A stretch of 62,699 bases of DNA, filler included, from Phoronis australis (Eukaryota; Animalia; Phoronida), in the NCBI GenBank assembly GCA_002633005.1. It is 8 parts of 8 records of this genome, joined end to end, with 100 filler letters (N's around TTAATTAATTAA, not from the genome) between each part and the next. Parts side by side here need not be neighbours in the genome. Positions count along the whole stretch, not along the records: positions 15,136 to 44,522 come from NMRA01000617.1; 7 more parts are not named here. One strand, written 5' to 3'. This document shows positions 1 through 62,699 of this stretch, one piece after another. A program made the position numbers and the translations under genes. How positions within the stretch are numbered: the stretch's first letter is position 1; each line of letters starts with the position of its first letter. The notes under the pieces were generated by a model that did no database searches, had not been told where the DNA came from, and worked only from the letters and a program-made list of their open reading frames with translations.

Positions 1-173
1 TTAGGAGTAATTTCCAGATACTTATTTGTTTAATTAAGATGATGTATTATACTCTAGTAAGTTGTAAAGATACGTAGTTGGGGCTACCCAACCCCAGCCG
101 TATCTACTATTCATTAATGGTATGTTTTTTGGGTAAATAAACGTATTAAAATTTAAAAAAAAAAAAAAAAAAA
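1..173 (+). mobile_element. 3' tail of a non-LTR retroelement
   Basis: AATAAA at about 136, followed by an A-run (155-173) and preceded by a short TTGGGG..CCCCAG stem; no coding part visible. Confidence 0.45.
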
Positions 174-476
174 CGCGTCAAAGATCGATTCTGCATATCC
201 CATGGTCACGCGACGTGCTTACAACTCATTGGGAGGGCTGTTCTCAGTTAGTGGTCTTTTGAACTTTGATTTGGCAACAACCAAGTAATGGTCGGATTAA
301 CATTAAGTTGCTTTATATTTGCCAGGCATCTGCCGAGAAGTGTAAAAACTCAGCTCGCATTCCTTGGAAATTCTAGGTCGCATTTTGCGACTTGATACGA
401 GCTGACAAAAATCTCAGCTCGCATTTCCAAATTTCAGGTGGCAAATGCGACCTGCAGCTCGTTATGTCAAGCCCTG
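174..476. mobile_element. Non-autonomous DNA transposon fragment (hAT-like CAGGG terminus)
   Basis: Ends ...TTATGTCAAGCCCTG; an inverted related copy lies at about 8630-8910 (shared TTGGCAACAACCAAGTAATGG, GCGACCTGCAG). Confidence 0.55.
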
Positions 477-1340
477 GTCGGGGTCAGCTAGGCATAGCCA
501 AAACAAAGAGAACTGAAAGCCAGCCAGCTGCGTGCATGCATAGGTGACCCAAGGAACAACGGTATCCAAAAATCTCGAATAATTCAAAAAGTAGACGTAG
601 TAGCGCAAATTGGAAAAATATCTTCTGGAAGCCCATTCAAAACTCTATCTAAAGTGATAATTTGGCAAAAAGCCAAAAAATTTTCTAAAAAATTGAAAAT
701 TTGCTGCTTTTTTAAATTCAAAGTCAATTAACTCGAAAATGGTAAGTCTGAGAAATACGCTCTCCCAGACTTTTTGAAAGCCCATACTTAAAGGAATCCA
801 CATGGAAAAATTCACGTCATTTACATGCGCCACAGCCGCTATCTTGAAACTGACTTCCGGTTCAATAAACTTTTATAAAAGCTTATTAAACTCAACAAAC
901 ACGTGACCAGTTTGAAAGTGATTGGTTCGCAAATGCGCCCTCTACAGGAGAAAATGTTTTTGGGCATATTTCGGGGTGCGCATGCACCACTTCCAATGTT
1001 TCCGCCATCTTTGACCAGAATTAAGTTAACGATTTTCTGCATACTTGTAGCACGTGTTCTAGTATAATTGTACCGATTTTCAGCCATGTACGTCGAAAAA
1101 TGCGGCCTCTACGAGCATTTGACTGTGAAATTGGATGCAAAATGGCTGCCACGTCTGCCATTTTGTATCCGATCATGACCAAAAACAATAGCGTTCCAGT
1201 ACTTTCCAATCTACACGTCATGTGCAAATTTCGTGAAAATCGGACGAAAATTGCGACCTGTAGAGAGCGAACAAAAAAACAAACTTGCTGTCAAACCAAG
1301 TGACATACTTGGCAGAATTCTGGGAATTCCGCCAATTAAA
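477..1340 (-). mobile_element. Helentron/Helitron2-type non-autonomous element (HINE/DINE-like), truncated
   Basis: Homologous to 4651-7502 and 50058-51229; terminal CTTGGC..GCCAA hairpin at about 1308-1336 next to an A-run. Confidence 0.7.
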
Positions 1341-2113
1341 AAAACTTAGTTACAGAGCAACAAGTAATTAGTGTCAGAGCGCAGTAACATCTGAACTTGG
1401 TGAAATGAAATTTCACCTAGTAACAATCCAGTAGTTTGCCATTTGCAATTGCAACAAAGTAAATGGCGAATGAAATTTAGCCAGGTTACTTTATTGAATT
1501 TGTATTGAAATGGGTGAACACCAAAAAGGCCGCTTACGCTGTATAAAAATAACCACAACACTCTGGACAGCAAATTAAAGTGCCGTGTACACTTCAAAAG
1601 ATGACAATTGGATCAGCTGACACGAAACGAGTTATTCAAGTGTGTAAACCAGACTGACACGGAGCAAATTGACACCGTGGTGACAAATTTTTCCACCTGT
1701 TTGTGAGGTAGAGCAATTTGCGATCCAACATCTTGCTCCGTGTCAGTATATCTAAATGCGAAACTGGGGCAAGGAGGATAGGATCATCTCCAGTGCGCTT
1801 GCCTAATACGGGTTCTTTGTCTCTGCAACTCCAGTCATTTGTAAATCTGCGCATATGTGATCCAGTTTCTCCAGCCTGCAATTTCTGTCTTGCCACAGTT
1901 AGTGAGTTGTGTGTAAACGGCCGCTTGACACAGGTCAATTTCCTCTGTGTCAGTTACGGCGGGCCAAAAGTTGATGTCTAAACGTTGATGTCTAAATGGG
2001 ACTTAACATTCCTATCCTTCAAGAATCTCATTGATCTTTCAGAATTGATAACTTTGAAGTTATAAAGCAGGAAATAGTACCTCAAGCCTTTGTACAGAAA
2101 CAACGAATCAAAA

Positions 2114-3208
2114 ATGAATGAAGAAGTCTTTACCATATTGAGCATGAATGCTGAGGGTAAAAGAAACTCAGGAACTGCAGAGACCAGACGTAAGGCCATT
2201 ACTGAAATACTGAAAACCGAGCATCCCCACATGGTGTTTTTTCAGGAGCTTTCAAGCATCACAGAACTCAATAAAAAGCTCAAGGCTGCAGGCTTAACAT
2301 CCTACGTTATAGACGGAAGCAGAGGTGCAGCAGGACGTTACACTGGCTTTATAGTCGATGAAAGAAGAATAATCATTACAGATCATGACCTAGAAATGGA
2401 AAGCAACCCTGTAACAGATGAAGGAGAGTTTAAAACTAGACTTTTCACCAAACAAATGTCTATACGAGGAATAACGGACCCAAAACTACTTATAGCTTCA
2501 TATCATGGTGTGAAAAATTTAGAGGACCACAAGAAAAAACAGGTGTTTAAGGAACTTCTTAAAATTTTGGAAGCTCAAAGTACAAAATTAAATACACCTG
2601 TTCTTATAGGGGGTGACTTTAACTTTGAAGAATGCTATGCAAAAGGTGTCTTGCACAATTTCCCAAGCTTTAAGTTATATACCTCGCAGCCCCAGGACGA
2701 AGACACTGAAATGTTGGATTATTTTCTGTACACAGGACAAAAGAAAGATATTTGCAACGTAGTTTGTGGAGATCGAGAAGCCTGCTTTGACCACTGGCCA
2801 CTGTTTGGAACCATTCATCTAACAACACAGAACCCCTCTGCCACAGCAAAGACAGAGGTTGCTCTGCAGATACCAGAAGGTAGCCCTCCAAACACACCTA
2901 AGTCCATGCCCACCACTTCTACACCCCAAATGCCCAGTGTGTCTGATCCCAGTGAACGTGACATCGAACAGGAGGTATTGAATATTCAAAGGGCACTCAC
3001 ATCACCTGAAGTCATCAACACCATTCGTGAGCAATTGATCAATCCTGCTCTTGATGACATCAAACGCTTTTACGAGTCGAGATTACAGGAAAAAGAGAAT
3101 GAAATAAGTGACTTAAAAGAACAACTAAATGCATACAGAAAAGTGTTGAACTGCACTGTTCAAGGAATCAATGAGCCAAAAAATGAAAACAGACAATGTC
3201 ATAATTGA
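2114..3208 (+). CDS. Stand-alone EEP (endonuclease/exonuclease/phosphatase, DNase I-like fold) protein with Pro/Thr linker and C-terminal coiled coil
   Basis: 364-aa uninterrupted ORF with ordered EEP motifs ILSMNAEG, VFFQEL, ASYHG, IGGDFN, LDYF, FDHWPL; then PPNTPKSMPTTSTP linker and heptad-like LQEKENEISDLKEQLNAYRKVLN; possible splice acceptor TTGTACAG ending at 2097. Confidence 0.88.
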   Translation: MNEEVFTILSMNAEGKRNSGTAETRRKAITEILKTEHPHMVFFQELSSITELNKKLKAAGLTSYVIDGSRGAAGRYTGFIVDERRIIITDHDLEMESNPVTDEGEFKTRLFTKQMSIRGITDPKLLIASYHGVKNLEDHKKKQVFKELLKILEAQSTKLNTPVLIGGDFNFEECYAKGVLHNFPSFKLYTSQPQDEDTEMLDYFLYTGQKKDICNVVCGDREACFDHWPLFGTIHLTTQNPSATAKTEVALQIPEGSPPNTPKSMPTTSTPQMPSVSDPSERDIEQEVLNIQRALTSPEVINTIREQLINPALDDIKRFYESRLQEKENEISDLKEQLNAYRKVLNCTVQGINEPKNENRQCHN

Positions 3209-3294
3209 TCTTGGAAAGAAGTTGATGTTGGTTTTAAAGACATTCGTAGAGACTCATTGTCTTGGACCCAAGCAAATCAATCAGTCAAGGTCAA

Positions 3295-4087
3295 TCCTAG
3301 GAGCAATTGGTTCTACAATGCGCCCTCTACAGAACAAAATGTTTTCGTCCTAAAATCCAGGTGCTCAAACGCAATGGCCGATATTTCTGCTATCTATAAC
3401 TGGAAGTTACACACAATACGTACAGAGAGTGGCGTACATGAAGTAATATTCCACGAGACATTATTCCATGTATGGACCGGGACCGAAGGTCGATATGTGG
3501 AATAATGTCTCCTGGAATATCACTTCATGTATGCCAATCGAGGTACGATTTGTATATATACGCTTCGAATTCCTAAGTTTCTTTCATTTTTTTCTGCAGA
3601 CTTTTTAAATACTTTACTGTTCACGTGGCAGATCACATCCTATATGCATGTACTTGCAAATAAGGCTGCAAGTTTTCTCTGGTAAAAAACAGTTTTAAAT
3701 GTAAGGATTTATTACTTGAAAAGAGATAACAAAGACCAAAACAACGGTAACTTTACATTGAATTTGTGGAGGAGGTGAATACAGAAAATAGTATTACAAT
3801 GGCCGTATTTCCCTCCACATATTCAACACGTATGGGATAAAATAATTTACAGCACATGTATAGCACACGTCCACTTTCATAATAGTAGATTTTCAGCTGT
3901 GTACATAAAAAATTGCGACCTCTATGTATGAGCATTTGAATCTAATTATGAAAACAAAATGGCCACCATGTCCACCATCTTGAATCCAATCATAACAAAA
4001 AATAAGGATTCAGCTTTTCTTGAGCTAGAGGTTGTGCGTGAATTTCATCTGAACTAGACGAAAAATGAGACAAGTAGAGTGCGAACA
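3295..4087 (-). mobile_element. Fragmented copy of the HINE-like family, interrupted by a palindromic element
   Basis: 3300-3390 matches 918-1000 (ATTGGTTC..AATGCGCCCTCTACAG); 3890-4087 matches 1075-1272. Confidence 0.65.
3430..3536. repeat. Long imperfect palindrome with a central GACCGAAGGTC hairpin
   Basis: TGGCGTACATGAAGTAATATTCCACGAGACATTATTCCA pairs with TGGAATAATGTCTCCTGGAATATCACTTCATGTATGCCA. Confidence 0.85.
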
Positions 4088-4328
4088 ATTACCAATCGGT
4101 TTAAAAATCGGTTTAATGTCACTCTGCACATGTAAATATCTCCAAATTAAAACACTGAAAAAATCTTAGCGTGCAACGCTATCTTGCGATAACTTTGTTG
4201 ACGATAGTGGCATACAACCGCTTTACTTTGATGTTCATTAACTACCGAAGCCAGAATGAACGGTCAAGTTAACCGCTGTTTACGTCGACACTCCGCTCAG
4301 ACCGGAGTTAAGTCAATATGAAAGGGCC
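4088..4328 (-). mobile_element. Truncated Harbinger-like MITE (same family as 21147-21636)
   Basis: Ends GGAGTTAAGTCAATATGAAAGGGCC, the reverse complement of the left end at 21147. Confidence 0.75.
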
Positions 4329-4879
4329 TTTAGAGTAGAAGATTAGTTATGCTTTCAATTAATAGAAGTGTTTTTTTGTTTGCACAGTGCATCCCTTATT
4401 TGTTTGTCTTATTTGATTGGTTATTTCATGTTTCTCTAGTCTCTAATTCACCTTCACTTGTATTTGGAAGAGTTACGTTTTTAATGAGCAGATCAGTTGT
4501 ATAGTAGTTGTGTTTCCACATTGAGAGTTGCTTCTCCTCATGTAACTGTTTGCAGTCTTCAATATACTAGTCAAGACTCATCTCTTGTTCTGTTCCAACG
4601 AACCACTTCGTACACAGACGAACCGCATTTTCCGTGTACCCCCCAGTAACAAACAACACGTGCCCAGAGAAGCGACAATAGGCAAAATTAACTGAAAAGA
4701 TAAATGGGAATGGGTATGATGATGATAATGATAAAAACTATCATATGACCAATGAAGCTGCCAGAAATGAGCAAGTAATCTAGTTTTGTTCAATAGAAAG
4801 TAAACCAACAAATGTGCGGAAAGAATCAGTGAAGTTAACAAAGATATCAGAAAATCCCAAACAATTTGAAGTAATTACG

Positions 4880-5116
4880 CATGCGCGCACCCAGCCTTCA
4901 ATATGGGGGGCTCGAATTCCTAACTTTGTGGACCTTTTGCTAAGAAAAGAGCGGGCGGACTAAAAAAAAACTGGACCACCACTGGGAATTTCGTGTTTGC
5001 GCTTGTTTAGTGGACTTAAGTCCCATTTTCTCGGACTTTCATTGTCTCTCAGAGATTGACCTTTTTGCCCACTTCGGCAAATGAGCCCCCCCCCTAGCCC
5101 CCTGGGTGCACGCATG
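4880..5116. mobile_element. MITE with CATGCG(C/T)GCACCCAG terminal inverted repeats
   Basis: 15-bp TIRs; flanks ATTACG/ATTAGG are a possible degenerate TSD; second truncated copy at 33871-34090. Confidence 0.8.
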
Positions 5117-5191
5117 ATTAGGCAGACATCCTAGCGAAAAATGGAACACTTCTTAAAGCACATTCAAAACTCTATCTAATGGAATACTTAA

Positions 5192-6868
5192 AGGAGCATG
5201 CCACCCAAAAAACAACCTAATTTGAATCAATTTGGATCAAGTAGTTCTACTCCATAACGACACGTACGGTTGCGTTTCCTGACACCTGACGGCAGACAGA
5301 GGTGTTGAAATTATCCAATGACGTCATCGGTTTCACACGCAGTCTGTTCAGCAGTTCACAACACGGTTACTGGTGTCAGCTTATCGCATGAAGTCATCGT
5401 TTAACACCAATAAATCATCAAACTTCGATGTAAAACCCTTAAAAATACACCGAGTTCTTATAAAAACGTGTTGTTTTATTTCGCTTACGGATTAATTGAT
5501 GTTTGGACACACCGTAGCCTACAAAGTTCGGCAGGCCAATAAGGTCCGTAGCAGGAGTTTGGGGTCTATTCGGAGACAATTTCGAAGTATTTTTCGTGAG
5601 ATACAAACATGAGAACCTAGATCTGTGTTGTTTAGACTTGTGATTTTTTTATTTCTAAACACAAAACGCTTGTTATCCTGGCCAGTGGCTCAGAGCCCGA
5701 TAGGCCCGTCGCAGCCGCCGGGCCGGATTGACTCGTTATCCCGAGCAGGCTTGTGGCTTGGAAACTGATCAGACATCACGAACATAAACCAGCCAAAATT
5801 CAGTGGAAACTAAACTTCCAGTCAAGAAAATTCTATACTAGTGAGCCAAAGTAATATGCATGTGATTATGTTGATGAATTACCACGAAACTGCAAATCTA
5901 CTTACTCGTCGGGGGCCGCGAATTCAGGTTCCGCTTTGGCCACAGCACCGTCAGGGCAGAAGTTGTGCATTGACTATCATTATTAGAGTAATGTAAATGT
6001 AAATAAAGATTCCCCTAACATCTGGCCGTGAGATGGAAATTGAGTTGTTTCACAACAGTCTCTGCCAGCAAACACTAAATTAGCTGAGCTCAAGCGGCCT
6101 CGGTGTCCCATCAATTAGTTTTATTGCACCTAAAGCCGGTAACGCAGTGATTTATTCATTGCTGGCTTCTCAAATCATTTGCACTCAAGAACACTCCAAA
6201 GGCATTACAAATTGTATCTAATGAGACAGACTTTGTTTCAGTTTTAGTATTGGTTAGGAGAGAATAATTCATTTTGAAACAGAGCGGTCAGTAATAAACG
6301 GCAACATGGCAACTCGCAATCCCTGACTTAGGACGAGCTGGAACTCATCAGTCCCGACTTCGCAGGTGGATCGTTAAGTTTGACAGGCTATCAATTCGAA
6401 CAGGAATACAGTGATGAAGAAATACTAGAGAGGCACCGTGAACAAGCTCAGACAATGGAATGTATGGAGTTATTTGGTAAGCCGGCATTCGTCAGGCACT
6501 GTCGACGTCTGCAGGCCACAGACACGGAGATGTTTCACGGCCTCATACTTGCTATTTACAGCGGACATTTCATTCTTCACTACCATGAGCCTTTTCCTAA
6601 GCATTTCGGACTCCCGAGAAAGTAAAAAAACACGATATATCCGCTTTCCTCGCAGCTGCTTAGTTCGGACAAGCGGGAACGATACACCGCAACATAGTGG
6701 CATTCACTCTGCATATGAACCATTGACGTCACTAGCGTCGTTTCTCACCTTCCTCACAGGTTAACGCGACACCTCTTGGCAAGGTAAGGTCGACCGTATG
6801 CGAGGCGATGTGGATATAGACCGATTAAGACGGCAAAAAAGACTAATTGATTCGGGTGGCATTCTCCA
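5192..6868. mobile_element. Kolobok-type DNA transposon, decayed
   Basis: TTAA at 5188-5191 and 6869-6872; TIR AGGAGCATGCCACCC / GGGTGGCATTCTCCA; internal KolX-like remnant; weak THAP-like start (NHCVTGFRCNKTN) on the minus strand near 6159. Confidence 0.8.
6306..6725 (+). pseudogene. KolX (P2X7 C-terminal-like) accessory gene remnant
   Basis: GYQFEQEYSDEE N-terminal motif and frameshifted C-terminus (KKTRYIRFPRSCLV..SGIHSAY) resembling RxxIPxCxV..GxYxG. Confidence 0.6.
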
Positions 6869-7629
6869 TTAATTTTCAAAAAACTTCAAATTTTGCAAAA
6901 TTTTATGAAAATTAAAGCCAAAAACAGTACATCTGAGAAAGATTTGTTACAGCTTGTTTGAAAGAGTACATTATAGAAAATCCACATTCAGACATTCAGG
7001 TCATTTGCTTTTCCCCGTCAAAACAGTATACCGCATGATTGAAAATTGATGAAAATCATCCAGATCCGCCATTTTGAAGCAACTTTTGGCTAAGCAGCAC
7101 TTGATTATAGCTACTCACAGCAAATTGACACATGAAGAATTTCGAAGAGTTTGGTTCAAGAGCGCACCATCTTCAGGAAAAAACATTTTCATCCTGAAAT
7201 TGAAGTGCCCAAATGCAACGGCCAATTTTCCAGCCATCCTTGACCAGTAGTGAAAGACTTATGGCACATTTGAAGTAAATGTCTGCTACAATAATCAGAT
7301 CGATTTTCAGTTATGAACATAAAAATAGCAGCCTTCACGAGCATTTGAATCTGAATTCGAAAACAAAATGGCCACCATGTCTGCCATCCGGAATCCAATC
7401 ATGACGAGAAACAACATGCTTCTAGCTATTCCGGAAGAGGCAGTGCTTGAAAAAACAAATGATGTCAGCAACATACTTGGCAAAATAACTTTGCCAAGTA
7501 AAAATGATATATGTCCTCGGCAATCAACAAATTCCGCCATGAGTACTCTGCCCTTTCACTGTGAGTGCAATGCTAGCTGTATCCATTGCAGTCTTCAGGC
7601 ACTCATTTACTGTACTTAGTCACAACATA

Positions 7630-8560
7630 TCGTAAATGTTCGGGTTAACACCCTGGGCGGTTAAATTGGTGAACCAAAAATTTTGGAGGCGGGCAGTTAA
7701 CCAGACATGGACGCTTAAACTTTCAAGAAATCGCGGGTGGGCAGTTAACCGAACATGGGTGCTTATTACGACAGACAACCGCCCTGGGCGGTTAATCTTA
7801 CCTCATGATCAGAGTCCTACACCACACACGTACTCGAAACGCAAAGAACTTTTCAAAGCTTTATCGTCGTGTCGCCAAATATCGGTAAAAATGTCATAAC
7901 AATGGATGATCCCAACAAATGTTCAGTTGCCCTCAGATTAATCATTCACAACTTTACAAAATTGGTGAGAATGATAGCCCAGTGCCGTCCTTCGACGACC
8001 AGAGTGACAAAAACTTAAATGCAACTATTGTCATGCGATGACACTGCAGAAGTGCGCACATGCATCAGCTTCACGTGTTGCAGAGGTCACATGAACTTTA
8101 TGGTGCTAGCTGTGAAGTTCTGAATCAGAGGCCAGTTTTAAAATAAGATGTAATAAAAGTTTGTAAAACTATGTTTTTTGTGTTTGGGATGTTTATGTTC
8201 GAGAGTCCGTGACTCAATAACATTTCGAGTGTAATGGTTCTATGGCTAGCCCAGCGTTGCTGAGGCACTTCCAGTTGCATGAAACATGCCACGCACAGAA
8301 GACAAGAATCGGGAGTAAGCGGACATGAGCCAGATGTCAATCAAAAGTTATCGCAAAGGCTTTACTCAAAACCAAGCATTTGCTTAAGATTTTATGTAAA
8401 ATAATCTAACACTACGACTGGGCATGAGTAGTGATCGCATAAAGTCCGAGGAAAAAAATGCTAGTTTGTACAGTTCTATGTTGGTAAAAAATAATTCTTA
8501 GATGAAGCCCCAAGTGTTCGAGTAACCGGCACCCGTGGTTTGTGCGGCTATACGACGTAA
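7630..8560 (+). mobile_element. Tc1/pogo-like non-autonomous element, older copy of 29646-32739
   Basis: Left end CGTAAATGTTCGGGTTAACACCCTGGGCGGTTAA with repeated GGGCGGTTAA motifs; right boundary approximate. Confidence 0.7.
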
Positions 8561-8629
8561 ATTAGTGAAGAGCTCGAACCGGCAACGCGTCCTTTCCTTA
8601 TCAGTGTTGTTGCAAACTGGACCCGCACT

Positions 8630-8910
8630 CAGCATAACAAACTGCAGGTCGCATTGGCAACGTGAAAATTGCAAATACGAGCCGAGATTATGGCAGTCTT
8701 TTATCTAGTCACAACATGTCACCTGGACAAATTCCACTGGTGTAAAGCAGATACCTTGCAAACATAAGCAACTCATGTGAATCCTGCCATTACTTGGTTG
8801 TTGCCAAACCAAACTGAACACATAAAGAACAAAGAGCCCTCTCAACGACTTGTAAACACTTCGTGAGAACAATGTAATTCAAAAAATATATTTGAGGCGT
8901 TTCATTGGCT
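8630..8910. mobile_element. Inverted diverged copy of the 174-476 element
   Basis: CTGCAGGTCGCATT and CCATTACTTGGTTGTTGCCAAA are reverse complements of segments in 174-476. Confidence 0.6.
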
Positions 8911-10094
8911 AACGTTTTGGCCACTTTTGTAGTTTCGGATACGCCGAAGAAAATTTCGACCGACGGCATGCGATAATTATGTTTCTATTCCTTCTTAAAC
9001 GATCAATTTACCAAACTTTGTGGTGTAAAAACATTTATTTTACATGTAATATGTAAAGATTATCTTATTATAATATCACCTACAATACTGCACTACGGCA
9101 CTGGTCGATCTCGCTGTTGGCGGACAATCACAGGCATCTTCAGCTTCTGATCGTCCCCAATACATTATGCACGCAATACGACGGCAGACAATCGCGACTT
9201 TGAAATGCCGTCAAGTAATTATAATAACCATCTCTTTCAATATTTGTCTCATTTTTTTTGTTGCGGAAGACAGCGGCCGGATTTAGTGCGTGTGCATATT
9301 TAAATGTTATCCAGATACTTTTTGATTAAATTTGATAATTTCTATTTAGGGAAATAGAATAAAAATGAAAGATTATTAAGCAAAAGAATCCAACTAACTT
9401 TCTCAAATTTCGAGTTATTATAAGACAGCCTATATTGTCAACAGTCCAGTGTTCTCGATAAACTTAGCCCACCATCAAAACGTCCCACTCGTTGACACAT
9501 AGAGAACATGACTGACATAGGTGTTTTCACTATTTAACAAAAAACAAAAACAGGAATGTATCATGGGCTTTTGGGGTTTGGGCAATTTCCCTAAAAACAA
9601 AAAAAGATGGGCACATTTGAGTGTCAGCTACCATTTGACAGAAACGCTGACTGAACGTTTTTAGTGTTGGGTAAACATTTCACCCTTGCATTTTGGCTAG
9701 CAGTCCACACGTCCCACAGAAGTCTCACTTTTTAACCTAATTGTTCCCTCTTTTAATTCTCGAATGTCTGCCGCGACAACTATAATACAATATTGTCTCT
9801 TTGTTATGAATATTGTTATTTTCCCCGAGTCCAATATCTTTAGTACCATATACAGAGTATATCTTAAGATGACTTTCAAATGCCTCTGGTTGATACCCTA
9901 AAACACCTTACATGTATCAGGATCTCTTATATTTACTTTTAGTCTGAAGAAATGAACTGATTTCGAAACTTAAAAGTTCTACACTGCAATCTATGTATTG
10001 AGTTATCCACAGTATATTTCAAAGCTACACTATAGATGTCACTGCCCATTTTTATATATCAGAAAACTTTAACTGCAAATTACACGGGTGAGAA

Positions 10095-10245
10095 ACAACA
10101 TGACTGACGGTCCTCTAAACAGGACCTAAGGGGATCAAATGAGACCGCCGCACCAGAAAATGGGACTGACGGACCAAAAACATGACCGCCCACGACAAAA
10201 CAGGACCACTGGGGACTGAACATGGCCGCTGGGGATTGAAACCGC
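10095..10245. repeat. Degenerate minisatellite of about 21 bp
   Basis: Recurring AAACA(G/T)GACC..GGGGA units. Confidence 0.55.
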
Positions 10246-12339
10246 AATGACAAACAGGCTAAGCTTTGTTACCGGTAGGCCTACACAGATCATACAATGG
10301 GGCTATATACATATGCATATGTTGAGGTCTTGTGCCGATAAATCCACCGAAATCTTTTGTGCGCTATACGACGCTTCGCTTTGTAATACGCGGCGCTTTT
10401 GAGTTTTACTTCACCAGGCTCTGCTAGGGTTCAAAGGTTAACATTTAATAAATTTAACCACAATTCAACCACGTTGTACGCTTTTGAGGTAATTAATTAA
10501 AACTTTATACACTGCGTAAGTTTTAGCACAAAATTAAAATCATTTTCTCCAATTTGACGTTTCAGTCAAGTAAAAAAAAATACCTTCTGGTTGGTTCAAA
10601 GGTTAACATTTAATAAATCTAACCACAATTCAACCACGTTGAACGCTTTTGAGGTAATTAATAAACCAACGAATTTGTTTATGAAAACGGAATGTTATAA
10701 GCAATTTCTGTATGTATGCTTGCAGACTTTTGACGGCAACCGGGGGAATATGGGAAAAAGGGCATTCGTATTAAGGTATATTTGTGTTCATTTCAGAGGT
10801 ACCTATAACGGTTCACAAGGAAAAATTGAACTCCACTAACAAAAAACCCCGATGAAATCTTTGATTGCGAGAGTTCTTTTGAGTACCCCCTTTCGACATG
10901 TACACGGTCATCACAAATACATGTAGTAGCCTAGACAGCAGTGTTTTCCACATGTGGGAATTCCTTTCAAACAACTCACAGTAACCATCTTTAAAAGAGA
11001 TACTATTCTTGTGATACTACAAGAAACAGTAACATTATTTTATAACTAACCATCCGAAATAGTCCTTTTGTGTAATTCTCAAATAGTGGCCTTCAGTTTC
11101 TTCAAAATTCCAACCTTTCGATGGCGGCAATCCTACTATATTTTTTCACATTTCTGGTTGTTTGGATGGAATGGCTGTGCTGTGCACGAATGTTTTTTTT
11201 TTGATGAATTTGGAATCTCAACTTCCATCGTGAATACTTGGCAGTGTCGGATTTACGTGTATAGATGGACAAAGGAACATTTCCCCCGAACTGCTCCACC
11301 GAGAGAGGGTATCTTCTGAAATGGGGACACTTTAAGACGAAAGGCTAAACATGTTTAAGCTTGGAAAAAAGAGTGACAGAGCATTCAACCGTTGTGTGGT
11401 CGTCCCAAAACGATGTAGGGAGTGACCTCCTTCAACATGAAAGCCATTTACACGATTTCACAAAAACAGCAAGAGGTAATTGATTCCAACCTTTGGCCCT
11501 CCCTCTGTGAGCGGCCTCTTGGCACTTCCTTTCTAAAATGAATGAGGCGGATAACGCAGTTGTTATTGGACAAGAGAAAAAGAAAGTTTTCTTTTCTCTT
11601 GGTTACACTGGGCCAAAGTTTAAAATTGAAACATCAATTATCTCGCCTTATACATTGCATAGACCCAGGTGTTTTCAAACCTCTAGGCAAACTTTCCAAT
11701 ATGCTGTGTAAACTGAAGTCACTCATCCCTTTATTAAATAAAAGCAGGAAGAGATAACCAGGAAGGGACAACTAGCTAAACCGCCGTTTTTGGCCTCTTT
11801 CCCCGGACAAATTTTAGGACTTTAAGTTTCGTTTAAAAGGAAACAGATGATTTCATCAGAGAGATTAAAGCTTTTTCTATAGAAGGATATAAAAAAACTC
11901 ACTTTGCAACCTTAAACAGTGGTGTAATTGTACTTTGAAAATATCGACTTCAGCGCACGCAATCGCAATTTCCCACACACAGTCACGGGTATTTAAGCTT
12001 TTCCGTCGATGTATAGATGGCGCAGTAGTAAAGTACTCCCTCATTTGCATATCAAATTTGCATGTGGGAGTTCTGAGACTCTCGTCAGTTGTTGGTCGAG
12101 CACTTGAGTGGATAAAGCGGTGACCTCCCACTGAGAGCACGCGCTGATGAAGATACCACTCGATCGCTTCGCAATCAGGAGGTGAAAACACTCTCATGAC
12201 CGCAGTTCTGAATTCCAGCTAAGCAAGCCCTATTTCGAGGAGCGGACTTTGAATTGTTTTCGTCCCCTGACAGTGGATTGCAGAGATTAGAATGAGGTCA
12301 ACATCAAACTTTCTGCGGCTATATGTCGTGTTGACAAAA

Positions 12340-12439
12340 NNNNNNNNNNNNNNNNNNNNNNNNNNNNNNNNNNNNNNNNNNNNTTAATTAATTAANNNNN
12401 NNNNNNNNNNNNNNNNNNNNNNNNNNNNNNNNNNNNNNN
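12340..12439. other. Assembly gap with TTAATTAATTAA linker (also 15036, 44523, 51230, 53603, 57339, 60432)
   Basis: Identical 44N + 12-mer + 44N blocks; the 12-mer has stops in all six frames. Confidence 0.95.
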
Positions 12440-12470
12440 TAGAAGAGGTTTCGTTATTCCTCAAATTTAG

Positions 12471-12770
12471 TGCCTGGGAAAATAGTGTTCACAGCGGATT
12501 CTCTAAGACCAAGAACTTTGCACATTGGTGTCACTGAGTTGGATTGCAACGAAAGACATGGCAGCATTACAACGTACGAGTATATGGTCTTCAACAGAGC
12601 ATGCGCGTGTTCATCAGCACGTGTCAGTAGATCAGTTAACTTCACTGCCCTGTCCACGACAATCACAGGACTTGCTCCGAATAGTGTCTACGCTGTAAGA
12701 GTTCGAGCATACACTAGTGCCGGACCAGGTCTTTGGAGTGATGATGTAACGATAAAAACTGCAGTAGAAG
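12471..12770 (+). CDS. Fibronectin type III exon 1 of a receptor-like gene (RPTP/Tie/usherin-like)
   Basis: TTTAG acceptor, G|GTAACC donor, 300 nt, phase 1-1; NGxIxxY-like HGSITTY and GLAPNSVYAVRVRAYTSAGPGLWS. Confidence 0.9.
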
Positions 12771-13752
12771 GTAACCATATTTGATACTTCATCGCGTTTA
12801 TGTAAGCAGCAGTAGCGACTGTCGCTACCGACGGATTTAATAGCAGCGTCCAGAACTGGAATCACTTTTATCCATATCCATGAACAAAAGTATGCTTTGG
12901 TACTTAAAGACTTATCTTACAAATTCTGTCTCCCACCGCATCATCCCCAATTTCGTCCAGCTCCGTCGTTAACAAATTTACGCCCAACAACACTAGTTCA
13001 TTTTTTAGTTGCCACCGCGTCCCTCAACCTCCCAACAATGCCGCCTAACGGTACGTTTTAGCCATGCAATTCGATTGTGTGTTCTGCCTTACGACTTCGC
13101 CATCATGGAGAATTTGGTTCGTGTTTGATAGAGTAAGTTTGACATTTGCTAGTGTAGGTATGGGGGTTGGGGGGGGGCTTCGCCTCAAGCAACACCTCGA
13201 CAGGTGGGCGGTACAGCAGAAGGGGGCGGTACATGCATGGTGACGACTGGGGGAGAGGCGCGAAATTTGTCGTGGCTGGAGGTGACACAGACGGGTTCAG
13301 AAAGGAGGTAATGGCGGAGAGACAGAGCCGTTCTTCTGCCTTGACGTGCTATAATCCTAGCTACGCCATTNTCGCCTCAAGCAACACCTCGACAGGTGGG
13401 CGGTACAGCAGAAGGGGGCGGTACATGCATGGTGACGACTGGGGGAGAGGCGCGAAATTTGTCGTGGCTGGAGGTGACACAGACGGGTTCAGAAAGGAGG
13501 TAATGGCGGAGAGACAGAGCCGTTCTTCTGCCTTGACGTGCTATAATCCTAGCTACGCCATTGATCTGAGCTCATTCCATAAACAGCTCCCGGCAAAAGT
13601 CATATTAAGCACGTGATCATTGCAGCATGATACTAGCAATATAGTTGCCTAGCTGGCTTGGTTTAAATATTGGACGATTAAAATGGAATACCGTAACAAA
13701 GTCGTATATACAAGTGCAAACGCAGTCTTGAAAACGCGTACTTTCTCTTTAG

Positions 13753-14051
13753 CCCTTGGGCCGGTATCAAATCTAACCGCTGAGGAAAATGAGTCCGGGA
13801 CAACAATCACTTGGGAAGCTCCACCTGATTATGGATGTCAGCTCATTGGAATCCAATGGCGGTACCTTTTGCTACCACTTGGACAGTGTAGCTATTCTCT
13901 GGAAGAAGTACCTGCCGAGTGGAATTTCGTCGACAAGTTCACACTATTTGCGACATATTATCCCATTCGACATACATCATCTTCATTAATCCTAGCGGCA
14001 CTTCTTTATCTGGTATCGTCAAAAGTGTCAATGTTACGACGAAGCAGAGAA
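13753..14051 (+). pseudogene. Fibronectin type III exon 2 with a 1-nt frameshift
   Basis: Acceptor CTCTTTAG; N-half PVSNL..TITWEAPP and C-half LSHSTYIIFINP..VNVTT are in different frames; 299 nt instead of 300. Confidence 0.75.
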
Positions 14052-14424
14052 GTACTGACCATTTTGCTATGCGTGCATTGATGTTCGCTAATAACGTCGT
14101 ACAGGAAATCTGAAATGGACCATGTAAAGACCTCATAGTTATGTTATACATTGTTTCTTGTAAGAAAATGTTCAAGATTACCTCCCATCAAATCCCGGAC
14201 AACTGGTTGTTCTAACATCTGGCCTGGGATTGATGACATCTATGGTTAGCCAGTGGCATGTGGCGGTGCGTCTCAGTAGGGACGCGTAGGCTGTTCTGTG
14301 TCAACTCACTTCACCACCAGAAGTGGTGGATATCTACAGAACAGTAATAGGAACAATACATGATGATATTTACTGTATTCAGACGGAGAGCCTCTTACGA
14401 CCGTATTGTTGCGTTTTGTTACAG

Positions 14425-14727
14425 AGCCTTCCGGCAATATAACGTTTTCGTTGGTGTCTTCTGACGCGAGATCTCTGCAGTTGGAAGTCAGTGAACTGAG
14501 TTGTGAGGACAGGAATGGAATAATACTAAACTACGAATATTCCGTTTTCAACAACGGGTCGCAGTGTGCTTCGGCCAGCATCGATACGACGAAAAACTTC
14601 ACGGACTTATCTGTTAACATTTCTGGACTCTTTCCTCACAATTTTTACGTAGTCCGAGTTCGTGCCTACACAATCGCTGGTCACGGCCCGTGGAGCGCTG
14701 CAATGACTATTGCTACAGTAGAAGAAG
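14425..14727 (+). CDS. Fibronectin type III exon 3
   Basis: TTACAG acceptor, G|GTAAGA donor, 303 nt; CEDRNGIILNY and GLFPHNFYVVRVRAYTIAGHGPWS; paralogous to 12471-12770. Confidence 0.9.
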
Positions 14728-14972
14728 GTAAGATCCGACGTTGTTTCGGGGAAGCGATTCTAACAAATGTAAAGAAACAAAGTTGACAAGCACATCTAGA
14801 TTACAGTACTGTAAGCAAATCATTTTGCAGTTTTATTTAACACTTGTTAAGTTTGAAAAACAGCATATGATTCTTACTTTAAAGCAAGGCGTTTCATGAT
14901 TCTAGTGAACATTTCGATTGTGTTAAGGTATCCGAACATCATTAGATGCAAATTTCTTCGTCTTCTCTACAG

Positions 14973-15035
14973 CCCTTCCGTCCGTATTACTGCTTCACGT
15001 TAAGGAAACTGATTCTTCTTTGGAGGTCACGTGGT
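14973..15035 (+). CDS. Fibronectin type III exon 4, 5' part only (cut by gap)
   Basis: CTCTACAG acceptor; ALPSVLLLHVKETDSSLEVTW. Confidence 0.7.
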
Positions 15036-16899
15036 NNNNNNNNNNNNNNNNNNNNNNNNNNNNNNNNNNNNNNNNNNNNTTAATTAATTAANNNNNNNNN
15101 NNNNNNNNNNNNNNNNNNNNNNNNNNNNNNNNNNNAACATTTGACTGCCAAGACCGCAATGGCTCACCTTTGGCCTATTTAAAGATTGAGGTCATGAATT
15201 GGAGCGTGCGCAGTATAAAAAAGTTGAGTTCACGATTTTGGGAACTGAAATAGGGACTGCTCGAAGAAAAAGTTTCATAACGGGAGTATTTGTTCAAGTT
15301 GGAAGGAATTAAACACACCGACAACCTCCTAAGGTGTTCCTCTATGCGCAAAAGGTAGTTGTAACAACGAGACTTTGATGGTTTAGTCGGTGCGAGGCAT
15401 AATTCGCCGAAAAGCTTCCGGCATACAGAGCGCTTATAGTCTCTACATCGCCTCTGCTTCGGGCCAACAGAGGCGATGGTCATTGCCTAGGGCCCAGGCA
15501 AAATTTGTCAAGGCCAGGAAGGCAAATTTAAAAAATGAACAGGGTTGTCAACAACTGATTAAACACCTCAGTAGTTTCCATTCAGAAAAATCTCGTTCTT
15601 TGCTGAGGTCCTGGGTATTATCGACATTCATCTTTGCCCCACCCCTCAGATACGATCGAAGGTTAACAGGCACTGGTTTACTGAATGTGATTGTTGAACA
15701 CCTGTGTGTGGTATTACAATAACAGCATAATACATAAATGTGACCAAGTAATAACTGTACAATGCTAAATAACTGTTCATCGAAATCAAGTAGGTGTTTC
15801 TTATGGTTTTGGTGGCCTAATATCAACAAATATGTGTTTTTGTAGTGTGAAAATCATATCATATTTTTATTGTTTTGAAATACAAATGTGTTTACTGTGA
15901 GGCCAAGACCGCGAGTTATAAAAGTGTACCGTCAGGTGGCACTGAATAGTTAGGCTGCGGTCGCGGCCAATATTTGCACTGCCAAAATGTTGAAATTTTG
16001 GGGGCATTTTGTAGGTGGGCATTGCACGTAGGCTCAGCGAACGTGGTTTGTTTGTATTTGTGAACATGCTGTGAATAAAAAAGGCCACTTTCTCGGCTGT
16101 AGCTGCACTCTTCTTCAAGATGGCGGCCCCCGGCTGCAATTGTGCATTGGGTAGCGACCGAGAAATTGGCTGTGATTTTAGGTAGCCCTCAAACAAGCAA
16201 GAATTGCCAAAAAACCAGTTGGTTGACAGTACTTTTGGACCACATTTTCGGAATCGGTAGGAAATTTGCTTTCAGACTCTAATGTTGGCTTTAGTCGTGC
16301 ATCGGCAGGGCAGTGGTGTTTTTTGGGTGAAAAGACAAAAGTGCTGATTTTTCATTTTTTGCCCTTATTTTTCTTAGTATAGCTTGGTTTTCAGTGGGAA
16401 TGAATAGGTCAAAAATTCGTGAAAGAATAAAGTTTCTGTGCTCATCTGCTGGGCTTTTTATGTGAAATAATTGAAAACATGCCATTCTTTGCATCCTGTT
16501 TTTGACAGAGTGAAGAAAAGTCTAGTTGCCAGGTCCCTATTCAGACCCCATTCAATCCTTCATATCTCTAACAAAAATGATCACACATGGATGATATATA
16601 CCTCAATCGATTTGTAATTGTTCACTCTTTACTCCCGTGCTAAAATTGTTTCGATTTAAGCTTTCATTTTCAAAAAATTTGCCCACAAACGTACTATACG
16701 TGATAGGTTATAAATCTCTCGTTAGTGTGCAGCCATCTTTCAATTCATTAGCTCTCATTACCGACATCTAGCGTTGTAAATTATAACTAAAGTACCGTAC
16801 AAACCCGGATCTCGTTTTTTCCGAGTACATGACTTCTTCATGGCGTGGGAAAATGATGTGAGTAAATAAAGTATCAGAGTTCCCACTGCGACCGAGGGA

Positions 16900-17655
16900 G
16901 TGTGTGGTGGTCACTGGAGGTGGGCCAACCGGGGAGGTTGGGGTGGTAACTCGAGGGAGGTATCCACTGGGTAGGCAACCAGTGGGGGGTGGTGGGTTTG
17001 CTACTGGAGGGGTGCGACCGGGGGGCATTGNNNNNNNNNNNNNNNNNNNNNNNNNNNNNNNNNNNNNNNNNNNNNNNNNNNNNNNNNNNNNNNNNNNNNN
17101 NNNNNNNNNNNNNNNNNNNNNNNNNNNNNNNNNNNNNNNNNNNNNNNNNNNNNNNNNNNNNNNNNNNNNNNNNNNNNNNNNNNNNNNNNNNNNNNNNNNN
17201 NNNNNNNNNNNNNNNNNNNNNNNNNNNNNNNNNNNNNNNNNNNNNNNNNNNNNNNNNNNNNNNNNNNNNNNNNNNNNNNNNNNNNNNNNNNNNNNNNNNN
17301 NNNNNNNNNNNNNNNNNNNNNNNNNNNNNNNNNNNNNNNNNNNNNNNNNNNNNNNNNNNNNNNNNNNNNNNNNNNNNNNNNNNNNNNNNNNNNNNNNNNN
17401 NNNNNNNNNNNNNNNNNNNTGCGGTTGCGGTGGTAAGTTAATTGAGGGGAGTGTCCACTGGGAAGCCAACCATTGGGTGGTGGTGGTGGGTTTGCTACTG
17501 GATTGGTGCGACTGAGGGGGTGGTCACTGGAGGGGTGCGACCGGGGGGGTGGTCACTGGAGGGGTGCGACAGGGGGGGGGTGTCCACTGGGGAGGGAACC
17601 GTTGGGTGGTGGGTTGACGTCTGGAGCAGGGCAACCGCAGGGGGTTGGGGGTAAC
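16900..17655. repeat. G-rich minisatellite of about 29 bp spanning an N gap
   Basis: Unit GGTGGTCACTGGAGGGGTGCGACCGGGGG (e.g. 17521 and 17550). Confidence 0.85.
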
Positions 17656-17674
17656 CACTCGCCGTGGACCTCAT

Positions 17675-18160
17675 GGCATAGGTGCTCCCATTTTAACATT
17701 CTCCTAGCATGAGGTGCTCCCATTTTTACGTTCTAGCATAAGGTGCTCACACTTTGACATTCTCTTAGCATACGATGCTCCCATTTTTACCATTCTAGTA
17801 TAAGGTGCTCCCAGTTTAAAGTTCTCCTAGGGTAAGGTGCTCCCATTTTTACCATTCTAGTATAAGGTGCTCCCAGTTTAAAGTTCTCCTAGGGTAAGAT
17901 GCTCCCATTTTAACATTCTCCTTGGGTAAGATGCTCCCATTTTAACATTCTTGTAGGATAATTTGCTCCCATTTTAACTCCCTCTTAGCATAAGGTGCTC
18001 TAATTTTTAGGTTGTCCTAGCAGAAGGTGCTCCCATTTTAACTCCCTCCTAGCATAAGGTGCTCCCATTTTAACTCCTTCCTAGCATAAGGTGCTCCCAG
18101 TTGAACATTCTCATTACATATAGGGGTCCCATTTTCACATTCTCATAACATAAGGTGCAT
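17675..18160. repeat. 29-32 bp tandem array, about 15 copies
   Basis: Unit AAGGTGCTCCCATTTTAACATTCTCCTAGCAT. Confidence 0.95.
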
Positions 18161-18488
18161 GGCTGAAGTTGCTCATAGAATCAAGTTGTCTTTTCATTGC
18201 ATAAGGTGCTGTACTGTTGACCTTATCATAATCATATTTGTCATTTATGGGTAGAACTTTGTTTTTGAATCTTTCATTTCAATTTTAGATATATCTCAGA
18301 TGTCTTCAGACTTTCCAAAGACATCATCGTGATGAGGAGTTTCCAATAGACTCGTTAAAGTATCCTGTGAGAAAATGAAATAATGGTATCATAAAAGGGC
18401 ACAAAAGTAATGTCAGAGACAAATATAACAGCGAACATTCTCCAAATGTTGCTGCATTCACTTGTAACAATGTTTAAGGAGAAATTAG

Positions 18489-18911
18489 ATCTCATTCAAA
18501 CAACTCCCGTTTGGTACAGCCAGTAAGGAACATGCAGGTGTCTCAAACTTGAGCACGGGGTCAAAGGAAACAATTTTGTTTGGACATTTTCAGGTCCAGT
18601 TTTCTCTCTTCCTAAATCATAGATTCCAACCTTATTCACCCGATATTTTTGTTGAACTCTGGGGAGTAACTTTTTATAGGGATTTTCTATGACCCCTGTA
18701 TGGTTGTATGCCTGCAGCATTACAAGGCGGTGTAATTGGCTATTCTTGGCCATCGAAAGTTGAATTCCAGTCCTCCAATCTATAAAACTGTAGTGAGTGT
18801 AAGCAATTCCGTGATTTTTCAATGTACTCACCTTGCTATCTAGAGATAGTTAGCATATTTGGACAGAAAATCTACCTATCAGGACTCTATGTTTTTATCA
18901 AGCGTAGCTGA
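18489..18911 (+). pseudogene. Decayed coding-like segment, possible upstream exon of the protease gene
   Basis: 140 codons in one frame with only two internal stops (18690, 18783) in AT-rich DNA: FKQLPFGTASKEHAGV..FGHFQVQF..ELWGVTFY..GVIGYSWP. Confidence 0.4.
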
Positions 18912-21146
18912 TGCATTCAAGATGTCAAGTTCTGAGTCAGAGAAATGTTCAATAACATAAATGTTTAAAGAATTAATTCAGGTGTATTTTCAAATATTAG
19001 TTAACATCAATTGTGCTGTGTATGACATAATTGTTTTATTATGTTGGTTTATCAGACAAACGCAGACAGTGAGAGAGCTGGACTGTGCAAACATTAATCG
19101 TTTACCAACTTACATCCTTTGCTATCCCAGTTGAACTGATAATGACAGTTCTGTATTCCAGCTCGCTGATCACTGAAATTGATGCTTGTTCTTTCCACAG
19201 TTATTTGCTGGTGTTTTATCAACCTTCTTGTATTTTATACTCCCTTACTTCTTTTTAAATACCCTGGGCTGGCCTTTACCCTATGCTGGCCTTTTGATGT
19301 CCTGTTTGCTTAGGATACATCTCTTACTCATTTTTCTGTTTAGCCATGTTTTTTGTTTTATTGTGTATTTCATACATTTCAGATCACTGCGTAACTGGCT
19401 TCATTTGAGCACCATGTACCTCTCTCAGTTGCAGGCAGTGTCAGATTATACCAATGTATATACTTTGTTGAGGGGGGAAGGGGTTTTTCAGCCACTGGGA
19501 GATTTTATATTCAAATTGATCTCTCATGACTGCAGGTCTCTAACTCACCAGTACCTAAATTGACCTTTGCCTCTGTTGGTTTTTTCACTGACACTGTCAT
19601 TGCATACTGGAATAAACTGCTGTTTAGTAAGAACTGACCATGATATTTTAGAAGCGGGTGAATCTCGTTCCTTTGTAAATATTTTTATTATGTGAAAAGA
19701 AACTGAAAATTTGTAAAAGATCAGAGTAAATGTTAGTACTTGATTGAGAATACTTTTGAGAATGACACATTGTCTATTTATAGTGGATATGTCAATGTTG
19801 TACACCTCTGCCGAGGTATGTTGAATTGAATTGCTAAAAAAACAATACATTTTCCATAAGAGAAGAAAAGTATTTTAAAAGTGGAACATAATCAAATAGA
19901 AAATGTGATAGCAAATAATTATGAAAATATTTTGCAAGTAAAATGTGTTAAAAATGACAGATAATTTGAGACTGAAATGGGTTTTAAAAAAAATGTGGCA
20001 TAAAACAATTTTGAAAATATTTTAAGAGTAAAAAATATTATGTCCGTTAATTTCAAAACCACAATGAACTTTCTATTAAAAACAAAACTCCTTCGCTTTT
20101 CTGTTCCATTTTTAATGATTTTGAAAATAAGAAGCAGCTGCTAACTGCCACAGGTCATCACTGATGACTTAGAGGTATTTGTGTTCTTTCACTCTCAATT
20201 ATCACTGGAATGTATGTCTGGACTGTGAACACTCATAATAGAATAATTGATAATACTGATACCAAGGAAATTGCACATAACAACAGTGATAAAAGATTAA
20301 AGTGAATTCTCAGACAGGTTAACATCAAAAATAGAACTTTTACAACACTGGTTTGAGACTACAGTGAAATGAAATATGAAAATGGACCCAGCAAATTAGC
20401 TTTTATCTTATGCCTCGTGATTGGTGGAATAATATTTTGGAATTTATTCTGATTGGTCAACTGAATTGCTACTTCATGAAAATCCAGTGTTATTACACCC
20501 ACTTTCACAAGATTCCTGGCTTGAGCAAGTAAATTTTTTACCCACTGGCAGTTTACTCCTGTTGTAATCATGACAGCACTTGCATACTCTACATTACTAA
20601 CTAGATTGTACTTGTTTTTCTCACTAAGTTGTCTAATGTAAATTGAAATTTTAAGAACATGAATCTAAGATGTTGATATGACTGAAAATTGCTTTGTTGC
20701 AGTTTCATGACACTTTAAAATTCTGAGGACATTTGTAATAAAATTTAAATTTCTAATAAATAAGAAGCATACATAAACTATTACTTGTCAGTATGTGATA
20801 ATAGTTATAATTGCTATGTACAAACATATGTATTCAAAATATTTTAATGTTCAATAAGTCTACTGTTACATGTAATACTGAATTATAAATGTGTCTTAAG
20901 CATGTAATATGTTTTTGAGCAATCTTTTAAGTGTTCTTGTTTGCAAAGTGTTCTTGTGTAATTTGGATTCAACATTCTCAAACAATTATTTTTGTAGATG
21001 AATCCGAAGAGAGACCAAAATAGTCGCACCTGGCGAAGGCTATCTGGAAGAGTTAGTATTCAGTGCAATGAGATTGTGGAATGAATTTTTTTATCATTGG
21101 ATGAAAAAATATTGGCATTCACATATAACTGAAGTTATATTGGAAA

Positions 21147-21636
21147 GGCCCTTTCATATTGACTTAACTCCAGTCTGAGCAGAGCATCGACGTAAACAGC
21201 GCAGTTAACTGGACCGTTCATACTGGCTTTGGTAGTTAATGAACATCGTGGTTAACGGTTGGTGACGCTGTCGTCATTGAAGTTATCGCATGCTAAATTA
21301 TTTTTTAATATGAAAATAAGGGAACATTTAGGTGTGCAAAATGACATTAAACTTATTTGTAAATCGATTGGTTATTATTAGAGCAAATATAAGCAGCAAT
21401 TAATGACGGCACTACCTCGTAACTTTTGACGATAACAATGGCACCTGGCGATAACTTCGATTGGTCGGAAGTTAAGCGTTCATACTGCACCGCAGCATCG
21501 ATGCTGCGCTATTAAATCCACCTGTTAACTGCGATGTTAAGTGGAGCTGTTAACTGCAATCCAGGACTGGAGTTAAACGTTCATACTTACCGCAACTCCC
21601 CAAATCATCGCCGCATCGACGTTAGAATGATAGGCC
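21147..21636. mobile_element. PIF/Harbinger-like MITE
   Basis: TIRs GGCCCTTTCAT / ATGATAGGCC; repeated GTTAAC and TTCATACT motifs. Confidence 0.75.
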
Positions 21637-22023
21637 ATTAAGTATGTGCTTTAACACCCCTGGGAGGTCAAATTGGCCAACCACAAAGTTTGGGGGTCAC
21701 CATGGTAATTAGTGAAATGCAAAGGTGCAGTGGCAATCACAGTTACAAGGTCTTAAGATTTCAATGCAGTTGGGAATGCTGCGAAACAGGTAGGCACCAT
21801 TAATGAAATTAGTTTTAATGATTGAGGAAATGGAAAAGTCCTCCGCATAAGATATTTCTAATATCATTTCTAAAATGTTTTGGTTTATTTACAATCTCTT
21901 ATTACAGGAGCATGATGTTTCGATCAGTCATCTCTCTAGGTATTTTTTACTATAATGATTTGTTCAAAAGTTGACTTTTGGGAATTGACTAATCTAATTC
22001 GAGTTTCTTATGTAAATGTTCAG

Positions 22024-25000
22024 GTCACCAAATGGCACAGATGTCATGCTGTTAAGGTTTTGGCAGTATACTTGCCTAAACCTGTCAAGGGGAAGCCATG
22101 TCCCCGGCTTCAGTTTGTTGGTACTAAGTTTGTTGTTGAATTGTCAATGTCTTCTAGAGCTTTTGACAAAGAGCATGTCTTTTGAATTCAACATGGTTAT
22201 TTTATGGTGTTCTTCTCTATACAATTAATGCACATTGTCTTATTTGGAACCCGGAAAGAGCACTGACTCAACTCTTTTCATATGCGCTGCCTCAGAAATA
22301 TACTTGGCATCTAATGGCTGCACGTCTCCAACAAAACAATTCTAACCCAGGCAGTACTGCTTAGTATGTACGCAAAGCTTGCCTAGAGGTGCCTCCACTG
22401 GGTTGGATGCATGAGGCACATCGACTATGGGAGATTACCAAAGGATATACTTTATGGAGAGCTTGCCACTGGAACCAGACATGCAAGAAGCATTATTCTT
22501 CGTTATAAAGATTTTTGCAAGTGTGAGCTGAAGACAGGGAAACCTCACCATTTCAGAATGAGAAGCTGTGGCCTCCGATCGCAGCAGTTTGAGCTCGAGT
22601 GTCAAGCTGTGCACTAAAACTAATGAGCAATGAAGAGAAGTAAAACAAGCACTACTAAAGAGCACAGGCATCAGAGGGCAGCCTCTTCTGATAGTGATCA
22701 AGACAAAGTATACCCCTGTGACACCTGCAACAGAGCATACCACTCCAGAATCGGACTTTTTAGCCACAAGCAATGCTGAAATCCAACCAATGACCAACAG
22801 AGGGTGTATATTCATTGTCTCTCGAGACAGACGGCTCACAACCATTTTAAACCTTGAAACTCACTAAAGCTATGTTGCCCTTATGAGGTTATGCACATGT
22901 AGGATAATTTGAGCCAACTTTGGAACGTCTTATCTCCGAAATCTAATTGGAAACTTTCAAATATTCTGGTTAGGCACTGTTCCAGTGTTACTTGAAAAAT
23001 AAGGCTTTTATTAGATTCAAGAAAAAATCAGAAGTATTCATAAGTAAGGAAAGAAAATGTTGAAAATAGTGTCAAGGCCTCATCTTGAATTTTGGTCATG
23101 TTCCTGATTCCGTTTTTTTTTGCTATTGGTGTACCTTTCATTTTTGCTAAATTTTACTGATTAAAAGGCATGATTTTATGACCCAATTTAAGTCAAAACT
23201 CAAATTCTGCAAACTTTAATTGTAGAGAATAATATATTCTTTTACTCTACTATCTATTACTTTCCTAGTCATTAAACTACATTAAGTCTTAAAGTCTTTG
23301 TTGATACTGAGTAAGCCTTCAAGCTTTTACCATTTGTTTATTTAGGGAGTGATTGTATGATGTGCTTAATACTCGTGATCAAAGATGCCATGAAGCAGCG
23401 TAACCTGCATTATCAACAGGCTCCAGCTAGTAAGTAACTTTTTTTCGTTTACTGGTTACTTGAAAAGTTCAACGTTAAGTGAGAACTAATCACGCTGGAA
23501 AAGCATTAAAGTGGAACTTGCAGGCTAATTCCTTGTTTCCGTGATCAACAATATGAATATGAAGTAGGTTGAAAATTACCAATTGTTTTTAAGATCTAGT
23601 TTTGTGTTCAAAATGATCTACCGTAAATCACTCAACCATGTTCAGTCAGTATTGTGACACGGTGTTGGGGAATAGCACTGCATGATGGTGGCTGTGTGAG
23701 CACCCAAGGTACATCATTTGTACAAGGGTCAACTATTTGCAAAATTGTCAGTGAATGCAACTGCATTTTGTTTAGCGTAGATGATATTGAAATAACATTG
23801 TTGTTTAGTTTCTGCTATACATTAGCATAGTTAGGAGGATAAAAAAAAGACCTTTAATCCTCGGAATACCAAAACAGACCTGGCAAATCTAAGGTTTAGG
23901 GTATTAGGAGGATGTCTTTTATAAATGTGATGTACCATGACAATCACATTTTCTTTGTTTTTCACATATTGTGAATAAGGACCACATAAAACATAGATTC
24001 ATTGACATTGGCAAGTACCGACATGTGTTACTTCTCCGTGATTGTTAGGTAATTTGTCTACATTTGTGAAAATTTATAGGCTTTCCGGATATAGAACCAT
24101 CACAAATAAACACCTGGGCTCTGGTCACACGGCGGAAGGTGGTTACTAATTTGGTGAAAGAGTATTGTAAGTTTAATTACTTGTACTTACTAACTTGTTG
24201 ATAACATATCATAAACTCTTGAAAAAATTCAGTTTACTTTGGTAGATGTTATGTTGAAATGTGAGTAAGGTAACCTTTTAACACACAGGGCACTTAGCCA
24301 ATTATCTTCAAAACTGTGGACTGTACCTAAATTGGTAAAAGTACGTGTTGCACTTTAGTAAATTGCCATTGTGCTTTTATGACTTTCAAGGTTTATTCTT
24401 TTCGTAAAATCATTTAATTCCTATTTTCGATTGCACTTCATGCAAAATTGCATTATTTTAGAAACTATTCATAACATTGTGTTTGTCAAATTTGGACATA
24501 CTAGGGTATTCAATAACCAGAGGTACGTGCATAATTATTCGCTTCATTGGCAACTATTGTAAACTTTGTCTTTCGGGTTTTATGTTGACCAAGCTTGCCA
24601 GTTCAATGCAAGCACTCTATACTGGTGCACTCATTTCAACTATTTAGGTTGAACTTTTGAAATTTCAGGTAACTGATTTGTTGCGCAGTGCTTCTTTCTG
24701 TTTGGTAGAATTTTATTATTATTTGCATTCACCTTTCTCAGCAGAGAAATCCCACTTCACATTTAAAGGCAACTGTGTTGTTACAAATTACATAAATTAT
24801 TTTCCTTATCTGTTTTCTGTTGTTGCATTCTCTTTCACAGTGAAGTGCTTGAATGGTCATGAAGTGCGTTATTGTTGGGATGAAGATAACCAATCTGGGT
24901 GGTGGCCAGAGAAAATAAAATACATGTCGCCAAATGAAAGACGAAAAGGTAGTGTATGGTATTTCACTATTTAAAGTTACTCATAAAGAATTACTTTAAC

Positions 25001-25705
25001 TCAATGCACTAAGTTTGTAATACCGGTGCAGAAGGTATTCCAAGACTTCAAGCATGAAGAGTTGTGTTTAAAGTAAATACACCTTTTAATGTGTATGATT
25101 GTATGAAATTGAGGGAGTGGACCCATTTGTTGAGGGATTTGTAAACGAAGTTTTGTGAAAGAAACAATTGCTTAGTAGTGGCTTATTCTCCAGTATGGTT
25201 GTTTATCCATTTGTTATAACCTATTCCGGAAATGCTCAGAACCATTCTGTGGAGTTATGTGGAAAGCTAGCCCTTTTTGAACTTTTTCTTTTCAAATTTG
25301 AACTTTTTGTTGAGAGTTACTCACAAAAGGCTCTCTTTTGTAGAGAATCATGTTGGAAATGGCACTATTTTGTAGAGGAACTGACTGAAAAACTCACCCT
25401 TCTGATCGATATGTCCCGTATACTTCTGCTATGGGATTGTTTGTGTACTAATGAGAGCTTTTGAAATATATACATCTATTAAAATACGCATGTCTGCTCC
25501 TGATAGCTTTGCTAAGAACCATCCATCCATCGATATCAGAACTATTTGTGTTGGTAAGTGTCAAAGTCCGTATGCACTTTCACAATTTTTGTGCTTCAGT
25601 ACTTCATGTTGAGATTTATTTTCTTTTATTTGTGTTTATATTATAGCTGACAGCTTATCTGGAGACGATCTCCTTTAAGTTGTGGTCTCATATGCAGCTT
25701 GGAAG
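22024..25705 (+). pseudogene. Phase-compatible exons encoding the C-terminal half of a first C48-like protease domain plus a PWWP/Tudor-like segment
   Basis: Exons 22024-22120, 23346-23429, 24080-24166, 24841-24948 and 25647-25705 have canonical AG/GT and matching phases; they give PCPRLQFVGSDCMMCLIL (QxxxxDC), FPDI..TRRKV and YCWDEDNQSGWWPEKI; in-frame TAA at 25676. Confidence 0.65.
22240..22840 (+). mobile_element. RTE-clade LINE 3' fragment (intronic)
   Basis: HWVGCMRHIDYGRLPKDILYGELATG..RYKD and CDTCNR..SRIGLFSH C-terminal motifs, frameshifted. Confidence 0.85.
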
Positions 25706-26471
25706 GTATTTTTTATCATTAAATGTCTGCTCATTGCTTCTTCCTGTAATATAATTACAGATGCTGTTGTTAAAATCTTGAAAAAAGCTCAAAAAGTTAT
25801 TTTTTATGACTGTACTCATATTTGCTTAAAAGGAGTACTAGTATTTTCTATTAAATAATTGCAAACTAGCTATTCTATGATACATTACCATTACCTGAAA
25901 ACATTAGATATTCTATGTTTAGAATTGTGTAGTTGGATAGAGATCGGCTGTACTTCTGTCACCTCAAAGGATATACAAATTGGAGCACTGTGTAGTAATT
26001 CTGCACTCTCAGTAATATAGCAGTTGTTTCTGAACTTCCAAATGTTAAGGATTCCTTGCTTTGACAGTCTTTGAAGTTATCCTGCCATTATATTGTATTG
26101 TATTTGCGTGATAAGTTCCCGAAATTGTGTCTTGATCTTTTGTATATTCTCCAGTTATGGTATGTGCAATAACAAGCCATTCAATATCTTTGTGATGATA
26201 ATTAGCACAAAGTGGGAAACTGAATATTCATGTATATAGATTACGCAATGTTGTTGACACAATATCATATTTTGTAGTAGTTGTAGGTGGGATTTCTCTT
26301 GGTGCCAGTCAATTTGTGACCTTGATATCATTTTCAAGGTCACTTGAGGAAATGAAGATAGTTACTCTGTGACAAGTGTAATATATTGTAACATATTGTT
26401 TTGAATTGCATTAGCTGTGTTTGAATTATTTAACCTTTTTCTTTTTGCATGATTGCATATTTAAATTTTAG

Positions 26472-29400
26472 ACATAGACAGTGTGTGGGAGGCACAAAAG
26501 TCGCCTAAATGTTACATCGCACCTGGAATTACCACAAACTCAGTGAAAGCAACTCAGAGCAATCTCCCTGATGAGGTAATTAAGAATGGCTAGACATGCT
26601 TTGCTCAGTTAAAGCCAGATAACCTGGTGTTAGGCTCTCAAATCTGCGAGACAAGACAGTCTTTTTCGAAAATTGAAGTTGGTGTATCATAAAATGAGAA
26701 TCTTTGTTCAACTTGGGTCTCGAGGACTTTCAGTTTCAACAATAGTGATTATTTTTAATCGATGTATTACAGATTGGACGCGATGCTGACCTCAATTTCA
26801 ACTGTGGCACACTATGACTCAAAATTGATTCATTTTGCATTGTTTGAAAACATGATTTAATTGGTTTGAAATAATCTGATAATAAGAGCAATGGTTGACT
26901 GTCACTCAATCAATGTTTCGCCAAGTTTTCTTTTATTGCACATATTTTATTATTACAAGTCATGTACGAAGAAAACATGAGCACAAGAAACAACACAGTC
27001 CTTAACGCAGTCATACCATACATACCTTTTCATCTGTGTTGTGTTTGGAGTTGTCTGGAAAAATGTTCTGTTAGCCAGTTTGTCCAGGAAATCTGGTATT
27101 CATCCAACTTAACATTTTTACATAAATTGCTTTCTTGGATGTAAAATTCTTTCTTCAACCATTTTAAGCATTTGAGAAAAATTTGGCATTAGCTTTATGC
27201 TGTCTCTTTCACCAATATGGAATATTTTGATTATTATAAGAAAATTAATTTAATCTTACTTGCAGGTCATAGATGCCTTGTGTTTTATGCAGTCAAACGG
27301 TAAGTCTACTTGCTTATAAATATCCAATTTTTTAATTAAAAGGATGAGCTTGATTATGACCAGGGCTTTAATTTGGTTTCGTGAAGTAATCACCATGAGT
27401 TGATTTTGGCTTCTCAGAAGGGGTGGAACAGAGCTGTGTGTCATCAAAGCAACATGATTGACGTCAGATGACTTGTTGGGGCATTTTACACCCATCATTT
27501 TTGTAGAGTTTGTAGTGAGAGTAATTTAATGATTTTGATGAAATATTCTACATCATGCTAAGAAAATGTAGATTGATCTATTCCTTCAGTATTGAGTGTT
27601 TACTGGACCACATCAAGATACATCAATTACATTTCCTTTCCAGGAATCCTTCCTGTACTTAAACTGTAGTGTCATCAAGATGCTGCTTGACGGCCACTTG
27701 CAAACAGATGTATGTAACCATTTTACTTTTCATTACTGTTGTTTGCAATCAATGAGACAATATGTTTTCATTCCAGTCACATTATTTATGACTAAAAATT
27801 GTATGTTTTTTTAATATGATGTTCAATTATAGTTAAAGTTCATTTTCAAGAATGCTAGCTTCTATTTACTATCTTACAGGTTCATTTCGATGGAAAGGAT
27901 GCACTCTCTGTATACAGTGAAAATGGTCTTCATTGGGTTGTGGTGGTAATTTGTTATTAAAGGCAAAGGCAACCTTTTTCATGTCATTGTTAGCAAAAAA
28001 TAAGGTCCGTAGATTATCTCAGACATATTTTTCACTTAATTACAAGTTTTCGTAATTAAATTAATTACTCATCCTCTTCTCAGGAAGTGACATTTTGGGA
28101 GACAAGAATTTCGCGCCAGTTTGGTTCTGCGTTGAGTTTGACTACCTCGCCACATACCTGGCACCTTCTAAGTAACTCCAATACTTTAGACAAGTCCACA
28201 ATAAACTTATCAAAGTGTGGCTCACCAATCTGTTCATTGGACGACAAACTGTCCTCTTCACTGGTGTCAAACTGGGTCTGTATTCACTCCCTCTACTCAA
28301 CATTGCTGCAAGGCTGCTTACAAGCTCTGGGCTAGACACAATAGCCCAGGGCGAATCACTGCTAGTTCTGGGAATTGCACGCTCTGGGAAACGTTCGGAG
28401 GCACGTGATAGTAAATGAAGTGCCTCCAGTGAGTGTAGTGGCCACTGCTCACGAGGCTTCTTGCTTCAAAAATGCACTTCTCTGGGATGGTGACGGGGCA
28501 CTGACGGGAATCAATTGCATAGGTATGGCACCATTCTTCTGGCGTTGTTTCGCAGGGACCTTCATAAATTCAGCATACACATGTCTCTCGTAATCTGACG
28601 GCAGGAAATGCTTGCCAAACACTCGGTAACCCTCCAATGCTTTGTACATTGCGTGGACGTTTAATGCTGCGTTCTTCAAGTACGAGCCAAGTACTACGAA
28701 GTGTGTCATACTTCGGAAAGCGATGCAAAGGTTCTCCCCAAGTGTGCAATATGATAGTGAGTACATCCTGATATGCAGAAATAATGTGGCATGTTGACTG
28801 ACTCGTAAACAAAAGCAAACAACGACCGAACTTATCACAACGGAGGCAGAACAATGACTGACTTGACAGATTACACACTAGTTAGACTATATGAAAAGAA
28901 ATTATTGCAAAATTCTTGCCTCTCAAGACATCACTTCTCGAGTAGAGGACGAGTAACTAATTAAATTACGAAAAGCTGTAATAAAGTGAGAAATAGGTCA
29001 GGGATAGTCAATAAACCTATTTTTTGCTGAAGATGAGAAGAAAAAAGGTTGCCTTTGCCTTTAAGATACTTCTTTGTTTTATTAAATTTTTGGAAAACAC
29101 GTTTTTAGAGTCACTCCTTGTGGTTGTTTTCTGACCAATTACAAGATCGCAAGAAAACACATAGATTTGTTTTTTTCATGATTTAAAAATGCAAGGCAAG
29201 TGTTTTTGCCTCTGCAGTCAATAAGGTGATACTTCAGTATACATTTGTTCCATTTTCATTTCAATTTTTTTCTGTTTTGCAGAATTGACATTATGGTTTC
29301 ATCTGTTTTTCCGAATGTTTCAGCTCATCAGTTTTAGACGGAAAAAGCTAATCATCTTGGATCCTCTGGGTGAGACGCAAGGTTTCCTAGACAGGATTTT

Positions 29401-30621
29401 GAAGAAATGGAAGTAAGCATTTTTGTGATTTAGAAAAATCTTCATTACGTTAGACTTATGTTAATTTTATTGCATACCTTTTACTTAGAAATTTGCTTAA
29501 CATAATGTGAACCTCAAGACTTTGATACTCAGATTATCGTATATTCTGTTGTATAAGACATTCATGCTTGCCTGCCTGGTAAATTTTTTTGTAACTTGTA
29601 CTTTTAGTACATCTTATGAATTTGGTTTGTTTTTAGAAACTACTACCGTAATTGTTCGGGTTAACGCCCTGGGCGGTTAAATTGGCAAACCCAAAAAATC
29701 GGGGGTGGGCGGTTAACCAGACATAGGCGCTTAAACGTGAAATTTCAAGAAATCCAGGGTGGGCGGTTAACCGAACATGGGCGCTTATTACGACAGGCAA
29801 CCGCCCTGGGCGGTTAATTTTACCTCGTACTCGGAACGCGTGGTACTTTTCAAAGAGCGTTATCGTCACGTAGCCACATGACGAGAAAAATGTCATAACA
29901 GCGGATGATCCCAACAAAGATTCTCTTGCCCTCAGATTAGTTTTTATTGTTAAATTTACAGAATTACTGAGTAATAGCCCCGTGGCGTCCTGCGGTCTTG
30001 TTACTTTGCCCTCTAGAGCGCAGACGACCAGTGACCACGCAGCCTCTACTTGGATTGCAACTATTTTAAGATGTGACCTTGTTAAAGTGCGCGCGTGCAA
30101 GCTTCACGTGTTGCAGAGGTCACAGCAGACATCAAATTTATGGTTGCAGTCTCGTACTGAGCTGCCAAGTTCATAGTCTGAGAGCAGTTTTAAAATGAGT
30201 TGTAATAAAAGTTTGAAAAACTTAATTCAGATGTTTTTTGTGTTTAGGATGTTTATAGTCGACACTCTGNATTTTGAAGACGTGGAAGTAAGCATTTTTG
30301 TGATTTAGAAAAATCTTCATTACGCTAGACTTATGTTAATTTTATTGCATACCTTTTACTTAGAAATTTGCTTAACATAATGTGAACGTCAAGACTTTGA
30401 TACTCAGATTATCGTATATTCTGTTGTATTAGACATTCATGCTTGCCTGCATGCCTGGTAAATTTTTTCGTAACTCGTACTTTTAGTACATCTTATGAAT
30501 TTGGTTTGTTTTTAGAAACTTCTATCTTGGACTCTTGGGACATTCTGGGCGCTGGACAGTTTGCTCCCGTCCTCATGCGAAACAACTGGACAGTAATTCA
30601 TGCGGCGTGTTTTGCTTGGAG
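26472..30621 (+). pseudogene. Multi-exon Ulp1/SENP (peptidase C48) catalytic domain
   Basis: Exons 26472-26575 (..NLPDE), 27266-27299 (VIDAL), 27644-27709 (ESFLYLN), 27880-27945 (NGLHWVVV), 29324-29412 (LIILDPLG), 30516-30621 (KQLDSNSCGVFCLE), all AG/GT; His-Asp-Gln-Cys in C48 order; one phase mismatch after 27299; degenerate candidate last exon from 31277. Confidence 0.85.
27961..29060 (-). mobile_element. Kolobok-type element with THAP remnant, in an intron of the protease gene
   Basis: TTAA TSD at 27957-27960 and 29061-29064; about 150-bp imperfect TIRs starting AGGCAAAGGCAACCTTTTT; minus-strand RVFGKHFLPSDYER..KNGAIP. Confidence 0.88.
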
Positions 30622-32739
30622 GTATGACTACTTAGTACCAATTTCTCAGTGTAATGGGAAGTAAACCAGGGCCGGTCTCTAATCTTTGAAATCGAAACTA
30701 TTTTTGGCAATTTCTCTGCTCCTTTTGTGCAAACTTACAATAATTGGTTATCAGACTGTGCTCGAATACATTATAGTTTATGCATAGGAGTTTCTAGTTC
30801 AAGTTTGCCCTTGAAGACCCTTATATTCGTGCTACAAACTTGAGTAAAAACTCGAAATTTCGAGTTCAAACTCGAACTTATTGCTTTAATATTGGGTTTA
30901 CAAACTGTGAACTAAGGGCAATAAATCATCTGTGTAAGTTATTGTGTACTCGAGCATAGAATAATAGACACTTATCTTGAGTTCGCCCAAAAGTAGAGTA
31001 GAAAATGCCAAACCTAATTTCGAGTTCCATTTCGAGTAAATAGGAATACTGCTACGATATCTTATCTCGAGTTCATTGTATCTGAGTATGCCCGAACTCA
31101 ACCCTCGGTCTCGTTAGTACATTCCCAAATGAAATGAATGCTCATAGGCTATGACAGTAGTATTCCTATTTATGTCTGATAACCTATATTTATGGTATAA
31201 ATGAAAGTGCGCGACATCAAATGCAAGTGTGGACATTTGGTGTGACTTGTTTCGCAAGTAAAAAGGCAAATTTTAGTTTGTTAAAGAGGAAACTTCGCCT
31301 TTTTGCCAGAAACTCCTGTTTAGGCGGACCTAACAGAGTACTGAGCAAACTTTAAGTAGGAAAATATTTAATTAAATAATCTAACAAGAACTTGTGTCCA
31401 ATGCCTTTAAGTGAAAGTTCCTGTGTAGGTAAGACTGTGGATGCAATTAGTGTGCAGCAAGTCATGGCCCAACAACTAAGTGCAAATGAAGAGATTGACC
31501 AGTTCACAGTTCAGGCTGCTAATCCATTTAATGCTGAAGCAAATCGGATTGCAATGAAAGGAGTAAGTAACTGCATGAAGGATATCATTTATTATTGCCA
31601 TGGATGGCTTCGTAAAGCTGGTCTGTGTTTTCACTCCAGTTGGTGAAAACGAGTTTCATGCCTGTTCAGTCCGATTATCAAATTATAATATTCCGTGTAT
31701 GACTGATACTAATTTAAAGAGCGACTGATACTAATTTAAAGAGCGGCGTGGAGCAGCTGAATAGGAGCACGAATACACATAGTATCATTGATACCGCGTG
31801 TTCTATTAACTCTAGTTTTGTCATCAAAAATAACGCATAATGATTGGCTACTGAGGTTTCTCGTAAGTTGATAGAAAAAGTCAGAGCGGAAGCGGACGTC
31901 TCTACATAAAACAACTAGTTGCAAATTGTGTCCAGGCACCTCTGTGACAATCGGAGTATCCGAAACAACTAAGACAATAGTCTCTGTGGTTTTGTGACTA
32001 TGAATATATCAATATTTTTTCTGAAAGAATTCCAAGGACAGAGTTTCTTTTGAAGATCATTGTCCGGATTTCGCAGCCAGCAGTAAGAGTTTCTTGCATC
32101 ACACCACCTAAATTGTGGTTTTTACCAGTACACATAAAGTGAATNTCTTTCCGTGAGTTGTGAGATTTCTTCAAAATACGAGAGCTTCCTACCTTAAGAG
32201 AATTTGGAGGGTTGGCAAAACCATTTTCACATTTGCCTGGCCTGATTTTTTCGAATACATATTTTATCTAGTGCACTGCAAACCGAAACTCAGTGCGGCA
32301 GACAAAGTCGCTGAAAGCGGAGATTTTGACGCCGGCGCCGTTCTTAAACTTTGTAAACATGGGAAGAAAATAAAGTGACAAAAACGTTAAAGTATTATAT
32401 TTTGAAGTGAGTCCATGACCCAAGACAAGAACTCCTTACTTGTATTGTAATTCACATTGCTAAACCATCGTCTTGAAGGCCCGGCGTTGTTACGCTCATT
32501 GTGATCATCGATCTTTTTGTAAAAGTCGGGGAATCACCGTTTCCTTAGCACTGGGCGCTAAATCTTCATTCTTTAAAAGTCAGGGATGGGCTCTTAACCG
32601 AGAGGTGGGCGCTTAACTGGAAATCTTCAAAAATCGCAGGGGGGCGCTTAACTGAGCAGTGGGCGGTTAAATCGAAAATCCACCTAAAGTAGGGGGTGGG
32701 CGGTTAACTGAGCATGGGCGTTAACCCGAACGATTACGG
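29646..32739. mobile_element. Tc1/pogo-like element inserted in one allele of the catalytic-Cys exon; arms 29646-30269 and 32147-32739
   Basis: TA TSD at 29644-45 and 32740-41; TIR CCGTAAT(T/C)GTTCGGGTTAACGCCC; the flanks rejoin to give the exon seen intact at 30516. Confidence 0.85.
30670..31040 (+). mobile_element. Harbinger-like MITE copy lacking the right TIR
   Basis: Near-identical to 40076-40476 and 61672-62076. Confidence 0.85.
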
Positions 32740-33870
32740 TATCTCGGACTCTTAGGACATTCTGGGCGCTGGACTGATACTAATTTAAAGAGCGACTGAT
32801 ACTAATTTAAAGAGCGGCGTGGAGCAGCTGAATAGGAGCACGAATACACATAGTATCGTTGATACGGCGTGTTCTATTAACTCTAGTTTTGTCATCAAAA
32901 ATAACGCATAATGATTGGCTACTGAGGTTTCTCGTAAGTTGATAGAAAAAGTCAGAGCGGAAGCGGACGTCTCTACATAAAACAACTAGTTGCAAATTGT
33001 GTCCAGTAACCTCTGTGACAATCGGAGTATCCGAAACAACTAAGACAATAGTCTCTGTGGTTTTGTGACTATGAATATATCAATGTTTTTTCTGAAAGAA
33101 TTCCAAGGACAGAGTTTCTTTTGAAGATCATTGTCCGGATTTCGCAGCCAGCAGCAAGAGTTTCTTGCATCACACCACCTAAATTGTGGTTTTTACCAGT
33201 ACACATAAAGTGAATTTTGTAAATGTGCTCTANCAATATTTTTTCTGAAAGAATTCCAAGGACAGAGTTTCTTTTGAAGATCATTGTCCGGATTTCGCAG
33301 CCAGCAGTACGAGTTTCTTGCATCACACCACCTAAATTGTGGTTTTTACCAGTACACATAAAGTGAATTTTGTAAATGTGCTCTACAGCCAAAAACGTCA
33401 AATACATACATTTAAATGCCTAACGTGTGCAAACGTGTCCAGGCCTATTAAGGGACCCTTACTCGTTAAATTGTAGTGTTGAAACACTAAGTACACAGAT
33501 TTCTGGTGGTGTCCTCCCCGAGGTTTGCCCCACAAGCAGTACGCCCATGAAAGTGCGAAATTGTCGACGACCACGGTAAGGAAGAGGTGGGCATATGGAG
33601 AATCTGAAATTTGGTTCCACGATTGGAGCAAAATTTTGGCAAAGTCGAATACTGTAAGTGCCCCCCTCCCATATTTTTTATCTTCCCTCTGGCCGGCAGC
33701 GTGATGTTGTCACCCCTTTCACAACAAAAAGCTTTATAAAGTTGAGATGTGCGCTAAGCAAAAAAAATGTGTGCCTGCGGGCATTGGGTTGAATTCAAAG
33801 TCACCATGTTCTCAATGTGACAACAACTGACCAAATCAGTTTGGGATGACATCCATTACGCGAATAGTAT

Positions 33871-34090
33871 CATGCGCGTACCCAGCCTTCAATATGGGGG
33901 GCTCGAATTCCTGACTTGTGCACCTTTTGAGTGGTAACAAAAAAGCGGGCTTACTGAAAAAGAACGGGGACACCACTGTGAACTGCGCGTTTGTGCTTGT
34001 TTAGCGGACTTTTGTCTCATTTTCTCGGACTTTTTGTTTCTCAGAAGCGGACCTTTTTGCCCACTTCGCCAAATGTGGGCTCGAACCCCC
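33871..34090 (+). mobile_element. Truncated copy of the 4880-5116 MITE
   Basis: CATGCGCGTACCCAGCCTTCAATATGGGGGGCTCGAATTCC start; cut at N 34091. Confidence 0.8.
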
Positions 34091-35366
34091 NAAGACTCAG
34101 ACTGATTGAAATGATTTTGTACTTTTATGTAACGATTGTCAGGTAATAAAGAGGATGTTAAAATGGCACAGCATCACTTAGCAGCTGGCAGGGTAGGGGT
34201 GGGGTAGGGATAGGGGGCACAAGTTAGATATATGGCGTGACAGCTCAGGTTAGAATCATCCAAAGACATGCACGTGCCATTGTTTCCTGGTTAGAAACTA
34301 TTCGACGAAATTTATGAAATTTCACTAAAGAAATCAAATTATACAAAGCGAAACCATAGGGTCCAGCAGTAATAAAATCATAAAAAATTCATGGGACGTC
34401 TGTCATTGTCATAACCATGGAAATATATTTGGAAAAAGAAGCCCCTTGATGAGGTTCACGAGCTACAGCAGGCGACTGTCTTTAGTCAAGGATTGTAAAA
34501 TACGAGATGGTACGTCCTTTTCATTGCCTGTTGCTTGGAAACGAACAAAAAAAAACATTTTTTTTATTTTCTTAGTCACAAAGAAAATTGATGAGGAAAT
34601 ATTATCTGAAATCACCAACATCCCACGAATTGGACTCCCAAAGCACCTCAAAAATGGCTAAACACAAAAACATGTATAACTTAACGCATTTTTAGCGCTC
34701 CAATTAAGGTTAACGGAAACTCGTTTGAAAATGCAAAACCTGTCATCATATAAACAGTCTCAACAGTTTTTACAAAAATATTACAAAAAAAATTCTCTTA
34801 CTAACTTTCATTTGAACCGTTTTAGAATTGCTTTACTCACTGGTCATATTTGATTGGGCCAAAGTATTGATGATGCTCCACCTTAAAAAATACTGGCCTG
34901 GATAATTTCAAATAAACCTTTGAAAATATGTCACCAGGACGTATGAAAGCACATTTTTCAAGATCTGAGGCGATGACCCTTGAGTCGACCTCGTGGGATG
35001 GCAGTTAATAATGCTAACAAAATCCACAGTTAAAGCGTAGGGTAAACTTATCACCGACAGCGAGTCCTCGTGAAATACTTTTTTCAAAAGTCTCACATCT
35101 GAAATACTTCGCGATTTAAAGCAACTTCTTTGTCCACCATTTTATTTCCTTACGCAACGCTTCCCCCCTTAGCTGCTACTGCCCACATCGGGAACTCCAT
35201 CGAAAGGAATCTGTGATGTGGTACGCATGCTGGGAGCCTAAGTCCATATTGGATTTGCACTCGGGAAACTTCGCACCAGGTACCTATGGTGGGAGTGGCC
35301 TAACTGTATTTGTCTGCATTGCCTATTGATTGCATTCAATAGAACACCGGGGAGGGGCTACCCTGA

Positions 35367-35461
35367 ATCTCTTGTCACGTGACGTTTGTATTTCCCGCCA
35401 ATGAGATTCCACTGAATATTGCTATTCGAACCAGAAAACCGCTGCTGTTGTGACAAGAGAT
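35367..35461. promoter_or_regulatory. Motif cluster (E-box/CLEAR-like, E2F-like, CCAAT) inside a 12-bp inverted repeat
   Basis: GTCACGTGAC 35374-83, TTTCCCGCC 35391-99, CCAAT 35398-402; ATCTCTTGTCAC / GTGACAAGAGAT. Confidence 0.3.
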
Positions 35462-36804
35462 ACGTGCGATTACTACTGCTACGAAACCTCATTACTACTA
35501 CAACGAGATCTATAAATATATTGTGTGGAGTGCCTGAACAATATCATCTGTGGATCCATCACCCAGTAAGTACTCTGCTTTTATAACATGTGTTAAGTCG
35601 GCGTTATGTTTTTTGAAAACGGTTATCGGGCAAACACTACTAGTGTTTGCCCGAAAAAGCATAACTATGCTGGCTTTCAGCTGGTCAGGTCGAAGCTTCT
35701 TTGAAAGTGGAGTGTGACCGTCCATTTAGATGACAAAAAAAATAAAAAGTTGGGCAAGGATGGAAAAAGCTGAGCAAAGAGTTCAATCGAGTGAGAGTTT
35801 TGAAATGTGTGGTAGCATATGTGGACTTTTCAGGTGTTTGTGATAATTTTACCTTCCTCTTTAATTGCAGTTTTTCTTACCATTATTAAGTTTGTTGTCA
35901 ACTCATTCGACAGCAGTTCAAGATCAGATTAGTCCGTTAATGTTTCAAACCCAGAACGCTTTTGTCGCAATTCAACAGTGACAGCTAATTGTTTGTAACG
36001 TTGTTAGTTATCGCTGTGTAGTTGAAACGTTAGTTCTATTTAATATATTTGTTTGAGTTCCTACAAATGTCAATAGGTTACATTTTTGATACTGTGAATA
36101 ATTTTTTCAGTAAATACCTTGGATTGACCAATTGCCGTCAAAAACGTACAAAATATCCTAATGAACTTTTATCCTATTTAAGCATAGTGTAATTACACTG
36201 TTGAATAACTAGAAGGTTACGTTGCCCTTAAGAAGGAGCGTTTGGAAAATTGGGCGAATTTTACTCATTTGAAATGTCGTTTCAATCCCTTTAATCGGTT
36301 TTTGTAAAAAATATAAAGACACTTCAGTTAGGTATGACCATATCGCCCAACATCATAGAGTTTCATCACAGGCAAACCGTGAACTAACAAAATGGTTTTC
36401 AAGTGTTTGTTTTTTGCCGCCATAATGGAAACCGTCGTCGAAATTCCTTGAAAACCACTTCTATAATACCAATTGTTCATGAGACACAACATTCTAGAGG
36501 ATTAGTTTAGTCCTTTATGACTAAAGTGTAACCGAGACATGACGATTGGTGAACCTCGTTTGTGTTAAAATAAGAATTTAGTGCTCTCAAGTCCAAAATA
36601 TATGAAAGATTTGGCAAAAATGTAAAAAGGCCACGCAGGACAAAACCTTGACAGGACAAAAATGTTTAAATACATGATGTCACGACTATAACTTATCATT
36701 TTCAGTTATAGTCTATTAGTAATCGTCTAACATTCGTGTATAAATTTGGGATGTTGTCCAGCGGTAAAATCTCTATGATCATGGCGTGCAAATCATGAAA
36801 ACTA

Positions 36805-37400
36805 ATTATTATTTTCTTTTTTATGTATTTATTATCATTTACAAACAATTACAAAAACAAATAAACAAATAAGTACACCATTCATTCACGCATGCACACC
36901 TCAGGAAGACCATTCTCATATCTCGTTTAAAGTAAATATCTTCTACATGAAGTTAACATGAACAATAAATTTTTCCCATTTTGCAGAGAAGCTGTCATGT
37001 ACAAAGTTTTTATGTGCATTTAATTTTTCAGCATTATAGTATTCATAAGTTTTTGTAACGAACTTGAGAAAATTGGGTATATTTTTGTGACATCTCTCTT
37101 TGTAAATGTACTGTTTAGCTAGTAGAAGCAAAATGTTAAATAGAAAATCATGCGTCCTGTAAAGTCCAAGAATAACAATATCGTAAGACAGACAGTTGGG
37201 AAGCTGAATGCCACACTTTTGAAGTAGCTTTCCGAATTCCTTCCAGAAATCTTGTACAAAGCTAAATTCCCAAAAAAGGTGTGACAGCGTCTCTGGAGCT
37301 TTATTACAAAAGGAACATAGATCAGAATCCCTAACACATATTTTGACTAAAAGGTATTTGTTGCAATAACTCTATGTAGTATTCTAAATTAGTTTCCTCT
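36805..37400 (-). mobile_element. Tx1/L1-clade LINE 3' fragment
   Basis: LLLAKQYIYKERC..PNF..F..KW C-terminus, preceded by a C..C..HLFWEFS..FW zinc-knuckle remnant; A-rich tail. Confidence 0.8.
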
Positions 37401-38039
37401 ACCTAATGTGTCACCTTTTCGGTCCACCATTACAGTTTGCATGCTGTTCGCAAAGCGCGCAATAGAAATCGCCTAGTAAAGAGCACAAATTGCTGATAAA
37501 ACAGTAGCACACTCAAACGTTTAGTAGTCACTGAACCTACTCGAATCTCTCTGAATCTTGCATTGCCCCCAACGACATCTCCGCACCCGCCGCTAGCGGA
37601 ACTGAAAACTTCATCACCCGGCTGTATGGACTCCGATCGGCCCGAAAAACACGATTTTCATGACAGACTGTTGGGCGCAGAGATCAGCACACTTGAATTC
37701 ATTACTGATTTGCTACTAACTGTACTAGAATTCTTTCCAGAAACCAGGGTATCGTTTTATTTGTCCCTATATATTAATCTTTCGTAATAGAAGAGTTCAG
37801 TAACGCTAGGGTCTCACTCTCGCTGGCTCCTTGCATATCCACTAGAGTACAGAAACCAGTCATTTTTATACCATTTTTACATCGGAGGTTCTGATTGGCT
37901 TTTATATTTGTCAACAGATAGCGCTTTATACGTAAACAAAACCAGCATGACTGACGTAGGAAGTGTAAATCATGTGGAATGAAATGGTTCGTGATCTGTT
38001 GTACAAACAATTCGGTGCTTAATAGGGAGATGTTCGACT

Positions 38040-38790
38040 GGTTGCAATGCATTTTAAATGCTTATTTTCTATTACCTTTATAATACTTTTGAGCGCATTT
38101 ACAGTTTTTTAACCCCATTCAACGTTTAAGCAAGATAAGACCTTACATTAACTAGAATAATTCAATTTCTGCTTTACAAAAAATCCCATAGTGAACCAAA
38201 CATTTGGTAACTGGTAGCAAGACATTTTAAATGAATTTTGTAATAATTTTGGAACACTTCTGAGCGCATTTGCACTTTTTTCTACCCAATTCCAAGTTTA
38301 AGCAAGGGCGTGGCTCTCTTAAACTTGGAATAATTCAGTTTCCACCTTACAAAAATCACATGGTTAACCAAACATTCTTTCACTGGTTCTAACACAGTGT
38401 AAATGCATTTTCTATTACTTTTGAAACACCCCTGAATGCATTTTGTAGTTTTTTGTACCCAATTCCAAGTTTAAGCAAGCCACGCCCTTGCTTAAACTTG
38501 GAATGATTTTTTATTTGCTTTACAAAGTCACTTCGTGAACCAAACATTTTCTGGCGGGTTACAATATGTTTTAAGCACAATTTTTTCTTATTTTGAGACT
38601 TTATTGAACACTTTAACAATTACTTTCTTCCGAATTCCACGTTTAAGCAGGCCATTCTATTTTCGCTTTACAAACCCTATGTTGTGAAGTAAGCAGTCCC
38701 TGAAAGATTGCAAGACATTATGAACAATTTTTTCTATCCCTGTAAATTATCAGCGATTAATTTTTACCCAATGCCTAGTTTAAAAGATGA
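38040..38790. repeat. Degenerate tandem repeat of about 172 bp (4-5 copies) with internal hairpin
   Basis: CCCAATTCCAAGTTTAAGCAAG variants recur at about 38113, 38285, 38458 and 38630. Confidence 0.8.
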
Positions 38791-40075
38791 CTGTAGTAAA
38801 AACAATGCAGCAGTAAACCGATTCTAACATACATATAAAACTAACATTTGCCCGAGTTGCGCTCCAAACAAAACTGATTCACATTTTATTGTAAAAGCAC
38901 TAATATTGGCAGCAGTCTCTGATTGGCTGATATGTCAGTGGTTGACAGGACATCGACTGCTTATCACATATTTCTGCTCCATATTGGGGCATTGAGTGGA
39001 TAGAGTTTACATTGCGTTTTATAATTGTATCACCGATTCTTATTATTTACTGTATGCCAGTGTAGTAAAAAATTCTCAATGCCTTTTTGTATGGCACCTA
39101 GTTGTTCAAACTCTGTGAAAAACGTGTCGTCCGAGAGGGCAGGCATAGGACACCATCCGTTGCCCTTGCCTTGGTACAAAGCTGTATGCTAAATCAATTC
39201 AGAACAAAATACTGTTCCCTTTAATAAGCAAACTTGCAATCCATGTCTTTTCATTTCGCAAAAAACTAAGTGGTGAAGCAAGCTTTCTCTCCCAGATTAC
39301 AATAAACTGAAAACACAATTCCTATTCTTGAGACTACTCTAACACATTAGCAATCGTCTTCTGCATAATTTCAAATTTAACCAGTACTTAAAACAGTATG
39401 GAGTTTCACATTTTCAATTTTATGAAAAAATTTAATACCTTTAATGAGTCCCTTTCATAGACAAAAATGAAATCCTCTAGTTGGGCCCATTCCTTTGGAA
39501 AGCTCAGGGGTCATGGAAAATATGTTCTCCATGTTAGTGCAGGTGGACGTAGTCTCTCACTGATGATGTATGTTACAACGAAAATGGTGGATAGTTTTCA
39601 AGATATTTAAAAATACGAATGTGACGTTGCTTTAACAATATCTGCATGGACAGGCATAAGTTTTTATTTTTTCCAAAATACCACCAAATTATAATGCAAC
39701 ATAAAACAAACTCTATAAAGGTACAAAGGCTGGCTTACAGTATTTTTCAAACTAAACTACAATGTCGTAATTTGACAAGACTAATAAAATATTTGTTTCT
39801 TTTCTAATAGAATCCAATCCAATTCTAGCTAAATCTCAACAAAAGCAACTTATAGGACTAGACACAATGTCGACATTCAACTCTGACAAAAGTTCAACTA
39901 TAAACTGACAAATTATTTTGGGAAGAAGTTTATCCAAATTTGGCAGTCTTGGAGACTTCTGTTGAAGTCTTAATTTGTTAGCATCAGGTGATACATAGCT
40001 ACATCTATAAAATGCTCTCTGTCCCCACCAAGGTTTGAACCCCGGACTTTCTGCTAACCCGTTAGCCAACACCTG

Positions 40076-40476
40076 GGCCCGGTCTCTAATCTTTGTACTC
40101 GAAACGAACTCGAAACTATTTTTGGCAATTTCTCTGCTCCTTTTGTGCTAACTTAAGATAATTGGTTATCAGACTGTGCTCGAATACATTATAGTTTATG
40201 CATAGGAGTTTCTAGTTCAAGTTTGCCCTTGAAGTCCCTTATATTCGTGCTACAAACTTGAGTAAGAACTCGAAATTTCGAGTTCAAACTCGAACTTATT
40301 GCTTTAATATTGGGTTTACAAACTGTGAACTAAGGGCAATAAATTATCTACGCAAGTTATTGTGTACTCGAGCATAGAATAATAGACACTTATCTTGAGT
40401 TCGCCCAAAAGTGGAGTAGAAAATGCCAAACCTAATTTCGAGTTCCATTTCGAGTAAAAAGATTGGAGACCGGGCC
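40076..40476. mobile_element. Complete PIF/Harbinger-like MITE
   Basis: TIR GGCCCGGTCTC(T/C)AATCTTT; 3-bp CTG TSD at 40073-75 and 40477-79. Confidence 0.9.
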
Positions 40477-42639
40477 CTGATGTGATCAACATATGGCATA
40501 TTTGAAGACCAACAGTTATACGACAACATTCACTGTGCAGTAAAAGAAAAGTGTTCAAGCATCAGGTTAAGGTTATGGGAGATCCTAGACAAATGTCTAA
40601 ACTTGGTAAAGCGGAAAACATATCTTGCAAATGGCTGATAGGATTCCAATAAAAACTTTCAGATCTTGTACTTTATGCACTGTTCCCCATCAGGCTTTTA
40701 GAGATTGTCTTTTGACTGATCTGCTTTGGCATGGGAGGGCTAGCTAAAACTGGGACTTTCAGTAATTTCATGAAAAACTCAAACATTGATTAAATGAAAA
40801 GGGTTACTAAAAAAACATTTATATAAAAAGAAAACTGGTCATATCAACTCCACTCTTTTGTCATGAATGTATTTCTTTTTTCCAGATCTTATTAAAAATA
40901 TGGTCAAGGGACCCAATTAATGAAAGATTGATATATAAAGTCATTATATAAAGACTCTCTACTTTCATGAATTAAAGTAGTGTTTTAGAAAGTTAAATTC
41001 CAAAGTTTGTAGATATTTGTCAGTAAAGTGTTGCATAACCTTATGTCCTGACATTAAATTTTGAGTTACTCATGTTGTTTCATTACATGACAACTGATAC
41101 TTCTGTCCTCTGATTGTCTGGAACACAGTTTGATAATTTTGACCCACCAGCCTATGGAATAACACTTTTCATTTACGCCACCAGGATGTCACGCAACTAG
41201 CAATGTGACTAATCAGATACCATAAAAATCACAAACCCTGACAACAAAGTAAGCAGACAATGTCAGTACATCAAACTTAGCATTAAAGCATCTGTAGCCA
41301 TTTAATAAAAGAAATATAGACTGATCTATGAGGCAGATTAGGTTACATAGACCTTAGAGGGACATATGCTGCATTTAAGGTAATTCATTGGCAAGCAGCT
41401 TCAACTGTCGTACCAGCAATGAAATGGGGTCCTACATCTTTGGCAAATCTGTTGACCTACATACAACGAGTTTTGAAAAGTGAACAAGGATCCAGATTTA
41501 CTGTCAGTAGCTAATATGTCATTACCTCTGTATGCTCCTCACTCACATGGGAACATTTGTATCAAACTTTACTGTGTGCCACCATGCTCCTCACTCACAT
41601 GGGAACGTTTGTATCAAACTTTACTGTGTGCCACCATGTTTCAGTCCAGTTGTTAAATATTAACAACTGTAATTAGAGATGTCGACAACCTGCAAAAGAC
41701 GCATATGCGTATGTTACCTCACTCAGTCACTCAGTCACTCAGTCTAACATGGTTGCTTCAAACAGCGAATCCTAGGCAGTGGTTTGCAAGCTATTGTGCC
41801 AAAACAAGTGGTATAGACAGTATTATTTCACTGGGCCACTTTTGTATGTCTTTACATACATTGGCATAATGTTATGTGGGTCTGTACTGAGAGAAAGGCA
41901 AAAATATCGTAGGCCAGAAAAGTCTAATGATCTTTATGAGAACATTCAAAACCTGTCAACAGAATTTCAGAGTTGTTTTCTGTAACTTTTGGCATATTGT
42001 CATCACTATATAGACCTGATGACATCACAACAGCAAACCAATGAAAAACTAATATTCATTAAATTGCACGTTTAAAAATGAAATGAGTATTTCCACTTTA
42101 TTTGCCAAAAATAACAGTACTTTTACTCAACAAGCGTTATNNNNNNNNNNNNNNNNNNNNNNNNNNNNNNNNNNNNNNNNNNNNNNNNNNNNNNNNNNNN
42201 NNNNNNNNNNNNNNNNNNNNNNNNNNNNNNNNNNNNNNNNNNNNNNNNNNNNNNNNNNNNNNNNNNNNNNNNNNNNNNNNNNNNNNNNNNNNNNNNNNNN
42301 NNNNNNNNNNNNNNNNNNNNNNNNNNNNNNNNNNNNNNNNNNNNNNNNNNNNNNNNNNNNNNNNNNNNNNNNNNNNNNNNNNNNNNNNNNNNNNNNNNNN
42401 NNNNNNNNNNNNNNTTATTTCTCTCACGTTTCTTGATTGGGCAACTGGCTTTTTATTAAAGAAACAATGGTATGTTCCTGTTTCGGATGGATTCGATGTA
42501 CTTTGTGCCATCTAGTGGCCGTTTTTATGATACAAATAAACACCCGTAAAAGCAGTGTTTGCTGTGCATTCGTGGGCACATTTCTTCCCTCTGCGTTGCT
42601 CTTGTTATTATATTGTGACTGGAATGTTGTTCAATTACA

Positions 42640-44522
42640 ACAAAACAATCCTAATCTGAAAATGGGAATTGAGAATCTAAAATGCTCTTTTAATCTTGTG
42701 GACCCATTGAGAATAGTCCAAAAATGCTTTTCATTGTTTAAAAAGACTCCTTGCAAAATGTCTAGATTTTTTAGTCAGCAATGAGTTTTTGAACATGGTG
42801 GATAGCGTAAACTCTTAGTCCAGGTTACAGAACAAAACACTCAAGTATTTGTTTTACATTTAACTGTTAGTAGCAATTTTCAAAAACAGCGCAGTTTCTG
42901 ACGACTTAATAATTCTGTTAGATGATCATTATTTAACCAAAGTTAGAAATGTGACCATCGATACTATTGAGGAGTATTCTGCTGAGCCATACAATAATGA
43001 ACACTTTAATGAAGAATTATTGAAGGATATTAACCCGATTGTTGATCATCTTTTATTTTTTGGTGTTTTTTGAACAACATCAGGGCAATTACTATAACAT
43101 TTTCTGTTGCAAAGTAGAAGCAAAAACAAAAGCTTTTAGAGGATTGAATTAGGTTTTTCAAATATTGTTTATGAAGAGTTAATGCAGGAATGCAATGTCC
43201 ATTTGTAAAAAATGAGAAAATTGAAGAAGGTGATAAGGCAACACAGTACTTTTGTGGCTTAGAAAACCAAAACTTAGTTAAGATAACAATAACTAGGGTG
43301 GTAAAGCCCACGGGTGATACGAAAAAAATTAGCGATATTGATCGAGCAAGAAATAAAATTGCATTAAAAAACATGAAAAATAACAAAAGCCCAGGAATTG
43401 ATGGTTTTGCTTTTGGAAGGAATTATCACCCTTCTTGTTTAGATCTTTCAAGTATATAGTAGTGAAATGAAATCCCCACTTCGCAACTGCAATGAGTAAT
43501 TAAAGTTCTGCTAAAATCGGGTTAGCCATGATAATTAAAAAAAATAAAATTTTGTCATCTTGTTTAGTACAAAGACTGAATAAAGTTCTTAAAAAATTGA
43601 TTCACCCAGATCAGACAGGACTTTTATCTGGTCAATTTATTGGTGAAAACACTTCTCTGAACTCTTCATGACATTTTGTATAATACGAACTCAAGCAAAC
43701 TTTTGGGTCTTGGAACAATAGTGGATTTTGGCAAAGAATTTTATACATTGTCCTGGAATTTTGTGTTTAATGTTCTTAAGATGTTTGAGTTCGGAGATAT
43801 TTTTTGTGAAAGGACAAAAATTTATACAAAAACTCACAACTTTGCGTTATGCAACATGACATTGCCTGCCAGACTTTCTCAAAGTTGAACGAGGGTGCAA
43901 ACAAGGGGAACCAATCTCGTGTTATTTGTTTGGGCTTTGCAATGAAATTTTGGACTACATGTTTAGAAATAATAATGAAGTAAAGGGAATTAATAGTGGA
44001 ACTCGAGAAGTAACGATACCACAGTGCGTGGATGATATGAGTGTCACAGGCGGCTTCTCAAGAAGGCACTGGATCTCCCGTAGCAATTTGCTATTTCGGT
44101 CTTAAACTTAACATTTAAAAAAATGAGTTGAAATGGATTGGAAACAGGAAGTATGATACCTGATTTCGCAAAAACTACTATACATTGGTTAAAAACATAA
44201 TTTTATAGTATTCAATTTAGCGTGAATCTAGACAAAGTGATTGGTTTGAGCTCACGGTAAATGCAAAATTTCTGATATTCAAAATGTCTTATGCTCTTGA
44301 TCCAGAAGATACCTCAGTGTTCTGGGGAAAAACCTTTATTATTGCCAAAGCTTATCCATCTTTTCTTAAGTCTCCCATCACCGAAGGACGATTTTATTAA
44401 ACAACTGCAGAAAATGTTTTTTTCAGTTTATTTGGAGTAAGAAGAGATAGAATTTCTGTTAAGACAATCGTTCAGAATTATACAGTTTGTGGTCTTAACA
44501 TTATTCATTTACTTTCTTTTAT
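42640..44522 (+). mobile_element. Decayed Tx1/L1-clade LINE ORF2 (end of EN plus RT)
   Basis: Frameshifted motifs EGDKATQYFCGLE, KSPGIDG, LIHPDQTG, RGCKQGEPIS, QCVDD. Confidence 0.88.
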
Positions 44523-44693
44523 NNNNNNNNNNNNNNNNNNNNNNNNNNNNNNNNNNNNNNNNNNNNTTAATTAATTAANNNNNNNNNNNNNNNNNNNNNN
44601 NNNNNNNNNNNNNNNNNNNNNNAAGTAGGTTTCGCGCGCAAACGCTGTGGACCATAAACAAGTACGTCTCTTAGTATGAGATTAGTAGCTAAA

Positions 44694-44762
44694 GCGTGCT
44701 GGTGTAGTGGTAACGCACGCGCGCTCTATGCGCAAGGTCATGAGTTCGAGTCTTTGGTACTT
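44694..44762 (+). other. tRNA-derived sequence (SINE head or pseudo-tRNA) inside a MITE ending at about 45027
   Basis: A box TGGTGTAGTGG and B box GAGTTCGAGTC; acceptor stem not intact. Confidence 0.55.
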
Positions 44763-45394
44763 GCAGTTTTTTCCTGTTTGACACGTTCTCCGTGTTTTTT
44801 TTTTGCCTTTTTTTCTTGGTTAATACTTCAGGAATCAAGGAAAATACTTGATTTTTAGAGGTCAAAACACTGAGAAAAATTTCCTGGGCGGGAGGGGGGC
44901 AATCCGCCCTCCCGACCTCCCCCCATTTGGTGCTATGCGCATCTACAATCGTGGTTCAGTTTGCGCAAATGTTTACAGCCGGACAAAATGTTGGGCCCCC
45001 CCTTGTGATATCCTAGATCCGCCACTGAAAATACATTCTACACTTAAAACTATCATTTAAATAAACGCTTACTTTCATCGTTGGTCCTTTCTACTTCTAT
45101 ACATATCTTTGATGAAGCTTAGTTGTGAGAATTAAGTTGACTTTGGCGAAGAATTACAACTCCTCTTTTTTGGTTGCCATTAATTTTATCACCGCGTGCG
45201 CGAGAACCACAAAGCATGTCAACTGAATTGCACGTGAGTTAGGCAAAGGTTAGCGCTAGACTGAGCGAAGCGCGTGACGCTAGCGCGCGACACTTGTAAA
45301 ATAGCATGAGAAGGTATCGGGTGACACTTGTAAGATGTGTGTCCCTTGGACTTTTTATTCGTCAACATGCGTAATTTCACGTAAGTTCCTCAAA

Positions 45395-45885
45395 ATGGCA
45401 CCCAGTAACTGAGAGTAACTCGAGCAAACCGCGACAGATTTTCATCGATTTGTTCAAGTTTTGCTGACTAAATTTTATCCAGAGTCGTGGTATGTGTTAA
45501 TTATAACTCCGTGTTCCTAAATGTATGGTTCATTTGATTTTATTTGCTGTATTTTGAAATAAGTAACTTTTTGTGAGGATGTACTATCACCCCTGAATGC
45601 CTGCGGCATCCAGTGCAATGTAATTGCCAGTAGGGGCCATCGTGTGTGCAGCGAACATTTTCCTGGTGGAAAAAGACGTATGAGAACAACATTCCGACGG
45701 AGTTTCCTCTTAAAATTAACGTCTCTAGCATATCCACGGCGAAAGCTGCAAAAGTTAAGCAACCCAAGAACTCTCAACTAGTCTGAAACCGGAGGAGATT
45801 TGGAAATCAACGCCGATAGCCCCAATACTGAACATGACGAGAGTCGTGCCCTCGGTCACACGATCACTGATCATAGCTACGCTGT
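45395..45885 (+). mobile_element. THAP-domain transposase 5' remnant (ISL2EU/Harbinger-like or Kolobok-like)
   Basis: HRVCSEHFPGG then frameshifted KTYENNIPTEFP; downstream DHSYA motif. Confidence 0.65.
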
Positions 45886-46142
45886 GTTTACAAACGAGAA
45901 AGAGGACGTGCTTGGTATTATAAAGCAAAAAATGAAACATGGTTTTTAGTTTGCAAATCACTCCAAATGCACACACTATACAGCCTGCTCAAGACATGAC
46001 GCAGGTGAGTGCAGGCAAGTTAGACTCGTAGACCAACCTACACACACCGTGGAAGGAGGTGCAAGAACTGGGCCAAGTGGCATTCCATATAAAGGTTACG
46101 AGTGCCCGAAGCTCCTGAGACAACTGTGGCAGTTTATTTATT

Positions 46143-46194
46143 TATTACTTGGCGAAATAAATTTCGCCAAGTATGTTGCTCTTCCACTAAGTTT

Positions 46195-46228
<34 letters not shown>

Positions 46229-46858
46229 NNNNNNNNNNNNNNNNNNNNNNNNNNNNNNNNNNNNNNNNNNNNNNNNNNNNNNNNNNNNNNNNNNNNNNNN
46301 NNNNNNNNNNNNNNNNNNNNNNNNNNNNNNNNNNNNNNNNNNNNNNNNNNNNNNNNNNNGCGATACCATCACTTTAGATAGAACTTTGAACGGGCTTTCA
46401 GAAGATGCTTTCCATTTTTCTCTACGATGTCTACTTTTTGAGTTATTTGAGATTTACTGATAACGCTGTTCCTTTGTTGAACGCTCTTGCTGCATTCAGG
46501 TTGGTTTAGCTACAATTGAACTAGACTGCAGCCTATTTCTTAATGATTTATGACATCTAAATTCGTCATATGAATGTTGTGATGTTGTTCATCATCGCCA
46601 CCAACATCATCATATTCGTCATCATCGTCATCATCTTCGTCATCATCTCCGTCTTTTCCTCAATTTCGCCAAGTGTCGCTCAAGACTAGCCTTTTTCTTA
46701 CTGATTTCGGACTCCTACGTTCGTCATGTGTATGTTATTAACTTCTTTTGTTCATCCTCGCCACTATCTTCGTCATATTCGTCATCTTCGTCATCATCTT
46801 TATCGTCATCTTTTTGGTTAATTTCGCCAAGGTTCGCTCCTCGGAGCGCTTTCATTTA
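46143..46858 (+). mobile_element. HINE/DINE-like Helentron derivative with both termini visible
   Basis: 5' TTATTACTTGGCGAAAT..ATTTCGCCAAGTA hairpin; 3' subterminal ATTTCGCCAAG, then CGCTCCTCGGAGCG hairpin and T-run. Confidence 0.75.
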
Positions 46859-47465
46859 TTTATTTGTTAAAGTAATATTTACAATGAAGGTAACCCCATC
46901 TTTTTTCCACTGTTTTCCATGGGGGCCCTTAGTAAAAACACACAGAGGCAGTAAGACAAACAAACATTATTACAAAATGAAAGACAAGATTTAAATGAAA
47001 CTAACATGAAAAGACTAATGAAACAAAATGATTAATAAAAACCCAATAAATAGAAGATACTAAAGGTTAGACAACAGGATTAAATAATAAAAAATAAATA
47101 TATCTAATAAATAGACAATAAATAGTAGTTAATAAAAGTAAGACATAACACACACAGACACACACACACGCACACACACACACACACGCACACACACAAA
47201 AATAAAATACTCATGCTACTCTGAAGATATTGAAGACATGTTTTCTACACGAAACACTTCTAATTAAATTGGTTTCTGATAATTCATTTAAAGCTTATTA
47301 AGAAAGACGCAGATTTGGCACCGGAGGAGAGAGTGCTCCATAAATAATGTCCACTGTAAGTTAATGATTTTTTCCACTTTCGGTTTTTGGATTTCGGACG
47401 GTTGAAATTGGATGATAGTGAGGCCCCAGAGTTATAGCGATTAGCAGTCATAAACTTAACACTTA
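46859..47465 (-). mobile_element. L2/CR1-group (Crack/Daphne-like) LINE 3' end containing a (CA)n tract
   Basis: Minus-strand KSLTYSGHYLWSTL..SFK; 3' UTR GGCCCCCATGGAAAACAG and (AATA)n tail. Confidence 0.65.
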
Positions 47466-47474
47466 CGTATGTTC

Positions 47475-49560
47475 CTGAAGACGATAAGTTTCAAAGGTGT
47501 GACACCAAGTTACTGGAAGATTCCAGAAGTTTTTTTATGCCACAAGATAAGTACTCTGATTCTATCGAACAATTCCACACCATTTCGCTCCTGAACACCA
47601 AGAGGACAATTTTCTTTTCAGTTCTACCAAGAAGAATACATGATAACAAACAAGTATTTTGCCATATCTATTTAGAAGGGAGGCATACCAGGTTTTGTAG
47701 CGTGCGTAGAGCATGTTAGTGTTTTGAGTCACCTCATCTTTGAGACAAAGAAGAAAAAAAGAGGGCTTACTTGCGTCCGGTGAGATTACATCCCACACAA
47801 ACTGATAGATGTTGCGTTGTCGTATATCCTAGAAAGCGTAACGAACATCATTGTGAGCTACTTTATAGCGGATTCAGACTGAGCTTCACTTCATGCAACT
47901 TGACGTCAGACTGGTATGCCTTGAGAAAGGCAACATCACGAGTTGCTCAGTATCTCCAAACCTGTTTGTCATGCAGAAGAACAGAAGACCGATCCAGATG
48001 ACCCAAAATGGAGTCGGGTATCTACCTCCCATTAAGGTTCATGGACGAGCATACAATTGCCACCCTCGGCAATTAAAGAGGCAGGCACGTTGGCACGGAC
48101 GAAATTCAAACTAAGGAAATCCCGTTGCATGATTGTCAGGAAGGGGAAGATCACGCACCAGTTTAAATGTAAGAGTCAAGTCTAAAAGATTCCACCAATC
48201 GTGGATGAGCCGATCATGTGCCCAAGCAAGTGGTTCGATGAGAACCTGGATGACTCGAGCAACGTCAAAAATGTCGTCCACTAAGCGAGCAAAGGTTTGA
48301 AGAAAATAGTCAACAGTGCCTGCTTGCCAGGGAAATTTAAGGCATGAAGGTACCAACATCAGCTACTCCCACGTATGGTGTGGAGATAACTGCTCTATAA
48401 GGTACCTTTAACAACAGTCAAATCGATGCATCGGGAAGTTAGCAAAGTGCCATACGACGGTGGCTTGGAGTACCACTCAGAGCCCAGTTACCTTTATCAA
48501 CACCTTTTTGAAGAATGGAAGGGGAAAATGTATAGGTTGGTGATACCTCTGCCAGGTTTCAAAGATGTGAAGTTTCGACAGACGGGTATATTGACGCGAA
48601 TAGGACGGACGTGGTTAGCGAGTTCAGCACTTGAAGATGCCGAGCACGTACTCGATCGCTAGGTGTCGAGCTTAGAAAGTTATCCAATTAAACCCTCGTG
48701 TGCTCAAGTATAGTATAATAGACACCTATCTAGAGTTCTCATCAAATTGGACTACAAAATGCCGAGTTCGATTTCGAGAAAAGTATGAGACCCAGTGTCC
48801 AGGTGTTAAGAAGCTGATGTGTTAAAACAGGGGAGGGAGAAAAGATCGGCGCAGCCAAGGCAATCGAGAACTATGCGTTTCGTCCGCACAGGAGAAAATC
48901 GCCAACCAGTGCTATGCAGGATCCTTCTATACCGAATGAGATTGACTGGAGATGAGAGCCAACCTACAGCAGAAACTTAATTTCCCAGGTGTGGTGACAA
49001 CAACGTTACGTCCAGACATTGGGACATGATCGGCAGGCCAGACATTTACTACTGTTATTGAACTGACTGTGAAGAAGCATGTGCGAGGAATAAAGCCAGT
49101 ATACGGAGTTAATAAAACCTTGTAGAGGGGGCTGGCGAATATGGCTCTTCCCACTAAAGTTGGGTTTATGATTTTTCTTATATGGTCTGTGTGGTGAATA
49201 CTTCATGCTCTCGGCATTCGGAGAACAAAACAGAGGGCAGCAGATTAGTTGAGGAAGCAGAGAAAGCATCATGTTGGCTGTGGTGCAGACAATCAGAACC
49301 AGCTTGGAGGCCGTTCTTTGATATGCAGTGATTAGCCATCGCCATGGGCCTGTCAGCGTACCTAGTTACGGGTTTACGACCGAAATTTGTTTGGAAGCGG
49401 GGTACTTGTCTGATGTCGACATGCCCGAAGAAGCAACGCCTACAACGATCAACAACCGCCCATCGACCCAATTCGGAAAGGCCTGAGACACAATGGGGCC
49501 AGCAACAACATTTTATCTTACGATGCACGAGTCCCTTAATAAATGACGTCCTGCAGTTTA
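47475..49560 (+). mobile_element. Decayed RLE-type non-LTR retrotransposon (HERO/NeSL-like)
   Basis: FHTISLLN..IFFSVL RT motif; LRPDI..LLLIELTV endonuclease motif; AEKASCWLW terminus. Confidence 0.8.
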
Positions 49561-50057
49561 CACTGCAGCAAGTTAATTTAAACGTAAACTACTCAAAACA
49601 CACTAAAATGCATGTGAAGTTTTGTGTGACTGACGTAGATGCTACTATAGAAAATACAAAACGATCTTTAGGTATTTTATAGCGTCCACTGGAAGAATTA
49701 CCTTAGGCTTCTAAATAATTAAGGCATCACTGTAACATAACTTGTTCAGTTGATTTAATTACTTAGAAGGAATATAAATGTGCCTTGAATCCCGTTTTGT
49801 ATGAGAAGACAAGCTCAGAAGTTCACGCTTTCAGACTACCCTAACAAAATCGCTAACGCACCATGGATACGAATCGGGGATCTTGAACTCGGGTCATTCA
49901 TTCACATGCACGGTTCTACTCTCACGAAACACTGTTTACACATCCAAAATGTGGTTCTAAGACTCACAAGACTAAGGAATTACCTCTATGACCCCGTAAA
50001 GAGTCTGTCTTGAGTGTTTTAAAGTGTTTAGAACGACCACTTCCATGTCAAACACAC

Positions 50058-51229
50058 AAAATAACGAGAGCGCTCGGAAGAGCGAAACTTGGCGGAATTA
50101 ATCGAAAAGACCACGATGGGGAGGACGATGACAATTATGACGATCAAAGCGGCAATTACACTATATGAATAACACGATAACATTCATGTGACTAGCGAAG
50201 GAATCAAATAGAGAGCATACAATAAACTACAATGAAGAAAAAGACGACGATGGGGAGGACGACGACGATCATGACGATGAAGGCAACAATTATGAATAAC
50301 ACGATAACATTCATGTGACTAGCGAAGAAATCAAATAGAGAGCATTCAATCAACTACAATAAAGAACAATAGATGGCGCAACATGACGGTCCAGTCTACA
50401 GTAGAACAGTGCTGGCTGGGTCAGTCTGCGTCAACTAGGCATAACCAAAACAAAGTGAACTGAAAGCCAGCCAGCTGCGTGCTTGCATTTAGGTTACCGA
50501 AGGAACAACGGTATCCGAAAATCTCAAATAATTCAAAAAGTAGACGTCGTAGCGCAAAATGGAAAATATCTTCTGAAAGCCCGTTCAAAACTCTATCCAA
50601 AATGGTAGTATGGCAAACTCGATAACATTCATGTGACTAGCGAAAAAATCAAATACAGAGCACACAATCAACTACAATAAAGAACAATAGATGGCGCAAC
50701 ATGACGGTCCAGTCTACAGTAGAACAGTGCTGGCTGGGTCAGTCTGGGCCAACTAGGCATAATCAAAACAAAGTGAACTGAAAGCCAGCCAGCTGTGTGC
50801 TTGCATTTAGGTGACCAAAGGAACAACGGTATCCGAAAATCTCAAATAATTCAAAAAGTAGATGTCGTAGCGCAAAATGGAAAATATCTCCTGAAAGCCC
50901 GTTCAAAACTCTATCTAAAATGTTAGTTTGGCAAACACGATAACATTCATGTGACTAGCGAAGAAATCAAATAGAGAGCACACAATCAACTACAATAAAG
51001 AACAATAGATGGCGCAACATGACGGTCCAGTCTACAGTAGAACAGTGCTGGCTGGGTCAGTCTGGGCCAACTAGGCATAATCAAAACAAAGTGAACTGAA
51101 AGCCAGCCAGCTGTGTGCTTGCATTTAGGTGACCAAAGGAACAACGGTATCCGAAAATCTCAAATAATTCAAAAAGTAGATGTCGTAGCGCAAAATGGAA
51201 AATATCTCCTGAAAGCCCGTTCAAAACTC
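50058..51229 (-). mobile_element. HINE-like element with an internal 318-bp tandem expansion (about 3 copies, runs into a gap)
   Basis: Terminal GCGCTCGGAAGAGCG hairpin plus CTTGGCG; unit starts at 50302, 50620 and 50938; unit includes the sequence at 480-660. Confidence 0.85.
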
Positions 51230-54071
51230 NNNNNNNNNNNNNNNNNNNNNNNNNNNNNNNNNNNNNNNNNNNNTTAATTAATTAANNNNNNNNNNNNNNN
51301 NNNNNNNNNNNNNNNNNNNNNNNNNNNNNTTTTTGCCAAACGGCTTTGACTCCCCTCTGTTTGCTTCCTGCGTTCTGTGATGTGATGAGGCGACAATAGG
51401 GGCGATTTGAGACTTTTATCAGGTCACTATACGAAATCGAGCCTTGTTTTGTCTTATAATTGAAATCTAAACTCAGAATTTAGCAGGCGATCATATCTCG
51501 CGGCGAAGTGATACATGGCATCTCTCGCGAGAAATGTCGTTGAGGTGGCCAAGCAAAAACCAAAATCATGTTCTTACAATTCAAGTGAAGAGCGCACTCT
51601 TTCGATACCATCAATTTTGTTTTTGTTTTGTTTTTGTTTTTGTTTCTGTTTGCTTATGTGGCACCATTCGTGGATGTTTTCTCTACCACTTTGCATATTA
51701 AAGGCCACCAAGGCGCGGTGCGGATTTAATGTCAAGTTATGAAGTGTGCAGTCGGTGACCACTGTAGGCACGGTACTTTAGACTAGTTTTACGATTTGGC
51801 GAAAGATACTTAACGTTTTAGAAATTTATTATCGAAGCAGGTCATATTGGTGAAATTTGACGTACCACAGCGATGAGGGAGATGCGACGTATTAACAATT
51901 ACAACTTACACTACAGCGTCGGATGTAAACAAACTACTTAAAAGTTGAACGATAGGCAGTCCAATCTTTATGTAAAGTACCAAAATGGAATCAAAAACAC
52001 CCAATCAAAATAACAATGATTTTGCGCTCAGGTGGAACAAAACGTTTTCAAAGACAACATAGCTGTCATAATCAGTCATAGTCAGTGGATTTCTGTTTTC
52101 GGCCGAGGTACAAAATTGTATTCAATAAGGCTGACAGTGTGATAATAGCGGTAAACTTGATGTATTTCAATTGTGAATTTCGAACAAAAACGGCGCTGCA
52201 TGAGGCGAGTTCCTACATGTATTAAAGGATCACATAACGACATCATGATTAAGCGCACTGGGTGTCTTTAGACGCATTCTTTATCGCAATTGTCCAAACT
52301 GTTTAATTCCGTTTCTGACTCCAAAAGAGCCCTAAATGCAAGGATGCTTAGTTCTGAGTTTGACACGGCTGCTGCCAAAACAAGAAAACGAAACTGGCGT
52401 CTCTTCGCCTCTCTCCCCTAAACCACATAATAAATATGGCTCTGTAAGAAATTATTTCCCCGTATCCGTAAGCAGTCATAAACTTAATTAAATGAATTAT
52501 TTTGAAGCTTCTCGTCGTGGCTAAATTCAAAGTGAATAAAAGCAGATTATTAGTGCTGGTAATGCATTGATCGGAATATGTTATTGACATAAAAACCAGA
52601 AAATCAAATTGTCATTTATTGAAGAACATAAAACAAGCGGGCGCTATACACCGTCTCTATAGGAACAAATGTTTAGCATTCTAGACACGGAAACCGATTT
52701 ATAGAAATCAACAGGCAATGGGGCTATTCGGAAAATCTACCATAACTAGAGGGCGTGCGTGTACTAGTGGTGATAGATTAACAGCCTCGATTTCGCGAGC
52801 CCTTTAAATACATGGTGAAATGGCTTGCAACCGTGCCAACTCAATCTGAGATTTCGTAAAAAGGGTGTTTCTATGAGAGGAAGTAAGCATGACCTCATAC
52901 AAAGGTAAGGTTTGTGATTATTTTAACGATTATTCCATGATTATTCTACCAATGCCTGTTAACTGAGGTGCTCGCCGATGTCGACTTCGCGGCAGTCAGT
53001 CGCCAGCCAGAGTCTGGTTAATCTTTGTATGTTGTGATATGTGATACGATACTTGACGTAGCAATCGGGGTTTTTTCGTACATCAAAGCATTATTATTGT
53101 TTGGAATGATTTCTAGAAGTTTATCAGTGACAGTTACATCAATCAATGCTGAGTATTTATGCTGTCAACTCGATACAGCTTAATGAGTTAAGATTACAAT
53201 CCAATCCCAATGGCAAAGGGTACGTGAGTGATAAATATCCATTGCATTAGACTAGTATTTGTTTACTCCCTATCATATGTCTTCTGGAAATCTATTACAC
53301 GTTGAAATGGAAATCTATCACGTCAGTTTTCGCGTAACCTTTGGTTTTTAGGTTTGAAGGCTTGTACCGTGCAGAGGAGATATGCATCGCTTCTGCATCG
53401 TCCCTGAACGGACAAAAATTGGTTTTTAGCATTTGACTGCAGATAACCAACAAGATCTTCCCATCCAGTGCAGATCTGTTGTCAAAGCCTACTTTCAATA
53501 TTGGAGACAACGAACAAAGCCTTTGAAAAGGAACAGCTATTTTTAAAGTCATTTTGTTAAATTACTTATTCAGGTCCTCTGAGGGGGGATTGGCATGGGG
53601 GGNNNNNNNNNNNNNNNNNNNNNNNNNNNNNNNNNNNNNNNNNNNNTTAATTAATTAANNNNNNNNNNNNNNNNNNNNNNNNNNNNNNNNNNNNNNNNNN
53701 NNATGACGTCCAACAAGCTAAACAACTAAACAATGGGATTGTTTTAAACATTTACTGTTTCTTATAATTTCCTCTACAAGGACGTTGATAAGCAATTCAT
53801 AGGTCCTTATTATTTCCCCAGCTTTTATAATTCGTGGGCTTTAAAGCATTAAATTCATCGTTTCACTCAAAACTGACCGTAGCATGATTCGCAGACCTCA
53901 TGCAGGCACACAGCCGACTCTGAGAAAGCACTATTACATTATTCCTAGGCCTTCCAGTTTTGGTTTCTATACTGAAACAGGAATAGCCGGGCACGTATTT
54001 GTTCCAGGATTGCTATCCAAGACGGTGTTCCGTTGTCGGCTGGCTTAGTAGAACAATTGTTTTGATTGCAG

Positions 54072-54233
54072 GTTACAGTAGTGAAATAAGTCCCCTGGTA
54101 CTTCTTCTTCAGAAAGGTTCATACAAGAAGACTGTAAATGGTTGGGACGGCACATTCCCAGGACAAGCGACTAAAAATAAGTGGGATTTCATCAACGCTT
54201 TATTGTACGCAGTCACAATCATAACAACGATAG
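54072..54233 (+). CDS. Two-pore-domain (K2P/KCNK-like) potassium channel exon: extracellular cap and first pore helix
   Basis: TTGCAG acceptor, G|GTAAGT donor, 162 nt; KWDFINALLYAVTIITTIG with the intron splitting the TIG|YG filter. Confidence 0.85.
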
Positions 54234-54299
54234 GTAAGTCAAAAGTTCAACAGGCCCGCCACCAAAAAGCTTCACTCAGTCCTTTAACTACTCGAGCAA

Positions 54300-54780
54300 T
54301 AAACTAGAGCAATGCAGAGCGTTGGAATGCGTCCATCATGCAAGACGACGGTACAGACCCTTTGTTCAGAAAAAAAAATAGCCACAAGATGGCACAGAGC
54401 ACGACGAACGGTCTCGAAATGGGAAGGTTTAGTTGTCTCCTTGGTAGAAACCTGTTTGCCAAATTTCATGAAAATCTGCCAAAATGAGGAACTCTGAGCC
54501 GTGCAAGAGCTATGCCAATAAAATTGCCACTAGGAGACGCTGCGGTAGCCGGAACCACGAAAGCCGAATAGTGTCATCTATTAGCGCTCTCAAATACACT
54601 TGCCAAATTTCAAAAATCCTGCAAGGAATTTAGGAGGTAAAATTACAGACACAAAACATCACATGCGGCACTACAGTAGTTGGAGCCGTCCAAAAATCAA
54701 TGTCAGTCGTGCTCTCGTCTTGTGCAGATAGGAAAACATCGGCCAAATTTCACAATGATCATAACGTGGTATGGTAGACA
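54300..54780. mobile_element. Second HINE-like interspersed repeat
   Basis: AACTAGAGC start and repeated CCAAATTTCA motifs; family call is by resemblance only. Confidence 0.4.
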
Positions 54781-56060
54781 GAAATGCAGGATTCGGAAAG
54801 AATATATTGTTGTAACTTCGGTTGCAGTTGGGCGATTTTAGCGATTCCAAAACTAAACATGATCACCATTTGACGAACATTTCAGAAATGCTAATGGATT
54901 ATGTTCAAATGTATTGTAACTTAACTTTTATTTTAACAGCCGACAGCCCAGTCAGGGTAGATANTTGGCTGAATGGATGACCAGCCCATAAAATGATAAT
55001 TAGCCAAGACCAGTTACTATAATGCAACAAAGAATAATGTTTTGCATCACCTAGCCTTGGTGGGAAGCTGTATACTGTATTGGCTCAAACAAACCCTTAG
55101 AAAAATTCATTTCACGGAGAGGGGACGCTTATTGTAATGAGCCTACGGCAGTTGAAACCCGGTTTCCCAAACGGGTAAAATCGGAAGCTAGGATTCATCA
55201 AATTTACGCTCTGTGACGTATTTGTAGCCTATGAGAGCCTTTCTACAAAACTATGGTGCATTGCTATCAACTTCCGTTGTTAAATTACGATAATATTTCA
55301 AAAAATTGTGCTCATCACAGGGCGAAAACTTGCCGACTGATGCGTCGCTGAATCGCGATCGTCAATAGGAAAACTTGAACTCTTGAATAAAAATATAGTT
55401 TCGATTCAACAAATTACCTGAAATCTTCCTTATGTTTTACAATTTTTAAAGTTCATGTGGAGTCCAGATTAATTGCGATTAAGTCCAAATCTGCACTACA
55501 TCGCATCCCACAACACGAGAAAAATCTCTGGATGAACACACGTTGTTGTCACTTGACGTTTGTTTTGAAGTTCGTCTGCGTATGAGAGTGAGTGAGCGTG
55601 CGTGTGCGGGTCATCGACGACAGACTTTTTTGTTACAAAAGGCGGAGGATTATGCAAGAAAATGGCGTTTACTAGATTGTTTTTCACTTAAACAGCTGCA
55701 ACGTGCAAGGTGAGTGCTGGTTAACTCACAGATTTAGTGTGCACAGGGCGACTGTCGTTAGCTCTGCTGTGGAGTATTAATAGTCCAAGGCTCGATCTAC
55801 ATGTTGCGGACGAGGTGAACTAACCGGGCTGTGTGAAATTTCTGGGTCTAACGGAGACACTGACGCAGTGGTCAGCCAGCTCGCTGTATCAAGACTATAG
55901 TCAAAATCCAAATTCGTTTTAATGTGTCCCTGTCAATAATAACGGCATGCTAAAGCCTTCTTAATTTTCGTACTTCAGGAACATAACAATCACGTGTTTT
56001 GTACACATACGCGCACACCGCAGATCACATCTCGGAAATTGCCGATTTGACGGATGACAA

Positions 56061-56853
56061 CATAGACTATAGTACATGGACCGCCAACTCCATATACTTT
56101 CAATGGACAAAATCTGTGACCTTACGCACAAGCCCTTACGTCATTATTCACTGGCGACACCTGGCTAAATTATCTGGTGCAATTTCCGGCAAGTACGGCG
56201 TCTGCTAATCTTGGTCGGCTACTGTGTGGCCGGTTGTTCGGCCACACACGCGAAATGCAAAGGAATTAGCTTCCATACCATCCGAAGACCCCATAATCGG
56301 CTGTGGGAAGAAAACCTTACTTCTCGTGTCAACGTGAATGGCAGTTGTTTCAGCAATAAGACTTTATACATTTGTTCAAGGCACTTCGAAGATGAATGTT
56401 TTTAAGAGACTCCACTACTTAATCCTGTCTTCACAAATCCATTTTTGTTTTCTCCGTTTTGATGAAAACTATCTGGTAAACTTTTTGCCGAAAATTATCC
56501 GCTAAATTTCTTCCAAAGGTAGTGACTCGTAAACTCTTGTCCTTACGAGGAAGTTCAGCCATAGCCTAGTGAGCGAATTAACCAAATTACTCTTCGCTGG
56601 CCCTGATCAGATGGTTGGTCTCAGCAGAATGCGCACATTTGGCCAGGATTTGGATTAGCGATTTCAACAAATTCACATTCGTGTACAAATAAATAGAACT
56701 CTGGTAAAACCTTTAACATAAATAAAGATTACATTAATACTTCATAAATAACCACCCGGACAAGTCAAAATCTATCTCACAATTCAACAGCACGTTACAC
56801 ACTCATTTCATGTAGAATATATGCCGCACAAAATCTCTCGACTGCAGTCTATG
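56061..56853 (+). mobile_element. P-element-like remnant with THAP domain (56211-56405)
   Basis: YCVAGCS..FH..W..YICSRHFEDECF C2CH signature; CATAGACT / AGTCTATG termini; no TSD found. Confidence 0.65.
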
Positions 56854-57157
56854 AAAATGCAACCAACTTCTTTGAAAACATGGAACAGGAACTCCAGAGG
56901 GGTGTAAAGGTTGTTTTTATTCTTCAATGTTAATTTTTTTGTAAGCGGACATATGGTTTTTAAATTTCTGCCTTAAGTCCTAACATTTCTAAACTTAAGC
57001 CTTTCAAACGAACGTTTATGACGAAAACAAAATTCCTCAACCAGTTTTGTAAAGTCCTATGCCACCTGTAGGGTACATAATGAGCCAATTCCACTCCTAA
57101 TGTAACAAAAGGGTCCCGTGCATAAAGGATACTAAGTATTGCCCTTCTGAAATATTA

Positions 57158-57338
57158 CCGTATGTGCCCTAATAAGCAGCCAGGATGCTTAGAAAAATCC
57201 GCTTCAGGAAGGGGGCGCTTATTATAGCCCAAAAGTGGTTGAAACACGGTCTCCAAAACAGATGAAATCGTAAGCTAGAATTCATCAAAGTTACGCTCTG
57301 TGACGCATCTGTAACCTATGAACAGAGTTTCTACAAAA
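57158..57338 (+). mobile_element. pogo-like element left end (related copy at about 55090-55250)
   Basis: TA|CCGTA terminus; shares GCTAG(G/A)ATTCATCAAA..TACGCTCTGTGACG with 55187-55218. Confidence 0.65.
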
Positions 57339-58606
57339 NNNNNNNNNNNNNNNNNNNNNNNNNNNNNNNNNNNNNNNNNNNNTTAATTAATTAANNNNNN
57401 NNNNNNNNNNNNNNNNNNNNNNNNNNNNNNNNNNNNNNGTTAACCGTACCCTACATACATGGGCAAAGCAAGAGAAAAGAAACGTCTTTGTCGGCGGTTT
57501 ACCGAATTACGTAGGTCTGAGTGTTCCATCTAAAACTGTGGTTGGCCACCCCTTACGACATCCTAGATCCGCTAAACCACGAGTTTAAGCGAGAGTGTAG
57601 GCCTATTAACCAAAAAATAGTGTCGTGCTTTGACTAAATTTGATGGTTAGACTTTGTGAAAATAATCCCAAAATGACCATTTAATCCAAAATTAAGTGCA
57701 GGACGGACAAGTGACCTCTGTATGTGAACATGGAGTATTTTAAATAAGTATCAGTCCTCTTACACACGAAGTCACACCAAATCTGAAGAGATCTCTTCCC
57801 CGACAGAGGCTCGCCTTTCGGGACTTCCTGCTAACCAACTAGATGCTCATAGCCTACTGAGTTATAAGGACCACTGATTTAATTTATAACAGCAAGGTTG
57901 TAATTGAGTGTCCAATAGAAACTTTACAATGAACAGCAACAAATGTGCAGTTATAGGTCACCTTGACCTTTTTACGGATCCGGAGACACGCCATAATACA
58001 GAAAGGATTATGGAAGAGTGGTAGTTCCGAGCATTACTGCCAACAAGGGTTGATATAGATCACCTCATTGTAATAGTATAGCAGCCAGATATGAGTAAAC
58101 AGTCAACGTCCATCTAATATAAATTGCCAGTTTACCGAGCAGACCATGGCGCCTACGTGGCACTGCATGTGCCTTAGTGAATCCGGACGGGAGTGCTGTG
58201 GTGAACTTGGAATGCCGCTTATTCCCAAGATCATGTATACGTGAACTTGGAATTAAAAATTTGTTACTGTAATGAGGTGAAAGTTTTTGTTTTCTGTAAA
58301 GAACTTTAATTACTCATTATTGGCCACAGAATATCACCCATTCTCTCCTTAATCGAAAATTGTATCACAGAATCGGGGGAATGAATGTTTAACCAATCAT
58401 TGCTTGGTGAATAATATCACCAATAGCTGAAAAAACTGTTTAGACTTGCGAACTATCATTAGTTATGACTGCGTCCGTTAGGATCGCTGCCTATTACTCT
58501 AGTAAATGGCCAAGTGTAGTACGTTCAACGCTTATATTTGGTACGTAAATAACCCAGCATTACCCACTTAAGTAACGAAACATAGTGTCAGGAGTGGGAT
58601 TTAAAC

Positions 58607-60045
58607 AGCCGATTCATAAAGGTGGTTTAAAGTTAAACCTGGTTTAAACTGGACTTAGACCAGGTTAAAAGGTAATTTGCATTTCATAAAGGTGGTTAAA
58701 CTTTTAGACCATTGGTTTAGTAAAACCTGATTTAACTCCAGTTTAGTCCTGGACTAAGTCAGTTTTCATTTCACCAACGAGGTATATATTACTTAGACCT
58801 GTATTAAGATCTTAAACCAGGTTTAACTTAAGATTTGGTCAGACCCAGGTTTAATACTATTAAATATGGCAGACTTGTACGATATAGGTGCAACTGAATG
58901 ATACTGTGGTATGCATTTATGACGCAGTTTTAGAGCGAGAACGGACTATTTTCAGTATTCAATTTTAGGACGACACAAGATCAAACGTAACAGGGGGGGA
59001 CCAAGAATTTTGAAGGGGGGAAGTTTGGGATCAACGATTTTTAAAAGGAGAACCTGGGTCAACAATTTGAAAATTATAGATTTGATATCACTAAAATCAT
59101 GGGAAAAAGGGGGTCCGGACCCTTGATTCCTTGGATCCGCCTATACGTAGACCAGTACGTACTGAAGGGTGTCCTTCGTATTTTCTCAGAATATGACGGT
59201 TCGAGCAGAGCGTCATCGTCGCAAGCGCGACGCGTATGACTAAAAAAGGCATTTAATGATTGTTCTGACCACGTTTTATATCAATTGGTCCCCGATATAA
59301 GGTTGCCGGGCAGGGGTCCTGCCCCAGTGGCGGATTTGGAGGGGGGCCAAGGGGCCATGCCCCCCTAAAATTCTCCCAGATTCCATTTAGCATGTCTGGC
59401 GGGTAAAATCCTGACTAATTCTCTGCCCTGACCCCCTTTACTAAAAATCCTGGATCCACCCCTGTGCCCCCCTTTGCCTACAGAAAAGTACAATGACGCG
59501 GAAATAAATGTGTGCATTAACCATATTGCGGTAAACGTGAACAAGTACTTGTGTTGGACACAGACAATACAAAATGAAAATATCTCCTCATGATATCCTA
59601 GATCTGCTACTGCTTCCCTCGCCGTTTTTTGATTTTTTCACTGATGAAATTTTCTTTCTGGCCTTTATTCTGGATTAACATCTCTCCAAATCTGCTGCTT
59701 ACGTTGACTTGATTTGGCACCAGCTTTCTTGTTCTCGACATTGGCTTTTTCTCTCATCAGATTTGGTAGGGATCATTTTTCCTCGTGGGAAAAGCTTTTA
59801 GCCCTTTTTCGTAAACGGCTGCACTGATTCTGCTGCTGTGTGCCATTGAGTAGGCCTACCCATGTGATCAAGGTTTCATTGAAGCACCTCAACAGTTTCT
59901 TTTTTTGGTTAATCCAGATCAACACAGTAGAGTGGCTTTAAACCTAGTTTTACTAAACCCGCTTCATGGTCAAACAAAACCAGGCTCTCAGACTTTTAAA
60001 CCATGCTGGTGAAATGCAAGTTACATGTATGTCTAAAATTAGACC
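58607..60045. mobile_element. Harbinger remnant with Myb/SANT gene fragment, nested in the Gypsy leader
   Basis: Repeated (TT)AAACC(A/T)GG subterminal motifs at both ends; minus strand 59665-59820 reads RKRAKSFSHEEK*..ENKK..KQQIWRDV. Confidence 0.75.
59325..59464. mobile_element. Small MITE
   Basis: CAGTGGCGGAT / ATCCACCCCTG termini; TGCCC repeated on both flanks. Confidence 0.7.
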
Positions 60046-61671
60046 GACTAAAAGTGTTCTGAACACCGTAGTGTCGGGTTTCGTGTGTGCGATGGCGTCA
60101 TTTCAAATACAACTTTGATATAAGGCAGCCGGAAGTGTGGCCAACATGGCTGTCAGGTTAAAGATTTTTCGTGTGGTTTCAGGCTTAGCCTATAAGGACC
60201 GACCAGTGCAAGTAAATACATTAGTGGATATCCTAGCATCGCAGCTGAGGACCTATTACGGTCAGTTCAATGAAGATGAAAAGGACAACTATTCCATGGT
60301 AATCGCACGCTTTGCTCAATTTTTCATTACAAAAGGAAACCTGATCTACGAACGCGCCAAATTTAATCAGCGCAATCAAACGCAATGGGAGTCCGATGAC
60401 ACGTTCATAACTGCTTTACACACTCTCTCTGNNNNNNNNNNNNNNNNNNNNNNNNNNNNNNNNNNNNNNNNNNNNTTAATTAATTAANNNNNNNNNNNNN
60501 NNNNNNNNNNNNNNNNNNNNNNNNNNNNNNNCGCTGGTTCTCAACCCCCCACCCTAGTTGCCCCAAGTTTCACTCACCACACCCCACCCATACCAGACCC
60601 CATCAGGCACGGATGCAGAGAGTTCCAGTGCCCGGTTGCATGAAACATCAGACCCAAATGGGGCTCAACTAAGTTCCCTAAGTCTACTGGGAATGTATTT
60701 GTGAGCTCGTGAGAACACTGATATCCTTTCTTATGCTGACTGAGTCTCATTACTAAATCAGTTTTTGGCTTAATTTGTTACAAATGGAGGGTCAACTCTG
60801 TTGGATTCTCAATATTATTGAAAATAATTAGGGATCTTTTCATGCAACTCCCCTAATTTAAGGTCTAAGTCACTAATTGTTATGACTCGATTAAGGTCTC
60901 AGTTTTTAGTAATATTATTAGAAAACGTCATACGTCAAGGATGAGTTCACAATAAAGATAAAATAGTGGAAAAATATAGCATCTGTCAGTAAACAAGGAA
61001 GCAAGTGCGTAAAAAATTTAAGCAACTCAGTTGAGTCACTATTTAGGACTGTTTCATGCAACGAAGTGCAGGCCCCTTGCTAGAATGTAGAATGTCGTAA
61101 GGTGTGAATTTTCGTAACAAAGATCTGGGCCACTGTTGAGTTGGCGTAAGACGACAGTTTTTGGACACTGGCGTAGGAAACATTTGATGGTTGGGGGAGG
61201 AGAATCTGCTAATTTTTCAATTTTATTTTAAAACAAAATTCGTGTGTTGAACGTTTTGATAATTAATTGCTAATTAATTGATACTTGTGAAAAGCTGCAA
61301 CATTAAGGGGCGAAAACTATATCAGCCCCCAACTTTTTGTCTCTCCTGCTTTCTGCTTCCTACGCCTATGTTGGAAAGAATTGTAGCGCCCTTTTTGCTG
61401 CTACCTTCAGCAAAACTAGCCTATGTTTGTTGCTTATCAGGCAAAATTATGCAAAACACGTGACAGACTAAACTAGAAAACGCCACGCATTATCCAGAGA
61501 AAAAACACAGGAAAGATACCAGAAATCCGGCTCAACACTAAGAAAAATACCATGAAAAGAAATAAACTATTGTTGCGGTGAAGATCACTGGCCGAAAAGA
61601 TAGGGGCTTGAGGATTGGTGCCAACCAGGGGAAGAAAACCATACGCCTACTTTAGGGTAAATTCACACCTG

Positions 61672-62076
61672 GGCCCGGTCTCTAATCTTTGTACTCGAAA
61701 CGAACTCGAAATTATTTTTGGCAATTTCTCTGCTCCTTTTGTGCGAACTTAAGATAATTGGTTTTCAGACTGTGCTCGAATACATTATAGTTTATGCATA
61801 GGAGTTTCTAGTTCAAGTTTGCCCTTGAAGACCCTTATATTCGTGCTACAAACTCGAGTAAAAACTCGAAATTTTGAGTTGAAACTCGAACTCAGTGCTT
61901 TAATATTGGGTTTACAAACTGTGAACTAAGGGTAATAAATTATCTACGTAAGTTATTGTGTACTCGAGCATAGAATAATAGACACTTATCTTGAGTTCGC
62001 CCAAAAGTAGAGTAGAAAATACCAATGAAACCTAATTTCGAGTTCCATTTCGAGTAAAAAGATTGGAGACCGGGCC
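61672..62076. mobile_element. Complete PIF/Harbinger-like MITE
   Basis: Same TIR as 40076; CTG TSD at 61669-71 and 62077-79. Confidence 0.9.
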
Positions 62077-62699
62077 CTGGTATGCACCCTGACCAGTTAA
62101 GATCAGATAGGTCTTAATGCTTGGACTTTATCAAGGGTCGCACGGCAGGATACTAACAGTCTCTGCCTAAGGGGTGTCATCATTACGATAATATTAATGT
62201 ATTATCACTGGGTTATATGCGGTTCACTGGCCTTGAAGAAGGCGTTACGTCAAAGGCTCTCAGGAGCGCTTTTGAAAGTCTGCAAGCAAAACCGATATGG
62301 TCTATTTAAAGCACAAACCGTACTTACTCCACGTGATTTCAACGGTCACAGTAGGGTGCTAAACATGTTATTACAAAACAGTTGGTAGCTATTAAACTGG
62401 GGGTACGTAATCCTCGCGATATCCGTCGGCGAGAAATACATAACAATCTCCACTTGTGACCGGTGGCGCTCGGGACTGGGCAGCAGTACGGTAAAGTTGC
62501 GCGATATTCGGACAATCGAATTTAACTCCAATAGAACAAGTTTATTCTTGGTCGAATATTGCGGGAAAGGATTTTGTGGTGTCCGAATTTGGCGGCCTCC
62601 AAACATAATATTCCTCCATTTTAGATTGGCGTTTAACGAGCCTCCCAATTTGGCGAAGTGGGCAAAAATGTCCACCACAGAGAAACAAAAAAAAATATC

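What the first reader, a model, noticed from the sequence alone, without database searches (positions are those of the whole stretch)
21908..31340. Hidden short-exon gene with tandem Ulp1/SENP-like protease domains around a PWWP/Tudor-like module
Seen: at least 11 exons of 34-108 nt with canonical splice sites, mostly invisible to the ORF track. Spliced, the downstream set gives LPDE|VID, HWVVV, ILDPLG and QLDSNSCGVF. The upstream phase-matched set gives a second QxxxxDC motif (LQFVGSDC), a C48-like terminal helix and YCW..GWWPEKI. Established: His-Asp-Gln-Cys in this order defines C48 deSUMOylases, and PWWP/Tudor domains read chromatin. Inference: a two-protease plus chromatin-reader architecture unlike host SENPs, possibly an anti-silencing factor of a mobile element. 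The His and Asp exons of the first domain were not confidently found.
Basis: partly seen in the sequence, partly recalled or inferred. Interest (0 to 1): 0.85.

Follow-up and report, generated by a model that had tools for sequence, protein, structure and literature searches.

The report
Broken transposon-type SUMO-protease gene
These eleven small exons are real and form a broken gene, likely the tail of a jumping DNA element, ending in a SUMO-type protease domain of a kind already known from such elements; the claimed second protease and chromatin-reading domain are only weak resemblances.

Summary
The eleven exons (34-108 nt, 22024-30621, + strand) are real: all have AG/GT ends and three junctions are seen spliced in RNA. 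The last six encode a Ulp1/C48 protease domain with His, Asp, Gln and Cys at standard spacing (26 and 65 bits on two home-built profiles; 0 of 2000 shuffles reach either). Its relatives, and three intron positions, are those of the Ulp1 modules of Ginger- and Mutator-type DNA transposases, where Ulp1 plus a PHD reader is already published. This copy is broken: 3 of 10 junctions are out of phase, from breaks in two exons. No transposase or terminal repeats were found. The 'first protease' is weak: one profile gives 6.7 bits (2 of 2000 shuffles), the other nothing; no His or Asp exon exists, Met follows the Cys, and the Gln exon has no reads. The PWWP call rests on one WWP motif with no Pfam hit. 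None of 39 homologues shows two C48 domains or PWWP/Tudor. This scan has noted similar spliced transposon Ulp1 genes in other genomes. Verdict: new member of a known kind, with an unidentified upstream module.

The parts
22024..22120 (+). Exon A1 (97 nt), ends LQFV-G; carries the Gln of the weak 'first domain' motif
   Evidence: AG/GT, open frame phase 0>1; no RNA depth in bin 22100-22309
23346..23429 (+). Exon A2 (84 nt), SDCMMCLIL...; resembles the C48 catalytic-Cys helix, or a CxxC metal site
   Evidence: donor seen spliced to 24080 in 4 reads; best of 319 upstream stop-free segments on the viral C48 profile, 7.0 bits
24080..24166 (+). Exon A3 (87 nt), likely helical
   Evidence: both junctions seen in RNA, 4 reads each
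24841..24948 (+). Exon A4 (108 nt), YCW-x7-WWPEKI, PWWP/Tudor-like motif, unproven
   Evidence: acceptor seen in RNA; no PWWP/Tudor hit in Pfam or PDB
25647..25705 (+). Exon A5 (59 nt), carries a frame break; linker between the two sets
   Evidence: in-frame stop in the incoming frame, both junctions out of phase; low sense depth in one run
26472..26575 (+). Exon B1 (104 nt), start of C48 domain, ends LPDE
   Evidence: sense reads 28-86 deep, nearly all with three fixed differences, so from another copy or allele; one RNA-type contig lies exactly on it
27266..27299 (+). Exon B2 (34 nt), VIDA..., frameshifted in this copy
   Evidence: ends phase 1 before a phase-0 exon; a 5-base insertion at 27278 in 3 of 3 reads of one run, 0 of 2 of another
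27644..27709 (+). Exon B3 (66 nt)
   Evidence: strong splice sites, phase 0>0; no RNA joint listed
27880..27945 (+). Exon B4 (66 nt), catalytic His codon at 27931
   Evidence: donor position after H-x4 shared with L023, L028, L030
29324..29412 (+). Exon B5 (89 nt), catalytic Asp codon at 29360
   Evidence: spliced to 30516 in RNA; His-to-Asp 17 residues
30516..30621 (+). Exon B6 (106 nt), Gln codon 30583, catalytic Cys codon 30601
   Evidence: RNA joint; donor after CGVFxxx shared with L021, L023, L028, L030, L031, L034
31464..31562 (+). Possible last C48 helix exon (tentative; good donor, no canonical acceptor at the expected place)
   Evidence: top of 959 downstream 30-residue windows on the transposon-type profile by a thin margin (76.3 vs 75.7 bits), not on the viral profile
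19784..20174 (+). Two possible earlier micro-exons (19784-19815, 20154-20174); tentative
   Evidence: AG/GT and compatible phase only; no homology found
27957..29064 (.). Inverted-repeat element inserted in intron B4-B5
   Evidence: arms 27957-28114 / 28907-29064, 80%; very high DNA depth
29644..30262 (.). Left part of a second inverted-repeat element; its other end lies at 32716-32741, and it splits a second copy of exon B6 (29637-29645 + 32740-32774) at a TA
   Evidence: a DNA contig skips it (joint 29588>30477)
30271..30524 (.). Duplicate of 29396-29645 beyond a single N; likely two haplotypes or copies merged in the assembly
   Evidence: 95% over 254 nt; same pattern at 31701-32144 / 32772-33215
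30665..31043 (.). High-copy palindromic short element just after exon B6
   Evidence: copies at 40069 and 61665

Best explanation
This is a frameshifted multi-exon gene whose last six exons encode a Ulp1/C48 protease domain, likely the decayed 3' part of a Ginger- or Mutator-type DNA transposon gene that has lost or never locally carried its transposase. In intact members of the family the domain would cleave SUMO or another ubiquitin-like tag from proteins at the element or its insertion site (inferred from the family; substrate untested), which could ease silencing or repair. The upstream five exons are a real, low-level spliced part of probably the same transcript and encode an unidentified module of about 150 residues, perhaps a decayed protease-like helix plus a small beta-barrel. 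This copy cannot make a full protein; the abundant transcripts come from other copies that lack the His exon.
For: Shown: catalytic residues and spacing, His-Asp 17 as in 31 of 31 measurable reference domains (45 examined), Asp-Gln 40 within 36-47. Profile of 6 viral Ulp1 found with a generic motif: 26.3 bits; profile of 39 transposon-type domains: 65.4 bits; 0 of 2000 shuffles reach either; all 8 members of the reference alignment hit Pfam Peptidase_C48. Homologues: 39 proteins, 35 with C48 among precomputed domains, 8 also with an rve integrase, 12 with PHD; nearest by tree P0042 (hydrozoan integrase + C48) and L028 (SWIM + C48 + PHD contig). Shared intron positions. Breaks. DNA contigs over exons B1 and B5/B6 have depth 77 and 86 against 5-22 for neighbouring contigs, suggesting several copies. 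Published: Ulp1, with PHD in one family, at the C-terminus of intron-bearing Ginger1 and of Mutator transposases (PMC2836005).
Against: No transposase exon found by tblastn with 39 homologues, no terminal inverted repeats or Ginger-type ends, no PHD after the protease. The transposon-type profile is partly circular: its members were found with a motif and an alignment that included two window exons. The tree grouping has 88/89 support on long branches and holds no host SENP. Contig depth is not a copy number. No genome was available.
Confidence: 0.7

Rival explanations
1. One reading: intact relatives encode two working C48 proteases around a PWWP/Tudor reader and act as an anti-silencing factor.
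For: QxxGxDC arises in 44 of 100000 shuffles and W-x7-WWP in 28 of 100000 (motifs chosen after the fact); 6.7 bits on the viral profile, 2 of 2000 shuffles; sense reads cover exons of both sets at low depth in one run; Ulp1-bearing anti-silencing genes exist in plant Mutator elements (PMC13317346, passages).
Against: -0.6 bits on the transposon-type profile, 319 of 2000 shuffles; no His or Asp exon among 319 segments; Met after the Cys where 8 of 8 references have Gly; intron positions differ from the downstream domain; no PWWP/Tudor hit; 0 of 39 homologues with two C48 or with PWWP/Tudor.
Confidence: 0.12
2. A host gene tamed from a transposon (like Gin-1/Gin-2), of which this is a broken allele or pseudogene copy.
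For: Many introns, no terminal repeats or transposase; sense, spliced transcripts; host genes derived from Ginger1 keep its introns (PMC2836005).
Against: Frameshifts, several nested insertions and apparent multi-copy segments; the abundant transcript joins exon B5 from a foreign exon with stops in the protease frame (table 7); no conserved homologue of the upstream exons anywhere searched.
Confidence: 0.13
3. The upstream set is not protease- or PWWP-like at all: a metal-binding (HxCH, CxxC) or other cargo module, or a separate gene fragment that only lies next to the protease exons.
For: CxxC in exon A2; no database hit; no RNA joint across 24948-26472; frame break in the linking exon.
Against: One frame break suffices to read both sets as one chain; same strand and similar low depth in one run.
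Confidence: 0.4

Closest known systems
Ginger1 transposases with C-terminal Ulp1 (+PHD), Bao, Kapitonov & Jurka 2010 (PMC2836005); fish integrase-C48-PHD proteins such as P0025, P0032; hydrozoan P0042
   Same: Transposon-type C48 with HW..DPLGE..HxKQxDxxSCGVF; about 40% identity over the 70-residue catalytic core; introns; shared intron positions with fish-like contigs L021, L030
   Different: No integrase, no TGT-ended inverted repeats or CCGG target duplication found, no PHD; 10 or more introns against 0-4 in the published families; an unidentified module precedes the protease
Mutator/MULE transposases with SWIM, Ulp1 and PHD (hydra, lancelet, plants per PMC2836005; contig L028 here)
   Same: Multi-exon C48 with three intron positions in common with L028; neighbour in the tree
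   Different: No MULE transposase, SWIM or PHD exon found in the window
Kaonashi/VANC-Ulp1 genes of Arabidopsis Vandal elements (PMC13317346, passages)
   Same: Ulp1 domain in a separate, non-transposase gene of a DNA transposon; precedent for an anti-silencing role
   Different: Plant elements with a VANC domain; nothing VANC-like tested or seen here; the review says the Ulp1 domain's own function is unknown
Host Ulp1/SENP deSUMOylases (Pfam PF02902)
   Same: Same catalytic set and spacing
   Different: Signature QxDxxSCGVF rather than QxNGxDCG; frameshifted; no host SENP was placed in the tree, so the separation is by motif and profile only

Membership tests
Peptidase C48 (downstream exons) | His-Asp-(Gln)-Cys in order with family spacing | tested here: met
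   17, 40 and 6 residues
Peptidase C48 (downstream exons) | Significant match to a C48 profile | tested here: met
   26.3 and 65.4 bits on home-built profiles, 0 of 2000 shuffles; Pfam itself gave no hit on single exons and could not be run on the spliced product
Peptidase C48 (downstream exons) | Continuous reading frame through the domain | tested here: not met
   phase break at 27299>27644
Peptidase C48 (downstream exons) | Clan-CE fold; cleavage of SUMO/NEDD8/ubiquitin | not testable with these tools
   spliced products cannot be handed to the folding tool; no assay
Peptidase C48 (upstream exons) | Catalytic His and Asp before the Gln/Cys | tested here: not met
   none found in 319 stop-free segments of 15800-26470
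Peptidase C48 (upstream exons) | Cys-Gly at the nucleophile | tested here: not met
   Cys-Met; Gly in 8 of 8 references and 38 of 45 by a crude pattern, Met in none
Peptidase C48 (upstream exons) | Profile match | tested here: inconclusive
   6.7 bits, 2 of 2000 shuffles on one profile; -0.6 bits, 319 of 2000 on the other
PWWP / Tudor (Royal family) | PWWP motif and profile match | tested here: inconclusive
   GWWP with recalled W-x7-WWP-x2-I spacing present; no Pfam or PDB hit on the single exon or its open frame; no reference set could be fetched
PWWP / Tudor (Royal family) | Five-stranded barrel with aromatic cage (PMC11910589, passages) | not testable with these tools
   no fold; by recalled consensus the aromatic before the motif is Ser here, so a full cage is doubtful
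Ginger1 transposons | Gypsy-like integrase N-terminal to Ulp1 | tested here: not met
   no hit in the window from integrase-bearing homologues
Ginger1 transposons | 40-270 bp inverted repeats, TGTNR ends, CCGG/CCGT duplication | tested here: not met
   no pair around the gene
Ginger1 transposons | C-terminal Ulp1 domain of the transposon type | tested here: met
Mutator/MULE transposons | MULE transposase with SWIM; terminal repeats | tested here: not met
   L028 frames give no hit except the C48 exon; no repeats
Host SENP subfamilies | Nests in a host SENP clade; conserved orthologues | not tested
   no host SENP sequences were in hand for the tree

The most novel reading that the evidence does not exclude
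An undescribed family of invertebrate DNA transposons carries an accessory gene that sandwiches a PWWP/Tudor-like chromatin reader between a divergent (perhaps catalytically dead, substrate-binding) C48 domain and an active C48 protease, an animal counterpart of plant VANC-Ulp1 anti-silencing genes that would strip SUMO from silencing proteins on the element's own chromatin.
Probability: 0.15. Interest if true: 0.65.

Novelty: new member of a known kind. Interest (0 to 1): 0.3.

Why it matters
Ulp1 domains recur in Ginger, Mutator, Crypton and other DNA transposons and their role is still untested (PMC2836005; PMC3212892 and PMC13317346 passages), while SUMO is needed for piRNA-guided transposon silencing in flies (bioRxiv 2021.07.27.453956, abstract). 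This locus adds one more, broken, example and evidence that an intron-bearing protease module is shared between integrase-type and Mutator-type elements. It would matter more only if intact copies confirm the upstream module as a reader or second protease.

Tried and rejected
No whole genome held. Single-exon searches found nothing: Pfam on 11 window exons or exon candidates, protein database with two exons, HMMER library with exon A4 (3 hits, unrelated repeat proteins, two of them Cna_B), PDB, viral and metagenome contigs with exon A4. These are short queries, so the blanks are weak. No RNA holder was listed by the run index; the RNA evidence comes from laying raw reads. A motif scan for PWWP references gave 5 chance matches, so no PWWP profile could be built. 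The Atlas could not read window exons; the homologue P0042 returned only C48 clusters. Zisupton/KDZ, my first guess, rests on recall: the paper is not held, 'Zisupton'+'Ulp1' gave 0 papers and no homologue showed KDZ domains. Searches for the proposed architecture in print: 'transposon, Ulp1, C48, PWWP' 0 papers; 'transposase, SUMO protease, PWWP, Tudor, Mutator' (4 of 5 terms) 2 papers, unrelated by listing. Passages of PMC6431247, PMC3706591, PMC12062965, PMC12730594, PMC9297572 held nothing on Ulp1. A viral origin was considered: the viral C48 set scores lower and falls apart from the window in the tree, but viral contigs could not be scanned with the protease alignment. A papain-like reading of the upstream set (Cys in A2, His in A4) was considered from recalled patterns and not tested. 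Exon 21908-21939 was rejected as an in-frame partner of 22024.
Full report
Setting. The window is animal DNA with short exons, many repeats and assembly gaps; no whole genome is held. Four DNA runs and four RNA-type runs of one organism were listed; I laid five of the eight (X1, X5-X8). X1 may be the sample the window came from, and X5-X7 are one study.

Observation. Seven of the 10 junctions join stop-free frames; both junctions of 25647-25705 and the junction 27299>27644 do not. So the gene as assembled has two frame breaks, one in each of those exons. For the second, 3 of 3 reads of X7 carry a 5-base insertion at 27278 (0 of 2 in X5), which means other copies or alleles differ there. RNA shows three GT..AG joints: 23429>24080 and 24166>24841 (4 reads each, X5 only) and 29412>30516 (69, 63, 88 reads, plus an in-frame variant with 12, 6, 114), all from the + strand if the libraries follow the usual convention. 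No joint was listed for the other seven junctions (listing needs 3 reads and the table was cut). Intron bins 24200-24829 and 25040-25459 are empty in X5 while the exon bins are not, which fits one weak transcript through exon A5, but the link between the two sets is inferred.

Downstream domain. Single exons hit nothing. I fetched independent C48 references by motif scans, confirmed 8 of 8 aligned ones as Pfam Peptidase_C48, and used a small alignment to fetch 39 homologues. Spliced inside a script with X at the break, exons B1-B6 score 26.3 bits on a profile of six viral Ulp1 domains and 65.4 bits on a profile of the 39 homologues; 0 of 2000 shuffles reach either. The second profile is partly circular because two window exons were in the query. 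His (27931), Asp (29360), Gln (30583) and Cys (30601) are spaced 17, 40 and 6, against 17 in 31 of 31 measurable references and 36-47. The domain is therefore a C48 member by sequence; fold and activity are untested.

Which C48. The homologues are mostly fish proteins, 8 of 39 with an rve integrase and 12 with PHD in their precomputed domains, plus a hydrozoan integrase-C48 protein, P0042. That is the Ginger architecture of PMC2836005 (parts 1-3 of 5 read), which also lists Ulp1 in Mutator elements of hydra, lancelet and plants. Contig L028 holds SWIM, C48 and PHD exons. The donor after CGVFxxx is shared with 6 of the 8 plausible metagenome C48 loci examined (L021, L023, L028, L030, L031, L034; not L019, L033), the donor four residues after the His with L023, L028 and L030, and the phase-0 intron before V/I-I/L-D/x with L028 and L031. 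A tree of 25 domains (14 of the 39 homologues, 7 viral, 3 metagenome, the window) groups the window with L028 and P0042 at 88/89, on long branches and without host SENPs: suggestive, not proof. No transposase, SWIM or PHD exon and no terminal repeats were found, so membership of Ginger1 or MULE is not met for this locus; it carries their module. DNA contigs over B1 and B5/B6 have depth 77 and 86 where neighbouring contigs have 5-22, which hints at several partial copies. The abundant transcripts differ from the window at three fixed sites in B1, leave B4 nearly uncovered in two of three runs, and in X7 241 reads enter B5 from an exon that is not in the window and has stops in the protease frame; they would not make the enzyme.

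Upstream set. Exons A1-A4 read as 126 residues. They score 6.7 bits on the viral profile (2 of 2000 shuffles) over the QxxGxDC helix and -0.6 on the transposon profile (319 of 2000). No His or Asp exon turned up among 319 segments of 15800-26470, Met follows the Cys where 8 of 8 references have Gly, the Gln sits in an exon whose end has no reads, and the intron positions differ from the downstream domain, so this is not a recent duplicate. The WWP motif has PWWP-like spacing by my recall and is rare in shuffles (28 of 100000, chosen after the fact), but Pfam, PDB and the 1.8-billion-protein library give nothing and no reference set could be built. None of the 39 homologues has two C48 domains or a PWWP/Tudor family; they were found through the protease core only, so this is a modest test. 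The spliced product could not be folded or run through HHpred, which leaves both calls open rather than refuted.

Mechanism. Shown: a spliced, broken gene ending in a C48 domain of the transposon type. Inferred: origin as the 3' part or accessory gene of a Ginger- or Mutator-like element; in intact copies the protease would remove SUMO or another ubiquitin-like tag near the element. A link to silencing is plausible from SUMO-dependent piRNA silencing (bioRxiv 2021.07.27.453956, abstract only) and Ulp1-bearing VANC genes (PMC13317346, passages), and a repair role is what PMC2836005 suggests; neither is tested. Capture of readers, mostly PHD and Chromo, by transposons is also published (bioRxiv 2021.11.30.470311, section 10), as is C48 in Cryptons (PMC3212892, passages). 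I read no supplements.

Novelty. Five earlier notes of this scan hold the words Ulp1, SENP, C48, transposon and exon; none holds tandem, PWWP and Tudor with them and none matches this DNA. Two literature searches for the architecture found nothing relevant. The solid part is a new member of a known kind; the unusual part is unproven. Interest 0.3.

Noticed in passing
L028:212-10463 (- strand): 12-kb metagenome contig with a multi-exon Mutator-like gene: CDFH-type transposase exon (label recalled), SWIM (Pfam E 2.6e-5), C48 exons and PHD; shares three intron positions with the window's protease.
   Followed up: partly
P0042 residues ~610-850: Between the integrase and the C48 domain this hydrozoan protein has NTCPLD...HYSAI...YYDG, which by recall looks like a USP/papain-type peptidase; no Pfam hit. 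If real, one transposase would carry two different ubiquitin-like proteases.
   Followed up: no
L016:427-1344 and 1380-2315: A 154-kb viral contig carries two adjacent, closely related Ulp1-like genes.
   Followed up: partly
window 29322 (loose ends): 241 RNA reads of one run splice into exon B5 from an exon absent from the window, ending a different reading frame within B5: a copy of the element seems to serve as 3' exons of another transcript.
   Followed up: partly
window 13179-13562, 29396-30524, 31701-33215, 33081-33387: Near-perfect duplications that straddle single N letters; probably assembly joins of two haplotypes.
   Followed up: partly
window 2078-3208 (+): 376-aa intronless ORF with an endonuclease/exonuclease/phosphatase domain (Pfam E 9.7e-6) and a coiled tail, in a region with three-copy dispersed motifs (921-7414); no reverse transcriptase follows.
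   Followed up: no
window 16110-16180 and 16880-18158: GC-rich start-like stretch (ATG at 16119) followed by GC-rich repeats, a gap and a 32-nt tandem array of 15 copies; could be the 5' region of the element. DNA depth of 18400-20600 is also raised (38-88).
   Followed up: partly
window 12443-14786 (+), 53987-54307 (+), 36943-37371 (-): Fibronectin type III exons, a potassium-channel pore exon and the zinc-binding end of a LINE.
   Followed up: no
window 21170-21640, 22240-22845, 23500-23840: Further repeats inside introns of the gene, seen as depth peaks of divergent reads.
   Followed up: no
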